DNA from: Rebecca billardiae RCC1528
Lineage: Eukaryota; Protista; Haptophyta
Reading direction: 5' to 3'
Length of the DNA: 64,000 nucleotides
Assembly (NCBI GenBank): GCA_965240325.2
Contig: OZ251230.1
Location: 2,666,001-2,730,000 of the forward strand
Below are positions 1 to 64,000 of this stretch, one piece after another. The notes under the pieces were generated by a model. That model ran no database searches. It saw nothing but the letters and a program-made list of their open reading frames with translations, and was not told where the DNA came from. The position numbers were made by a program, and so were the translations under genes. Position 1 is the first letter of the stretch. Every line of letters starts with the position of its first letter.

Positions 1-83
1 ACGTTTTTTCCGATGCTGCGTCGGCGTGGTGCAGCAACCGTGTCGTCGTCGGTGCGTGCTGCGGCCGAGGTGACACATGACGT

Positions 84-1637
84 TCAGCGGCCACGGCCGA
101 GCGGCACGGCGGCGGCCGCCGGGAGCCGCACCGCGCCCACACCCGCGGCGGCGCGCGCCGCCCCCACCTCCTGCTGCCGCGGAGCCTGGCCGGCTCCGCC
201 GCGCGCCGCGGCCGCGCCCGTTGGCGTTGACGGCTCGCCGCCGCCAGCACCGGCTGACGCGCCACCGTGCGAGCCCGCCGGGGCGACGCCCGGCGCGCGG
301 CGTGCGCGCGGCGCGCGCGCGGGCGCGTCGAGCAGGCCGCAGCTCGGCGCCGCCAGCGCTGCCGAGCGCACGCGCACAGCCGCGCCGCACGCCGCGCAGG
401 CGGCCACGGCCATCGCGGCCGCGCGCGCGCGCGCCGCAAGCGCGCGCGGGCGCGCGCGCCGCGCGCTCAGCGCGAGCGCGGCGCAGACGGCGAGGGCGAG
501 CGCGGCGGCGGCGGCGCGCTCGCGCGCGCCGAGCTCGCGCGCCGCGGCCGCCAGCGCGAGCGCGCGCGCGCGCGCCGCCTCCGCCGAGCGCCCGCCGAGC
601 AGCCGCAGCGCGAAGAGAAAAACGCCTTCGCGCCGCCGCCGGCGCCGCCGCGGCCGCGGCGGCGCCGGCCGCGCCGCCACCGGCTGCGGCGGCGGCGCTT
701 GGCGGGCGGCAAGGAGCGGTGCGTGCTGCGCGGGCGCGGCGGTGGCGGGTGAGGTCGAGGTGGCCGCGTGCGCGCGCGGGCTGCTCGAGGCGGGGCTGTC
801 CGCGCCGTCCGTGCCGGAGGACGAGGCGGAGGACGTCGAGCACGCCTCGGCCTCCACGCCGCCGCTCGCGCCCGCGGCGGCGCGCGCGGCGGCGCTCGCG
901 AGCGCGGCGGCGCGCGCGGCGTCCGCGTCCGCGTCGGCGCCGGCGAGCGCGGCGTGGAGCGTGCGCGGCAGCAGCTCGAGGAGCGGCCTGTGCAGCGCCG
1001 CGGCCAGCCCCGACGGCAGCGCCTCCGCCGCGCCGTGCTCCGCCAGCTCCGCCGCGCTCGGCTCCAGCAGGACATAAGCCCACCAGAGCTGCCAGCCCCA
1101 CAGCCAGCGCGAAAAGAGCACGCGCGCGCACTCGAGCGCGCGGAGCAGCGTGAGGCGGCGCACGGCGCGGGCGTGCGCGGCGGGGAGCAGCGCGCGCAGC
1201 AGCCCGACCTCCGCCGCGCGCGCGCCCGCGAGCACGAGCCACGCGCCGCCCTGCAGCTCGACGCAGCCGAGCGCGACAGTGCACAGGGCCAGCGTGCGCG
1301 TGCTCGCGCAGCGCACGGCGAGGGCGAGGGCGGCGGCGCAGAGGGCGGCGGCGGTGCCGAGGCGCAGCGCGATGAGCGCGCGCGCCAGCGCCGGGCGCAG
1401 CCCCCGCCAGTCCGCCGCGCACCCCGCGCCGGCCAGCAGCGCCACGGCGCCGCAACCGTGCCGCAGGCTGCACGCCGCGAGGCCAACGTGCAGCGCGCGC
1501 GCGGCGGCGGGGTGCAGCGCGCCGCGCTCGTGGAGCGAGACGGCGTAGGCGCACGCGCACGCGGCGCACGCCGCGCCGGCGCCCACCGCCCAGACGAGCC
1601 CGCCCAGCGCGTCGCGGCGCGGCGGTGGCGGCGGCAT
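84..1637 (-). CDS. Putative multi-pass membrane protein of unknown family
   Basis: Open frame 84..1724 with first ATG at 1637 (MPPPPPRRDALGG). Several hydrophobic segments (LVWAVGAGAACAACACAYAVSL; LALCTVALGCVEL; VLFSRWLWGWQLWWAY; GVFLFALRLLGG). No family motif recognised. Confidence 0.45.
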   Translation of the reverse strand: MPPPPPRRDALGGLVWAVGAGAACAACACAYAVSLHERGALHPAAARALHVGLAACSLRHGCGAVALLAGAGCAADWRGLRPALARALIALRLGTAAALCAAALALAVRCASTRTLALCTVALGCVELQGGAWLVLAGARAAEVGLLRALLPAAHARAVRRLTLLRALECARVLFSRWLWGWQLWWAYVLLEPSAAELAEHGAAEALPSGLAAALHRPLLELLPRTLHAALAGADADADAARAAALASAAARAAAGASGGVEAEACSTSSASSSGTDGADSPASSSPRAHAATSTSPATAAPAQHAPLLAARQAPPPQPVAARPAPPRPRRRRRRREGVFLFALRLLGGRSAEAARARALALAAAARELGARERAAAAALALAVCAALALSARRARPRALAARARAAAMAVAACAACGAAVRVRSAALAAPSCGLLDAPARAPRARRAPGVAPAGSHGGASAGAGGGEPSTPTGAAAARGGAGQAPRQQEVGAARAAAGVGAVRLPAAAAVPLGRGR

Positions 1638-1859
1638 GCGCCACGCGCCCAGCAGTGCGCAGAGAGACCAGCCCGGCCCGGCAGCCCGGGCGGCGGCGGC
1701 TGGCGCGGCGCTGCGTCTCGTCAAAGTTGAAAGTGGAAAGTATGGCTGCCGCCTGCGCCGTGCGCACGACTGTGACTACGACAAGGTCGGACGACTCAGC
1801 AGACGATGGTTCCGACACTGTACATCAGCGAGCGGCCACCGCACCCGCCCCCGCCTCAG

Positions 1860-4800
1860 CTAGCGCCGCTTGTCCCGGTCCTTGAGCAGCAGCGTCACGT
1901 ACGCCAGCAGCCGCACGCACCCGCCGATCGCCGCGAGCGAGCGCACGGCGACGCGCACGCCCTCGCACCGCGCGAGCGGCGCGTCTGGGCCGCAGAGCTG
2001 GCCGTACCGGTACCGATCCATCAGCTCCATCGCGGTGAGCAGCGTGAGCCCGCCCTGCGCACCGAGCGGCGAGTACACGCCGAGGAAGAGCCAGTCGACC
2101 ATCCAGCGGCAGAACGAGCCGCGCGAGAGCAGCCCGAACGCGGCGGGCAGGTCTCGCAGCAGCGGAAAGCAACCCGTGAACATAACGGACAGGAGCGCGG
2201 CCACGCCCGCCGTCACCTGTCGGTTGGACGTGACGGTGAGCGAGATCAGGTGCCCCCAGCCCTCGCCCGCCCACTGCGCGCCCAGGCAGGCGCAGTACAT
2301 GCCGCCGAAGCCGAGCCCGCCCGGCCGCACGAGCGCGTGGAACGGCGCCAGCAGCGCGTACGGGTACAGCAGCGTGAGCGGCAGACACGCGAGGTTCTTG
2401 CCGAGCAGGTAGGCGAGAGGCGAGAGCCCGGCGCGCGACTCGCGCCAAAAGTTGGCGCGCTCCGCGCCGAAGATGTCGAGCGACACCTGCATGGACGAGA
2501 TGGCGAGCGCGATCGTGAGCAGCGTGAAGCACTGCTGGTACGCCGTGTTGAGCGTGAGCACGGCGTACCGCGCGCCCAGCGACATCGGGTTGGCCGCGCC
2601 GACCGCCGCCACCTTGTCGGCCACGTCTGGATAGAGCAGCCCCAGCAAGGAGCCCGCGACCAGGCTGAGGAAAAGGTTCTTGAGGATGTTGGGCGTGTCG
2701 CGCGCGTGCTGCGTGAGCGAGCGCGCGGTGAAGAGGCGCAGCTGCTGCAGCGGGCCCGCGATCGTGCGCCCGCCGCGGTGGCGCAGCCGGCGCGCCATCC
2801 GCGTGAGGCGCGGCGGCGCGGGCGGCGCCGCCACGGGCGGCGGTGGCGCTGATGGCGGCGGCGGGCGCGGCGCGGCGCCGCCGCCCGCGCCGTCGGCCGA
2901 CGACGCGGCGGCGCCGCCCGCGCCGGCCCGCTGCGGCTGCTGCTGCGACGGCGGCGGCGGCGGCGTGGCCGAGTGTGCCGCGACCCCGCCGCCAGCCGCG
3001 CCGGGGTAGGGCGGGGGCGTGGCGCCGCCCGCGCTCGCAAACGGTGTGGGCACCGCGCCGCTCAGCGCGGCGGCGCGCTTTGCCGCCTCGCCGCGCACGC
3101 TCGGCGCCTCGGCCTCACGCGCCTCCGCCGCGCCGCCGCCGGCGTTGCAGCCGCCGGCCCCGCCCCCCGGCGCGCCGCCCACCGCGCCGCCGCGCCCGCC
3201 CTCGCCCTCGGCCAGCTCGCTCGCCTCGCGCGCCGCGCGCGCGTGCTGCGCCATCAAGGCCTCGTCAAAATGCACGTGGCTCACAATGTCCATCACCGTG
3301 TCTGCCGCGTTCTCGTTGGGCGGGAAGCGGAAGCCGAGGGCCTCGAAGTGGGGCTGCACGCGCGAGGCGGGGCCCATGTACGCGGTGGAGCCGGTGGGCG
3401 CGAGCAGCAGCAGGTCGTCCAGCAGCTGCGTGCGCGAGCGGGCGCGCACACCAAGAGAGGGGGGCGGGCGGGCGCGGCGCGGCGGCGGCGGCGGGCGGCG
3501 GCGGTCGGCTCGTGAGCGCGGCGGGCGCGCGCGCGCGCGCGCGGGGGGGCACCCTGACCGTGGGAGCGGCGCGCCCAGCGCACGGCGCGCGCACCTCGAA
3601 GACCTGCGCGCGCGGCTGGTGCAGCACCGCGACCACCGTCACGCCCAGCGCCGCGTATCGCTTCAGACTCTGCACCACCTCCAGCGCAGCCGTCGAGTCA
3701 AGGCCTGAGGTCGGCTCGTCGAGAAAGAGGAGGACCGGGTCCGCGACGAGCTCGAGGCCGATGTTGACGCGCTTGCGCTGGCCGCCCGAGATGCCGCGCT
3801 GGCCCTCCGACTCGCTGCCCACCAGCGCGTGCTTCACGTCGTCCAGCCTGCGCGCGGAGGCGGTGAGGGGTGTGAGGGGTTAGGGTTAGGGGTTAGGGTT
3901 AGGGGTTAGGGTTAGGGTTAGGGGGACGGTTGGACGCGCGCGCGCCGCGCCCTTGGCGTGCGCCCCGGCGTGCGCACGCGCGGCCCACGCACCGCCCGCC
4001 CCCACCCGCACCCGGCGCGCTTCGCCACGCCGCCGCCCGCGCCGTGCCGCAGCCCACGCCGCCGCCCGCGCCCGCGGCTACTCACTTGAGTACGTCGGTT
4101 ACGACATCCACGTACTCCGCGACCTCTGCGGAGCTCAGGTCGCGCGGCAGCCGCATGCGCGCGGAGAAGCGGAGGAGCTCCTGCACGGAGAGGACGGAGA
4201 GCATCACGTCCTCCTGCGGGACGAAGCCGGTCAGCTTGTGCAGCGAGCGCACGTCCGCGTGCACCGCGCCGCACCCGTTCACCCACAGCCGCCCGCGCCC
4301 GCCGCTCGGCCGGAGCTTGCCGGAGAGTAGACCGAGCAGCGTCGACTTGCCGCAGCCGGAGGGCCCCATGATGGCGGTGAGCCGGCCGGGGCGGAGCACG
4401 CCGTGCGCGCCCGAGAGCACCGTCGTGCCGTCCCCCAGCGAGAACTCGAGCCCCTCGAACGCCAGCTCGATCAGCAGCGTCGGATCGTGCACCGCCGCCA
4501 TCGCGCAGTCAAAGCTCGCCTCGAGCGCGCTCGAGAGCGCGGGCGCGACGGGCACGCCCGAGGCGGCGGCGGCGGCGCGCGCGCCGAGGCGGGCGAGGAG
4601 CTTGCGGCGGTACCGCCGCTCGCGCAGCCACGCGCGCACGCGCCGGTGGCACGCGCCAAGCAGCACCCAGCCCGCCGCGAGGCCGAGCGCGCCGTACGCG
4701 CAGTCGCACAGCCTCTCCCACGATTTGATCGACGCGTCAACCGACGGGAGCTGCGGCTTGGGCAGACATGCGGCGGCGGCGAGCGCGCGCGTGCGCGCGG

Positions 4801-5254
4801 TGTCGGGGGTCTCGGTCGCGTGGTAGCACGCCACTGACGCGCCGCCCGCCGCCGCCGCCGCCAGCCCAACCAGCAGGCACGCGCTCGTGACGAGCCACCA
4901 CACGCACCCGCCCGACTTGGGGCGGCGGTGCCACTGGAGCGTGTCCCAGAGCTCGGCGGCGTTCTCGCGCACGGTGCTCAGGCTGTCGTGCAGCGGCTGC
5001 GCCGCCGGCGCGCGCCCGCCCGCGCCCGCCGCCGGCTCCGGCTCGGCGCCGTCGGACGCGACGCCGGCCGCCTCCTCCGGCCGGCGCGCGAGCAGCGGCT
5101 CGCGCAGCGGCGGCGGCGGCGGGCCGGCGGCGGCGGGCGGGGAGCGCGCACGGCGGGGCGCCTCGAGGTCCGCCTCGCCGCGCGCCGCGCCGCCGCGCGA
5201 CGCGGGCGGCGAGTCGTCGTCGCCCTGCACCGCGCGCGCCCACGCGGGGAGCAT
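1860..5254 (-). CDS. ABCG-family half transporter; predicted exons 5254-4086, 3847-3595, 3425-1860
   Basis: Walker A GPSGCGKST, Q-loop GFVPQEDVM, signature ISGGQRKRVNIG, Walker B LFLDEPTSGLD, H-loop LHQPR, then a C-terminal ABC2-type membrane domain. Removing GT-AG introns 4085-3848 and 3594-3426 joins three ORF pieces in frame. N-terminal hydrophobic segments precede the nucleotide-binding domain. Confidence 0.92.
3876..3923. repeat. Interstitial telomere-type repeat (TTAGGG/TTAGGGG, about 7 units) in ABCG intron 1
   Basis: ggggttagggttaggggttagggttaggggttagggttagggttaggg read directly; reads CCCTAA on the gene's sense strand. Confidence 0.95.
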
Positions 5255-5479
5255 CGGGCTGATGCGCGCGGCCGCCGGATGCAGCTTGAACCTTTGCAAA
5301 GCTGCGCTGCTGCTGGAGCGCACGCTGTGCCGAAGCCGCGTGCACGCGGCAGCCGGCAGGGCGCGAAGCGCTTTTGGCTTTTGCCTTTTCGAAAATGGAA
5401 ATGGCGGCGCAGGCTGCGCAGATCTCCGCGGCCCTCCGCGGCGAGTCGGCGACACCACAAGGGTGCCTTGGAGCGCGCC
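5255..5479. promoter_or_regulatory. Probable bidirectional promoter between ABCG and GT47 genes
   Basis: Divergent start codons 225 bp apart with an AT-richer patch (cttttggcttttgccttttcgaaaatggaaa, 5371-5401). Positional inference only. Confidence 0.45.
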
Positions 5480-6049
5480 ATGGCGCCGATGGCGGCCGCC
5501 GCCGAGGACGGCGGCCCGCAGCGGGTCGGGCGCGTCGCCGGCGCCGTGATCGCGGCGTGCGCGTGCGCGCTCGTGATCGGCAGCATGTGGCCGCCGCTCG
5601 AGCGCGAGCGCCCCCTCGGCGTGCCGCCGACCGCGCCGGCCGCGTCCGCGGCGCGCGGCGCGTCTCCGCGCGCCGCGAGCGCCGAGCGGCCGCGCGCGGC
5701 CGCGCCGCTCGGCGGGCGCGCGGCCCCGGCGGGCTCGGGTATCATCCGCATCGCACGGCGCCGCCCACCTCGGCCCGCCAACGCCACGTCCGCCTTCGCC
5801 GCCGCGCCGCGCCGCGCCGACAGCGGCGCCGCGGGCCGGGCGGCGAGCCTGGCCAACGCCACCAACGCGGCCCGCGCGGCGTGGGCGCGGCAGCAGCGCG
5901 CGCGCGGCGGCGAGCGCGGTGCGCCGCGCGTGTCGACCGCCCCGCTTGCCGTGCCCTCGCCGCGCCCGCGCGCGCCAGCCGAGCGCGCCGCGCCCGCCCG
6001 GGGCGGCGGCGCGGCGCGCGGCGGCGGCGCGGCCGGCGGCGGCGGCGGA

Positions 6050-6099
<50 letters not shown>

Positions 6100-8173
6100 G
6101 GCCGCGGCCGCCCCCGGTGGCGGCGCCGTCGAGCCGCTCGCCGAGTGGCGGCGCTACCGGCAGGAGCTGGCGCTGGCGGCGGCGTCGCGCGCCTCGCCCG
6201 CCGCGCGCGACACCTACCTGCGCGCGCGCCGCTCGCGCTGCGCGTCCGCGGACGGGACGTTTCCGCGAATCTTCGCGTACCCGCTGGCCGAGCTGCCGGC
6301 GTCGCTCGTGCAGCCGCCGATGGGGTGGCGCGACACGCACAAGCTGCAGCGCGCGCTGGCGCTCTCGGCGCACGGCACGCGCGACGGCTGGTGTGCGGAT
6401 TGGTTCCTCCTCCCGGTCAAGAGCAAGATGCGGCAGCGGGAATTCGTCGCGCTGGTCACCGAGCACGTCGCCGCGCGCTGGCCGTTCTGGAACCTGTCCG
6501 TGGCGGAGGGGTTCGCGCGGCACCTGCTGTTCCTGCCGGCGGACCACGGGCCCGGGGACGCCGTGTTCTCGCGGCCGAGCGGGGCGGTGCGCAGGCAGCT
6601 GCCTCTGCAGCTTTGGCCGGAGAACCCCGCGCGGCCGTTACTTTTTGTAACGATCACGGGGGACGCGCAGAACGCGTGCGTGGGCTGCGTGCAGCCGCAG
6701 GACATCCGGCTGCCGACGGTGCACCCGCACGTGTGCGGCCCGCTGTGCGGGTACGGCGTGCGCGAGCTGACGACGCACTCGCCGTGGGCGCGCGCGCGAG
6801 CCGGCGGCGGCGCGCTCAACGGCACGCGGCCGTTCCGGCTCTTCTGGGCGGGGCAGGCGCTGCACGCCGCGCGCACCAAGCTCTTCAGCGCGCAGTACGC
6901 GGTGCCGCGCAACCGGCTGATTGACACGGCGTGCGGCGCCAAGCTGGGCAGGGCCGTGCGCGAGCGGATGCTGCGCGCGGGCGTGGAGCGCGTGAGCTAC
7001 GCGGAGGCCATGTGCGCGCTGGCGCGGGGCGCGCGCGCGGCGCCGACCGCAGCGCCCGCGCCCTCCCCGCGCGCGCTGCCTGCGTGCCCGCCCCAGGCTG
7101 GACAACGGCCGCGCGCCCTCCCTAACCTAACCCTAACCCTAACCCTAACCCGCGCCCTCCGCCGCCACGCACGCTTGCCGCACGGCGCGCGCGCGCCCAG
7201 GACTACCGCGGACTTTTGCTACGTCCCGCCGGGGCAGCATGGCGGCGATTCAGATCGGTATCTCCCGGCGGTGCTGTTCGGCTGCATCCCCGTGTGGACG
7301 TCCACTGCAGAGCTGCGCCCGCTGGAGGACCTCGCGGGCGCGCCCCGCCCGGCCGGGGCGGCGGCCGGCTCTGCAGCCGGGCCGTACCGGACCGACCCCT
7401 CGGCGCCCGGGCAGGCCGGCTCGGCGCAGATGCCGGCGGCCGCGCGCCGCGCGCGCGCACGCCGCTTGCTGCGCGCGCGCGTCGACGCGGACGCGCGGCG
7501 GGCGGCCCGGGCTGCTGGCGGCGGCAAGGGCGGCGGCGGCGGCACGGGCGGCGGCGGGGCGGCCGGCACGGCCGCCGCCACCGCTGGCGGCAAGGGCGGC
7601 GGCGGCAAGGGCGGCGGCGTGGGCGGCAGCAAAGACATCTGCTCAGGCGGCGGCGCGCGCCGGCGGCCCCCTCTGCCGGCGCGCGCCAAGTCCGGCCCTG
7701 GGCACGGCGCGGACTTCGTGCCGCCCTCGCTGCACGGCGCGGTGCTCGCGCGCGCGGCGGACGAGGCCCGCGCCGCGGGCTGGTCGTGGGACCTCTGCTC
7801 CGTGGCGGTCGACCTGCACGAGCTGCCAGTGCTGCATCAGTTACTTGACAGTTACTCGCAGGCGGAGGTGCGCGCGATGCGCGCGCGGCTGGCGGGCGTG
7901 TGGGAGCGGCTGCTGTACAGCTCGCTGTACCCGGACACGCCGCCGTACGCCGAGATGGGCGCGCGGCCGCGGCTCGACGCTCTGCACTCGCTCGCGCTCC
8001 TGCTGCGCCGCCGCGCGCTCGCGGGCGCGCACCCGACGGGCGCCGGCGCGATCGCGGACGCGCGCAGCGGCGTCGCGCGGCGCCGCGCGCAGAGCGGGTG
8101 GCCCACGACGCCGAAGGCGCGCCCGAAGAAGCGCTGGCCGCCGCCTGCGAGCTTGCTGCGCGCCGCGGGCTGA
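5480..8173 (+). CDS. Exostosin-like (GT47) glycosyltransferase; predicted exons 5480-7011, 7201-8173
   Basis: N-terminal signal anchor (VAGAVIAACACALVIGSMW), low-complexity stem, then RIFAYPL, ADWFLLPV, PFWN...RHLLFLPADHG, DIRLP, LFWAG and M|TTADFCYVPPG..GGDSDRYLPAVLFGCIPV. Intron 7012-7200 (GTGCGC..CAG) restores the GT47 core. Confidence 0.85.
7120..7151. repeat. Interstitial telomere-type repeat (CCCTAA, about 5 units) in the GT47 intron
   Basis: ccctaacctaaccctaaccctaaccctaaccc; gives the spurious LTLTLTLT peptide in the ORF track. Confidence 0.95.
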
Positions 8174-8457
8174 CGGCCGGCCGGATGGCGCCGCGCCGCG
8201 GGGCTCGGCGGCAGCCGGTGACGCTCGCGAGCGGCGGCGTGGCGTCACCACCGCCACCACCACAGGGGGATCTGATGCGAGTTGCTGACAACGATGATGA
8301 GAAAGTTCGCCATCGCGGTCGGAAGCGAAAAGTTTTGCTGGCAGGACGACCAAGACAGTTCGAATGAGTGGGACGGCCAAACCGCCGCTGGACCCGAGCG
8401 GCGTCCCGGCGCCTCACCGGGTGAATGCAGTGGGCCGCTGGCGCAGAGGGCGCTGCG

Positions 8458-11223
8458 ATGCTGATGGACGACGACGAGGCGCGCGCCGGGGCCGAGCCGC
8501 CGATCGAGGCGGTGGCCGAGGCGGGCGCGCACGCCGAGCCGTCGGCCGCGCCGCGCAAGGGCCCGAGCAGCCCGCCGCCCGCCGAGATGTCCGCCCTGTT
8601 TGGCGACGGCGGCGGCGGCGGCCGGCCCAACCTCGTGCGAGACATCTGCCTCGTGATCTCGCCGCTCGACGTGAGCCGCGCGTCGGGCGAGGAGCGCGCC
8701 GAGCTGCAGCGCCGGCTGAAGGAGCGCAACCGCGCCTTCCGCAAGCTCCGCCGCCGCGGGCTCGACCTGCGCGTCCGCCGCGGCCGGCCGGGCGGCGCGT
8801 TCGCCGAGCGCTCGTTTGTACTCATCGGCGCGCCCGAGCCGGCGCTCGAGGCGATGGCGTCCAAGATCGGGCTGGAGAAGAAGCTGCTGCCCGAGTACGC
8901 GGACACGCGCGTGCCCATCGCCGGGTACACCGGGTACGAGGAGTACTCCACGCCGCTGCGCCACATCTTCCTGCCCGGGCCTGACACATTCTTCACGTCG
9001 CAGGAGCGGCAGCGCGTGATCTTCCAGCTGATCGAGGCGCCGGGCCGGCTGGCGGTGGACCTGGACGGGCTGGTGGTGGACGGCGTGATCGACGACTACT
9101 TCGCGCTCCCCTCCCTCCGCCGGCAGAAGGAGCTCCTCGCCACGTGGGCCAATGGGCCGCTGCTGGGCGCGCCGCCGCTCGACGACATCCGAGACTACTT
9201 TGGCGAGAAGGTCGCGTTCTACTTCGCCTGGCTCAAGGTGCGCGCGGCGGGAGGGTCGGGGTGGGCTGGGGGGGTAGGGCGCCGGGGCGAGGGCGGGTGC
9301 AGGGCCGCGCCGCCGGCGTGCGCAGCGGACGCGGCGGGCAGGCGGCGCGCTCAGCGCGGGCCGCCGCGCGCCGCCGCGCGCTGTGTCGCCGCGCGCAATG
9401 CCGCACAGACGTACACGCAGTGGCTCGGCGGGCTCTCGCTGCTCAGCCTGGTATTCGCCGGCGTGCAGGCGTACTACGGCCTCGTGCGCTCGACGCTCGA
9501 CACGCCGATCGTGCCCGCGTACGCCGTGTGCCTCGCGCTGTGGTGCGTGCTCTTCACGGAGGCGTGGAAGCGCGAGCAGGCGGTTCTGGCGTTCGTCTGG
9601 AACGTCTCGGACTTCGAGGAGGAGGAGCCGCCGCGCCCCGAGTTCATGCGCGCGGCGGGGATCGTCACGCGCACCGGCGTCTTCAACGCGCGCGGCTTCG
9701 TCGAGATCGAGCCGGAGGAGCTGCGCGCGGACCCGGCGCGGCCGCGCGCGCCGCGCGGCGGCGCCGACGGCGGCGGCGGCGGCGGCGGCGGCGGTTACGA
9801 CGACCGTTACGTCCCCGAGCTGCGCCACCTCGTGTTCCCCGCGGAGGAGTACCGGCGGCGCATCGCGCTGGGCGTGCTCTCGACGGTGCTGATGGCCGTG
9901 GCGGCGGTGGTGGGCACGCTCTTCATCATGACGCTCAAGCTCGTGCTCGGCGAGCGCTGGCACGCGGAGGGGGGGCCCGTGGTCGCGGCGGTGCTCAACT
10001 CGGCCTTCATCACGGTGATGAACTACGCGTGGGCGTGGGTGTCGGTGCGGCTGAACACGTGGGAGACGCACCGCACGGACACGGCGTACGAAGACGCGCT
10101 CATCTGGAAGACCTTCGCCTTCCAGTTCGTCAACTCGTACATCTCACTTTTCTACATCGCGTACGTGCAGGGGACCGGATTCCCTCTCTTTGGGTTCTCT
10201 CGAGAAGACGGGAGCCTGTTCAGAGACTACTGCCCGCGCTCGGGGCGGGAGGGCGGCGGCGGCTCGGACCCGTCGGAGGCGGCGGAGGGCGACTGCATGT
10301 CCTTCCTCTTCATCCAGCTCGCCGTGCAGCTCACCTCCAAGCAGCTCACCCGCTTCATCTTCTCCCTCGCGCCGGGGCTGTGGGCCTGGTACCGGAGTGC
10401 GCGACTCTCCGCACCCGGCGTGGACGCGTCCGCGCGGCGCGACGAGTCGCAGCTGCTGCTGCTCGAGGGGCAGGCGACGCTCGCGCCGTACCCGGGCACC
10501 TTCTACGAGTTCTCCGAGATGGCCATCCAGTTTGGCTACTGCACGATGGTGCGCGCGCGCACCCTCGGCGCGCACGCGCGCGGGGGCGCAGGGGGGGGCC
10601 GCGCGCGCGTGCCGACCCCGCCCCGGCCCCGCCCCCGCGCGCCCGCCCCGCCCCGCCCCCGGCCGCGCCAGTTCGCCGCGGCGTTCCCCTTCGGCGCGGT
10701 GATCTGCTTCCTCACCAACCTCGCCGAGCGCAAGAGCGACGCGACCAAGCTGCTCAAGCTCAGCCGCCGCCCGCGCTACCGCGGCGCGGAGGACATCGGC
10801 ACGTGGGAGCGCGTGTTTGTTTTGCTCAGCCAGGTGGCGGTTCTAACCAACGCGCTGATTATCCTGTTCACCTCGCGGCTGACGCGCACGGCGCTGCAGG
10901 GCGCGTTCGAGACGCGGGCGAACGCCATCGTCTTCATCGTCTTCATCGAGCACCTCGTCTTCGCCGCGCAGGCGCTGCTCGCGCACCTCGTGCCCGACGT
11001 GCCGTTCTGGGTGGACGCCGCAAAGACGCGCAAAGACGTGAAGCGCAAGGAGCGGCTGCGCGTGCTCTCGAGCGAGGAGGCGGAGTGGCGCGCGGCCGCG
11101 GCGGCGGAGGAGGAGGAGGACGACGAGGCGGAGGGGCTCCTCGGCCGCGACGACGGCTCGGACGACGACGACGAGGGCCGGCGGCACGCCATCGGTCCGA
11201 GCGGCTCGCAGTCGGCCGTGTGA
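8458..11223 (+). CDS. Anoctamin/TMEM16 channel or scramblase; predicted exons 8458-9237, 9409-10548, 10672-11223 (alternative ATG at 8425)
   Basis: Motifs PLDDIRDYFGEKVAFYFAWL, WETHRTDTAYEDALIWKTFAFQFVNSY, YEFSEMAIQFGY, FAAAFP, DATKL, AEDIGTW, EHL and PDVPFWV. Two GT-AG introns (9238-9408, 10549-10671) remove non-homologous inserts. Confidence 0.93.
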   Translation: MLMDDDEARAGAEPPIEAVAEAGAHAEPSAAPRKGPSSPPPAEMSALFGDGGGGGRPNLVRDICLVISPLDVSRASGEERAELQRRLKERNRAFRKLRRRGLDLRVRRGRPGGAFAERSFVLIGAPEPALEAMASKIGLEKKLLPEYADTRVPIAGYTGYEEYSTPLRHIFLPGPDTFFTSQERQRVIFQLIEAPGRLAVDLDGLVVDGVIDDYFALPSLRRQKELLATWANGPLLGAPPLDDIRDYFGEKVAFYFAWLKVRAAGGSGWAGGVGRRGEGGCRAAPPACAADAAGRRRAQRGPPRAAARCVAARNAAQTYTQWLGGLSLLSLVFAGVQAYYGLVRSTLDTPIVPAYAVCLALWCVLFTEAWKREQAVLAFVWNVSDFEEEEPPRPEFMRAAGIVTRTGVFNARGFVEIEPEELRADPARPRAPRGGADGGGGGGGGGYDDRYVPELRHLVFPAEEYRRRIALGVLSTVLMAVAAVVGTLFIMTLKLVLGERWHAEGGPVVAAVLNSAFITVMNYAWAWVSVRLNTWETHRTDTAYEDALIWKTFAFQFVNSYISLFYIAYVQGTGFPLFGFSREDGSLFRDYCPRSGREGGGGSDPSEAAEGDCMSFLFIQLAVQLTSKQLTRFIFSLAPGLWAWYRSARLSAPGVDASARRDESQLLLLEGQATLAPYPGTFYEFSEMAIQFGYCTMVRARTLGAHARGGAGGGRARVPTPPRPRPRAPAPPRPRPRQFAAAFPFGAVICFLTNLAERKSDATKLLKLSRRPRYRGAEDIGTWERVFVLLSQVAVLTNALIILFTSRLTRTALQGAFETRANAIVFIVFIEHLVFAAQALLAHLVPDVPFWVDAAKTRKDVKRKERLRVLSSEEAEWRAAAAAEEEEDDEAEGLLGRDDGSDDDDEGRRHAIGPSGSQSAV

Positions 11224-12222
11224 TGAGTCAGACGCGGGGCGCGGCGCGCGCGGGCGTGCTGGCCGGGACGCGAGCGCTGGCAGTCGGCCGCGCAGACGGA
11301 GCGGGTATGTAGCGCAGCAGCCCTGCGGGCTGCGCTGGCTGACGACACGATTGAGGCTGGTGCCAGTGGATTAGCACGTCTGCGCACCCCGGCAGAGTGT
11401 CAGTGGGGCACGCCGCCATCCCGGGGTCAGCGTTGGACCGAAGTCCGAACGAAGACTTTTGGGGCGATGGCCGACGCGACGGGAGTGGTGGGTTTGGCAG
11501 TCCGCGGCGGTTATCGCGTTATGACTGCCGCGTCGCTGCTCCGCCGCCGCCCGTGCCCCTCCCCGCTAGGTGGGCGTATACCTGGCCGGACGCGGGCTCG
11601 GCGCTCGCAGCGGCATCGCCGGAGTGACCGCACGGTGACGAGATGTGAGTCGGAAGCAGCTCGCCTTTGCGGCGCGGGTACCAAGCGGAAAGTGAGCGTA
11701 CCTGCAGGCGGGCCGACCCTCGGCGTGACAGGCGCACCTTCGGGGCCGGTCAGGGCAGCCCACGTCGTGCAGCCGACCGCTTCCGCCGCGACTGCCCCCC
11801 GGCGCACCCTGCCCCGGCCGACGCCTGAGCACAGCGGCCCCGCCCGGGCCCGGGGCCCCCGGGCGGCAGGCCGCGGCGGCGCCGGCACACTCACGGACAG
11901 CCAGCGGCGCTCCTCCGCCTCCTTCGCTCCCCGTTCCTCGTTGTCCCCCCCTGGCGTGGTGCGCGTGCATCACGCTCGAACTCTCACGATGCTGCTTCGG
12001 CGTCCTTCTGCGGCGGCATCCGACGGTCGTGCGCACTGCGAGGCGGAGCGCGAGGTGCTGGGCACTGCCGTCCGTCGTGCTCCCTCCTCCCCATGGCCCA
12101 CTGCTTTACTCGAGGGGAACGCTCAGCGCCTTCTGCTTCTCTCATCCGCTCGTGCGCGACCACGCTTGTGCTGGGTGTCCTTCTGAGGCGTCCGGTGGCC
12201 GGGCGCACATCGGGGGCGCACA

Positions 12223-13036
12223 TCGGGGTGGTAAGTGAGGTGCCGGTGCGCTGCCGTCCGTCGTGCGCGCTCCTCGCTCATCTCCACCTGCTTCGCTCGA
12301 GCGTGGGCGCGCTCGGCGCTGTCTGCCTCGCTCGCGCGCGAGCGCATTTTGGCGCTGGACGAGACTCGTGCGCATCCATGCTGCTTCTGCGTCCATCGGC
12401 AGCGTCCGGCGGCTGGGCGCACGGCGGGGCGGCGCCAGCGGGCGTGTGTCGGGCACGCTCCACGCTCCTCACCAGCTGCTGCGCGCTCGCGGGGGCGCGC
12501 TCAACAACACGCTCCTCACCAGCTGCTGCGCGCTTGCGGGGGCGCGCTCAACAACACCTTCTGCCCTTCGTCCGAGCTGGAGCGCATGTCGGCGGCGCGG
12601 GCAGTGAGCGCACACATGCTGCTTCGGAACGTCGGGGTGGTAAGCGAGGTGCCGGTGCGCTGCCGTCCGTCGGGCGCGCTCCTCGCTCATCTCCACCTGC
12701 TTCGCTCGAGCGTGGGCGCGCTCGGCGCTGTCTACCTCGCTCGCGCGCGAGCGCATTTTGGCGCTGGACGAGACTCGTGCGCATCCATGCTGCTTCTGCG
12801 TCCATCGGCAGCGTCCGGCGGCTGGGCGCACGGCGGGGCGGCGCCAGCGGGCGTGTGTCGGGCACGCTCCACGCTCCTCACCAGCTGCTGCGCGCTCGAG
12901 GGGGTGCGCTCAACAACACGCTCCTCACCAGCTGCTGCGCGCTCGCGGGGGCGCGCTCAACAACACCTTCTGCCCTTCGTCCGAGCTGGAGCGCATGTCG
13001 GCGGCGCGGGCAGTGAGCGCACACATGCTACTTCGG
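12223..13036. repeat. Tandem duplication, period 409 bp (12223-12627, 12632-13036), with degenerate flanking partial copies
   Basis: Near-identical copies starting tcggggtggtaagYgaggtgccggtgcgctg and ending cacatgctRcttcgg. Confidence 0.9.
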
Positions 13037-13357
13037 CGTCCCGTTCTCGGCCATCTGTTGGGCGGCCGGCGGGGCGGCGCGTGAGGTGTCGTTGCGCTGT
13101 CGTCCGTCGGGCACACTCGTCGCTCATCACCTTCTACTTCGCTTGAGCGGAACCGCGCGCTTCATCACCTTCGATCTGCCCCCCGCTCGAGCGAGCGCGC
13201 TTCTTCGGCGCGGGCCCCTCGGGGCGCAACAGCGGAGCCGCGCGCGCTCCGCGTGTTCGCGCTCGCCGCACGCCGCTGCCGCGCTGCAAGCACGCCGCCG
13301 CCACTCGCCGCCGCACGACTCACCCTTCTCTACAGCTCGCCGTCGCTCACTCGCGCG

Positions 13358-13451
13358 TCTATCTGTCTATCTATCTGTCTATCTATCTGTCTATCTGTCT
13401 ATCTGTCTATCTGTCTATCTGTCTATCTGTCTATCTGTCTATCTGTCTATC
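13358..13451. repeat. (TCTA/TCTG)n microsatellite
   Basis: tctatctgtctatctatctg... read directly. Confidence 0.95.
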
Positions 13452-13505
13452 CCTCGCGCGCGCGCCGATCATCATGCGCCGATCATCGTGTGCGCACCCT
13501 ATCTT

Positions 13506-14005
13506 CTCCGCGCGTCACTTGCGCCTATCTCATCTCCGCGCGTTACTTGCGCCTACTATCTACTTCTCCGCGCGTTACTTGCGCCTGTCTCCGCGCGTCA
13601 CTTGCGCCTATCTACTTCTCCGCGCGTTACTTGCGCCTACTATATCTACTTCCCCACGCGTTTCTTGCGCCTGTCTCCGCGCGTCACTTGTGCCTATACC
13701 TCCTCCGCGCGTTACTTGCGCCTATACTATCTACTTCTCCGCGCGTTACTTGCGCCTGTCTCCGCGCGTTACTTGCGCCTACTATATCTTCTCCGCGCGT
13801 TTACTTGCGCCTATCTTCTCCGCGCGTTACTTGCGCCTATGTCTCCGCGCGTTACTTGCGCCTACTATATCTTCTCCGCGCGTTACTTGCGCCTATCTTC
13901 TCCGCGCGTTACTTGCGCCTATCTCCTCCGCGCGTTACTTGCGCCTATGTCCTCCGCGCCTATCGTCTCCGCGCGCATCTTCTCCGCGCGTCACTCGCAC
14001 CTGTC
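13506..14005. repeat. Minisatellite, about 17 copies of CTCCGCGCGTYACTTGCGCCTR with short variable linkers
   Basis: 22-nt core repeated with linkers such as tctt, tctactt, ctatatctt, tgt. Confidence 0.92.
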
Positions 14006-14034
14006 TTCTCATGCGCGCGCGCCGATCATCATCA

Positions 14035-14365
14035 TGTGCGCGCGCCGATCATCACTTCGTGCTCAGCGTAACCATCGCATCATCATCCGGGTGCCGAGCG
14101 TGCCATCATCGCACACACCTTTCGGCGCGCTTACATGGGCGTACGTGGTGTCTGTGGCCGGGGCGTGGGGGACGACGTCGTCGGCGGGCTGGCGTTGATA
14201 CCCGCGCGCGCCGATCATCATTCGTGCTCCGCGCAACCATCATCATCATTCGGGTGCCGAGTGCGCCATCCTCGCGCGCACCTTTCGGCGCGCTTACATG
14301 GGTGTACGTGGTGTCTGTGGCCGGGGTGTCGGGGACGACGTTGTCGGCGGGCCGGCGTTGATACC
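14035..14365. repeat. Two tandem copies of a roughly 170-bp unit, with a degenerate third copy near 14975-15135
   Basis: gcgccgatcatca...cacctttcggcgcgcttacatgggYgtacgtggtgtctgtggccgggg...ggcgttgatacc occurs twice. Confidence 0.8.
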
Positions 14366-16031
14366 TGCGCCGCGTGGCGGCTCTGGCGGATGCAGCTCTC
14401 GCCGGTCGGCTGCCACTGCAGCGGGGCGCGCGCGCTGCTGGGCGTTTTCGGGCGCGAAAAGCGACGTGGCCCGCTGGCCACCTGCGGCGCTTTCACCTGG
14501 CCTTGGTCTTCCTCGCTCGTCACCTTCTGCGTCGCTCGAGCGCGGACGCGCTCATCATCGTCAATCACCTCCTGTCTATCGCTCGAACCGCTGCTTTCCG
14601 TTCCGTTCCGTTTCTACGCGCGTTCCTTTCCTCACGCCGAGCGTGCCTGGCCCTTCCCGCCACGCGCCACGCGTTCCTCTCCCATTCCTGTGCCATCTTC
14701 CTCACTCATCACCTCCTGCTTCGCTCGAGCGCTCGAACGTGGTCGCGTTCATCGTCAATCGCCTTGTGCCTCTCGCGCGAGCCGTTGCGGCGAATTCGTC
14801 ACGCGCGCGCATGGTCATGCGCGCGCGCCGATCATCGCGTGACGATCATCATGCGCGCGCACCGACCAGCGCCGATCATCATGCGCGCGCGCCGTCATGC
14901 GCGCGCGCCGAGTATCATGCGCCGTTTATCATGCGCGCGCTCCGATCCGCCCGCGCGTGCACCGCTCATCGTGCGCGCGCACCGATCGTCATTCGTGCGC
15001 CGCACGGCCATCACCATTCGCGCACCGTGCGCGTCACCTCGCACGCCCCTTTTCGGCGCGCTTTCACGGGCGCTCGTGCGGTCTGCAGGCGCGTGGTTGA
15101 CGACGTTGTCGGCAAGCCGACGTCGATACCTGCGCCTCATGTCGGCTCGGGTGTGTTCCGCGACGGCTCGGGCGCATGCGCTCTCGCCGGCCGGCGGCGG
15201 CGGCGGCAGTGCGCGCGTGCTGCTGGGCGGTTTCGTCGGGCAAGTGGACGGCGTGGCCTGCGGGTCACCTGCAGCGCTTCACCTGGCCTGTGCCGGCGCG
15301 CGACGACGGGCGGGTTACGCCAGTGGTCCTGTGGTCCGCCGGTCGCTGCGGGCTCTCGGCGACCTCTGGCAGGGGCTGAGCGCAGTGAGCGCTGGGGGGG
15401 AGGGGGGGGGGCACCCAGTCCGCCGCTCCGCGGCCTCACACCGGCGGCGTGCGGCGTGGTGGTGGGCAGGGCGCTGCGCCTCTGGGGGTCGGGGCCGGGC
15501 CTGGCCTCGGCCGCGCCGGCCGACGCCGGCCACGCCGGCGTGGCGCCTGGCGCTGCGCCTCTTTGGGCGGGCGCTGCCTCGCCGCCCTGCCCCCCCCCGT
15601 GGCGACTGGCGGCCCCAGGCAACCCCTGCATCCGCCTATCGTAAACACCGGATCGCCAGAAGGAGCGCGACGCGCGCGCGGTTATGGGGCGATGGCCGAC
15701 GCGACGGGAGTGGTGGGTTTGGCAGTCCGCGGCGGTTATCGCGTTATGACTGCCGCGTCGCTGCTCCGCCGCCGCCCGTGCCCCTCCCCGCTAGGTGGGC
15801 GTATACCTGGCCGGACGCGGGCTCGGCGCTCGCAGCGGCATCGCCGGAGTGACCGCACGGTGACGAGATGTGAGTCGGAAGCAGCTCGCCTTTGCGGCGC
15901 GGGTACCAAGCGGAAAGTGAGCGTACCTGCAGGCGGGCCGACCCTCGGCGTGACAGGCGCACCTTCGGGGCCGGTCAGGGCAGCCCACGTCGTGCAGCCG
16001 ACCGCTTCCGCCGCGACTGCCCCCCGGCGCA

Positions 16032-16525
16032 CCCTGCCCCGGCCGACGCCTGAGCACAGCGGCCCCGCCCGGGCCCGGGGCCCCCGGGCGGCAGGCCGCG
16101 GCGGCGCCGGCACACTCACGGACAGCCAGCGGCGCTCCTCCGCCTCCCGCCCGCCCTCCCTGGCGTGGGATCGCCGCGCTGGGGTGGGTGCGGCTTGAGT
16201 CAGCGTCCACGGGGGGGGCGATGTGCTGCCGGGCGGGCGCTGCCTCGCCGCCCTGCCCCCCCCGTGGCGACTGGCGGCCCTGCCCCGGCCGACGCCTGAG
16301 CACAGCGGCCCCGCCCGGGCCCGGGGCCCCCGGGCGGCAGGCCGCGGCGGCGCCGGCACACTCACGGACAGCCAGCGGCGCTCCTCCGCCTCCCGCCCGC
16401 CCTCCCTGGCGTGGGATCGCCGCGCTGGGGTGGGTGCGGCTTGAGTCAGCGTCCACGGGGGGGGCGATGTGCTGCCGGGCGGGCGCTGCCTCGCCGCCCT
16501 GCCCCCCCCCGTGGCGACTGGCGGC
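16032..16525. repeat. 246-bp tandem duplication within the right end of the split-repeat element
   Basis: 16032-16277 is repeated from 16278, with CCC microhomology at the junction. Confidence 0.9.
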
Positions 16526-16650
16526 CCCAGGCAACCCCTGCATCCGCCTATCGTAAACACCGGATCGCCAGAAGGAGCGCGACGCGCGCATGCAAAGTAG
16601 TACTACTCGTCGCCGGCCGGCATCGTGCGGCGCGCACGCGCTCGCGCGCG

Positions 16651-17657
16651 ATGACGTTCAAGATGGGGCTGAAGCGCGGCGGCTCCAAGGGCGGGCGGGC
16701 GCCGTCGTCGGCGGTCTCTGCGCTCTTCGCCGCCGCCGAGCCCGACGAGGCGCCCCCCGCGGCCGCGCCCGCCGCCGCCGTCGTGCCGCCGCCTCCGCCG
16801 CCGCCGCCAGCCGCCGCCGCCGCCGCCGCCGCCGCGCCCGCGCCCGCGCCCAAGCGGCCGCGCGGCGAGTACCGCTTCGGCCACCGGTACGTGCGCGCGA
16901 AGCTCGTGCCCATCCCGCCCTCCGACGCGCGGCCGCTCCCCTCCGTCGACAGCCTCGAGCGCATCGGCGACCTCGGGCGCGGCGCGACCGCGCGCGTCTT
17001 CCGCGCGCGCGAGCGCGGCACCGGCCGCGTCTTCGCGCTCAAGGCGTTCCGCGCGCTGTCGGCGTCGGCGGCGGGCGCGGCGGGGGAGGAGGGCGCGGGG
17101 CTCGGCGGGCTCCCGCTCGAGGTGCTGCGCGAGCTCCTCCTGCTGCGCAGCCTCCGCCACCCCAACGTTGTGCGCGCGCACGGCGTGTTTGTCGGAGAAG
17201 CGCGTGGCGGCGGCGGCGGCGAGGGCGGCGGGGGCGTCTTCCTCGCGATGGAGTCGGTGGAGTACGACCTCGGGCTGCTGATCGAGCACATGCCGCACCC
17301 GTTCAGCGAGGGCCAGGCCAAGTGCCTCTGCATGCAGCTGCTCTGCGCGCTCAGCGGTGCGGCGCGCGCCGCCCGCCGCGCGCGCGCGAGAGCGTGCGCT
17401 GGCTGCGCTGCACAGGGTATAGGGTTAGGGTTAGGGTTAGGGCGCTGGCTGGCTGCTGCGCCGCGCCGCGCGCCGCGCCCACGGCACGCGCCGCCCGACG
17501 CCGCTGCCACCACCCCCCCCTCCCCTGCGCGCGCGGGCAGCCCTGCACGCGCACGGGATCGTGCACCGCGACCTGAAGCAGACCAACCTGCTGCTCAGCA
17601 AGGCCGGTGTCCTCAAGCTCGCCGATTTCGGACTTGCGCGCCGCATGCCGGCCGGTA

Positions 17658-17694
<37 letters not shown>

Positions 17695-18577
17695 GCCGAG
17701 CGGCGCGGCGGCGGCGCGCGCGCAGCTCACGCCGGACGTGGTGTCGCACTGGTACAGGGCGCCCGAGCTGCTCCTCGGCTCGCGCGCGTACGCGCCGGAG
17801 GGGTGCGTGGGGTGCGTAGACGTGTGGAGCGCCGGCGTGCTGCTGGCCGAGTGGCTGAAGTCCGGGCAGCCGCTGTTCCCCGGACATTCGGAGCTGGAGC
17901 AGCTGGGCCTGATCTTCGCGACGCTGGGCGCGCCCACGCGCGCGTCGTGGCCCGCGCTCTTCGAGGCGGCGGAGGCGGCGGACGGCGGGGACGCCGCGGC
18001 GGCGCGGCTGCCGCGCGCGCGCGCCGTGCCGCTGCCAGTAGGCCCAACGATGGAAGCGCTAGACCCGATGAGCGGCGCGAGCGTGCGCGTGCCGCGCTCG
18101 GCGCTGCGCCGGGCGTTCCCGATCCGCGGGTACGACCCGGCTCTCCCGGGCACGGCGGCGCTGCGCACGACGGCGCTGAGCAACGCGGGCTTCGCGCTGC
18201 TCGCGGGCTGCCTCGAGGTCAACCCGGCGCGCCGGCCGAGCGCGCGCGCCGCGCTCGACTGCCGATGGTTCGACGAGGCGCCGGCGCAGGAGCCGCTCGG
18301 CCGGTTCGAGCTGCGCTCGCTGCAGCGCGCGCGCGCGGGCGCGCTCGCGTCGGGCGCGCACGAGCGCGCGCTCGCGCACTCGCACGCGCAGCGCGTGGCG
18401 GTCGCGGCCGCGCAGCAGTACGCGGTGGCGGCGTCGGCCGCGGGCGCCGCGGCGGCCGCGGCGGCGGCGGCGGCGGCGGCGGCGCAGCATCAGCAGCAGC
18501 AGCAGCAGCAGCAGCTGGCCGCGCTGCCTGCGGCGCCCGCCCCGCCGCCAGGCTCGGCCTCGGGCTGGCCGCGCTGA
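16651..18577 (+). CDS. Cyclin-dependent kinase, CDK10/CDK11-like; predicted exons 16651-17356, 17541-18577
   Basis: VFALK, PLEVLRE at the PSTAIRE position, [28 protein letters not shown] (resembles CDK10/11), [51 protein letters not shown]. Intron 17357-17540 joins the two ORFs in frame. Confidence 0.9.
17414..17442. repeat. Interstitial telomere-type repeat (TTAGGG, 3-4 units) in the CDK intron
   Basis: agggtatagggttagggttagggttaggg; G-rich strand is the sense strand here. Confidence 0.93.
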
Positions 18578-19152
18578 CGACCCCGGTGGGGGGGCGGCCC
18601 CGCCGTGACGGGGCCCTTGAGCCCGGCGTCGGACCCTGTTACTGTCAAGCAACTGTCACGTCTTGCCGTTACATGAGACATGACTCATATGCGTGCCAAC
18701 TGACAACTGTTGATCCCGGGTGCGCGCACCTGATCAGCTGCGGCACTGCCAGCGGAAATCTCGGCTGCGATCTCGGCACTTCGCCAGCGCGTTTCGTCAA
18801 TCAACAACACCTGAAATTGGGGCGGCGCGGACGTCTTTGGCCGAGGTTGGCGCCCGCCCGGCGTCTCGCCGTCTCGAAGCGGGACAAGTCGCGCCGTCCG
18901 CCCACTTGCGCAGCGCAGCCTCCCAGGCGCCGCCCCTCCGCCGCACGTCCGCCGAGCAAGCCCGCAGCGCCAGCGCGCGGCCTCCGCCGACGTCCCCGCA
19001 CCCCCGCCGAGCAGCCAGCAGCCCCAGCGCGCGGCTCCATCGGCCCAGCACGCAGCCGCATCCGCCTGCGCCCCCCGCACCCTCCCCCCCCCCCCACCCG
19101 CCCGCCCGCCCACCCACCGACCGCCGCCGCCGCCGCCGCCGCCGCCGTCCCG

Positions 19153-21618
19153 ATGGCGCCGACCGTGCTCAAGCTCGTGTGCGGCAAGGAGATCCGGCGC
19201 ACGACGCTGGCGGAGGGCTCGCTCACGTGGCCCACCGTGGTCAAGCGCGCGAGCGAGCTGCTCGGCGTCGACGCGACCAAGATGAGCGTTACCTACAAGG
19301 ACGACGAGGGCGATCTCGTCACAATCTCGAGCACCGAGGAGCTGGTCGAGGCGGCGGCGCTCGCGGCGCAGGCGAGCCCGCCGCTGCTGCGGCTCACGCT
19401 GGCGCACCGCGCGCCGGGCGGCGGCGCGCAGCCCGGCGACTCGGCCGCCGTCGAGCTGCCGGACGCTAACTCGGTCCTCGCCGCGATCGCGGCCGAGCTG
19501 CCCGTTCTGCGCCCGATCGTGCGGCGGCTGCAGCACGGCCTCGCGGCGGCGCGCGGCGAGGGCTCGGCGCCGCCGGGCGGGCGCGGCGCGGCCCCGCCGT
19601 TCGGCCCGCCGGGGCACCCGCACGGCCCGCCCGGCGCGTGGATGCGCGGCTTCCACCAGCACCACCCGAACGCGCACGGCCACGGCCACGGCCATTACCC
19701 GCATTACCCGCATTGCCCGCCGCCGCACCCGCAGCCGCCGCCCCACCAGCTGGGGCACCCGCCGCCGCACCCGCCGCCGCACCCGCCGAGCGCCGACGGC
19801 GGCGGCTCCGCGGGCGCCGACGCCCCCCCGAGCGCGGCCGAGGGCGGCGCGGGCCTTGGCGTGCACCCGCTCCACACGTGCGACGGCTGCGACGCGTCGC
19901 CCATCCGCGGACTGCGGTACCACTCGAACGTGGCGGCCAACTACGACCTGTGCGCGGCGTGCTACGGCGCGGCGCTGGGCTGCGCGGCGGACGAGCCCGC
20001 GCGCGCCGCGCTCGCCGCGCAGTACTCGCCCGTGCGCCCGCCGCCCGCGGGGCCGGCCGCGCCGTGGCGGCGCGGCTGCCGCGGCGGCGGCGGCGGCGGC
20101 GGCGAGCGCTGCGCCGCCGGCTCGAGCAAGTTCGGCGCGCGGTTCATCCGCGACGTGACCGTGTTCGACGGGACGGAGGTCTCGCCCGGCGCGGCGCTCA
20201 CCAAGATCTGGCGCCTGCGCAACGAGGGCGAGCAGCCCTGGCGGCCGGGCACCAAGCTGGTCTTCTGCGGCGGCGACGCGCTGGGCGCGGAAGACTCTGC
20301 CGAGCTGCCCAACCGCGGTGTGGTGCAGCCCGGGGAGGAGGTGGACGTGGCGGTGGACCTGGTGGCGCCCGTCACGCTCGGGCGGTACGTGTCGTACTGG
20401 CGGCTCGCCGGGCCGATGGGCCGGCGCTTCGGCCAGCGCGTCTGGGTCAACGTCACCGTCGTCGACCCCGCCACGCCGCCCGGCGCGGACGTGCCGGCGG
20501 CGGAGGGCGCGCCCGCCGCGCCGGTCGACGCGGATCACGGCGGCGCGGACGACGACGACGAGCGCGCGCCGCCCGCCGCGGAGGACGACGGCGCCGCCGG
20601 GCTCCCCGCCCTCCTCGCCACCATCGCGCGCCACGCCGCCGCCGCCGTCGACGAGTCGGCGCGCGAGGCGGCGGCGGCCGCGCGGCAGCCGCCGCAGCCG
20701 CAGCCGCAGCCGCAGCCGCAGCCGCAGCCGCAGCCGCAGCCGCAGCCGCAGCCGACGGCGGCGGCGGCGGCGGCGCGCGGCGGCTCGTCGTCCTCGTCCG
20801 ACGAGCCCGTCACGCCCGCCGTCACGCCCACCCCCGAGCGCGCCACCGCCACACCCGCCGCGCCGCCGCGCCTCTCCTTCCCCGTCGAGGTCGCCGACGG
20901 CCGCCGGCTGAGCCTCAGCTGGGCGCAGGGTGCGGAGCCGGCGCCGGTGGCGCGCGCGTTCGCGGCCGCGCACGGGCTGGGCAAGGCGGACGAGAAGGAC
21001 GTGGTCGCGTTCATCGGGCACGCGGAGGACCTGCTCCGCGCGCAGGCCGCGGCGAGCGCCAAGCAGCAGCCGCAGCCGGCGGCCGCCGACGCGCCGCCGC
21101 CCGCCGCCGGAGCCAAGAGCGCCGCCGCCGAGCCCGCCGCCGCCGCCGCCGCCGCCTCCGCGCCGCCGCCGCCGCCACTCGCGGCGACGACGCCGGCCGC
21201 CGACGCGGCGGCGTCGCGCGCGGCGGGCAAGGCGCCCGCGTCCGCGCCCGCCGCCTCGCCCTCCTCCTCCCCGCCGCCCGAGCAGCTCGCCGCCCTCGGC
21301 GCGCTGCGCGCCATGGGCTTCGGCACCGCCGCCGCTGACGCGCCGCTCCTGTCGGCTGTCGTCGCAAACAACGGCGGCGACATTGCGAAGTGCGTCGCGG
21401 ATTTGGCGCAGCTGGCGGAGTGGGACACGCTGGTGGCGGACCTCGCGTCGATGGGCTTCGAGGACCCCACCGCCGCCAAGGCCGCGCTCCTCTCCTCCAA
21501 GGGCGACGTCAAGCGCGCCGTGCGCACGCTCGTCGGCACGGCGCAGCCGCCGCCGTCCGCGCAGGCCGGCGCCGCCGCCGACGGCGGCGCGGCCGCGGCG
21601 GCGCAGCCGCAGCAGTAG
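19153..21618 (+). CDS. NBR1: NBR1-like selective autophagy receptor (PB1-ZZ-FW-UBA-LIR-UBA)
   Basis: PB1 (LKLVCGKEIRR...YKDDEGDLVTISSTEEL), ZZ finger (CDGCDASPIRGLRY...YDLCAAC), FW domain (ARFIRDVTVFDGT...KIWRLRNEG...GRYVSYWRL..GQRVW), and two UBA-like repeats (LRAMGF, LASMGF) flanking WDTL. Confidence 0.92.
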   Translation: MAPTVLKLVCGKEIRRTTLAEGSLTWPTVVKRASELLGVDATKMSVTYKDDEGDLVTISSTEELVEAAALAAQASPPLLRLTLAHRAPGGGAQPGDSAAVELPDANSVLAAIAAELPVLRPIVRRLQHGLAAARGEGSAPPGGRGAAPPFGPPGHPHGPPGAWMRGFHQHHPNAHGHGHGHYPHYPHCPPPHPQPPPHQLGHPPPHPPPHPPSADGGGSAGADAPPSAAEGGAGLGVHPLHTCDGCDASPIRGLRYHSNVAANYDLCAACYGAALGCAADEPARAALAAQYSPVRPPPAGPAAPWRRGCRGGGGGGGERCAAGSSKFGARFIRDVTVFDGTEVSPGAALTKIWRLRNEGEQPWRPGTKLVFCGGDALGAEDSAELPNRGVVQPGEEVDVAVDLVAPVTLGRYVSYWRLAGPMGRRFGQRVWVNVTVVDPATPPGADVPAAEGAPAAPVDADHGGADDDDERAPPAAEDDGAAGLPALLATIARHAAAAVDESAREAAAAARQPPQPQPQPQPQPQPQPQPQPQPTAAAAAARGGSSSSSDEPVTPAVTPTPERATATPAAPPRLSFPVEVADGRRLSLSWAQGAEPAPVARAFAAAHGLGKADEKDVVAFIGHAEDLLRAQAAASAKQQPQPAAADAPPPAAGAKSAAAEPAAAAAAASAPPPPPLAATTPAADAAASRAAGKAPASAPAASPSSSPPPEQLAALGALRAMGFGTAAADAPLLSAVVANNGGDIAKCVADLAQLAEWDTLVADLASMGFEDPTAAKAALLSSKGDVKRAVRTLVGTAQPPPSAQAGAAADGGAAAAAQPQQ

Positions 21619-21640
21619 GCGCGCGCAGGCCGCGCGGCCG

Positions 21641-21831
21641 CGCGCGCGCGGCCGCGCCCGCGTCGGCCGCGCGCGCCCCGCGCGCCGCGCCGCGCTGCGC
21701 GAGCACGCGCGCGCGCGCGCGGCTCGCGCGCCCGACCCGGGCGCGTGAGCTGCGCGCGCGAGCGCGCGCGCGCGCGGCGCGGCGCGGCGCGCGGGGCGCG
21801 CGCGGCCGACGCGGGCGCGGCCGCGCGCGCG
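21641..21831. repeat. Inverted repeat with 55-bp perfect arms (21641-21695 / 21777-21831)
   Basis: Arm 2 is the exact reverse complement of arm 1; imperfect pairing extends to roughly 21575-21890. Confidence 0.88.
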
Positions 21832-22071
21832 GAGCGCCGCGCGCCGCGCACGCCTGCTGCTGCTGCCGCCGCCGCCGGCGCCGTCGGCGACGGCGGTGGC
21901 GCGCGGGCGAGCACGCACAAGACGCACACGCACGCCATGTGATCGGGATCGGGAGGGGCGACGGCCGCTGCCGCCGCCGCCAGCCGCCGCCGCCGCCGCC
22001 CTCGCCGCCGCGGCCGCGGCCGGCGCGGGCGCGCGCGCCCGCGCCGGCCGCGGCGGCGGTGCGCGGCGGCG

Positions 22072-23160
22072 GTGGGCGCAGCGGCCATCGAGCGATGGCG
22101 GCAGCCAGCACGCCGCCCGGCTGGTGGGAGGGACGGGGAGGGGAGGGAGGAGGGGAGCCAGGGAGACACGATCGAGCTGGGGTCAGCCGACGCCAGCCAT
22201 CGTGGGCTGCGGCGGACGGGCGGCGGCGGCGCGCGCGGCGCCCGCCGCGCGCGCGGCCTCGCGGCCGCGCGCGCGCGCGGTGTGCCACGCGCGCGCGCCG
22301 CCGCCGCCCGCCGCCGCAGCAGCGCAGCAGCAGCACACGCCGAGCAGCACACCGCACACACGAGCCGAGACGAAGACGACGAAGACGAAGAACCAACAGC
22401 CCTTCAAGAAACACGCGCCGGCGCAGACGGTGACGACGGCGGCGGCGGCGGCGGCGGCGCACTGCTGGCGCCGCGCGCCGGCCGCGGGCCCGCCGCCGGC
22501 CGCGCCCGCGCGCACACAGCGTGCGGGCGGGCTTGGCGGCGGCCGCGCGGGCGGCGCGCCGCGCGCGCGTGCCCCGCGCCGCTCACACCGCCGCCGCCAC
22601 GCCGCATCGCCGCATCGCCGCACCGCGCCGCCGCCACCGCGCCGCCGCCCTCGCGGGCGCGCGCCGGTGGCGGCGCGCCGGTGGCGGCGCGCCGGTGGCG
22701 GCGCGCCGTGCGGCGCTGTGTGGCGGTGGCGGCGGTGGCGGCGTCGCCGCAGCAGTCGGCGCGGCCGGGAATCGGCCAGCCGCTGCCATCGGCGGCGGCC
22801 CGCTCCGCCGCCGCCGACGACGCCGACGACGACGACGACGAACACGAAGACCACAGCCCGGCGACGGCCGCGGCGCGAACGCCCCCGGCACACCGGGGCT
22901 GCCGCGTCGCGGCCGTCGCCGGGCCCTCGGCCGCGCGCCCGCCGCCGCCGCCGCCCGCGCGCATTTGCCGGCCGCTGGCAGCACCGATGCTGCCGGCGGC
23001 CGGCGGTGCGGCGGCGGCGGCGTGGCGCGCGGCGCGCGGCCGCCGGCTCCGCGCGCGCCACCCACCACGCGCGCGCGAGCCCGCGGCCGCGCACCCGCCG
23101 CGCCGGCCACCTCGGCCGCTGGCGCCGGCGGCGCGAAAAACCGTTACGGCAGCGCCGTGA
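22072..23160 (+). CDS. Possible low-complexity acidic protein
   Basis: Open frame with acidic runs (RDEDDEDEEP, DDADDDDDEHED); no domain recognised and start uncertain. Confidence 0.2.
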   Translation: MGAAAIERWRQPARRPAGGRDGEGREEGSQGDTIELGSADASHRGLRRTGGGGARGARRARGLAAARARGVPRARAAAARRRSSAAAAHAEQHTAHTSRDEDDEDEEPTALQETRAGADGDDGGGGGGGALLAPRAGRGPAAGRARAHTACGRAWRRPRGRRAARACPAPLTPPPPRRIAASPHRAAATAPPPSRARAGGGAPVAARRWRRAVRRCVAVAAVAASPQQSARPGIGQPLPSAAARSAAADDADDDDDEHEDHSPATAAARTPPAHRGCRVAAVAGPSAARPPPPPPARICRPLAAPMLPAAGGAAAAAWRAARGRRLRARHPPRAREPAAAHPPRRPPRPLAPAARKTVTAAP

Positions 23161-25177
23161 CGGAAAGCCGTTACGAAGCGTCCGCAGCCAGCTCAACCCT
23201 TTTGGGCCCGACACACGCGCTCGTGTGCGGCCCACCTGCGGCGCGCGTGGGTGCCAGCACCGCGCGCGCCGCGCTTCGGGCGCGCGCACACCGCGCAGGT
23301 GTGCGCGCGCCCCTGACGGCGGGGCGGCGCCGCGAGGCGCCGCCCGCCGCTGCGACCGCGCGGCCGCGAGGCGGCCGCGCGGTGTGCGCGCGCGGCGGTG
23401 CGCACGGGCGCACCGCTGCGCCGCGCCGGCGGCCGCGCGGCCGCCCCAACATTGGGGCGGCGGCGCGGCCGCACGCTCTGCGCCGCGCGCCCGCGGCCCT
23501 GCGTAGGGCCGCGGCCGCTGCGCCGCGCCGGCCGCCGCCCCTCCGAAATCGGAGTTGGGCGGCGGCAGGCGCGGTGGCGCAGCCCCTGAGCGGCGCCGCG
23601 CGATGATCGCGGACGATGATCGCGCGACGCCGGCGACGCCGAGTGCCGCCCGGGGCGGCGCTCGGCGGCGGGATCGCACAAGAGTGCGATCTCGAGCCGC
23701 GGGCCGGTGGATTTCCCACATGGGCACCGGCCGCGGAGGCATTGAGCTGGCTGGGACGCAGGCGTGCGGTGGTGGCGCGCCGCCACACGGCGCCCGGCGG
23801 GGCGACGCGGCCGCGCGCCGCGCGCCGCGCGCCCACCTGCCGCGGCGGCGACGACATCCGTTCCTCGGGAGCAGAAGGAGTGTGTGTTTGCTCCTGCTCC
23901 GTGGATGGTCGGTGCCGCCGCTGAGGGTGGGCGCGCGGGCGCGGCGCGCCGCCCGCGCGCCCTGGCGCCCTCCGAGGCAGGCCGACCGACGCCCGCGGCG
24001 CGGCAGCGCGCGAGCGCGGCCGCGCGGCGGCGCGGACGGCCGCAGAGGGCGCCAGGGCGCGCGCCCCGCCCACAGAACGAGGTACGGCGCCCGCGCCGCC
24101 GCCGACCGAGCGCGCGCCGTCGGGTTGCGCGCCCGCGCCGCGTGCGCGCCGCCGCGCGCGCCGAGCCCGCCCCGCACAGGGGCGGGCTCGGCGCGCGGGG
24201 CGGCGCGCGCGCGGCCACACAGGGCGCGCGGCGCGGCGGCGGCGCTGGCCGGCGGCGGCGGCGGGCGCGCGAGCTCGTGCGACCGACAGGCGGCCCGCGC
24301 GGCGGGGCGAGGCGCGGACGCCTTGGCGAGACGAGAGACCGAGGGGGACGTTGGGCGGAGGCGGCGGGGGCGCCGTCCTCGTCCCCACCCAAGAAGATCG
24401 GAGAGACGCAGCAGCCGTCCAAGTGCCGACTGCGAGACGACTTCCGTCCGAGATGAGACTCAAGACATGCAAACCGAGCTGGCGGCTGGCGAGCGCGCGC
24501 TCGGCGCCCCAGGCTGTGCGCCGGGCCGCGTGCGCCGCCGCCGCGTATCAGTGTGATATGCAGTGTACTGCTGCTCCCGTCGTGCTGCTGACAACGGACG
24601 CCGTTGTTTATTCAATCTGTGACTTATTCATATTATTTTTTATTATTATAATAATATTAAAACGTAGTGTTTAAAGCTCAGTTACGTTTAAAGTCTGCTA
24701 CAGTAACGGACGACGAAAAATATTACGTCTCGCATCAATGACCAGACACCAGTGAAGGCTTCGTCAATAATAATGAATTATTCCGAGCATGCCGCTGATG
24801 CTGCGGAATAAGTCAATAACTGAACAGATATATATCGAGCTAGGCGGTACGCGCGCGTCAGTACGAAAAGAAATTAATAATTATTAAATAACAATCGAGC
24901 TGCGCGCGCGAGAGTACGGAGAACTGCTAGTGAGTAGTGATGACATTGACGGCCGTCTCAGACTCAGACCCGTCCCGGCGTCCGGCGGACCAGTGCACCC
25001 TCGCCCTCGCTCGCCGGGGCACAGCAGATCCCCGCGCTCAAGCCTGAAGCCATTCGATCGCGGTTCAGGCTATGCGCTGGCGCTCTGCCACCAACGCCGA
25101 CTTCGTGTCGACGATCGGGCACTGCCGACGACGAATCAGGAGACCTGCGCCGTCCTACCTGTGTCGTTAAATCATAC

Positions 25178-25682
25178 GGAGCGTTGCGCCAGCTGGACAA
25201 ACGCAAAGGACCCAAGACCCAGGATCCTTGGACTTGTGGAGGGCCCTGGCGAGACCTGCACTCGGATCGGGGCCCTCTCTCGCTGTGCCGCTTTCGGCGC
25301 ACGCCCGGCCGCGCGGCGGGCGACGTGTGCGCACGCCGTGCAGCTCGCGGCGCGTGCGCATTGGCTAGCTGGCACACGTCTCCCGACGCACAAGGCAAAT
25401 GACCGCAGCTGGGATGCTCTTTCGCGCCGCAAGAACGCGTGCGAGGCCGGTCGCCGCGGCCGAGCGGCGTGGCCGTGCCGCCTGCACGCTGGGCGCCCAT
25501 GGACGTGGCTTCGCCGCGCGCGCTGAGGCCGGCGAGCGTCGGGGCAATGGCGACTGCGCGCCCATGCGGCGGCGAAGCCGCCATCCGCCGCGCTTTGCCG
25601 TTGGACAGCGCGGAACATTTCTTTTTGAAAAGCGCCGATCTGAAAAGACCGGAAGGCGTTTGTCCAGCTGGCGCAACGCCCC
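25178..25682. mobile_element. MITE-like element, 505 bp, 27-bp terminal inverted repeats
   Basis: GGAGCGTTGCGCCAGCTGGACAAACGC (25178-25204) versus GCGTTTGTCCAGCTGGCGCAACGCCCC (25656-25682), one mismatch. Non-coding, in AT-richer intergenic DNA; no clear target-site duplication. Confidence 0.7.
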
Positions 25683-26232
25683 TGAATGAGTTACGAACAT
25701 GGGTAACCATGGGTAATCTAATCATTTGGTTTGGCAAATTGATGATTCATTGACTGTCATCACTCAGTGCATGATGGGTAATGAGTACCCACGCATGACC
25801 CATCAGATTCTGTCAGCGGAATCGTGACATTTGATGCTGATGGTGCGACTCCTAAAAATGTTGCGAATGACGTACCTCAGTATAATGTAGTCTTTAACCC
25901 TACACATAAATACGCGTAGATGCGCAGGAGTACACCCAGCCTGAAATCCTACCACGCTCGGCGCTCGGGGCCCGGTGCTCAGCCAATCAGCAGCGCGGCA
26001 GCGGTGTCAAGCCTGCCCCCTCGGTCGGCCCTCGGTCGTAGCCAATAATCAACTGCCACTCATCAACCAGAAAAAACCGTATGGGGGTACTCAGATCGCC
26101 TCTTCCGTTCAGCTGGTCAGCAGCTCAGGCGGCCCGCGACCGCTGCGCTGGAGCGAGAGGCCCTTGCTGCCACGGCTGCACAGGCCGGGCAAGGCGCCAG
26201 GCTGCTGCTCGCTGCACAGCCTTGGGCGGGCC

Positions 26233-28430
26233 ATGGAAGTGAGTGGGGACGGCCCCGCCGACGCGGGCGCCGAGCAGCCCGAGGCGCCACCCACGCATTC
26301 GGGCAAGAACCCGACGCTCTCCGTCAACAAGAAGCCGTGGACGCCCGAGGAGGACGCGCTCCTCCTCAAGGCGATCGACGAGCTCGGCGGGCCGCACTCG
26401 TGGGGGCAGATCGCTGAGCGCGTGCCGGGCCGCAAGGACAAGCAGTGCCGCGAGCGCTGGTGCAACCACCTGAGCCCGGCGGTGAAGAAGGCCGACTGGC
26501 TCCGCGAGGAGGACGATCTCATCCTGCAGAGCGTCGCCGAGCTCGGCACTGTGCGCGCGCGCGTGCGGACCGCGCGGCGGCGCGTGCGCGGCGGCGCGCG
26601 CGCGGCGCCGCGCCGCGGCGCACGCGCCCGATGACCGATGACGCGCACCCGCCGCCCGCGCGGGCGCGCCCGGCCGCGCCCGCCCCACCCGCGCGCCGCG
26701 CCGCCGCGCACCAGTCGTGGAGCCGCATCTCCAAGCGGCTGCCCGGCCGCACCGACCACGCGATCAAGAATCGTTACAACTCTGCGCTGCGCAGGCGGCA
26801 CGCGCCGCCGCCGCCGCCGCCGCGCAGGCCGTGGGCGCGCGACGACGACCCCGCGCGCGCGGCGGAGCTCGGCGCGCCGCGCGTCGGGGACGGCGGCGGC
26901 GCCTTCTCCGCGCCGCTCGCCCGCGCGCACCCCGCGCTCACGCCGCCGGCCACGCCGATGGGTTGCGCCTTCGAGCCCGGCTGCGCGTTCGCTGAGGCGC
27001 AGCCGGCGCACGCGCTCGGCGCGCAGCCGCCCACGTTCGCGCACGCGATGGCGGGCGTGCCGATGACGACGGGCTCGGGCTCGCACCCGAGCTCGCGCTC
27101 GGGCTCGCGCCCGCACTCGGCGAACCAGCCGCGGCCGCCGCCCGCCACGCCTGCGCCTGAGATGAAGAAGCAACGGTCAGAGGACGAGCGCGGGCGCGCG
27201 GCGGCGCAGGGGCAGCACGCGCACGCGCGGCCGCTCGGCGCGGCGTCGCTGCACCCGTCCGAGCCGCCCTCGCCGCTCGGCGCGATGCGCCCGTACGCCG
27301 AGGCCGAGTCGGCGTGCCGCGCGCACACGGCGCCGATGATGCGGATGGCGACCGGCGCGCCGCCCACGCCGAGCTGCGCGCAGGTGCTGCCCGGGTTCGT
27401 GTTCGGCGGCGGCGGCGGGAGCGGCGGCAGCGGGAGCGGGGGCGGCTCGTTCCGAGAGGGCGGCGGCGGCAGCGGCGGCGGCTCGTTCCGCGAGGCCGGC
27501 GGCGGGAGCGGCGGCGCGGACGACGCGGCCGGGCTGCACGCCGCGGCCGTCGCGGCCGCGCGGGCACAGCAACTCGGCGCGGGCGCGGGCGGAGGCGCGG
27601 GCGGCGTCTTCGAGGCGCACATCCTCGCGCTCTCGCGGGAGCTGGTGTACGCGGCGACGGCGCCGAGCCTCGAGCACAGGGAGCTCATCTTGGAGGTGAT
27701 CCTCGACGAGATGCGCAGCGCGGCGAAGGCGGCGGCGCCCTCAGACGGCGGCTCCTTTTGCGGCCGGGCGGGCGGGAGCGGCAGCGCGGACGCGCTGCCG
27801 CAGCAGCAGCCGCAGCAGCCGCCGCAGCCGCAGCAGCCGCCGCCGCACCAGCAGCACGCGCAGCAGCAGCAGCAGCGCGTCTCCGCCTCGATGCCGCCGC
27901 CGCCATCGCCCACGCTCGTCGGCGCGCACGCGCACTTCAGCGCGCCCGCGCGCTCGGCCAGCCTGATGCCGCCCAGCTTTGCCGTGTGCGACGGCTCCGA
28001 CAGCGACGCGGAGGGCTCGCCCGTGCACGAGCACAGGCTGAACTCACCCGGACTGGTGACGCCGCCCGTGCTGCCGCGCACGAGCAGCACGTCGCCGCAG
28101 GCGTCGCAGTCCGACGGCCGGCTGCTCGCCGACCCGTGGACGAACGGCACGGCCGAGCGCGGCTGCAGCCGCTCGACCGGATCGGGCGGCGCCGCCGGCG
28201 CTGAGCAGTCGCAGCCGGTGCTCTCGCCGCGCGCCGCGTCCGACCAGGGCCCGCTCGCGGCGCAGCGGCCGCAGCTCAAGGCGGCGCGCCCCGCCGCCAA
28301 GCCGAGGGCGGGCGGGAAGGGCGCGCCGACGCCCGCCGCGGAGGTGCCCCCGCAGCAGCGCGCGCCGCCCTCGCTCGTCGCCGCGCTGCGCGAGCGAGCG
28401 GAGGTGGCGGCGCGGCGTAAGCAGAGCGGC

Positions 28431-28496
<66 letters not shown>

Positions 28497-28955
28497 GGCA
28501 GCCTCGCGCCGCCCGCGGCGAACGGCGGCGGCGGCGGCGGCGGGCTCCTGCCGCCAAACCTGCCGGCGAGCGCGTACGCGTACCGGAATGCCGCGCCGCC
28601 CAGCTGCTCGTCCGATGACCCTGTGGGCGGTCACACGCCGCCCGCGCCCGCGAGCCCGCAGCAGCAGCAGCAGCACGGCGGCGGCGCGCCGAGCGGGCGG
28701 CACTCGCCGCTGCCCGAGCTGCCGGAGGACTCGCTCGGGCTGGGCGGCGCGGGCGGCGGCGGCGGCGGCGCGGACGGCGGCGCCGACGAGCCGATGATGC
28801 CAATGCCCTCCGAGCTGGGCGACCAGCTCCAGCTCAGCGACGGCGTGGACGAGGACGCGCTGCTCGGCCTCACGGGGGCGGACCTCGTCAACTCGGACAC
28901 GACGCTGCTCGAGCTCTCCGAGCTGCTCGCGCTCTCGCCCATGCGGCCGAGCTGA
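26233..28955 (+). CDS. Two-repeat (R2R3-type) MYB transcription factor; predicted exons 26233-26550, 26715-28955
   Basis: KKPWTPEEDALL...WGQIAERVPGRKDKQCRERWCNHLSPAVKKADWLREEDDLI...LGT|SWSRISKRLPGRTDHAIKNRYNS. Intron 26551-26714; long Gly/Gln/Pro-rich tail. Confidence 0.93.
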
Positions 28956-30014
28956 CGGCGGCGGCCGGCCAGGGCGGCGCGGCGGCGGGGGCGCCGCGGG
29001 GATCGGCCGATGGCCGGCGAGTCCCAGTCGTGGCTGAATCGCGGTCTCGGGTCTGGCGGCGGCGTTGCCGGGTTCCGGCGGTTCCGCACTCGCTGTTCTC
29101 GCAGCCTGAATGCCTGATTCGGGCTAGTCGGCCGCCCTCGCGGCAGTGCCGCGTCGGCTGCGGTCGCGGGCCAGCTCCTAGATGACTACTAATAAGCAGA
29201 TGACTATCTAGTATCTACATATCTGATGATAGTATCCGACTATCAGCCGTACATGACTATTTGACTTAATGACTGATGACATTGACTACATCGTCCGGAT
29301 ATCACTGAGTGATTTCACACTCGACTAACTCGGATCACAGCGCGTGCCTTCGGATGAGGTCGCACTGATGACATGAGTCAGACTGATGAGGACCGCCATC
29401 GGCACCGTCGGCGTTCACTGCTTTCAGAAGATCGACATCAAATCAGTTTCATGCAGCCGCGACCGGCCGACCGCGACTGGCACGGCTGGCGGCGACGAGT
29501 GCTCCCGCGCCGTCTTAGTCCGTCACTCCGCCGCGGACGAGCATAGTGTCATCTGATGCTCGGCGTGCTGCTGGCATCGTCGCTGAGAGGCGACGCATCA
29601 GCCACCGTGCGTGCGGCGGTGCAGCCGACCACCCCTCGGCGAGACCGGGCGTACGCGAGCACTCCACCCGCCAAAGCCCCCGCCCCCCGTCTCAGCACGT
29701 CGGGGCCGCAGTCAGCAGCAGCAGCAGCAGTCGGCAGCACGCGCGCCGCAGGCCGCGGGCTGTGCGCGTGGCGGGACGACCGCGCAGAGTCGAGTCGAGC
29801 CGCGGACGAGCCGTGGGGCGTGAGGCACCCACGCGCGCGGATGCGGCCGCACCGAGACCCAATCGCTCGCCAGCCACGCCACGGCAGAGCCGCCGGCCCC
29901 GAGCGCGCGGCCACGGCCGCCGCCGCCCGGCGCCGCCGCGACGGCGCGAGCGCGGATCGCTGAGCCGGCCGCTTGCGCCTCGCGCCGCGCCGCGGCGCCC
30001 GGCCAGCGCGCGCT

Positions 30015-30481
30015 CTACTCAGCGTCATCCGACGGCTCGCCCTCCGCCTCGGCCTCCGGCTCCGCCGCGGCCGGCGCCGGCGCCGCGTCGTCGTCCTCCA
30101 ACGGGTCGTAGCCGGCGGCCGCTGCTCGGCTCAGGGCGACAATTGCCGCCTTGCGCGTCTTGCCGAGCCAGACGGCCTTGCGCTGCGCCGTCTTCTGCTT
30201 GCTCTTCCGCTTCTTCGGCACGGCCATCACCACGGCGCCGGTGCGCTGCGCGACGCGCGAGCTGCGGGCAGGGCGCGCACCGGCCGGCGCGCGCGGCGTG
30301 TCCGCGGGTGATTACGCGGCCCGGGCGAGGCGCGGCGCGCGGCGCGCGTGCGCGGCGCGGCGCACCTGACGGCAAGGCTGTCGCCGCCGATGTGCGCGGT
30401 GGGCCGAAGCGCCGTGTGCATGAACCCGTTCGCGGCGGCCACCATCCCGAGCACGCACAGCGCCAGTCGAAGCGGCGACAT
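30015..30481 (-). CDS. rpl32: Nucleus-encoded plastid ribosomal protein bL32c with bipartite leader; predicted exons 30481-30366, 30261-30015
   Basis: MAVPKKRKSKQKTAQRKAVW is the L32 N-terminal signature. Intron 30365-30262 joins it in frame to MSPLRLALCVLGMVAAANG-FMHTALRPT... (signal peptide, Phe at +1, transit-like peptide). Confidence 0.85.
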
Positions 30482-30636
30482 GCCTCGCTGCCTGATGAAC
30501 AATGGAAGGCGCCCTGCCGCAGGCCACGTGAAAGAACGCAAAGCGTTCTCGAGCTCGCTCGCGGGCCGAGGTCCGGGCGCGCGCGTGAGAGTCCGGGCCC
30601 GCGCCGCCCGCGCCAAGAGACGCTCGCAGTGGCAGC

Positions 30637-32351
30637 ATGGAGGGCGGGCCGGCGGCGCGGCCCGGCGTGGCGGTGGACGAGGCGCCGAGCGCGCGCTGCG
30701 CGCCCGGCGCGTGGAAGCTCGGCGTGCCCGACCGCCCCGCGCGCGTGCAGCTCGACCTCAGCACGATCCGGCTGCAGGCGCCCGAGGTCCAGGGCGATTA
30801 TAACATCTGGTACGACAAGTATGCGGGCGAGCACGGCCACCACCGCTCGGCGGCGGCGGCGACGCGGTGCCACCTGGACACGGACGCGGGGCGCACGCAG
30901 GCGGACGTGACCGAGTCGCACGCGCCGCTGTGCATCCACTTCGCGCGCGGCGCGTGCGCGTACGGCGCGCACTGCACGTACCGGCACCGCGCGCCGCTGG
31001 ACGAGGACGAGGGCTCCGCAGAGTCGCGCCTCGACGTGTTCGGGCGCGAGCGGCACAACGCGTTCCGCGACGACATGGGCGGCGTGGGCTCGTGGTCGCG
31101 CGACCAGCGCACCCTCTACGTCGGCCGCGTGTGCGTGCTCCGCGCCGAGCCCGAGGTGCACGCGACCGTCTATAATCACTTCTCCGAGTGGGGAGAGATT
31201 GACTACTGCCGCGTGCTGATTGGAAAGGGCTGCGCCTTCGTCGCGTACCGGCTGCGCGCGGCGGCGGAGTTCGCGAAGGAGGCGATGGCGGACCAGGCGC
31301 TCGAGGACAACGAGCAGCTCAACCTGCGCTGGGCGTACGAGGACCCCAACCCGCGCGCCAAGGTGCGAGCGCGCGGCGCGGCGCGGCGCGCCGAGCGCGC
31401 GCGCGCGAGCCGGGCGCGCCGCGGCCGCGCGTGAGGCGCGCGCGCCGGGCGCTCACGACGCGCCGAACCCCGCGCCGGCCGCGCGCGCGCGTGGCGCAGG
31501 CGGACAAGCTGCGCGCGCAGGCGAGCACGATGCTCGCGGCGATGCGCAAGCGCGGCCACCTGCCCGACGAGCAGCCCGCCGCGCCGCACGCCGAGACTTA
31601 TGCGGCCGAGCTGCTGCAGCAGCAGCAGGGGCAGGGGGAGGGGGAGGGGCAGCAGGGGCCGGGCAAGCGCGCGCGCGGCGCGGCGGCGGACGGCGCGGCC
31701 GCGCCGGCCGCGGCGACCGTGTACCCGGCCGAGGCCGTGCCGCTCACGCGCGAGCAGGCCTTCGCGCAGCGCCAGGCCGCCGCGGCCGCCGAGGAGGAGG
31801 CTGCCTGTGCTGAGAGCACCCTGGCTGCCGCGCAGGCGGAGCATGCCGCCGCCAGCCGGCTCGACTCCATCCTGGGGCGCATCGATGGCGGCGGCGGCGG
31901 TGATGGTGGGAGTGGGCGTGGCGGCGGTGGCGGTGGCGGTGGCGGTGGCGGAAGGGCTCGTGGCGGCGGTGGCGATGGCGGCGCGGCCGCTGCGCTGCCC
32001 GCGGGCGGCGCCACTGCGGAGGCGCGCCAGATGCCGTCAGCTAGCGACGCAGCTGCCGCGCACGCCGCGAGCGGCGGGTGGCAGCTGGGCACCGACCCCG
32101 CCACTGGCTGCGCGTACTACTACAACCACTACACGGGCGAGTCGCGCTGGGCGCAGCCGCACGAGCACGCGGGCGCGGCGGGCGCGTACGCGGGCGCGTG
32201 GGGGCAGGGCGCGTGGTCGTACGCCGCGCCATCGCCCGCAGCTACGGCAGGGGCCGCCACGGGCGCAGTGGCCCCCACAGGGCAACCAGCCGCCGCCTCT
32301 GCCGCCGCACTTCCTGCCGCCAGCGTGGGCTCGGCACCGGTCTCACGATGA
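30637..32351 (+). CDS. CWC2: Pre-mRNA splicing factor Cwc2 (Torus/CCCH + RRM) with C-terminal WW domain; predicted exons 30637-31362, 31500-32351
   Basis: PARVQ, YNIWYDKY, DAGRTQAD, CIHFARGACAYGAHCTYRH, DVFGRERH..FRDDMGGVGS, RTLYVG, AAAEFAKEAMADQAL, LNLRWAYEDPNP. WW: GWQLGTDPATGCAYYYNHYTGESRWAQP. Intron 31363-31499. Confidence 0.9.
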
Positions 32352-32559
32352 CCGGATGACGACCCGCGCCGCGGGCCGAACAGCGCGACGACCGCGAACT
32401 CTCACTCTGATGCCGGGATGACCGCGATGTCACGCAGTTGTCACACTACTGCGCGATGATGGCTGCTATACAAGTATAGTGAGTAGTATTATAAAGACTA
32501 AAGTACGCCTACCGTGCCCTGTCACTGTCAGTCCGTCACCGTGGAGTACCGTCACCGTG

Positions 32560-33711
32560 CTAATCAAGGGCAGCAAGCGGCGGTGCGGCGGTCACGGCGT
32601 CACGCATCATCATCGTCGGATCGATCGGCCGAACGGTCCGCCAGCCGCGCGGCTCTACGCATCGCATCCTGTAAACGCGCTCGACCGCGTGCGGCAGCAC
32701 ACACTCCACCCACAGCTGCTGCACCGCGCCCGTGCACAAGTCACCAAACCTTCCGTCCGCGGCCAGCTCATACCCCAGGGGCAGCAGCTCCACAGCGCGC
32801 TTGCGCGCGTGCTCTGGGAAGAGGTGGTGGGTCTTGGGGCTCCACGGGCCGGCCGCCGCGACCACGGCCGCCGCGGCGCCGTGGTGCGGATCGATGGCGA
32901 GCATGGCGTAGGCCAGTGCGAGGGGCGATGACTCGCCGCCGGCGCTGAGGTTGTCGGTGACGGGGTTCATGTTGCGCAGCATGGCCACCGCCTCCGCCTC
33001 GCTCAGCAGCTCGACGTGCTGCAGGGCAGTGGGCCAGCGCGACGCGCGGTCGAGCCAGGCCGAGAGCTCGCGCCCGCCCGGCATCCCCGAACCTGCGGCC
33101 ACCGTGCAAGCCCGATCCCGGTCCCGGCGGTTGAAGAGCTTCTCGCGCAGCGCCTGCTCCTTGCACAGCAGCTGTACCACCTGCAGCCGCTCAGCGGGCG
33201 TGGCGAGCTGAGAGGGCGTGCCACTCGCCAGTACCAGCAGGGACCCATCGGTCTCATCCTCATACCACGGCCCTGGCTGATACGGAGTGACGACCAAGTT
33301 ATGATCCCACATGATATCCATACGTGCGCCTGCGTCGAGGAGCAGCCGCACACACGGCACGCTCAGGTTCTTCACGGCAAGGAAGATGGGCACGCGGTCG
33401 ACTGGAGCGCCTAGGTTGTGGATGTCTGCGCGCGCTGCAATCAGCAGCTCGGCGCATGCCGCGTCGTTGCCGCTGCATGCCATCTGAAGTGCGTCTATCC
33501 CGTCGTCTTTGCTCTGCGTGTCAGCGCCCGCCTCGAGGAGAAGCCGCGCGCACTCGGCCTGTCCGTTGGCGCATGCGCACATGAGAGCCGTGCGCCCGCT
33601 TGCGTTGCGGCGGTCGAGATCGACACCCTGTGCGAGTAGGGCCTGGACTTGGTCTGCATCACCGAGCGTGCACGCGTCAGCCAGCTCGTGGATCAGCTCC
33701 TCGCTCGTCAT
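32560..33711 (-). CDS. Ankyrin-repeat protein with C-terminal WSPxTHxLFP region
   Basis: GRTALMCACANGQAECARLLLEAGAD, ALQMACSGNDAACAELLIAARAD, PIFLAVKNLSVPCVRLLLDAGA; intronless 383 aa. Confidence 0.88.
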   Translation of the reverse strand: MTSEELIHELADACTLGDADQVQALLAQGVDLDRRNASGRTALMCACANGQAECARLLLEAGADTQSKDDGIDALQMACSGNDAACAELLIAARADIHNLGAPVDRVPIFLAVKNLSVPCVRLLLDAGARMDIMWDHNLVVTPYQPGPWYEDETDGSLLVLASGTPSQLATPAERLQVVQLLCKEQALREKLFNRRDRDRACTVAAGSGMPGGRELSAWLDRASRWPTALQHVELLSEAEAVAMLRNMNPVTDNLSAGGESSPLALAYAMLAIDPHHGAAAAVVAAAGPWSPKTHHLFPEHARKRAVELLPLGYELAADGRFGDLCTGAVQQLWVECVLPHAVERVYRMRCVEPRGWRTVRPIDPTMMMRDAVTAAPPLAALD

Positions 33712-34366
33712 CGCCTTGGGGCACAGCCGCTGCTCGACGCGCGCCGCGGGTTCACAGGGCCTTCCGGGCTTCGTCCACCACGCCTCGAGCTTTTTGGCGC
33801 GAAGCTGGAAAGCAGGCCGCGGTTTGGCGCCTTCGGAACTCCGCGACTTCCGACTGCGCAGCCGCAGCCCGGGAAGCCATTCCCGCTGCCAGCTGAGTGC
33901 AGCCTGTGTCGTGCTCGCGATAGTTAGTACGTCACAGCAGTCCGCATCACGTGGCAGGTCTTAGGCGTCGCACGCGCGGCGCGGCGCTCCACGGGCGGAA
34001 ACTCCACGCCGCCGGGCCCCGGCTGTGCCGCTCCGTGCCAGACTCAGAGCCAGGGCGGCTGGCAGTGCTGCCGCGCACACTGACACTGCCAGTGCCGGCC
34101 AGCCGCGCAGCTCCGCGGGCTTGGTGTCGCCCTTACATCGCGTCCGAGGGCGGCAGGAGAAGCGCCGAGCGAGCGCGCGCGGCCAGGGCTCGCCAGCGCG
34201 CACGGTCACAGCCACAGCGCCACGGGGCAGCGGCCACGGTTGGGTGTCACGGCCGCACCCGCTGCCCCGGCGTCAGACACACACGCCCGCGGCGCGGCGG
34301 CGCGCGGTCGGCGGCGCAGCGGCGCGCGCCGAGCCGGCGCACCCGGTGTGCGCAGCTGGCGCGCGC

Positions 34367-35233
34367 TCAGCGCCGCGCCGCGGGCGCGCCGCCCCTGCGC
34401 TCTCGGCTCGCCGGCCGGTGCCGGTTGAGCACGCAGCCGCGGTCCGCGCGGCTGCGCTTGCCGCAGCACGGCCAGATGCCGTCCTCTGCCGCGGCCGGAG
34501 GCGGCGGCTTGGTCGGCCTGGGCGCGCCGCCGCCTGGCTCGGCTCGGCGCGCGAGCTCCGCCGGCGAGATGAGCCGGCGGTAGGTCGAGCCCGGCGCAGC
34601 CCCACCCGCGCCCAACCCGCCATCCCCGCCGCCGCTCCCCGCGTCCGCCGCGCCCTCCCCCGCCGCCTCCGACTCCGACGCATACGCCGCGCGGTGCGTG
34701 CGGCACGCGTACGCGTGGTTGGCGTGTTCGTGGTACAGCGCGGCGCAGCACGCGCAGCGCCGCGCGGGCGCGGACGTGCCGAGGCGCTCGCGCGAGAGCC
34801 GCGCGCCGCCCGCCTCGGCGTATGTCTCCGCCCAGCGCGCGCCGTCCGCGTCGAGGCACTCGAAGTCGCGCGCGCGCTTGTTCTCGCGCCACTCGCCGTG
34901 CGCGACGCGTCCGGCCGCGTCCTGCCACGTGCCGCGGCCGTGCGCGCGGCCGTGCGCGAAGGCGCCGACGTGCTGCGCGCCGTCGTCCAGCAGCAGCGCG
35001 CCCTGCCCGTGCGGCGTGCGCCCGTCCGCCGACGTCTCGCCCACGTACACGCAGCCGCCCTTGAGCTCGATCACTCGAGCATGGCTGCCATGGCTGCCGC
35101 CCGAGTCCGGGCGGCGCGCCGCGGCGAGGCGGCGGGCGGCGAGGCGCTTGGCGTCTTCGAGCGCCTCGAGCGCCTCGTTCGCCGCCGCCGCCTCCGCCCA
35201 CATCCGCTCATCCTCAAAGTTCGCAGAGAGCAT
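34367..35233 (-). CDS. MORN-repeat protein with C-terminal Cys/His zinc-binding module
   Basis: YVGETSADGRTPHGQG, HVGAFAHGRAHGRGTW, HGEWRENKR; then CACCAALYHEHANHAYACRTH...WPCCG...GCVLNRH. ATG at 35233. Confidence 0.75.
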   Translation of the reverse strand: MLSANFEDERMWAEAAAANEALEALEDAKRLAARRLAAARRPDSGGSHGSHARVIELKGGCVYVGETSADGRTPHGQGALLLDDGAQHVGAFAHGRAHGRGTWQDAAGRVAHGEWRENKRARDFECLDADGARWAETYAEAGGARLSRERLGTSAPARRCACCAALYHEHANHAYACRTHRAAYASESEAAGEGAADAGSGGGDGGLGAGGAAPGSTYRRLISPAELARRAEPGGGAPRPTKPPPPAAAEDGIWPCCGKRSRADRGCVLNRHRPASRERRGGAPAARR

Positions 35234-35550
35234 GCCGCCAGAGCCGTTGACAAGCGGCCCGCGGCGGTGCGCCACCGTCCTGCAGGTGGCGGAGCGGTAG
35301 CACGCTTTCGAAAATCATCGCGACGCGAAAAGCTGAAATCTCAAATCGGGCGGAAATTATCGCGTGGATGCACAATGGCGGCGAAGAAATGTCGTTACAC
35401 GGCCCTCGGGCGCTGAATATTACAAGTCTCGAGTCACGGAGGGCGCGGGCCGGAAGCCGAGAGGAGCGCGAACACGATTCGTCATCGCGAGCCCGCCCAC
35501 CCCCCTCGGGCGTGCGCGGCTGCATGCACGCGCCCAGGCCGCTGGCCGCG

Positions 35551-36606
35551 ATGAACGAGCCGCCGCGCACAGCGCGCGTCGAGCCCGCGCAGCGCTACGG
35601 CTTCCGCCCGGGCACGTCGATGATCCAGTCCTTTGGCTCGACGCAGCGCCGCACGCTGCACGGCGGCGCCCAGACGGTGGCCGACCCGCGCGTGTACGCG
35701 CCGCAGGGCCCGCTCGCGGCGACGCAGCCGATGCCGCGGACGTACTCGATGCCGCGCGCCACGCGCTTCCGGCCCAACGCCTCCGACTCGTACCCCGGCC
35801 CCGGCGCGTACAGCCCGCCCAACGTGCACGTGCGCTCGGGCTCGGAGTTTCCGAAGCGGTCACACCAGCAGCCGGCGTCGCGCACGGGGCCGGCGGCGGC
35901 GTTCAACTCGACGCAGCGCCGCGTGCTCGACCTGGCGCCGCACGCGCGGCGCGAGGGCGTGCCCGGCCCCATCTACGACCCGCTCGACGCCGCCCTCTCC
36001 GGCGTGCACGTCCCGTCCGCGCTGCGCGTCGCGGCGGCGCTGCGCGCGGGCGGTCGGCCGCGCTGGGCAGACCTTAACGAGTCCGCGACGTTCGCGCAGC
36101 CCGAGCTGGACCGCGGGCTGCCGCCGGGCGTGTGCGTGCGCGCGCCCGTCGAGGGCCCGGGCGTCGGCGAGTACGGCCGCATCTTCGAGTGGCCGCCTAG
36201 CCCGCCGCGCACCGCGCCGCCGCGCGCCGGGCCTGCGGGCAAGGAGCGGAGGTTCGCCCCGCGCTCCGAGGGCGGCGCGCGGCTCGTGGGCGAGCACGGC
36301 GCGCTCAGCCCGGGGCCGGCGGCGTACGCGCCGCACGTCACGCACAGGGGCAAGCGCATCGGCCCCGCGCGCGAGTACCCCACCGCGCTCCCCGCCACCG
36401 CCGGCTTCGTCCCCGAGTACGTGCCGCCGCCGCCGCGCACGTGGGTGCCCAAGGAGGACGACGTGCGCGCGCGCGCGGACACGGTGCTGGGCGTGATCGC
36501 GAGCGGCGAGCTGGACGTGGCGGCGATGAGCGCGGCGCGCTGGCCGACGCACGTGCGCGCGCTCGCGCACCTCGAGGGGCGCTGGCGCCGCACCGCGACG
36601 ACCTGA
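35551..36606 (+). CDS. SHIPPO/PGP-repeat (ODF3/STPG-like) putative axonemal protein
   Basis: Repeated [31 protein letters not shown] with spaced F-x-S/T-x-x-R motifs. Start could be further upstream (35368). Confidence 0.7.
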
Positions 36607-36702
36607 GCCGCGCCCGCCGCTTCCGATTCGGCCGGTGGCGCGGTGCTACCCGCTGGACTCGGTCACCGGGCGCGGCCGCGCGGGTACTGACACTACTGTA
36701 GT

Positions 36703-36830
<128 letters not shown>

Positions 36831-36844
36831 CGATATATATATAT

Positions 36845-39800
36845 CACAGCGCAAGATTTCGGAAAAGATGTCGTTACGGGCCCCCCCCTGCACCCGCCCG
36901 CTCGCGGAAATTCAGCATGGCGACGCGCGGCGCGCTGAAGGGCGGGGAGCGTGCGCGCGCAGTCCCAGACTACCCCGACGAATTTCCCCGAGCGTCTCCC
37001 CATCGATCCAAGACACCCCGCCCTGCCCACAGCTCGAGATCGGAACAGGTGCAGTTGAGGTCGCGTGCCGCGCGGGCGGCTCGGGCGCCAGTGCGCACCT
37101 TTTTTTATGGATGGCCACAGAACACCCTTCTTCCTCGGTGAGGAGGCCATGCACGGCAGCCACAGGTGCGTATGCATTCGACTGAAGCCTGATCCGCAGC
37201 CGGCTGCTGCTCCGAGCACGCACGCCGCTCGAGTTTGGAGCTGCGCGGCACTAGCACTTCTCCGAGGCGATGATGCCAGGCGTGTGGGGTCAGATCACTG
37301 CGATGGCGCGCGAGGAGGGCGGCGACTAGGCGTCGCCGCCCGGCGATAACGGCGGAAGTTGTTGCGGCCCCGCCTCTCGCGGCCCCGCCTGCAGCACTCC
37401 GCTTACGGCGTTCGTGTCCACCGCCCAGATCGAGCCCTCAGAGCGGATGCGGCTCGACGCCTCACACGGCGGGTGCAACCTGCAGCGCCGCCCCGCATGA
37501 CCCAGCTGCCCGCGCGGCAGCTGCCGAGACCACGTGCCCGCGGCTCGACCCCTCCGTGTTGACCGCCGTCGTGTCACTACCGCCGCCTGGCCGTGCCGAC
37601 TGCCCGCTGCCCTCACCCTTCCACCTCCCTGCTGCCCGTGCAAGCCGGAGCTCGCCACCAGCTGCCCGCACTCGTCGACGAGACGCCGATCGCTGGCCCG
37701 GCCCATCGCTCATCGCCCGCCACCCGCCCGCCCGCGCCGCGGCGCCCGCCGCACGGCACGCAGCTCTCGGCGGCAAGCATTGCTGCCGTGGACGGCAGCG
37801 CCGACCTGCTCGCGATCCACGTTGCCGAACTGTCGGAGGCGAACGTGCGCAAGAGCTGCGAGCTGAGCGCCGTGCCGAGACTCGAGAAGCAGCTGCACGC
37901 GGAGCACGCTGCAGCAGCCGAACGGACGGCGGCGGCCGCCGAGACGATGGCTGCACGTAGGGTGCTGCTCGGCGTGGCCGAGGCCAAGTGGCGCGCAGCC
38001 TCGGCCGATGCCGCCGCGAGCAAGCCTGCTCGGCAAACCGCTGCGTTCGCGCTTGCCGCTGCTGCTCGGCGTGAGGCGCGCGCGCACGTGGCCGAGCGCG
38101 CTGCCGCGCGCGAGGAAGGCGCGGAGGAGCTTGGGCGGCTCGAAGCGGACCTGGCTCCTGCGCACGAGGTGACACGTGCGGGGTGTGGGCGCGCGTCCCA
38201 GGCGCGTGCAAGCTCGAGCTCGCGCGCGAAGGACTCGGCGCCAAGCCTCCGCGCACGAGAGCGCGGCGGAGGCGGTGGCGGCGGTGCGGCGCACGAGCAG
38301 CGAGCAGCCGCGCCATCCAGTCGGACGAGCAGTGATGAAGTGCTTCAAAGCTCGGAGTCGGATTCACCGTTCACGTCGGTCACGGCCTGCCACGCAGCTG
38401 TCGGACTGAGTCCCGGTCCCGGTCATCGTCCGGCGCTGAGTCGTGACTTGTGGCAGCAGCCGCGCCCGGCGGTGCGCGCGGTCCGAGCCCGGGCCCGCGC
38501 GGCTCACTGTAGTAGCAGTCGCCTGACCAAGTGAGAGTCGTGTTATCGACCAGTAGGACCGTACGTCGTGAGAGTCATCGAGGAGGCTGCTGAGTCAGCT
38601 GCGCCCGACCCGCTCCGCGCCTCCGGTCAGCCTCCGCGCCCGCTGCCGCCTCCGCCGCGGGGCCGGCCGATCGTCGGGCGGTCAGCCGCGTAGTCCGCAA
38701 TGAAACTCGACGTCCAACCGGACAGATTCCCGGTAGTCCGCTGAGTAACCGGTCATCGTAGTGTGAGCCGTGCTGACTGCGTGACGCCGCGGCCGGGCCC
38801 GGGCGCGCGGGTGCCAGTAGCTATACTATAGATACTAGCTAGGCCCCGGGTGCCAGTAGCTACTGGCACCCGGGCGGTAGCTACTGGCACCCGCGCCACC
38901 GGTGACCCGCCCTGCCGCGGCCGCGGCCGCTCGGCCATTGTGACCCGGCGGCGAGTGAGAGTCCCCGTAGTCAGCTCTCATGATGGCCTCACGCGAGGAT
39001 CGCGCCGGTACGGACCGCTGCGACGACTGGTGGCGCGCGCCGACTTCTGTCTGTCTCGTGCAGCGAGCGAGCCGCGGCGCCGGCGGCAGCGGCGGCAGCC
39101 GTCGCGCCGCCGACTGCTGCGCTGGCTGCTGCGGCGGCGGCGGAGCTTCAACGGCGGCGAGCCGCGCGGCCCGCGCGGTCCGGGCACAGAGCGGCTGAGC
39201 TGTGACACGGGATGCCGGACCGTCCCGCCGAGCGGCAACGGTCGTCACGGGCTGCACGTTGGGCTCGGACACGGCCGTGGTGAGGTTGACGAGCGCAAGT
39301 ACGACCTCGCCGTTGTGCATGAACTTGAGCGAGATGACCGCGCTGAACGAGCAGGCCAAGTCTGTTCGGCACGCCGCCTAGGGCTGCGCGCTCGCCGCGT
39401 GCGTCGAGGCCGAGGAAGGCTGGGTTCTCAGGAACGGTACTGCAGGCGACAGCAGTAAGCAGCTTGCCCCTGACCGGTCACGTCGCCGAGTCACGCCGCA
39501 GCCGCTCATGAATCTTGCGCACCTGCGCGACGAAGAGGGCGGCGCTGCACGCGGACATGCAGATAACGAGGAGCGCGACGTGCAACGCGTTCATCGCCGT
39601 CGCCAGAGCGCTACCAGACCCACACATCGCCTGCCATGCCGCCTCGACCGCCTCGCGCGAGCTCCACAAACAGTGCGCTTCTGCCGCGCGAGCACGCTCT
39701 GCTGTGTGATCTGGTTGGTGTACCGGTGAAAATGCATCGAGGGGCCCTTCGTATGCGGCATTAGACCTCGCACGTCCTTCTCCCCGCCCTTCTTTCACGC

Positions 39801-40360
39801 CAAGTGTCTGCGCGCGCGGCGATCCGCGGCGGCGGGCAGATGCGGCCACATGCAGGCGAGCAGCAGAAAGGGCGCGCGTGCATGGTGAACGCGTCAGATG
39901 CAGGATACGTGATGCGCATTTTGGGCATCTACACTCCGATCCCGCCCATCGCCACTTATTCGCCAGACCCGCATCTCCAAGGGGCTCGGCGCTGTGCGCG
40001 CCTTCGCGCGCGCGAATGTTCAAATCATGGCCGCGCGTGCAAACGGGGTGCAGGTGGACGATGGATGCGGCGGAGCGATTCCTGCGCCGCGCCGCAAATG
40101 CGGGGAACTGTATTGCGCAGCTGAAGCGCACGCACCATCGCGGCCCAGCCAAGCCGCTCGGTCCCAGGCCGACGCCAGCTGGCGACGTTCGTCGCGCGAT
40201 GGGCGATTTCGACGACATCGCGAAGCGCTCGACCAATTCGCCTCCGGCCGTCCGCCGGCCGCGTCCAACTGCCGGCGAGGGAGCCGGGTCGGCAGTTATC
40301 GCATTTTTTTAATGGGTTCGCCGAATTAGCTTACGGTCGTGGCTGGCGGGCGATCCTGCG

Positions 40361-40365
<5 letters not shown>
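36845..40365. mobile_element. Putative non-autonomous CMC (CACTA/EnSpm-like) DNA transposon inserted in (TA)n
   Basis: Left end CACAGCGCAAGAT (36845-36857) and right end ATCCTGCGCTGTG (40353-40365) are 12/13 inverted. TAT flanks both ends and TA tracts abut both termini. No transposase motif recognised. Confidence 0.65.
38805..38896. repeat. Nested palindrome
   Basis: Perfect 30-bp palindrome CCCGGGTGCCAGTAGCTACTGGCACCCGGG (38845-38874) inside 19-bp inverted arms 38805-38823 / 38878-38896. Confidence 0.92.

Positions 40366-40414
<49 letters not shown>
40366..40414. repeat. (TA)n microsatellite, about 24 units
   Basis: Read directly. Confidence 0.97.
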
Positions 40415-40416
<2 letters not shown>

Positions 40417-41237
40417 TCCGTCCGCCACGTTAATGATGGAGTCGCGGTGTTTCAAATGACGAATGAATTGCGCGCTCGGCCACAGCGTGCCGCGCTGCGG
40501 CGCCGCCCCGTCACGGCACACGGCCCTGACCGGCCGCGCGTCTTATATACTAGTTACTCGGACTGTGCGGACCGATTACTCGGACGACTCTCGTCTCTCA
40601 CTCTCTGTAGTATATATATCGTCGTCATCCGTGCGTTACTCTGCTCACTCGCCGCCGGTCCAGGACCCACTCGTCTGGACCGACAGGCATTCTCGTTCTC
40701 GGGCACTCACTCGCCATCAGACATCATATCAGTACCGCTACGGTGGATGCAGGATGGCCGGCGCGCGCCGGTATAGTAGCATCAGCGCAGCCGCCGCACG
40801 CGGTATACTACTATATATACTAGTCCGTGCATGAATCTATATAGAAATTAAGTGGCCCGCGTGATCTGACAGACAGCGGTCTGAGCCGGCCGAGCCGCCC
40901 GCGAGACCCGGGACTGGCGAGGCCAGTACTGCACTCTGACAGGCGCTACTAGCGCGATGCGCCATCATCATACAGAATCAGATGCTGATGACTATGATAC
41001 ATTATTCGTTCGGATACTCAGTCTCCTAAGTAAGTCTCAGCGACCGGTCGCCGCGGCCGCCCCCGGGGCGAAACGCCGCCGCGCCCGGGTCGTCCGGCGG
41101 CTCATCACAGCCGACACGCGCGCTGCTGCCGACCCGGCCGTCCGCCTGTGAGTGCCGGGTCGCGGGCGCGCTTGCTGTGCCGCCAAGTAGTACTCGATGA
41201 CCTGGAAACTGGAGCCTCGGCGTTGCCCGCCAGTGAG

Positions 41238-42218
41238 TCAGCAGGTGGGCGTGCGAGTGCCGATGCTCGGCGCCTCGGCGGCAGCGGCGGCAGCGTGCTT
41301 TGCCGGCGTGGTGAGCTCGCGGATCGGCGTGCTTGCCACTGTAGCCGCCCGCCCGCCCGCCTTCGCGCCGTCCGTTGGTGGCAGCAGGGCGTTGCCAGCC
41401 GCCGGCGTGTCCGCGGCGCCGTGCTTGCCGCGGCCGCCGCCGCGCTCGGCCCGCCGCTTGTCCGCCGAGTGACGCGGGGTGAGAGCCGAAGGCGCGACGC
41501 GTTCGCGGGCAGGCCGGCTCGCGGGCGCGGCACGCTGCTCTTTCCCTTTCGCGCCCGCCGCCACTGGCGCGTCCGCAGATGGGCTCGGGTTCGGCAGCGG
41601 CGTGGCCGGCGTGGCCGGCACGTCATCACCCTGCGCGCTGTCAGCGCCGCGCTCGGCCGCCTCGGCCGCAGCCGGCGGGCTCGGCGCCCCAGCGCGCACG
41701 AGCAGGTGCGGGTGCAGCTCCCCCTCGTCCGTCGGCACGGGCGGGCGGCGGCGCGAGACCCATGCCACCTCGAGCACGGAGAGCGCGCCGAACGCGAAGA
41801 TGGCCACGCCGAGCATGAAGGAGATGCGAGATTCGCCGAGTGTCCCCACCAGCACGGCTGCGCTCAGCATCAGCATGAGGCCGGGGACGACGGTGCGCCG
41901 ATCGCCGACGAGGCAGCGACACAGCTCGTGCACGAAGCGCGCGGAGCGCCCCATCGGCTGCTCGTCGTCGGGCGACGACTGCTTCTCGATGCACGCGCGG
42001 TACTTGGCCTGGCACACGGCGCACTTGAGCCTCGGCTCGAGCGCCATCGCGCGCCGCTGCTCCGAGTTGAGGAGCTGCTCGAGGCAGGCGCGGTGCACGA
42101 CCATGGTGCAGTCGCAGATGCCGGCCAGCGGGGCCTCGCCGAGCTCGGGGTCATCGTGCAGGCACACGAAGCACTTGCCCGCGTCGCCGGCCTCGGACGT
42201 GGCGCTGCTGCCGGCCAT
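41238..42218 (-). CDS. RING-CH (MARCH-type) membrane E3 ubiquitin ligase
   Basis: C4HC3 pattern CFVC...CDC...HRAC...CAVC followed by two hydrophobic helices and a low-complexity tail. ATG at 42218. Confidence 0.82.
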   Translation of the reverse strand: MAGSSATSEAGDAGKCFVCLHDDPELGEAPLAGICDCTMVVHRACLEQLLNSEQRRAMALEPRLKCAVCQAKYRACIEKQSSPDDEQPMGRSARFVHELCRCLVGDRRTVVPGLMLMLSAAVLVGTLGESRISFMLGVAIFAFGALSVLEVAWVSRRRPPVPTDEGELHPHLLVRAGAPSPPAAAEAAERGADSAQGDDVPATPATPLPNPSPSADAPVAAGAKGKEQRAAPASRPARERVAPSALTPRHSADKRRAERGGGRGKHGAADTPAAGNALLPPTDGAKAGGRAATVASTPIRELTTPAKHAAAAAAEAPSIGTRTPTC

Positions 42219-42559
42219 ATCGGCACCGCGCCACCACCTGTTCTGCACTGCCTTTGTGGAAGCGCGCAAGATCTCGGTTTGGCATCAAGCCCAGGGACGT
42301 TGATTAGACGTTTAGCGCCACTGTCATCAACAGCTACCGAGGCAGATAGCAGATTCCACTGATTTCAGATTCTTGCACTTACTGAGTTCCTATGCACATA
42401 CCGACGGAGGAATCTGCAGTTCCACGCGGTCCGGGTCGACCTCGCGCCGCCGGACGGCGGTGATTCAGCTGGGGCTGCGAAGACTGGGGCACTGGTGGGA
42501 ATCTTTTGGATTGACGTCGTCGGTTGACGTCGACGGCCAGCGGCACTGGCCAATCCAGC

Positions 42560-44422
42560 ATGGTCATGTTTCAGGACGGAAAGGGCGGCGCCGAAATGGC
42601 GGCGGTGCCCGACGTGGAGCAGACGCCCGGGCGGGTGGAGGGCAACTCAGCACACAGCAGTGGAGGGGCAAAACCCTCGGACATCGTCTCCGACGTGCCC
42701 CCGGGCGCGCCGGACGTCAAGCGCGAGCGCAGCGCGATGGCGGCCGCGCCCACGTGGAGCGAGATGGACAACATGGAGCGCTTGGGGCACGTGAAGACAG
42801 AGGTGCTGATCGGCATCATCATCTTCCTCTCGCAGCTGCCCGAGTCGGTCGCCTTCGCCTTCCTCGCCTCGATGACCCCGCCGACCGCGCTGCACTCCGC
42901 GTGGATCATCGGCTTCATCACGTCGGCGTTTGGCGGCCGGCCCGGCATGATCTCGGGCGCGGCGGGCGCGCGCGCGACGATCATCGGCTCGTTCCTCGGC
43001 ACGGCGGAGCGCGTGGGGCTGAACGGCGAGGGCGTCGAGATCGTCTTCCCCGCGGTGATCATCAGCGGCGGCTTCATGCTGCTCATCTGGTACACCAAGT
43101 TCTACCGGTTCACCAAGCTGATCCCGGAGAGCGTGCTGGTGGGCTTTCTGAACGGGCTCGGGCTGCTCATCATCCTCTCGCAGGTGTACACGTTCCGCAA
43201 CGACAACGACACGGAGTGGCGGACGGGCGAGGAGCTCGGCTGGATGGTGCTCATCACCTTCGTCTCGTGGGCCACGATGGAGTTCACGCCCAAGATGCCG
43301 TGCCGCTTTTCAAACCTGATCCCGTCGTCGCTGCTCGCACTCGTCGTCGGCGCGGTCGTCGAGTTCGCGCTCGTGCGCCCGCTCGGCGCGCGGACGGACA
43401 CGATCGGCGACGTGGCGGAGTTCACGCCGGAGAACGCGCTGCCCACGCCCTTCATGATCGACGCGCAGTACGACCTGACCAAGCTGCAGGCCGAGGGCAT
43501 CCCGACGCGCATCTTCCTGCTGTCCGTGCTCCTGTGCGCGGTCGGCTCGATTGAGTCGCTGCTGACCGCCGAGGTGGTGACCGAGGTGGTGAAGACGCCG
43601 AACCGGCCGGACCGCGTGATGTCCGCGCTGGGCGTGGCGAACATCATCGCCGGCTTCGTCGGCGGCATGGGCGGCGACGCGACCATCGGCCTCTCCAAGA
43701 TGAACGTGATCTCGGGCGGCACCTCGCGCATCTCAGGCGTGGTCGCGTCGATCGGCGTGCTCCTGTCGGTCACGGTGGCGTACCCGCTGCTCAACCTCGT
43801 GCCGATGAGCGCGCTGACGGGCGTGATGCTCGTGGTCGGGCTGCACACGTTCAGCTGGCCGAGCATCCCGTACGCCCTCTCCGCCTGCCTCCCCGAGGCG
43901 TGGCGCGCCCGCTTCAACGTGCGCGGCAAGCAGCTGCTGCCGCTGCGCGTAGACAGGTACGACGCGCTCATCATGGTCGTGGTGTCCGTGATCTCGTACA
44001 CCACCAACATCGTGTACGGCATCTTCGCCGGCGTGGTGCTCGCGTGCTGCCGCTTCTCGTGGGAGAGCACGCACGACTTCCACGTCTCGTCCACCATGCG
44101 CGCCGACGGCTCCAAGCTGTACACCGCGCAGGGCGAGCTCTTCTTTGCGACGGCGAACAAGTTCCACCTCGAGTTTGACTACGTCAACGACCCGCAGCGC
44201 GTGCAGCTGCTGCTCGAGTTCGAGCCGCAGGACTACTCGGCGGTGCACGCGATCCGGAAGGTGATGCACAACTACGAGAAGGCGGAGAAGAGCATCGAGG
44301 TGCGCATCCACGGCGGCGAGCTCAAGGGCGGCGAGACCGCGCCCAACTACGCGCAGACCATTGAGATGAGTGAGGAGTGGCACCGCGCGCGCGCCGTGCA
44401 CAAGGACGACGTGAGCAAGTGA
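42560..44422 (+). CDS. SulP/SLC26 anion transporter with short STAS-like C-terminus
   Basis: QLPESVAFA, FGGRPGMISGAAGA, VLVGFLNGLG, GSIESLLT, GVANIIAGFVGGMGGDATIGLS, GGTSRISG, PMSALTGVM, GELFFA; intronless. Confidence 0.93.
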   Translation: MVMFQDGKGGAEMAAVPDVEQTPGRVEGNSAHSSGGAKPSDIVSDVPPGAPDVKRERSAMAAAPTWSEMDNMERLGHVKTEVLIGIIIFLSQLPESVAFAFLASMTPPTALHSAWIIGFITSAFGGRPGMISGAAGARATIIGSFLGTAERVGLNGEGVEIVFPAVIISGGFMLLIWYTKFYRFTKLIPESVLVGFLNGLGLLIILSQVYTFRNDNDTEWRTGEELGWMVLITFVSWATMEFTPKMPCRFSNLIPSSLLALVVGAVVEFALVRPLGARTDTIGDVAEFTPENALPTPFMIDAQYDLTKLQAEGIPTRIFLLSVLLCAVGSIESLLTAEVVTEVVKTPNRPDRVMSALGVANIIAGFVGGMGGDATIGLSKMNVISGGTSRISGVVASIGVLLSVTVAYPLLNLVPMSALTGVMLVVGLHTFSWPSIPYALSACLPEAWRARFNVRGKQLLPLRVDRYDALIMVVVSVISYTTNIVYGIFAGVVLACCRFSWESTHDFHVSSTMRADGSKLYTAQGELFFATANKFHLEFDYVNDPQRVQLLLEFEPQDYSAVHAIRKVMHNYEKAEKSIEVRIHGGELKGGETAPNYAQTIEMSEEWHRARAVHKDDVSK

Positions 44423-44870
44423 CGGCTGACGAGCACGGCGAGCGAGGCGGCGCGCTGCCCGGCTCTGCGGCCGCCGCGTGCGCCGTCCGCTGCCGCTGGG
44501 CGGCATGCGCGCGGAGCGTGGCCGAGCTGCCGGCGGCCGCCCCGACCCCGCCGCTCGACCGCACTGCACCGTGTCCGCCCAGTGACCCAGTCTGGCCGCG
44601 GACAGTGCCGTGCTCCCGCGCGTCACGGATCATCGGCCGATTGATTACTAACTACGTTCGGCGCGCACGGCAGATCGACGACGCCAGCTGCAGTGCCGCC
44701 GGCGGCCGGCTGCGCCGCACCCTTATTTGGTGTAAGGGCGTGTCGTATGAATACCGTACGACGACATGATCAGATATATACGACCTGTCGGTCGCAGCAT
44801 CAGGGCATATAGTATCGACCGGAGTACGTTGCATGGTCATAATAATATGTATAATATATATATATATGTG

Positions 44871-46837
44871 TAAACTTTTCTGAGGATAGCGCACCAGCAA
44901 AATCCCTTGACCGCCATCCGGATTTTACGGAGGCCGCGTTTGGACGCAGAAACGCGCGATGGCGAGGCCCGCCCTCGCACCACCGCTCTCGCGAGATCGC
45001 GACCGTGCGACCTGCGGCGTTGCGCTCGACGCGCTCTTTCTGCTCGGAGGCCGCGAGGACTCCCAGGTGCGCCAGCTCGCGAGCGCGCACCTTCCTCCTC
45101 GCCGCGCTCGCCGAGCACGAGCCGATCTGCAGCAGATGTGCAAGGAGCCGCATGTGGCCTTCCTCGCGCGCGCGGCACGGCTGCACACGAAAATCGTTAG
45201 AGGGCACTTCTCCGCGCATTCTACATTTTGGGGAAAGAACGCCTGAACTGCACAAAAAGTGCCCTCTAACGCTTCCGCTCCTCGCCGTTGCGTGCACGCG
45301 CAAAGGAGCACTGCAAAGGGTGCGACTGGGAGCATTCCTTCTCCCGGGCGGCCACCACGGCCTCGGAGGTGGTGAGGAACGCGTCGGCGACCACGGCGTG
45401 GACCACCTCCGTCGCGCCGGACACTCCGGTCGCCCCTCGCCGGACTCCATCCTCGCTGCGCGCTGACCGTTTGCCGAGCGGGCTGCCCCGCCGCCTGCCC
45501 GGCGTGTGCCCGCGTGGTGACACAAGATGGTCGAAGGCGTGGCAGCGCGGTGGTGCGTGCGATCGGGGGACCCCACCTGAGCTACGACACGGGCGCGCGC
45601 GCTCATCCGTGCTCATCACGGTGGTGCACGCGCGCGTCGCGCGCTGACGCTCGTCGGCTGTCGCGCGCTGACGGCTGGGCTGCTTTGGGGTGTCGGCGGC
45701 GGCCACAGCTCGCTGGTACGGGCGCGATGGTGGCTGCGAGTGGTACGCGGCGTTGCACCAGGTCCGTGTGCGTCACGCACGACGCTCGGCCGGCTCGCCC
45801 TCGGACCATTGGCTGAGCCCTACTCGCCGCGCGCACTGCGCGCGGCAGCCGCTCCGCAGCTGCTCCGGGCACGAAGCGCGCCCCGCGCGCTGCACGTGGG
45901 CGCGACGAGGTGGTGCAGCGAGCATGCGCGAGAGTGTGCGCGTGATGGGCACCACAATGACGATACTTGCCATGCACATCTGCCCCTCGCCACGCCTTCG
46001 TCACGATAGCTGCGACTGCTGCCCGGAGGTGCGCTCGAGCGCTCGCGCGCGTTTGAATCTGGGCTCGGCGGCGATCGCGTGGACGAGGGGCAGCGCGGTG
46101 CACGGTGGCGGAGCGCGTGCGGAGCGCAGCCTACACCTCCTACACGCTCCATCCAGACACATCGCGCATGCTCGCGCGGCCTCCTCGGTCCATCACGTGC
46201 GCGTGCGCGCGCGAGCAGGTGTGCATTCGCCGGGCGCGTTCACGGCGCGCCGCGTTGGCGCGCGCGCACCGATACCCGTGCGCAGCTCGACGAGCGAGCG
46301 CGGTGTGTTTCGATGCGTATGGGGAGGCTCGAATTTACGCGCGCGCACGCGCCGGCCCTCGCCGCCCCTTCGCTCGCCCACGCCTCATCTGCGCGCTCGG
46401 CGTTTGCAGGCAGCTGCGCATTCTTTCCGACACGTGCGCAAACGAGCAGATGGCGCTGGGCGAGGTCGATTGGTGCGTCAGATATTCGGCAACGACCAGG
46501 CCCGCTTGTGTGCCGCCGCTCGTGCTACTCTCGACGACCACCTCTGGCTCGGTCGCGCGCACGAGGCTGCTCGCGGCCGAATCGTGCCGTGTACCGTCAA
46601 GCTGTACCGTGCGCAGCGAGGCGCACTCAGACGTCGGCATGGGCTCGCATGCGAGGGCCCGGCAGTGCGACGCGTCGATGGAGCATGCTCCGGATACGCT
46701 TCGGCGCACTTCCCGACGCGCACGAGCCGCTCGAAGGCGCGGAAGGGCGCCCAAACGGGGCAACCGCCATTTTGCGCCACTTCGGCCCGGATGGCGGTCA
46801 AGGGAAATTGCTGGTGCGCTATCCTCAGAAAAGTTTA
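44871..46837. mobile_element. Non-autonomous or degenerate DNA transposon, 1.97 kb, 51-bp terminal inverted repeats
   Basis: TAAACTTTTCTGAGGATAGCGCACCAGCAAAATCCCTTGACCGCCATCCGG (44871-44921) matches the reverse complement of 46787-46837 with 2 mismatches. AT-rich flanks; no transposase motif recognised. Confidence 0.82.
45195..45271. repeat. 15-bp perfect inverted repeat with 47-nt spacer
   Basis: CGTTAGAGGGCACTT (45195-45209) / AAGTGCCCTCTAACG (45257-45271). Confidence 0.85.
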
Positions 46838-47286
46838 ATCATATATATAATAATATGTCGTCGTAATTGTGTCAGCTGCTGCGACGGCTGTCCGTGAGTG
46901 ATCGCTATATATGTAATGCCCGCCTCTTGCGAGCGCGCAGAGAAGATGCGCCGAGAGGCGACAAGCTCTGTCGGCGGCAGCGTCATTGTTCGGTGGCACT
47001 GCGGAGTGGGCGCAGCGCGCGGCCACTGCGCGCAGCACTCGTCATCTGCGCCGGCGACGCCGGACACAGGTGCTCGAGCGAGTGCTGACGTGATGCTCCG
47101 GGTGACGCAGCGTCACGGCCGCCCGCTCGGACCACGAGCAGCTCGTGCGCGCGTTTTGGCGTGCGCCGTGCGCGTGCCGCACGCCGCCGTGCAATAGAGC
47201 TCAACAACGAGGCGCACGGCGTGCGGGCCCGCCGTGCGCGCGGCGAGCTGCTTGGTGGCAGCTGGCGCGCGCTCGTGCGCGCGCGC

Positions 47287-47808
47287 TCACGCCGCCGAGG
47301 CGATCGCCTCCGCCACGGGCTCGGCGGCGGCGGACTGCGCCTTGGAGGGTGCCGGCGCGCGCACGAACAACGCGAGCGCGTCGGCCCACTCGCGCGCCGC
47401 CCGCTCGTTGGCCGCGCTGAACTTGTACGTGGAGGTGGCCTTGGGCTGGTCGCGCATCGTGACCGACACCGTCACGCCGTCGACAACGGGCGCCTCCATC
47501 GTGGCGAAGGGGAGCGACTTCTCGGCGGCCTTCGCGCCCGGCTTGGTGTAGATCAGCGCCGTGCTGTCGTCCGAGATGTACACGTGGCGCACGGAGAGCA
47601 GGCCGATGCCGCGGCGCGACTCCTTCCGGAGCTGCGTGTTGAGCGCCGCCTTTGCCGCCTCGCGCGCCGCCGCCGCCTCCTCCTCGCGCCGGAGCTCCTC
47701 GGCGTCCTTGTGCATGCGCCCGTACCACGGCGAGTGCGGCACCTCCGCCGCGGTCGCCTCGGCCTCCTGCCCGTTGTAGACGCCGATGCACTTGAGGATG
47801 GCGAGCAT
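47287..47808 (-). CDS. Small PH-domain-like protein
   Basis: QLRKESRRGIGLLSVRHVYIS...ALIYTK...TYKFSAANERAAREWADAL fits the PH fold pattern with a terminal Trp helix. Confidence 0.68.
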   Translation of the reverse strand: MLAILKCIGVYNGQEAEATAAEVPHSPWYGRMHKDAEELRREEEAAAAREAAKAALNTQLRKESRRGIGLLSVRHVYISDDSTALIYTKPGAKAAEKSLPFATMEAPVVDGVTVSVTMRDQPKATSTYKFSAANERAAREWADALALFVRAPAPSKAQSAAAEPVAEAIASAA

Positions 47809-48216
47809 GGTGTTCGACGGGGTGGTGACGCGGGACGGCGGCGGGGGTTTGGCGGCGGCAGGTGGCTCAACTGCGGCGGGCCGCGCGCTTTTTCCGCGCC
47901 GGTCCGAACCAGCGCTCCCGCACGCCTGCGCTGGCGGTGCCGTTTTCGCTCGGCGCTGGTGATCAAGAGCGGCAGCGGTTGAGATCTTTCATGGGAGCAT
48001 TCGTCAACGGCCAGGAGTGCTCATAGTAATAGTAGTACACCCACACGAGGTGACCGGAAAGGCAGGCTCGGCAGTGATAGAATCAAGATGGCGGCCGTCC
48101 GCTTCGCGCGGCCGCACCGGCGGACGGTGGCGGTGGCGGTGGGCCGATGGCTTGCCAATCGCGCCCGTCGGCGTCGGGAGAGCTGAGCGGGATGGCGCAA
48201 ACGCTGCCGCGACTCG

Positions 48217-50464
48217 CTAGCCCTTGAAGATGAAGCGCACCGCGTCGAGCGCGGCGCGCGCGCCGAGCACGAGCGAGGACTCGGCGAGCTTGGCGAGCGT
48301 GCCGCTGCGGACGAGCGCGCGCGCCGCCCACGGCGCGAGCTGCCCGAGCGCGAGGAGCAGCGGCTCCTCGACGGCGAACGTGCCGATCAGCGCCGCGGCC
48401 CACGACGCGAGCATCGCCTCGGTGCGCTCGCGGCCGAACAGCCGTCCGTACACGATCACGAGCGCGCACAGCCCAGCGTACATGCCCAGCATGGCCGCCC
48501 ACGCGAGGGGCGAGCGCGCCCACGGCGGCGGCGGCGGGCACGGGCAGAGCACGCGCGCCCACTCGGCCGCGCGCCGCTCCGCCGCCTTCTGCCGCGCGTA
48601 CCACACCACCATCTCGAGCTCGTCCACGCGCAGGTCGGCGTCGAGATCGAGATCTCGCAGCAGCCGCCGCCGCTCGTGCGGCAGCAGCGGGTCGCCCAGC
48701 TCGGCCATGATCAGCCCGACGCCCGCCTCGTCCACGCGCCCGTCGCCCGTCGAGTCGCAGCGCGAGAAGGCGGCGCGCAGCGCGGAGAGCTCGGCGGCGG
48801 TGAGCTCGGACTGCGCGCGGTGCAGCGACGAGCTCTGCGCGCGCGACAGCGCGCCCGAGCGGCGCGAGAACGACGGCGGCGGCGCCGCCCGCTGCTGCTC
48901 GGCGGGCGCGGCGGCGGCGGCGCCGGCCGCGGCCGGCGGCGGCGGGCTGGGCGCGTCGCCGGGGCTGGCGCTCGAGCCGCTGCGGCGTGCGTCGAGTGGC
49001 GGCGGCGGCGCGGGCGCGGCGCTCGCGGGCGCGGCCGGCGGCGACGTCGCGCGGCGCTCGCGCCGTTGCGGCGAGCGCGGCGAGGGCGGCGTGAGCGAGT
49101 CGGTCGACGCGCTGCCGCGGCCGAGGGCGGGCGGGCGGCGCGGCCCGACGGCGGCGGGTGCGGGCGCGGGCGCGGCGGCCGGGTCCGGCGCGGGCGCGGC
49201 CGCGCTCGTCGCGGGGGCGCCCGCCGTGGCGGCCGCGCGGCCGCGCGGCGGCGACGCCGGCGGCGGCGACGGCGGCGGCGACGGCGCGCCCGCCGGCGCC
49301 GCCGCGCCCGCCTCGGCCTCGGGCGCGGCGGCGGCGGGCGCGGCGGTGTCAAGCGCGGCGGGCGCGCGCGCGGCGAGCGCGCGCACGGGCGTGATGCGGC
49401 TGAGCGAGCCGCCCCCCAGCACGGGCGCGGCGACGAGTCTGCGCGGCGGCGGCGGCGCGGCGGCGGGCGCGGCACCGCCCGAGCTGCTCCCGCCGCCGCC
49501 GCCGCCGCGCGAGGCCGTGCTGCGGCTGCTGCTGCTGCTGCCGCCGCCGCGCGCCGCCGAGCCGGCCGAGCGCGGCCGAGGCCGCGCGGGGAGAACGTAC
49601 GGCTGCTGGAAGCCTGGCGGCGCCGGCCGGCCCGCCTCGGCCTGAGCGGCGGCGGGCGCCGCGCCGGCGCCCTCCTCGTCGCCCGGCGCGATCTCAGCGC
49701 CGCGCGCGCGCGCCGCGCCGCCCGCGACGAGCGCGCCGCCCGACTGCAGCGGCGCGACGATGCCGCAGCCAATCGTGGGCACGTCAGGCACACGCACGCG
49801 CCGCGCGGCGCTGCCAGGGCGGCCCCCACCGCCGCCGCTGCCCGGCCGGCCGCCGCGCGCGCCCGCGTGCTGCTGCTGCGCCGCCGCCGGCCCTGCGCAC
49901 GCCTCCGGCGCTGACTCCTCGTGCCGTGGGCTGAGGCGCGCGGGCGGCGGCGCGGGCCCGCCACCGCCGCCTCCAACGCTCGAGCGCGCCGAGACCGCGG
50001 AGCGCAGCGTCGAGGCGGAGGCGGAGGACGAGAGCGGCGCCGCGGCCGTGCTGCCGCGCGAGGAGCCGCAGCCCGGCTTGCGCACGGCCGGCGGGCCGCC
50101 AAAGCGCCGCGCGCCGGCTGGGTAGCCCTGCGTGCTCGCGCCCGCCCGCCCGCCGTCGCCCTCGCCGTCGCCGTCGCCCTCACCCCGCCCATACCCGCCG
50201 CCGCCGCCGCCACCACCTCGCATCTTCCCGGCGAGCGCGAGCGCGCTCCCCATCGCCACCATCTCGCGCGCGCGCGCGCGCGAGCGCGCGTCCGCGGCGA
50301 GCGCGCCGCTGAGGTGCTCGCGCATGCCGCGGTACAGCCGCCACGCGGGCAGCGCGCGGCCGTCGTGCCGCGCGAGGTGCCACGCGCCCTTGAACGCCCA
50401 CAGCGCGGGCAGCCCGAGCGCGCACGCGAGCAGCGCGTACAGCAGCACGCTCAGCAGCGGCACG

Positions 50465-50514
<50 letters not shown>

Positions 50515-51152
50515 CTCCTCCTGCGAGTGGAGCATGCACTCGAGCGCAGCCTGCAGCGCGAGCGTGTTGAAGAGGCTCTGCACCAGCTCGGCGCGGCGCA
50601 GCGCGCGCTCGGGCCGCGCGAACAGCAGCGCGAGCAGCGTGTGCTGGTCCGCGACCGCCTCGAGCACGGCGCGCGCGCGCTCGAGCGGGCTCGCGCCGCG
50701 CCGCCCGCCGCGGCGCGCGCCAGAGCCGCCGGCCCTCGTCGAGAAGCGCCGGCCGAGGTCGTGGTGCTCGGCGATCTCCTGCGCGGCGCTGCGCGCGGGC
50801 GACCAGACGGACGAGCTCCGGCGCATCGGCGAGCGCGAGGGCGGCGAGCGCGAGGGCGGCGAGTGCGAGCGCGAGCGGGGCGCACGGCGCGCAGGCAGCT
50901 CGGCCGGCGAGGCGCCGCCGCTGCCGCCGCGCGCGGGCGCGGCGCCGTCCGCCCGCCGCTGCGCGCCCGCCGCCTGCGCGCCCGCCGACGCCTCGGGCGC
51001 CGCCGCCACCGGCTCCTCCTCCGCGCAGCTGCTCTCCACCACCGCCCTCGCGCCCAGGTATGCGTCGAGCTGCGCCGAGCGCAGCTCGGCGCCCGGCGCG
51101 CCGGAGGGCGGCGCCGAGCCGGCGTCGCGCGCGCAGCACGGCGCGGGCGCGG

Positions 51153-51183
<31 letters not shown>

Positions 51184-54100
51184 CTTGCGCGCGCGCACGC
51201 GCTCGACGGTCGTCGCCGGCTGCGCGCCGGCCGCGGCGCTCGCGCGCGCGCCGGCCGCGCCCGCGCCGAGCTCGCCGCCCAGCCCGCTGTCGAGCGTGCC
51301 GGTGCCGCGCCGGCTGCCGAGCGGCGAGCGCGCGCGCGAGGCTGCGGGCGAGCGCGCGCGCGAGCGCGCGCTCGGCGGCGAGCGCGGCGCGGACGAGCTG
51401 CGCGAGGGCGGCGCGGGCGAGCCGCGCCGGCTGCGCCGGCTGTAGCTGCCGCCGCCGCCGCCGCCGCCGCCCACGCTCAGCCGCCCGCCGCCGCCGCCCG
51501 GCCCGCGGCTGCCGCTCCCGTCGCCCAGCCCGGACGTGGCCAGTCCGGAGGACGTGGCCAGTCCGGACGTGGCCCTCTCAGATTCGTACCAGCGCGCGTA
51601 CTCGCGCAGAGCGCGCCGGTCGGCCGCGGCGGCGAGGAGGAGGCAGAGGCCGTTGAGCCCGCTCAGCAGGTACACCAGCCGGTAGATCGTCGGGTTCTCG
51701 CGGAGGCCCTCCGAGGGCGTGGCGAGCACCGCCGCGCCCTCGGCGGCGCTGAACGTGTTGAGACGCACGGACGCCGCCTCCTCCGCCGCCGCCTCGCGGC
51801 TGGCGGGCACGGAGAGCGCGGCAAAGTCGGTGAGGTGCGTGCACGCGCAGTAGAGCAACGACGGCTCGGCGCCGTCGGGCGGCGCGCCCAGCGTCGTGCA
51901 CCCCTCCGCCGACCACTCGCCCCGCGCCTCGTCCCACCAGTGGCACGCGTCCGCGCGGCCGCACTCGCGCCCGCGGTACGGCGGCTCGCACGCGCAGCCG
52001 CGCAGCCCGCCGCCCAGCTCGACGCACGCGCCGCGCGCGTTGCACGGCGCGGCCATGCCCAGCGCGATCTCGGCGCCGCCGTCGGCGCACGACGGCGCGG
52101 GCTCCACCGCCGGCGGCGCGTACCCCGGCAGCCCGACCAGCAGCGGCTCGCGCAGCCCCGAGATTGCAATCTCGGCGCCGGCCGTCGGGTCGCGCAGCTG
52201 CGCGCGCAGCACGCCCGTGCGCAGAGGGCCGAGCAGCGCGCCGTCGCTCTGGTTGGCGGGCTCGGCATGCACGTTCGGCCCGAAGGCGATGAGCACCACG
52301 TCGACCGGCGCGTCCGGCGCCGGCGCGCCGCCGCCGGACTCGGCGCCGGCCTGCGCGGCCCACAGCGAGGCCGGCAGTGCGAGCGCGCCGCCGCCGCCCG
52401 CGCCGTCCAGCGCCGCGCGCTCTGCCGCGAGCTCGGCCGCGGTGCGCCGCGCCACGCTCACGTTGACGCGCGCGGAGGTCGCCTCGACCGGCAGCTCGCC
52501 CGGCACGGCGCCGGCGAGCAGCGCGAGCGCCAGGCCCGACGCCGCCTCGAGCGCCGCGCCGCCCAGCGCCACCGCCTCCTCCGCCGTGAGCGCGCCGCCG
52601 CCGCCGCCGCCGGGCGCGCCGAGCGCGCTGTCGAGCGCGCCCAGCAGCGCGGCCGCCGTGCCGGCGTCGACGCCGTCGGCCGCGGACGCGGCGGCGAGCG
52701 CGGCCACGTGCCCGAGCCCGGCGGCGCGCGCCGGCGCGTCGAGCGCCACCGGCGCGCCGAGCGCGGCCGCGAGCGCCGCCGCCGACTGCGCGCGCGCCTC
52801 GGCGGTGGGCGGCGCGACCGCGGCCGCCTCGAGCGCGGTGAGCCCCACGATCGTCGAGACGAGCGCCGAGCCGTTCGCCGCGGCGGCCGCGGCGGCCGCG
52901 GGGTCGGCGAGCGTCTGCGCCAGCCCGTCGAGCAGCTGCATCGCCTCCGCGTGGTCGGCGCGGTCGATCGCCGCACGCGCGCGCGCGAGCGCGCCCGCCA
53001 GCGCCGCGGCCGCCGCGGCCGCGGAGGCTCCCAGCTCGGGCGAGCGCACGCGCACGGCGGCCGAGGCGGTGGCGCGCGCGCCGAGCGCGTCCGTGACGCG
53101 CACGGACAGCGTGCGCGCGCCGCCCGGCAGCAGCGCGCTGCCGAGCGCGGACGCCCCGGCGAGGCCGAGCGGCGTCGGCGCGCCGCCGTCGGCGGCCCGG
53201 TGCGAGAAGGCGTAGCTGAGCGGCAGCTGATCCGACACCCAGCCGACCGCGTGCAGCGCGTACGCCGTCACCAGCGCCACGCCGCCCTCGGCGGGCGAGA
53301 CGCGCAGCGCGCCGCCGTGCGGCGGCCGGCCGATCGGCACGAAGATCGACGCGGACGCGGAGGGCGCGGCGGCGGGCGCGCCGCCGCCGCCGCCTCCGAG
53401 CGGCGTGACGGTCAGCTCGAACGCGTACGTGGCGCCGGCCGCGAGCGCGCCGCTGCGGAAGGCGAGCGTGTGCCGCGACCCGCCGGTGGTCGTGACGGCG
53501 GCCGTGTCCTCCAGCTCGAGCCCCGACGGCTCGAGCCCGCCGTCGTCGGCGCGGAGGAACGCGCGCCAGCGCAGCGCGTACGGCCCAGCCGCGGAGCCGT
53601 TGGCGGCCGCCGCGGCAGAGTCAGACTCGGCGAGGAGCGCCGTGCTGATGGCGAGGCGCTCGCTCGGCCGCGCCCACTCGGCGGCGTACGAACCTCGGCG
53701 CAGCGGCGCGAAGACGATCGTCGGGATGGGCGCGGCCACGAGCGACACGCGCACGGACGCGCTCGCGCCCGCCGGCAGCGCGGCGGCGGCGGCCGCCGCC
53801 GCCGCCGTCGCCGCCGACGACGCCGACGCGCCGCCCGGCGTTGCAGTGGCGGGCGGCCGCGCGCTCACCGCGAGCGTGACCACGTACTCGCCCGGGCTGA
53901 GGTCGCCCGGCTGCAGCCGCAGCGACGAGGCGTTGGTGCGCACGCTCGGCGGCAGGGGCACCGCGCTGCTGCCGTTGCCCGCCGCGCCCGCGCCGCCGCC
54001 CGGCGCAGCGGCCGCGACGACCGTCCACGCGAACGCCAGCCCGTCGGCCGAGCCCGTGTTTGGGTCGAGCGTGGACGAGCCGTCGATGGCGAGCGGCCGG

Positions 54101-57100
54101 TCCGCGCGCGCGCTGCGGTCGCCCCCCGCGATCGTCGCGCGCAGCGGCAGCTGCGCCACGTCCACGCGCACGCGCGCGCTACCCGCCGCCGCCGGGTCAG
54201 CCTCCATCTGCGCCGTCACCTCCAGCTCGTAGCTGTGCAGCGGCGCGAGGGCGTACGGGGAGAGTACGAGCGCGGCGCCTGCCGCCTCGGGCGCGCCGTC
54301 GAGCGCGGAGCGCGCGACGCTCGCGTGCGCGGGCGCGCCGCTCGCGCTGTGCGTCACGCCGAGCAGCGACCAGCGGAAGCGCACGCGCGCGTCCGCGTCC
54401 TCCCAGCAGCTCGCGACGCGCGCGCCGCCCGACAGCAGCGTCGCCGCGCCCGGCCGCACGGCGCGCACGGCCGGCCCCGCGACCGAGACGGTCGGCTTCG
54501 CGTCCGCGCGCGGCGGACGGTGCACGGTGTGCAGCGCAACCGCCGAGACCGAGCCGAGCATGCGCGAGCGCACGCGCAGCGCGAACGCCAGCCGGTGCGC
54601 GCCCGGCGCGAGCGTGCCGAGCGCGTGCAGCGCCACCGCCGCGCCCGTGTGCGCCGCCAGCAGGCCGTTGAGCGCCGCCGCCTCGGCCGCGGAGATGCCG
54701 AGGCTGCGGCTGCGGTCGAGCGCCCACTCAAAGGACAGCCCCGCCGCGCCGCCGCCCGACGAGGCGGAGCCGTCGAGCGCGAGGTCGGCGTCCGGGCAGC
54801 GCGAGAGCGCGCCGGGGCCGCTGAGCGCCGCGACAGGCGGCGCGCAGCCCAACGGCTCGGCGCACGGCGCGTCCGCGTCGATGGCGGCGGCGCCGGCGGC
54901 GCCGAGCGCGGACGGGTCGCACGGCGGCGCGCACACGGAGGGCGCCGGCCGCACCGCGCCCTCGCGCAGCACCAGCGCCGAGCCCGGGCGCAGCGCGGTG
55001 CCCGCGCCCAGCTGCACGACGAGCGCCGACGCGTCACGCCAGTAGCACGTGGGCGGCCGCGCGCCGTCGGCAGCGGACCCGCCGACCAGCGCGAGCGTCG
55101 CGTCGTCGAGGGCGGGCGCGCACGGGCCGACGCCCGCGCCCATGCGCGCGCGGTCGGTCGGCTGCGCGTCGAACTGGAGGAGCACGGAGGTGGCGCTGCC
55201 GTCGAGCGCCGCGCTGAGCAGCGTGGGCGCGTGCGCGCCGATGAAGGTGAACGACACACCGCCGTCCTCCTCCCCCCCCTCCGACGGCGCGGGCTCGAAC
55301 TGCTGCCCGTTGAGCGAGACGCGCACCGGCACGGGCGCGCCGCCCGCCACGCCGTGGCTCGCCGTCGCGACGACGAGCGTGTCCGTCGCCACGGCGGGCG
55401 AGGGCGCGAGCGCGGCCCCAAACGCCACGCGCAGCAGCTGCAGCGGACCTTCAGGGCCCAGCCCCGCGCCGCCCAGTGCGCCAAACCCGACACCCGTGAT
55501 GGCGGTCGCGTCGCCCGCGCCGCCCTGCGTCGGCACGATCGAGCTCACGCGCGGAGGCGCGTAGTAGTGGAAGCGCACGCCGTCGGCGGTGGTCGTGTGC
55601 GCGGTGCCGTTGCCCAGCGAGAGCTCGAGCGAGACCGACGTCGCGCCGCCGAGCGCGGGCGCGGGCTCGGACGCCGGCAGCGGCGGCAGTGTGCAGCGCG
55701 CGCGCGCGCTGCCGTCCGCGCCCGCGGGCAGCATGCCCGCGCGCGCCGCGCAGCCGCCGGCCTCGGCCGCGCCGCCGCCGCCACCGCGCAGCACGCAGCA
55801 CAGCTGGCCCTCGCCGAACTCGGCAAAGCCAACGCCCACGAGCGTCACCACCGTGCCGCCGCCCACCGGCCCCGCGGGCGGGTGCAGCGCGGCCACGCGC
55901 ACCGCGCCCATCTCGTACAGCGAGATTGCGATCTCGTCGCCAAACAGCGAAGGCGCGGAATACGCGCCGCCGTCCAGGCGCAGGCGGACAACATACCGGC
56001 CGGCGGGCAGCGCGGAGCCGTCGGCCGCGGCGTGGGGCACCGCGCACGCCGCGGCGCGCGCGCTCAGCACGACGGCGGCCGTGCTCGCCTCCGCGACGCC
56101 CGCGCCGCCGTCCGCGCGCGAGAACGCGCACGACGCGGCGCCGACGCCGCCCGCGCCGACGCCGCCGCCGTCGGTCGGCCCGACGAAGCCCTCGCCGGCG
56201 AGAGTGAGCGTGCACTCCGCGCCGAGCGGCGCGCCGAGCGGCTCGGCGCTCTGCACCACCGCGCGGAGCACCGGCGGCGGCGGCGGCGCGGGCGGCGGCG
56301 CAGGCGGCGGCGCGGGCGGCGGCGGCGGCGGCGGGCGCGGCGGCGGGCTCGGCGGCGGGCTCGGCGGCGGGCTCGGCGGGCTCGGCGGCGGGAATGGCTC
56401 TGCGCGCGGCGGCGGCGGCGGGGCTGGCGGGGGCGAGGGCGGCGGCGGCGACGGCGGCGGCGCCGGTGGCGGCGGGCTCGGCGGCGGGCTCGGCGGCGGC
56501 GAGGGCGGCGGGCTCGGCGGCGGGCTCGGCGGCGGGCTCGGCGGCGGGCTCGGCGGCGGGCTCGGCGGCGGGCTCGGCGGCGGCGGGCTCGGCGGCGGCG
56601 AGGGCGGCGGCGTGGGCGGCGGCGAGGGCGGCGGGCTCGGCGGCGGCGCGGGCGGCGGGCTCGGCGGCGGGCGCGGCGGCGGGCTCGGCGGCGGGCTCGG
56701 CGGCGGGGTTGGCGGCGGGGTGGGCGGCGGCGACGGCGGTGGCGACGGCGGCGGCGAGGGCGGCGGGCCCGGCGGCGGCGAGGGCGGCGGGTTGGGCGGC
56801 GGGCTGGGCGGCGGCGAGGGCGGTGGCGAGGGCGGCGGGGGGCTCGGCGGCGGGCTCGGCGGCGGCGAAGGCGGCGGCGACGGCGGCGGCGGGCTCGGCG
56901 GCGGGCTCGGCGGCGGCGATGGCGGCGGCGAGGGCGGCGTGCCGGGCGGCGGCGGGCTGGGCGGCGGGCTGGGCGGCGGGCTGGGCGGCGGGACTGGCGG
57001 CGGGCTCGGCGGCGGACTCGGGGGCGGCGAGGGCGGCGGGCTCGGCGGCGGCGAGGGCGGCGGGCGCGGCGGCGGCGAGGGCGGCGGGCGCGGCGGCGGC

Positions 57101-60100
57101 GAGGGCGGCGGGCGCGGCGGTGGCGAGGGCGGCGGGCTCGGCGGCGGCGAGGGCGGCGGGCGCGGCGGCGGCGAGGGCGGCGGGCTCGGCGGCGGCGACG
57201 GAGGCGGGCTCGGCGGCGGCGACGGCGGCGGGCGCGGCGGCGGCGACGGCGGCGGCGAGGGCGGCGGCGAGGGCGGCGGCGGGCTGGGCGGCGGGCTGGG
57301 CGGCGGGCTCGGCGGCGGGCTGGGCGGCGGGCGGGGCGGTGGGGATGGCGGCGGCGACGGCGGCGGCGACGGCGGCGGCGACGGCGGTGGGCTCGGCGGT
57401 GGGCTCGGCGGTGGGCTCGGTGGCGGGCTCGGCGGCGGCGGGCTCGGCGGCGGGCTCGGCGGCGGGCTCGGCGGCGGGCTCGGCGGCGGCGACGGCGGCG
57501 GAAACGGCGGCCGCGACGGTGGCGGCGAGGGTGGCGGGCGTGGGGGCGGGCTTGGCGGCGGCGAGGGGGGTGGCGAGGGCGGCGGGCTCGGCGGCGGCGA
57601 GGGCGGCGGCGTTGGCGGCGCGCGTGGCGGTGGCGACGGCGGCGGCGAGGGCGGCGGGCCCGGCGGCGGCGGGCTCGGCGGCGGGCTCGGCGGCGGGCTC
57701 GGCGGCGGGCTCGGCGGCGGGCTCGGAGGCGGCGGGCTCGGCGGCGGGCTCGGCGGTGGCGCCGGCGGCGGGCTCGGCGGCGGCGAGGGCGGCGGGCTTG
57801 GCGGCGGGCTCGGCGGCGGGCTTGGAGGTGGCGGGCTGGGAGGCGGGCTCGGCGGCGGGCGCGGCGGCGGCGAGGGCGGCGGGCCGGGCGGCGGGCTGGG
57901 CGGCGGGCTGGGCGGCGGGGAAGGCGGCGGGGAAGGCGGCGGCGACGGCGGCGGGGAAGGCGGCGGCGAGGGCGGTGGCGAGGGCGGCGGGACGGGCGGT
58001 GGGGACGGCGGCGGGGATGGCGGCGGGAGCGGTGGAGGCGAGGGCGGCGGCGAGGGCGGCGGCGAGGGCGGCGGCGACGGCGGCGGCGACGGCGGTGGGC
58101 TCGGCGGTGGCGATGGCGGCGGGCTCGGTGGCGGCGAGGGCGGCGGCGACGGCGGCGGCGAAGGCGGCGGGAACGGCGGCTGGAACGGCGGCGGCGACGG
58201 CGGCGGCGACGGCGGCGGGCTCGGTGGGGGCGAAGGCGGTGGGGAGGGCGGCGGCGACGGCGGCGGGCTGGGCGGCGGCGGGCTGGGCGGCGGGCTCGGA
58301 GGCGGGCTCGGCGGTGGGCTGGGTGGTGGGCGCGGTGGCGGCGAGGGCGGCGGCGAGGGCGGCGGCGAGGGCGGTGGCGAGGGCGGCGGCGGGCTGGGTG
58401 GCGGGCTGGGCGGCGGCGAGGGCGGCGGGCTGGGCGGCGGGCTTGGTGGCGGGCTTGGCGGCGGGCGTGGCGGCGGCGACGGAGGCGGTGACGGCGGTGG
58501 GGGGCTTGGTGGGGGGCTCGGCGGTGGACTCGGAGGCGGGGACGGCGGCGGAGCGGGCGGCGGCGAGGGCGGCGGCGACGGCGGCGGGAAAGGCGGCGGC
58601 GAGGGCGGTGGGCTCGGCGGTGGTGATGGCGGTGGCGAGGGCGGCGGGCTCGGTGGTGGCGGGCTCGGCGGCGGGCTCGGCGGCGGCGATGGCGGCGGGC
58701 TTGGAGGCGGCGAGGGCGGCGGGCTCGGCGGCGGCGACGGCGGCGGCGATGGCGGCGGGCTGGGCGGCGGCGGGCTCGGTGGCGGGCTCGGCGGCGGCGA
58801 GGGCGGCGGGCTCGGCGGCGGGCTCGGCGGCGGCGAGGGCGGCGGCGAGGGCGGCGGCGAGGGCGGCGGCGAGGGCGGCGGCGAGGGCGGCGGCGATGGC
58901 GGCGGCGATGGCGGCGGGCTCGGCGGCGGCGGGCTCGGCGGCGGGCTGGGCGGCGGCGAGGGCGGCGGGCTCGGCGGCGGGCTCGGCGGCGGCGAGGGCG
59001 GGGGGCTCGGCGGCGGGCTCGGTGGCGGCGAGGGCGGCGGCGAGGGCGGCGGGCTCGGCGGTGGCGATGGCGGTGGCGATGGCGGCGGGCTCGGCGGCGG
59101 CGACGGCGGCGGAAAGGGCGGCGGGCTCGGCGGCGGTGATGGCGGCGGCGATGGCGGCGGGCCTGGCGGCGGCGGGCTTGGCGGCGGGCTCGGCGGCGGC
59201 GACGGCGGCGGGCTCGGCGGCGGCCTCGGTGGCGGGGAGGGCGGAGGGCGTGGCGGCGGGCTCGGTGGCGGCGAGGGGGGCGGCGAGGGTGGCGGCGACG
59301 GCGGTGGTGTTGGAGGCATGCTCGGCGGCGGTGACGGTGGCGGCGATGGCGGCGGGCTGGGAGGCGGTGGGCTCGGTGGCGGGCTCGGCGGCGGCGATGG
59401 CGGCGGGATGGGTGGTGGGCTCGGCGGTGGGCTCGGCGGCGGGCTGGGCGGCGGTGATGGCGGTGGCGACGGCGGCGGGCTCGGCGGCGGTGATGGCGGC
59501 GGCGATGGCGGCGGGCTCGGCGGCGGCGGGCTCGGCGGCGGGCTCGGCGGCGGCGACGGCGGCGGGCTTGGCGGCGGTGACGGCGGCGGCGAGGGCGGAG
59601 GGCTCGGCGGCGGACTAGGCGGCGGCGATGGCGGCGGACTCGGTGGCGGACTGGGCGGCGGCGAGGGCGGCGGGCTCGGTGGCGGTGCTGGCGGCGGCGA
59701 TGGCGGCGGGCTTGGCGGCGGCGGGCTCGGTGGCGGACTGGGCGGCGGCGACGGCGGCGGGCTGGGCGGTGGGCTGGGCGGCGGCGAGGGTGGAGGGCTC
59801 GGCGGCGGGCTGGGCGGCGGCGATGGCGGCGGGCTCGGTGGCGGCGACGGTGGTGGCGACGGCGGCGGGCTCGGCGGCGGTGATGGCGGCGGCGAGGGCG
59901 GCGGGCTCGGCGGCGGCGGGCTCGGTGGCGGACTCGGCGGCGGCGACGGCGGCGGGCTGGGCGGTGGGCTGGGCGGCGGCGAGGGCGGGGGGCTCGGCGG
60001 CGGGCTGGGTGGCGGCGAGGGTGGCGGGGTCGGCGGCGGCGACGGCGGTGGTGATGGCGGAGGGCTCGGCGGCGGTGATGGCGGCGGTGATGGCGGCGGG

Positions 60101-63100
60101 CTGGGCGGCGGCGGGCTCGGTGGCGGCGAGGGCGGCGGCGACGGCGGCGGGCTCGGCGGCGGAGACGGCGGCGGCGAGGGCGGAGGGCTCGGCGGCGGGC
60201 TTGGGGGTGGCCATGGCGGCGGGCTCGGTGGCGGTGACGGCGGTGGCGACGGCGGCGGGCTCGGCGGCGGTGATGGCGGCGGGCTCGGCGGCGGACTGGG
60301 CGGCGGCGATGGCGGCGGACTCGGTGGCGGCGACGGCGGTGGCGACGGTGGCGGGCTTGGCGGCGGTGATGGCGGCGGCGAGGGCGGCGGGCTGGGCGGC
60401 GGCGGGCTGGGTGGCGGGCTCGGCGGCGGCGAGGGCGGCGGGCTCGGCGGCGAGGACGGCGGCGGCGACGGCGGAGGGCTCGGCGGCGGTGATGGCGGTG
60501 GCGATGGCGGCGGACTTGGCGGCGGCGACGGCGGTGGCGATGGCGGAGGGCTCGGCGGCGGTGACGGCGGCGGTGATGGCGGCGGGCTGGGCGGGGGCGG
60601 CGACGGCGGCGGACTCGGCGGCGGCGACGGCGGCGGCGACGGCGGCGGGCTCGGCGGCGGCGATGGCGGCGGGCTCGGTGGCGGACTCGGGGGCGGCGAG
60701 GGCGGCGGAGTCGGTGGCGGCGAAGGCGGCGGTGACGGCGGTGGGCTCGGCGGCGGTGATGGCGGCGGCGAGGGCGGCGGGCTGGGTGGCGGTGGGCTGG
60801 GTGGCGGGCTCGGCGGCGGCGAGGGCGGCGGGCTCGGCGGCGGGGACGGCGGCGGCGACGGCGGAGGGCTCGGCGGCGGCGATGGCGGTGGCGATGGCGG
60901 CGGCGATGGCGGCGGCGACGGCGGTGGCGACGGCGGAGGGCTCGGCGGCGGCGACGGCGGCGGCGATGGCGGCGGGCTGGGCGGGGGCGGCGACGGCGGC
61001 GGACTCGGCGGCGGCGACGGCGGCGGCGACGGCGGCGGGCTCGGCGGCGGTGAGGGCGGCGGGCTCGGCGGTGGACTGGGGGGCGGCGAGGGCGGCGGGC
61101 TCGGCGGCGGCGACGGCGGCGGCGAGGGCGGCGGGCTCGGCGGGGGTGATGGCGGCGGTGATGGCGGCGGGCTTGGCGGCGGCGGGCTCGGTGGCGGGCT
61201 CGGCGGCGGCGAGGGCGGCGGGCTGGGCGGCGGGCTGGGCGGCGGCGAGGGCGGCGGGCTTGGCGGCGGGCTTGGTGGCGGCGAGGGTGGCGGGCTCGGC
61301 GGCGGCGACGGCGGCGGCGACGGCGGCGGGCTCGGCGGCGGTGATGGCGGCGGCGAGGGCGGCGGGCTGGGCGGCGGCGGGCTCGGCGGCGGGCTCGGCG
61401 GCGGCGACGGCGGCGGGCTGGGCGGTGGGCTGGGCGGCGGCGAGGGCGGAGGGCTCGGCGGCGGAGCGGGGGGCGGCGAGGGCGGCGGGCTCGGTGGCGG
61501 CGACGGCGGTGGCGACGGCGGAGGGCTCGGCGGCGGCGATGGCGGTGGCGATGGCGGCGGCGATGGCGGCGGCGACGGCGGTGGCGACGGCGGAGGGCTC
61601 GGCGGCGGCGACGGCGGCGGCGATGGCGGCGGGCTGGGCGGGGGCGGCGACGGCGGCGGACTCGGCGGCGGCGACGGCGGCGGCGACGGCGGCGGGTTCG
61701 GCGGCGGCGAGGGCGGCGGGCTCGGCGGTGGACTGGGGGGCGGTGAGGGCGGCGGGCTCGGCGGCGGCGACGGCGGCGGCGAGGGCGGCGGGCTCGGCGG
61801 GGGTGATGGCGGCGGTGATGGCGGCGGGCTTGGCGGCGGCGGGCTCGGTGGCGGGCTCGGCGGCGGCGAGGGCGGCGGGCTGGGCGGCGGGCTGGGCGGC
61901 GGCGAGGGCGGCGGGCTTGGCGGCGGGCTTGGTGGCGGCGAGGGTGGCGGGCTCGGCGGCGGGGACGGCGGCGGCGACGGCGGCGGGCTCGGCGGCGGCG
62001 ACGGCGGCGGCGAGGGCGGCGGGCTTGGCGGCGGCGGGCTTGGCGGCGGGCTCGGCGGCGGCGACGGCGGCGGGCTGGGCGGTGGGCTGGGCGGCGGCGA
62101 GGGCGGAGGGCTCGGCGGCGGAGCGGGGGGCGGCGAGGGCGGCGGGCTCGGTGGCGGCGACGGCGGTGGCGACGGCGGTGGGTTCGGCGGCGGTGATGGC
62201 GGAGGCGAGGGCGGTGGGCTGGGTGGCGGTGGGCTGGGTGGCGGACTCGGCGGCGGCGACGGCGGCGGGCTCGGCGGCGGCGACGGCGGCGGTGAGGGCG
62301 GAGGGCTCGGGGGCGGCGATGGCGGTGGCGATGGCGGTGGCGATGGCGGCGGCGACGGCGGTGGCGACGGCGGGGGACTTGGCGGCGGCGAAGGTGGCGG
62401 TGATGGCGGCGGGCTGGGCGGCGGCGGCGACGGCGGCGGGCTCGGCGGCGGCGACGGCGGCGGGCTTGGCGGCGGGCTTGGCGGCGGCGAGGGCGGCGGG
62501 CTCGGCGGCGGACTGGGCGGCGGCGAGGGCGGCGGACTCGGCGGCGGCGACGGCGGCGGCGACGGCGGAGGGCTCGGCGGCGGCGATGGCGGCGGCGATG
62601 GCGGCGGGCTTGGCGGCGGCGGGCTCGGAGGCGGGCTCGGAGGCGGCGAGGGCGGCGGGCTGGGCGGCGGGCTGGGCGGCGGCGAGGGCGGAGGGCTCGG
62701 CGGCGGCGATGGTGGCGGCGAGGGCGGCGGGCTCGGCGGCGGTGACGGCGGTGGCGACGGCGGCGGGCTCGGCGGCGGTGATGGCGGCGGCGAGGGCGGC
62801 GGGCTGGGCGGAGGCGGGCTCGGTGGCGGGCTCGGCGGCGGCGAGGGCGGCGGGCTGGGCGGCGGTGACGGCGGCGGCGACGGCGGCGGGCTGGGCGGCG
62901 GACTGGGCGGCGGCGAGGGCGGAGGGCTCGGCGGCGGCGACGGCGGTGGCGACGGCGGCGGGCTCGGCGGCGGTAATGGCGGCGGAGATGGCGGCGGGCT
63001 CGGCGGCGGTGGGCTTGGTGGCGGGCTCGGCGGCGGCGACGGCGGCGGGCTGGGCGGCGGGCTGGGCGGCGGCGAGGGCGGCGGGCTGGGCGGCGCGCGT

Positions 63101-64000
63101 GGTGGCGGCGATGGCGGCGGGCTCGGCGGCGGCGACGGCGGCGGCGACGGCGGCGGGCTCGGCGGCGGTGATGGCGGCGGCGACGGCGGCGGGCTGGGCG
63201 GCGGCGGGCTCGGTGGCGGGCTCGGCGGCGGCGACGGCGGCGGGCTGGGCGGCGGTGACGGCGGCGGCGGGCTGGGCGGCGGACTGGGCGGCGGCGATGG
63301 CGGAGGGCTCGGCGGCGGCGACGGCGGTGGCGACGGCGGCGGGCTCGGCGGCGGTGATGGCGGCGGTGATGGCGGCGGGCTGGGCGGCGGCGGGCTCGGC
63401 GGCGGGCTCGGCGGCGGCGATGGCGGCGGGCTGGGCGGCGGGCTGGGCGGCGGCGAGGGCGGCGGGCTTGGCGGCGGGCTTGGTGGCGGCGAGGGTGGCG
63501 GGCTCGGCGGCGGGCTCGGCGGCGGCGAGGGCGGAGGGCTCGGCGGCGGCGACGGCGGCGGCGAGGGCGGCGGGCTTGGCGGCGGCGGGCTTGGCGGCGG
63601 GCTCGGCGGCGGCGAGGGCGGCGGGCTGGGCGGCGGGCTGGGCGGCGGCGTGGGCGGAGGGCTAGGCGGCGGCGATGGCGGCGGCGAGGGCGGTGGACTG
63701 GGCGGTGGCGACGGCGGCGGGCTTGGCGGCGGGCTCGGCGGCGGCGACGGCGGCGGCGATGGCGGCGGGCGTGGCGGCGGTGGGCTTGGCGGCGGGCTTG
63801 GCGGCGGCGAGGGCGGCGGGCTTGGCGGCGGGCTGGGCGGTGGCGAGGGCGGAGGGCTAGGCGGCGGCGAGGGCGGCGGCGAGGGCGGCGGACTCGGTGG
63901 CGGCGACGGCGGTGGCGACGGCGGCGGGCTCGGCGGCGGCGACGGCGGAGGGCTGGGCGGCGGGCTTGGGGGCGGCGGGCTTGGGGGCGGGCTTGGCGGC
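48217..64000 (-). CDS. Giant polycystin-1/REJ-like membrane protein with extensin-like Ser-Pro3 stalk (5'-partial, over 5,200 aa in window)
   Basis: SPPP repeats, IPT/TIG-like units (LHPPAGPVGGGTVVTLVG, VRVSLNGQQF), PKD/REJ-like units (LDGSASS, IDGSSTLDP, PPHGGALRVSP..G..LVT.Y), EGF-like unit, GPS (CHWWDE...WSAEGC...CACTHLTDF), TM segments and an EF-hand pair. The repeat phase is unbroken from 59319 to the window end, so the ORF-track start at 59319 is an internal Met. Confidence 0.85.
56275..64000 (-). repeat. Coding (SPPP/QPPP/RPPP)n array over 7.7 kb with higher-order duplications
   Basis: 12/15-bp units; a block at about 60850-61510 recurs at +657 bp. Confidence 0.95.

Follow-up and report, generated by a model that had tools for sequence, protein, structure and literature searches.

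A gene-less 5.1-kb element of the haptophyte Rebecca billardiae RCC1528, at positions 11461-16589 of the window (the 64,000-nucleotide stretch of contig OZ251230.1 that we analysed), is best read as a TOC1-like non-autonomous split-direct-repeat retroelement, a kind of element that is already known, and we put the probability of this reading at about three in four. It has no coding capacity, possesses internal tandem arrays and has ends in common with a coding relative, here called family P. As a TOC1-like element, the family to which it belongs (family W) is ordinary. Its value is that of a clean set of very recent insertions for studying a transposition mode of which little is understood: the ends are exact, one empty site is available, the target motif is strong, and both copies of each repeat appear to be renewed together. 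Moreover, P appears to be without the recombinase after which the whole order is named, and if this absence holds, the mode of integration and the sharing of a recombinase across unrelated elements become testable.

Layout and copies of the element

The repeat layout is real and no assembly artefact. Self-BLAST of the region (coordinates are those of the window, forward strand) paired 11457-11922 with 15682-16147 (466 nt, one mismatch) and 15565-15677 with 16477-16589 (113 nt, 100%), and detected a 246-bp tandem duplication (16032-16277 and 16278-16523). Comparison with other copies places the lone mismatch in flank or junction bases. The A repeat that a sequence-only reading had put at 11460-11922 is real, its true length being 462 nt, and the left terminal repeat A1 (11461-11922, beginning GGGGCGATGG) is 100% identical to the internal copy A2 (15686-16147). 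The 7-nt spacer proposed between B1 and A2 is instead part of B, which is 121 nt long and whose final 8 nt fill this place (…GCGCGC-GCGGTTAT); B1 (15565-15685), the internal counterpart of the right terminal repeat, therefore directly abuts A2. Between A2 and B2 lies the unique segment C, estimated beforehand at about 80 bp and measuring 83 nt (16148-16230), which is present in all copies. The right terminal repeat B2 (16477-16589) is 3'-shortened here and is without GCGGTT; the AT at 16590-16591 may be its true end in the studied copy, and in most other W copies GCGGTTAT is present on B2 too.

The interior (11923-15564) had been described as consisting of tandem arrays only. Arrays account for about 58% of it, as a tally of non-overlapping TRF spans, and the remainder is unique, yet likewise non-coding. 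TRF resolved arrays of 409 bp (x2), 8 bp (x12), 26/83 bp (x18), 163 bp (x2) and 16-30 bp. That the element does not code for protein, as first supposed, agrees with the lack of any Pfam match in its 10 ORFs and with flat GC1/2/3 values in the interior (0.57-0.81), the neighbouring genes having a GC3 of 0.95-0.97. The 120 nt located 5' of B1 (15445-15564) are common to P at 88%, as found by BLAST of L068 against the element.

Family W comprises at least 23 copies, 99-100% identical and with the same layout, on 14 contigs of this 72-Mb, very GC-rich genome, and the expected A…B-A-unique-B order is constant in every one of them. The 21-nt start of A occurs exactly 108 times genome-wide and not once in a reversed control, so that its repetition is far beyond chance. 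The genome search thus places A and B at many loci instead of a single one, comparison of the copy ends revealed no ordinary LTRs with duplications in other copies, and the dispersal and near-identity of the copies bear out the proposal of a young family. In each of the 14 elements with both copies of A read, these two are the same, and between elements five A haplotypes occur (positions 74, 193, 249 and 401); the pattern fits a concerted regeneration of the repeats during copying. One solo A-C-B copy (C21) was found, analogous to a solo LTR. A metagenome scan with the start of A gave no match.

Ends, target motif and conserved sequences

At the studied copy the borders read TTTT|GGGG… on the left and …GCGCGC|ATGCAAAG on the right, without a target-site duplication, as the sequence-only reading had stated. 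This is extended to the family by one empty site (…CTACTCTC|ATGTGGG…), of which the filled counterpart reads …CTACTCTC|GGGG…GGTTAT|ATGTGGG…; in this single pair the insertion is precise, the target bases being neither duplicated nor deleted. Target duplication is also missing from 13 of 14 flank pairs, the remaining pair, from one copy, having a 14-bp duplication. The first and last bases of the insertion are those found side by side within the element where B1 meets A2 (…GGTTAT|GGGG…), and the element accordingly extends from 5'-GGGG to GGTTAT-3'. Insertions lie beside a WTTY|A motif: among 27 distinct left flanks, T is found at -2 in all 27 (P 1e-20), T at -3 in 22 and C or T at -1 in 25. 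The TTTT to the left of the studied copy (11457-11460) fits this motif, and the empty site shows its origin in the target.

The 5' end is constant: each of the 28 left ends that were read starts with GGGG. The 3' end is variable: GCGG is followed by T, TT, TTA, TTAT or TTATGG, some ends share 2 nt with the 5' GG and others are 6-10 nt short. Movement of the crossover point along the junction was ruled out, since the short 3' ends have no compensating longer 5' ends. Ragged 3' ends together with a fixed 5' end do not agree with a closed circle that is simply cut at a shifted position; they suggest a linear substrate.

The first ~70 nt of A (11461-11530) are near-invariant in W, in P and in more divergent relatives, and the rest of A diverges. 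Within this start of A a hairpin, GGCAGTC…GACTGCC (11496-11529), carries in its loop a repeat of the 3'-terminal octamer GCGGTTAT. This junction hairpin was rejected as a conserved signal: with a fold z of -1.9 against shuffles it is not clearly better than these, and it shows no compensatory changes. Rfam searches of the ends of W and P gave sub-threshold microRNA-like hairpins only and neither a hammerhead nor any other ribozyme. A primer site of the tRNA type was likewise discarded, the CCCTGGCGTGG that follows A1 and A2 having no complementarity to a tRNA 3' end.

The coding relative and the recombinases of the genome

Family P is a 6.7-kb relative with the A…BA…B layout and the conserved ends of W; copies of it lie, for instance, at C1:3345300-3351600 and C13:2781900-2788100. 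The two families agree at 93% over the first 97 nt of A, at 88% over its last 50 nt, at 88% over B1 with the 120 nt upstream and the junction, and at 81% over C plus B2; the 3' array is common to both and the left-flank motif is identical. Mapped by coordinates, P encodes a coat-like ORF1 of ~705 aa and a 575-aa reverse-transcriptase ORF2; the letters read cover its outer parts, with ORF1 except for 183 aa in the middle. RVT_1 matches lie inside seven P copies of which both the A1 and the A2 starts were located, and an eighth match lies in a P copy with only A2 found. The match is weak (37 bits, model positions 34-205, in the 575-aa frame), and the open frame after the RT core and before the tandem arrays amounts to at most ~350 aa. 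Of the partner that had been predicted, with RT, RNase H and tyrosine recombinase, the RT is thus present in P and a recombinase match is not. RNase H gave no match in P to PF17919, a single Pfam model that may not detect RNase H of the DIRS type. By its coordinates P has space for ORF1 and the 575-aa ORF2, and none for an RNase H plus a recombinase. RT matches outside P lie near C3:2441340, in the sister family, and in 969-aa frames (C23:375967).

ORF1 of P has a Cys/His-rich tail, and neither this tail nor its visible parts match an enzyme family. Pfam scans of pieces of ORF1 and of the ORFs of divergent relatives returned nothing, and a word search with ORF1 gave no matches, probably being swamped by low-complexity sequence. 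A HMMER search with the conserved tail of ORF1 gave three bacterial-type matches, which we took as spurious; they carry unrelated domains (NHL, fibronectin repeats, secretion-sorting tails).

Searching the whole genome with PF00589 at E<=1 gave six matches, five at E ~4e-4 that form one family and one at E 0.25, none of them inside P or W. A genome search with the recombinase protein returned the same five copies only, again none in P. The detectable recombinase genes are therefore confined to a separate small element that is present five times; intact stand-alone genes are among them. Within 1.5 kb on each side of the gene, this element has no ends or junction motif in common with W, and its flanks differ. 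In public relatives of these genes the domains seen are limited to a CXXC zinc finger or a match to Phage_integrase, and no RT domain is present. A W copy (C1) that was considered as an insertion into the recombinase element sits in another repeat adjoining it.

Mode of replication and integration

Under the TOC1-like reading, W would retain cis-acting parts only, namely the ~70-nt start of A, the ~25-nt end of B, the ~120 nt located 5' of B1 and the 3' array. It would be transcribed and then copied by the RT of a related coding element, for which P, with its coat-like ORF1 and RT-bearing ORF2, is the best candidate. The redundancy of A…BA…B would allow both ends to be rebuilt from a single template, as R, U3 and U5 do in LTR elements. 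In the weakest step of this scheme, integration would be carried out by a tyrosine recombinase, presumably supplied in trans, as a gene for it appears to be missing from both W and P. A further, tentative reading, to which we give clearly less than even odds, is that W and P make up, together with a sister family, a split-direct-repeat clade that was active recently and is without its own recombinase, integrating precisely and without duplication at WTTY|A either with a borrowed recombinase or by a new route. As parts of this same tentative reading, the borrowed enzyme might be the stand-alone (Crypton-like) tyrosine recombinase of an unrelated small element, and the other option is a route of integration not described for split-direct-repeat elements. 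W would in that case be a parasite of a parasite.

TOC1 of Chlamydomonas reinhardtii has 217/237-bp repeats, a 123-bp unique piece and a 76-bp array. Like W it is ~5 kb long and gene-less, with an A…B-A-unique-B order and internal tandem arrays, although the two have no sequence relation. TOC1 varies in copy number; PMC9940879, which cites Day et al. 1988, counts it among the non-autonomous DIRS elements, and it is considered to depend on coding relatives (TOC3). By its description TOC3 belongs to DIRS and has a recombinase, whereas in P, the nearest coding relative of W, none was found. Split direct repeats define the PAT/Toc/Ngaro/VIPER elements (PMC4157794), and W and P resemble PAT, Toc3 and kangaroo as well as Ngaro and VIPER in the A1-B1A2-B2 layout, the order of gag and RT, and the lack of target duplication. 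The junction motif GTTAT of W resembles the target GWTTY, which may be compared with the idea of a junction/target trinucleotide (PMC7192593). They differ from PAT and Ngaro in that the defining recombinase gene was not found in P and that the 3' ends of W are ragged. In elements of this type RNase H follows the RT, and DIRS and PAT, though not Ngaro, also possess a methyltransferase domain. In trypanosomes, SIRE is a gene-less derivative that keeps only the ends of the coding element VIPER and outnumbers it. Such an excess, known also from LARD and TRIM elements, is found here with at least 23 W copies against 8 RT-bearing P copies; both of these systems, however, differ from W in end structure and integration chemistry. 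DIRS-1 of Dictyostelium, for which a cDNA intermediate that is linear and single-stranded has been reported (PMC7192593), resembles W in that its joined ends are repeated internally and can restore the termini. DIRS-1, conversely, has inverted terminal repeats and an internal complementary region and encodes its own recombinase.

The same replication could also be followed by integration without any tyrosine recombinase: linear cDNA, its 5' end fixed and its 3' end ragged, would be joined to the chromosome either when the host repairs breaks or through an activity of ORF1 or ORF2 of P that went unrecognised. We consider this unlikely, though to be reckoned with: it would account for a P without a detected recombinase or room for one, for the ragged 3' ends with their 2-nt overlaps with the 5' GG and their 6-10 nt shortenings, and for the one copy with a 14-bp duplication, and for DIRS-1 a cDNA that is for the most part linear and single-stranded has been reported (PMC7192593). 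The strong WTTY|A motif (P down to 1e-20), however, argues for a sequence-specific enzyme, the clean junction without loss of target bases argues against random break capture, and no enzyme family is matched by the visible parts of ORF1 or its Cys/His-rich tail.

Much less probable is that W is a DNA-level element, for instance Crypton-like or circle-forming, which is moved by the stand-alone recombinase and resembles an RT element only incidentally. Its precise ends, equal to a circle junction, and its lack of poly(A) and of a duplication are in line with this, as are the intact stand-alone recombinase genes, with public relatives free of an RT domain. W nevertheless has its cis ends, whole layout and target motif in common with a gag-plus-RT element, its variants always occur in both A1 and A2, which is unexpected from faithful copying of a mutated donor, and the recombinase element, with its different flanks, carries no W ends or junction motif within 1.5 kb on each side.

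The reading of W as a TRIM/LARD-like, non-autonomous LTR retrotransposon that has been rearranged, or as a Penelope-like element whose repeats are pseudo-LTRs, is highly improbable and already largely refuted. Direct repeats at both ends and a partner with RT and a gag-like ORF (Cys/His motif) would suit it, and a weak RVT_1 score is typical of Penelope RTs too. In every copy, however, the left end equals only half of the right-end repeat, which does not suit either kind of element. Against an LTR element stand the absence of a regular 4-6-bp duplication, termini of GG…AT instead of TG…CA, the lack of a tRNA-complementary primer site after A and the lack of space for an integrase in P. Against a Penelope-like element stand the absence of ribozymes, hammerheads included, from the W and P ends (Rfam), a 5' end that is constant and not variably truncated as in Penelope tandems, and pseudo-LTR units, A-int-B and A-C-B, that are not copies of one unit.

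An assembly artefact or local segmental duplication is refuted for the element as a whole by the identical layout at no fewer than 23 loci, which are spread over many contigs and have unique flanks in each case, and only the 246-bp duplication could be of such origin. This duplication had been noticed beforehand and was recovered by the self-BLAST; its second copy (16278-16523) repeats the end of A, C and the start of B. It is missing from every other copy read and hence private to the studied one, in which B1 and B2 are spaced by 912 nt compared to 666 nt elsewhere, and its junction falls in a CCCTGCCCC microhomology.

Repeat anatomy and dispersal of the W family

The gene-less 5.1-kb element at ~11461-16591 of the window, here called W, is genuine: a young split-direct-repeat retroelement, non-autonomous and of a kind already known. 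By comparing 10-18 kb of the window with itself, we found the repeats at the positions claimed in the sequence-only reading: the left-type repeat A1 at 11457-11922 matches A2 at 15682-16147 (466 nt, one mismatch), the right-type repeat B1 at 15565-15677 is identical to B2 at 16477-16589 (113 nt), and a 246-bp tandem duplication occupies 16032-16277 and 16278-16523. This duplication is private to the window copy, because B1 and B2 are spaced 666 nt in other W copies. Every internal junction reads …GCGCGC GCGG TTAT|GGGGCGATGG…, all left ends (28 distinct ones) begin with GGGG, and in most copies the right end continues beyond the 113 nt of B into GCGGTTAT. This makes B 121 nt long and places it directly against A2, and the 7 nt earlier taken as a spacer between B1 and A2 belong to B. 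The right ends are ragged (GCGG followed by T, TT, TTA, TTAT or TTATGG), and in four copies, the window copy among them, the GC repeat at this end is shortened by 6-10 nt. A hairpin inside A (GGCAGTC…GACTGCC; 11496-11529 and 15721-15754) is kept in all related families, and its loop holds a second instance of the 3'-terminal octamer GCGGTTAT, followed by CGCGTTAT.

In the 72-Mb assembly of 41 contigs that contains the window, A and B each have at least 40 matches at ~100% identity, spread over many contigs, and the 21-nt start of A has 108 exact matches, compared to 0 in a reversed control. The order A…B-A-C-B, in which C is a unique piece between A2 and B2, is kept in at least 23 copies that are 99.2-100% identical to the window copy in an alignment of fetched loci, in agreement with the young family proposed earlier. 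Two subfamilies are distinguished by a 409-bp unit, present twice in the one that includes the window copy and once in the other, and one solo A-C-B copy on contig 21 can be regarded, by analogy, as the counterpart of a solo LTR. A1 equals A2 in 14/14 elements with both A copies read, yet five A haplotypes (differing at A positions 74, 193, 249 and 401) tell elements apart, so that a change in one A must reach both in daughter elements. Such identity would be expected if the ends of W were regenerated from a single template in reverse transcription. Contig 31 carries three W-type elements within 19 kb (582774-601491), two of them opposed in orientation with flanks 86-95% alike. At another locus (L087:1559-3019), a 487-aa ORF directly follows a 38-nt fragment of the A start; its base composition (GC3 0.86, GC2 0.46) points strongly to coding, and Pfam gave no match.

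W itself is non-coding, as had been proposed: ten ORFs of the element gave no Pfam match and their GC is flat across codon positions 1-3 (0.57-0.81), compared to GC3 of 0.95-0.97 and GC2 of 0.49-0.60 in the flanking anoctamin and NBR1-like genes. Tandem arrays are indeed present in the interior, but they cover ~58% of it (tally of non-overlapping TRF spans) rather than all.

Integration footprint

The left flank of the copy at C1:2272553 can be followed into a paralogous repeat that holds no element (locus L063), giving an empty site …CAATCTACTCTC|ATGTGGGTCTACC… and a filled site …CAATCTACTCTC|GGGG…GCGGTTAT|ATGTGGGTCTACC… that differ by 0 duplicated and 0 lost bases. Duplication is likewise absent in 13 of the 14 elements with both flanks read, so that flank pairs and the empty/filled pair agree with the lack of target-site duplication noted before. 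The exception (L085/L086, C7:1037950-1045267) is a W copy with a 14-bp direct duplication, GATACCTGAGATTA, on either side; its B2 is 3'-shortened, its left flank is atypical (ATTA), and it may have entered by a different route.

Left flanks carry a (G)WTTY motif immediately next to the element, with T occupying position -2 in 27/27 (binomial P 1e-20) and position -3 in 22/27 (P 2e-12). It is similar to GGTTAT, which the donor carries on that side of the junction, and the left flanks of P, the 6.7-kb coding relative described below, share it. Where the right end was read and is complete (nine cases, eight from W and one from P), the first base past it is always A. Longer left ends do not offset short right ends and a 2-nt terminal redundancy occurs in two copies; both observations are easier to reconcile with a linear substrate whose 3' end is ragged than with a circle cut at varying points. 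The 3' ends of two W copies (L052, C16:~636300; L032, C32:~883800) are directly followed by the same 24 nt (AGCTGGCATCCGCCACTGCAGAGC), beyond which the sequences diverge; this could mean that both copies entered another repeat at an identical site, or that a short piece of flank was carried along.

The coding relative P and the search for a recombinase

Pairs of A starts ~6.04 kb apart enclose weak RVT_1 matches (E 8e-8, 37 bits, 575-aa open frame) in seven P copies, and an eighth match lies in a P copy of which only A2 was located. Both ends of a single P copy (L068 and L069) were read and give the layout of W, A…B-A-C-B. Identity between P and W is 93% over the first 97 nt of A, 88% over its last 50 nt, 88% over B1 with 120 nt upstream and the junction, and 81% over C plus B2, and both share a 20-30-bp GCGCGCCGATCATCAT array. 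W, P and more divergent relatives hardly vary over the opening ~70 nt of A and the closing ~25 nt of B, and on this conservation both stretches are likely cis signals.

P was mapped by coordinates, x being counted from where A1 begins (GGGG). Its ORF1 is a single open frame of 775 aa (~705 aa from the first ATG, at the end of A), RGG- and Pro-rich at first, then structured, with a Cys/His-rich tail. No recognisable relatives of ORF1 were found, apart from a sister family whose ORF1 tail, 44-48% identical to that of P, lies ~750 nt ahead of its own reverse transcriptase. The core of the P reverse transcriptase lies ~480 nt past the ORF1 stop, and tandem arrays are reached by x = 4545, no more than ~1,040 nt beyond the core; these coordinates leave space for a thumb plus RNase H or a small extra domain, but an RNase H together with a recombinase would not fit. 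Across the whole genome there are at least 7 distinct RVT_1 groups with open frames of 440 to 3,371 aa, several with near-identical copies.

PF00589 matched six places in the genome at E<=1, five of one family (E ~4e-4) and one at E 0.25, and a genome search with the recombinase protein returned the same five copies and no others. These genes belong to a small element, a stand-alone tyrosine recombinase of ~450 aa followed by a 36-bp array (L061, C33:127348-130611; L062, C38:19597-22860; L063, C12:521632-524895), with the motifs ALRKAE…HSFRIG…RWRS…IYAR and a stop codon in 1/5 copies. Within 1.5 kb either side of the gene, this element has no ends or junction motif in common with either W or P, and it sits in different flanks. 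In Pfam, public relatives of the recombinase (375-830 aa, 32-41% identity) matched only Phage_integrase or a CXXC zinc finger, with no reverse transcriptase domain. RNase H (PF17919) gave weak matches in the genome, only in another reverse transcriptase family with 969-aa frames. As judged from profile searches and the space available, P thus shows no sign of the recombinase predicted in a coding partner; otherwise the sequence-only reading is largely right.

Affinities and genomic setting

Within DIRS, the PAT, Toc and kangaroo elements are defined by A1-B1-A2-B2 split direct repeats, a feature that defines Ngaro and VIPER as well (PMC4157794); TOC1 is regarded as a non-autonomous DIRS element (PMC9940879). 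The DIRS order is marked by a tyrosine recombinase instead of an integrase or endonuclease, and in its model the termini are rebuilt from joined ends that are kept as a copy inside the element, with a short junction motif common with the target (PMC7192593). W resembles the split-direct-repeat kind in its architecture and footprint and in its apparent reliance on a coding relative, which bears out its earlier description as a non-autonomous retroelement of this kind. W and P appear to depart from the DIRS order in the recombinase, for which P gave no match, and the reverse transcriptase of P was recognised by a weak RVT_1 match. The data contradict each of the other readings of W: misassembly, DNA transposon, LTR element and Penelope-like element.

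The window copy lies ~240 nt past the ORF of an anoctamin-family gene (8425-11223) and ahead of a protein-kinase exon (16960-17353), which is followed by an NBR1-like gene (PB1, ZZ, NBR1 Ig-like, UBA; 17803-21618). GC content of the window is extremely high (63-90%), and at 56001-64000 it reaches 86-90%, with GC skew between +0.3 and +0.4 and numerous GCC/GGC-type repeats.

What the first reader, a model, noticed from the sequence alone, without database searches (positions are those of the whole stretch)
48217..64000. Giant receptor: extensin-like stalk over 2,500 aa on a polycystin-1-like REJ/GPS body
Seen: one uninterrupted frame of over 15.7 kb with (SPPP)n, IPT/TIG-like, PKD/REJ-like, EGF-like, intact GPS (HL|T at about 51830), TM segments resembling the first polycystin-1 helices, and a stop with no six-TM channel domain and no evident PLAT domain. 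Established: Ser-Pro repeats form hydroxyproline-glycosylated polyproline-II rods in volvocine wall proteins and agglutinins, and GPS sites autocleave. At about 0.3 nm per residue the visible stalk alone would approach 0.8 micrometre. Inference: a very long, cleavable surface tether or mechanosensor, possibly a flagellar hair, scale-anchoring, haptonema or mating adhesion component.
Basis: partly seen in the sequence, partly recalled or inferred. Interest (0 to 1): 0.78.

Follow-up and report, generated by a model that had tools for sequence, protein, structure and literature searches.

The report
Giant stalked channel-less polycystin-1-like receptor
A very GC-rich pavlovophyte-type alga appears to encode a surface protein of about 6,400 residues: a propeller head on a Ser-Pro3 rod about one micrometre long, anchored by the self-cleaving front half of a polycystin-1-type receptor with no ion-channel half. 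It is one of about 90 such genes in this genome, a family I found described in no paper.

Summary
The minus-strand frame is open from window 63999 to the stop at 48217. It runs 2,073 nt past the window end as one 17.9-kb exon.

- **Rod:** a 3,233-residue (SPPP)n array, 2,576 residues of it in the window. Codon patterns show selection on the protein.
- **Body:** TIG, REJ (Pfam E 2e-28), then a GAIN domain with an EGF-like insert and an intact GPS (HL|T at 51829-51837). The model's best fold matches are adhesion-GPCR GAIN domains.
- **Anchor:** five TM helices. Their best structural match among 48,161 chains is polycystin-1 TM1-5 (Z 12.7, borderline for a helical bundle).
- **Absent:** no PLAT and no channel domain.
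- **Head:** four small exons beyond the window add a signal-like N-terminus and a seven-blade RCC1 propeller. The total is about 6,400 aa.
- **Mosaic:** the head is 95% identical to the tandem neighbour, while the base is closest to copies on other contigs.
- **Relatives:** uncharacterised Diacronema lutheri and Pavlovales proteins, about 40% identical, without the rod.

The scan has already met this family many times on other DNA of this genome. Function is inferred: a tethered, cleavable adhesion or mechanosensing receptor. I have no expression data for this gene.

The parts
56272..64000 (-). In-window part (2,576 aa) of the (SPPP)n rod. The array continues beyond the window to ext 65970, 3,233 aa in all.
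   Evidence: The array is 97.6% Ser+Pro. Ser is coded 346 times by AGY and 331 times by TCN. There are 77 distinct 12-mers for SPPP. SPPPP punctuation falls most often every 65 residues (195 nt).
54982..56271 (-). IPT/TIG-type Ig-like region directly after the rod. The Pfam TIG stretch is at 55306-55554.
   Evidence: TIG E 7.5e-7, 29.5 bits against a cut-off of 20.9; colinear with the TIG region of the D. lutheri protein P0151.
52933..54387 (-). REJ module.
   Evidence: REJ E 2.4e-28, 99.4 bits, best stretch 52933-53514. The extent was mapped through the alignment to the D. lutheri REJ at residues 2057-2508.
51802..53049 (-). GAIN domain: a helical subdomain A and a beta-sandwich subdomain B.
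   Evidence: AF2 model with pLDDT 82.9 and pTM 0.77; top Foldseek hits are the GAIN domains of BAI3 (4dlo, E 5.7e-9), BAI2, latrophilin, CELSR1, GPR126 and CD97.
51961..52044 (-). EGF-like Cys-rich insert inside GAIN subdomain B.
   Evidence: EGF_2 is weak (E 0.45); the family profile also touches the EGF modules of reelin, selectins and Notch (E 5e-4 to 0.4).
51814..51945 (-). GPS motif. The predicted autoproteolysis site is HL|T, between 51832 and 51831.
   Evidence: GPS E 2.1e-6, 28.6 bits against a cut-off of 22.5; profile match to the ADGRF1 GPS, E 3.9e-7. CxCxHLTxF is kept in 19 of 20 fetched paralogues, and the Cys, Trp, His and Leu columns are invariant.
51619..51693 (-). TM1, about 46 residues after the cleavage site. 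The stalk between them is conserved and has an invariant N-T-F.
   Evidence: (pLDDT 83-95).
50692..51540 (-). First cytosolic loop: low-complexity Gly/Ser/Arg/Ala sequence, predicted disordered. It occupies the position of the PLAT domain in polycystin-1.
   Evidence: pLDDT 30-47; no PLAT hit; poorly conserved among paralogues.
50371..50595 (-). TM2 (50530-50595) and TM3 (50371-50457).
   Evidence: (pLDDT 70-95); 98-100% identical to the C37 copy.
48589..48822 (-). Cytosolic EF-hand pair between TM3 and TM4.
   Evidence: EF-hand_7 at 27.1 bits, just under the cut-off of 30; calmodulin-type chains (best RCaMP, 3u0k) at E about 1e-7; family profile against calmodulin-type chains at E down to 1e-25; fold matches to troponin C and calmodulin. 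By my reading, loop 1 has Gly instead of Glu at position 12, and loop 2 is D-x-D-x-D...E.
48223..48525 (-). TM4 (48436-48525), TM5 (48304-48432) and a conserved C-terminal helix ending in RFIFKG.
   Evidence: (pLDDT 85-96); the C-terminal motif is conserved across paralogues.
48217..48219 (-). Stop codon. The paralogues stop at the same conserved C-terminus.

Best explanation
Shown: the finding is the giant last exon (17,857 nt) of a five-exon gene on the minus strand. The gene encodes a membrane protein of about 6,400 aa.

From the N-terminus, the parts are:
- a signal-like N-terminus;
- a seven-blade RCC1 propeller, encoded by four small exons beyond the window plus the start of the last exon;
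- a 3,233-residue (SPPP)n rod;
- a TIG region;
- a REJ module;
- a GAIN domain with an EGF-like insert and an intact GPS;
- a conserved stalk;
- five TM helices arranged like TM1-5 of polycystin-1, with a cytosolic EF-hand pair between TM3 and TM4.

There is no PLAT domain and no channel half.

Inferred: the rod is hydroxylated and O-glycosylated into a stiff polyproline-II shaft of about 1 micrometre, which holds the propeller far from the membrane. The GAIN domain cleaves itself at HL|T, so the head, rod and REJ part stays bound non-covalently. Pull on the head, from a bound partner, surface or flow, would strain or shed that fragment and expose the conserved stalk as a tethered ligand to the five-helix core. 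The EF-hand pair would couple the core to cytosolic calcium, perhaps through one of the separate PKD2-type channels that the genome encodes.

The gene belongs to a family of about 90 genes. Heads and bases recombine within this family, probably through the repetitive rod DNA.
For: - **Frame and coding:**. This frame has no internal stop where the other frames have 12-46, and GC3 is 0.96.
- **Rod under protein-level selection:**. Both Ser codon families are used about equally, third positions vary, and only about 2% of residues are neither Ser nor Pro.
- **Domains:**
- **GAIN fold:**
- **Five-helix core:**. The rank-1 match of 48,161 chains is polycystin-1 in 8z6b (Z 12.7, rmsd 5.7 A, 198 residues aligned, PC1 residues 3063-3610).
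- **Head exons:**. RCC1_2 scores E 1e-19. All four introns are phase 2, inside the Cys codon of the CWG motif. The exon lengths sum to 19,203 nt = 3 x 6,401.
- **Purifying selection:**. It is concentrated on the GAIN/GPS region, the TM helices and the EF-hands.
- **Family size:**
- **Mosaic history:**
- **Separate channel genes, and no PLAT or channel nearby:**
- **A homologue is transcribed in a related alga:** (an MMETSP transcript in the 90% cluster of a Pavlovales sp. CCMP2436 protein).
Against: - I have no transcript, protein or glycan data for this gene.
- The polycystin-1 match rests on a predicted model of a helical bundle, and Z 12.7 lies at the edge of what such bundles reach by chance. 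No sequence-level match to polycystin-1 TM1-5 was found, and Foldseek saw only the EF-hands.
- EF-hand loop 1 lacks the usual Glu at position 12.
- The array has no Tyr, so extensin-type cross-linking is not expected.
- RCC1 propellers are mostly intracellular in well-studied organisms.
- The signal peptide was judged by eye only.
- About 1 kb of the array (window 61,400-62,400) is made of near-identical copies, so its exact length there depends on the assembly.
Confidence: 0.6

Rival explanations
1. The protein is mainly structural. The rods with their heads would form a surface coat or fine hairs, on the flagellum or the cell body. The REJ-GAIN-5TM base would then be only an anchor, with its cleavage site allowing shedding and renewal rather than signalling.
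For: The rod makes up half of the protein and is kept at 2,300-3,200 aa in four copies. There are about 90 genes with such bases. No G-protein-coupling 7TM or channel domain is present. From my own knowledge, pavlovophytes carry fine non-tubular flagellar hairs.
Against: The most conserved parts are the GPS and stalk, the TM helices and the cytosolic EF-hand pair. A passive anchor would not need these. One TM helix would be enough to anchor a protein, as in sea-urchin REJ1.
Confidence: 0.25
2. The family is chiefly a variable recognition repertoire, for gametes, prey, bacteria or viruses. Exchangeable heads would give the specificity, with the rod DNA serving as the recombination substrate. 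Mechanosensing would be secondary.
For: The gene has a three-part mosaic history. The head is 95% identical to the tandem neighbour but 75-80% to the C3 and C37 copies. The ectodomain base is 82-87% identical to C3 and C37, with no nucleotide match to the neighbour. The C-terminal fragment is 94% identical to C37 and 80% to C3. Earlier scan notes report other head types on the same base; I did not test those here.
Against: No ligand is known. I made no test for diversifying selection on the head. This reading is compatible with the best explanation rather than exclusive of it.
Confidence: 0.3
3. The array is not part of a protein, or its length is an artefact. It could be untranscribed, spliced out or inflated by assembly, or the gene could be a decaying pseudogene.
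For: At 86-90% GC, stops are rare in any frame. In window 61,400-62,400, 80% of 36-mers are repeated within the array. Only 1 of 152 public homologues carries any Ser/Pro run, and that run is 40 aa.
Against: Over 9.7 kb the array stays in frame with both the RCC1 blade before it and the TIG region after it. Non-synonymous units make up about 2%, against 18-49% variation at the third positions of the Pro codons. Ser uses two codon families that single mutations cannot interconvert. Most of the array is unique at the 36-mer level. Four independent loci have arrays of similar size. The body shows dN/dS below 1 and no stops.
Confidence: 0.07

Closest known systems
Polycystin-1 family (PKD1, PKD1L1-3, PKDREJ, sea-urchin REJ proteins)
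   Same: It has a REJ module followed by a GAIN/GPS with HL|T, then a first TM helix. The predicted bundle of the first five TM helices has polycystin-1 residues 3063-3610 as its top structural match. Like sea-urchin REJ1 and REJ2, it has no channel half. That point about REJ1 and REJ2 is from my own knowledge and from the abstract of PMC1934368.
   Different: It has no PLAT in the first cytosolic loop, which is a disordered low-complexity loop instead. It has no TM6-11 or PKD_channel, and no PKD, LRR or C-type lectin repeats. It adds a cytosolic EF-hand pair between TM3 and TM4, a Ser-Pro3 rod of about 1 micrometre, and an RCC1 head.
Adhesion GPCRs (BAI, latrophilin, CELSR, ADGRG/F)
   Same: They share the GAIN fold and GPS motif. 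They also share the general logic of a large adhesive ectodomain joined to the membrane part through a self-cleaving domain and a tethered stalk.
   Different: The membrane part has five helices, not a class-B 7TM. The stalk is about 46 residues, which by my recollection is longer than the usual tethered agonist. No HormR domain is present.
Hydroxyproline-rich glycoproteins with Ser-Pro(n) shafts (plant extensins, volvocine wall proteins, Chlamydomonas sexual agglutinins)
   Same: It has long Ser-Pro3/4 repeats that would form a polyproline-II shaft with a globular head, as in the agglutinins. This comparison rests on my own knowledge.
   Different: The shaft is about ten times longer than in typical extensins. 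It has no Tyr cross-linking motifs. It is an integral multi-pass membrane protein, not a wall protein. The organism is a haptophyte-type alga, not a green alga or plant. Hydroxylation and glycosylation are untested.
Diacronema lutheri KAG8459354.1 and KAG8462819.1; Pavlovales sp. CCMP2436 KAJ1635852.1 and KAJ1633484.1 (annotated as hypothetical, EF-hand or REJ domain-containing proteins)
   Same: They have the same TIG-REJ-GAIN/GPS-5TM base with an EF-hand pair. Identity is 38% over 1,619 aa to the first one. One of them matches an MMETSP transcript.
   Different: The public models have no Ser-Pro rod. KAG8459354.1 instead carries about 15 copies of a 90-aa repeat in front of the TIG region.

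Membership tests
Polycystin-1 (PKD1) family | REJ module in the ectodomain | tested here: met
   Pfam REJ E 2.4e-28, 99.4 bits against a cut-off of 25.
Polycystin-1 (PKD1) family | GAIN domain with a GPS (HL|T) just before TM1 | tested here: met
   Pfam GPS at 28.6 bits. GAIN fold with top Foldseek hits at E 5.7e-9. Motif conserved in 19 of 20 fetched paralogues. Cleavage itself is not testable here.
Polycystin-1 (PKD1) family | PLAT domain in the first cytosolic loop | tested here: not met
   No PLAT hit at E<=1. The loop is predicted disordered. The genome has only two PLAT loci, both elsewhere.
Polycystin-1 (PKD1) family | Eleven TM helices, the last six forming a TRP-like channel half | tested here: not met
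   Five TM helices and then a conserved stop. No PKD_channel hit. None in this part of the contig.
Polycystin-1 (PKD1) family | Fold of the TM1-5 bundle | tested here: inconclusive
   Rank 1 of 48,161 chains is polycystin-1 in 8z6b (Z 12.7, rmsd 5.7 A, 198 residues aligned, 15% identity). That is borderline for helical bundles. No sequence-level match was found.
Adhesion GPCRs | GAIN/GPS domain | tested here: met
Adhesion GPCRs | Class-B seven-TM domain after the GPS | tested here: not met
   Five helices. No 7TM family in the Pfam scan.
Extensin-type hydroxyproline-rich glycoproteins | Ser-Pro(3-5) repeats | tested here: met
   664 SPPP and 58 SPPPP units among 793 units.
Extensin-type hydroxyproline-rich glycoproteins | Tyr-containing cross-linking motifs between the repeats | tested here: not met
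   No Tyr among the 3,233 array residues.
Extensin-type hydroxyproline-rich glycoproteins | Prolyl hydroxylation and O-arabinosylation or O-galactosylation | not testable with these tools
   This needs glycoproteomics. I did not search the genome for the modifying enzymes.
Pavlovophyte REJ-GAIN-5TM-EF-hand family (unnamed) | Colinear TIG-REJ-GAIN/GPS-TM1-TM2/3-EF pair-TM4/5 base with a conserved C-terminus | tested here: met
   At least 92 tail matches and 137 GAIN matches in this genome. Alignments A1 and A2. D. lutheri and CCMP2436 proteins have the same Pfam order.

The most novel reading that the evidence does not exclude
The family of about 90 genes may be a combinatorial surface-recognition and force-sensing system. 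Interchangeable heads would be displayed about a micrometre from the cell on Ser-Pro3 rods. The repetitive rod DNA would double as the recombination substrate that shuffles heads between bases. The bases would be a channel-less form of polycystin-1 with five helices and an EF-hand pair, signalling through calcium, perhaps with stand-alone PKD2-type channels. If so, the receptor half and the channel half of polycystin-1 can work as separate genes in a unicellular alga.
Probability: 0.3. Interest if true: 0.85.

Novelty: new variant of a known kind. Interest (0 to 1): 0.68.

Why it matters
The family joins three things that are usually studied apart: extensin-like polyproline rods, the self-cleaving GAIN/GPS switch of adhesion receptors, and the non-channel half of polycystin-1. 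It does so in a unicellular alga and in about 90 copies.

If the proteins are made as predicted, they are among the longest surface receptors known. They would offer a natural system for asking what the REJ-GAIN-TM1-5 half of polycystin-1 does without its channel half. They would also show how force is passed along a micrometre-long tether.

The mosaic history suggests that the rod DNA drives domain shuffling. On the practical side, public gene models of related algae lack the rods. Such genes may therefore be systematically truncated in annotations.

Tried and rejected
- **Word-index search for giant relatives.** I searched for proteins of 2.9-9.2 thousand aa with the REJ-GPS region and found nothing at E<=0.001. 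The full HMMER search later found relatives at about 40% identity, so that blank reflects the tool's limited sensitivity.
- **Sequence search against solved structures.** The single sequence and the family profile found only calmodulin-type EF-hands and adhesion-GPCR GPS motifs, and no polycystin-1.
- **Foldseek on the C-terminal fragment model.** It found only EF-hand proteins.
- **ESM Atlas look-up of the C-terminal fragment.** It returned only an EF-hand cluster at score 0.75, which is no more than a lead.
- **Literature searches.** Four searches found no paper describing haptophyte REJ/GAIN receptors or Ser-Pro rods on them.
- **A possible full-length polycystin-1 type in this genome.** A PKD_channel hit inside a frame listed at 6,448 aa on C16 (5,125 aa of it fetched) turned out to be an ankyrin-repeat PKD2-like channel without a GPS. 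It is not a family member.
- **A compositional artefact.** I rejected the idea that the 15.7-kb frame is only a product of extreme GC content.
Full report
**Observation**

The window is G000:C13:2,666,001-2,730,000 of a 72-Mb, 41-contig eukaryotic assembly with 66-90% GC. On the minus strand, 63999-48217 translates to 5,260 codons followed by one stop. The frame continues into the next 10 kb (L005) up to a stop at ext 66289, where ext means the window coordinate carried on past 64000.

At this GC content a long ORF proves little, because the opposite strand carries ORFs of 2,856 and 1,345 aa over the same DNA. Three other results show real coding:
- Over the 17.85-kb exon this frame has no internal stop, while the other five frames have 12-46.
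- GC at codon positions 1, 2 and 3 of the non-repeat body is 0.80, 0.69 and 0.96.
- The body matches several curated protein families, described below.

**The rod**

The array covers window 56272-63999 (2,576 aa) and runs on to ext 65970, 3,233 aa in all. It is 97.6% Ser+Pro, with 664 SPPP and 58 SPPPP units among 793 units, and it contains no Tyr. TRF reports periods of 12 and 195 nt. The SPPPP unit recurs most often every 65 residues.

The DNA is far more varied than the protein:
- Ser is coded 346 times by AGY and 331 times by TCN.
- Third positions of the Pro codons vary in 14-49% of units.
- Seventy-seven different 12-mers encode SPPP.
- Only about 2% of residues are anything other than Ser or Pro.

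This pattern means selection acts on the protein in this frame.

Most of the array is unique at the 36-mer level. The exception is window 61,400-62,400, where 80% of 36-mers recur, so the exact length there depends on the assembly. Three paralogous loci have arrays of 3,121, 2,783 and 2,332 aa. At 0.31 nm per residue the rod would be about 1.0 micrometre long, of which 0.80 micrometre is in the window. That figure assumes a fully extended polyproline-II helix.

**The body**

Pfam on window:48220-56271(-) gives these hits:

| Family | E-value | Bits | Note |
|---|---|---|---|
| REJ | 2.4e-28 | 99.4 | above cut-off |
| TIG | 7.5e-7 | 29.5 | above cut-off |
| GPS | 2.1e-6 | 28.6 | above cut-off |
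| EF-hand_7 | 5.5e-6 | 27.1 | cut-off is 30 |
| EGF_2 | 0.45 | 11.4 | weak |

No PLAT or PKD_channel appears at E<=1.

An AlphaFold2 model of residues 1075-1560 of the body was built on 24 sequences (pLDDT 82.9, pTM 0.77). Its top Foldseek hits are the GAIN domains of BAI3 (E 5.7e-9), BAI2, latrophilin, CELSR1, GPR126 and CD97. The family profile matches the ADGRF1 GPS at E 3.9e-7. H, L and T lie at 51835-51837, 51832-51834 and 51829-51831. The motif CxCxHLTxF is kept in 19 of 20 fetched paralogues. The Cys, Trp, His and Leu columns, and an N-T-F in the stalk, are invariant.

**The membrane part**

I modelled the last 1,200 residues of the body, starting four residues after the predicted cleavage site, on 25 sequences. 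Confident parts are the stalk and TM1, TM2 and TM3, and the EF-hand pair with TM4, TM5 and a C-terminal helix (pLDDT 70-96). Two long cytosolic loops are disordered (pLDDT 30-47).

Foldseek saw only EF-hand proteins. The search that does not lean on Foldseek ranked polycystin-1 of the PC1/PC2 complex (8z6b_A) first of 48,161 chains. That match has Z 12.7, rmsd 5.7 A and 198 aligned residues, pairing model 19-1158 with PC1 3063-3610. The tool warns that helical bundles can reach about Z 13 by chance. I therefore treat this as consistent with the polycystin-1 TM1-5 fold, not as proof. It gains weight from the REJ and GPS that sit in front of it.

The EF-hand pair is supported by phmmer hits to calmodulin-type chains (best E 6.6e-8, to RCaMP 3u0k) and by the family profile (E down to 1e-25). 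By my reading, loop 1 has Gly at position 12 and loop 2 is canonical.

**Gene model and head**

Upstream, beyond the window, are exons with RCC1 repeats (RCC1_2 E 1.2e-19). Reading the three frames and the splice contexts gives five exons on the minus strand:

| Exon | Coordinates |
|---|---|
| 1 | L005:4235-3805 |
| 2 | L005:3630-3256 |
| 3 | L005:3027-2668 |
| 4 | L005:2545-2366 |
| 5 | L005:2073 to window 48217 |

All four introns (122-292 nt) are phase 2. Each sits inside the Cys codon of the CWG motif, with donor GTGCG and acceptor CGCAG. The exon lengths sum to 19,203 nt, exactly 6,400 codons plus the stop.

Seven WG-type blade motifs make one propeller. The N-terminus is basic and then hydrophobic, so it looks like a signal peptide, but I judged that by eye only. 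I searched the exons one by one by reference. I did not build or search the joined protein.

**Selection and family**

Against the copies on C37, C3 and C17, dN/dS is 0.49, 0.45 and 0.71. The GPS and stalk, TM2/3 and the EF-hand-TM4/5 parts are the most conserved, and the loops are the least.

The genome has at least 92 matches to the EF-hand-TM4/5 tail and at least 137 matches to the GAIN piece. They lie on nearly all contigs, mostly inside open frames of 5,000-12,000 aa. Both counts are lower bounds and include some double matches per locus.

The scan has already met this family many times on other DNA of this genome. I checked the claims that I reuse.

**Mosaic history**

| Segment | Tandem neighbour (C13) | C37 copy | C3 copy |
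|---|---|---|---|
| Head, 2.3 kb with introns, from the start codon on | 95% | 78-80% | 75% |
| TIG-REJ-GAIN | no nucleotide match | 80-86% | 84-87% |
| C-terminal fragment | no nucleotide match | 94% | 80% |

At the protein level the neighbour is 57% identical in the GPS region and 48% in the tail. Sharing of 36-mers switches from the neighbour to C37 near the start of the array. So at least two exchange events shaped this gene. One of them has its junction in or at the rod.

**Relatives elsewhere**

A full HMMER search of 1.84 billion representatives found 476 hits at E<=0.001, the best at 43% identity. The named ones are hypothetical, EF-hand or REJ domain-containing proteins of Diacronema lutheri and Pavlovales sp. 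CCMP2436. They show the same TIG-REJ-GPS-EF-hand order, and one is 38% identical over 1,619 aa. This supports a pavlovophyte origin for the window.

One homologue is an MMETSP transcript, so the base is transcribed in a related alga. Only 1 of 152 public homologues has any Ser/Pro run, and that run is 40 aa. The D. lutheri protein carries a different repeat in front of the TIG region. More distant hits come from Chrysophaeum taylorii and a picozoan.

**Channel half**

The genome has at least a dozen strong stand-alone PKD_channel loci and only two PLAT loci, none of them near this gene. The one channel hit inside a very long frame is an ankyrin-PKD2-like channel without a GPS.

**How it most likely works**

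The architecture is shown; the mechanism is inferred. The propeller would be held about a micrometre out on a glycosylated polyproline rod. GAIN self-cleavage would leave the head, rod and REJ part bound non-covalently. Pull on the head would strain or release that part and present the conserved stalk to the five-helix core. The EF-hand pair would link the core to cytosolic calcium, possibly together with separate PKD2-type channels.

A purely structural role as a coat or hair, and a role as a variable recognition repertoire, remain open. The recognition role is compatible with the main reading.

**Comparison and novelty**

The protein works like a cross between polycystin-1, an adhesion GPCR and an algal agglutinin. 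It fails two defining features of polycystin-1 (PLAT and the channel half) and one of adhesion GPCRs (the 7TM). I therefore file it as a new variant, not as a member of either family. Four literature searches found no description of it.

**Limits**

I have no expression, protein or glycan data for this gene. The folds are predictions from shallow alignments made mostly of paralogues.

Noticed in passing
L005:5492-10000 and onward (C13:2,735,495 to about 2,752,274), minus strand: A tandem paralogue lies directly upstream. Its RCC1 head and introns are 95% identical to this gene's head, its Ser-Pro array is 2,332 aa, and its base is clearly different (48-57% protein identity).
   Followed up: partly
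L005:2074-3804 (ext 66074-67804), minus strand: All four head introns sit at the same place, phase 2 inside the Cys codon of the RCC1 CWG motif, with GTGCG donors and CGCAG acceptors. The exons may therefore have arisen by duplication of blade or blade-pair modules.
   Followed up: partly
window 61400-62400: In this stretch of the array, 80% of 36-mers recur elsewhere in the array, so these are recent higher-order repeat copies. It is the part of the assembly most open to collapse or expansion.
   Followed up: partly
G000:C37:33625-39198, C25:70645, C10:2857310, C3:1293932, C16:1416101, C18:663969: These family members lie in open frames of 10,980 to 21,132 aa, far longer than this gene. I did not examine whether the frames are real coding length or a product of GC content.
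   Followed up: no
G000:C15:1266566, C21:340411, C20:1130519, C7:2129050, C3:259992, C3:391055 and others: The genome has at least a dozen strong stand-alone PKD2-type channel loci in frames of ordinary size. They are candidate partners for the channel-less receptors.
   Followed up: partly
L033:4624-9999 (C16:880623-885998), minus strand: This is an ankyrin-repeat PKD2-like channel (Ank_2, Polycystin_dom, PKD_channel) inside a frame listed at 6,448 aa open, of which I fetched 5,125 aa. It has no GPS and no Ser/Pro run.
   Followed up: yes
window 49921-58491 and 59628-63665, plus strand: ORFs of 2,856 and 1,345 aa lie antisense to the gene. They are by-products of the extreme GC content, not genes.
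   Followed up: partly
P0151 (Diacronema lutheri KAG8459354.1), residues 1 to about 1450: In place of the rod and propeller, this homologue has about 15 copies of a roughly 90-residue repeat with a conserved LCYRF-type motif. Pfam named no family for it at E<=0.001.
   Followed up: no
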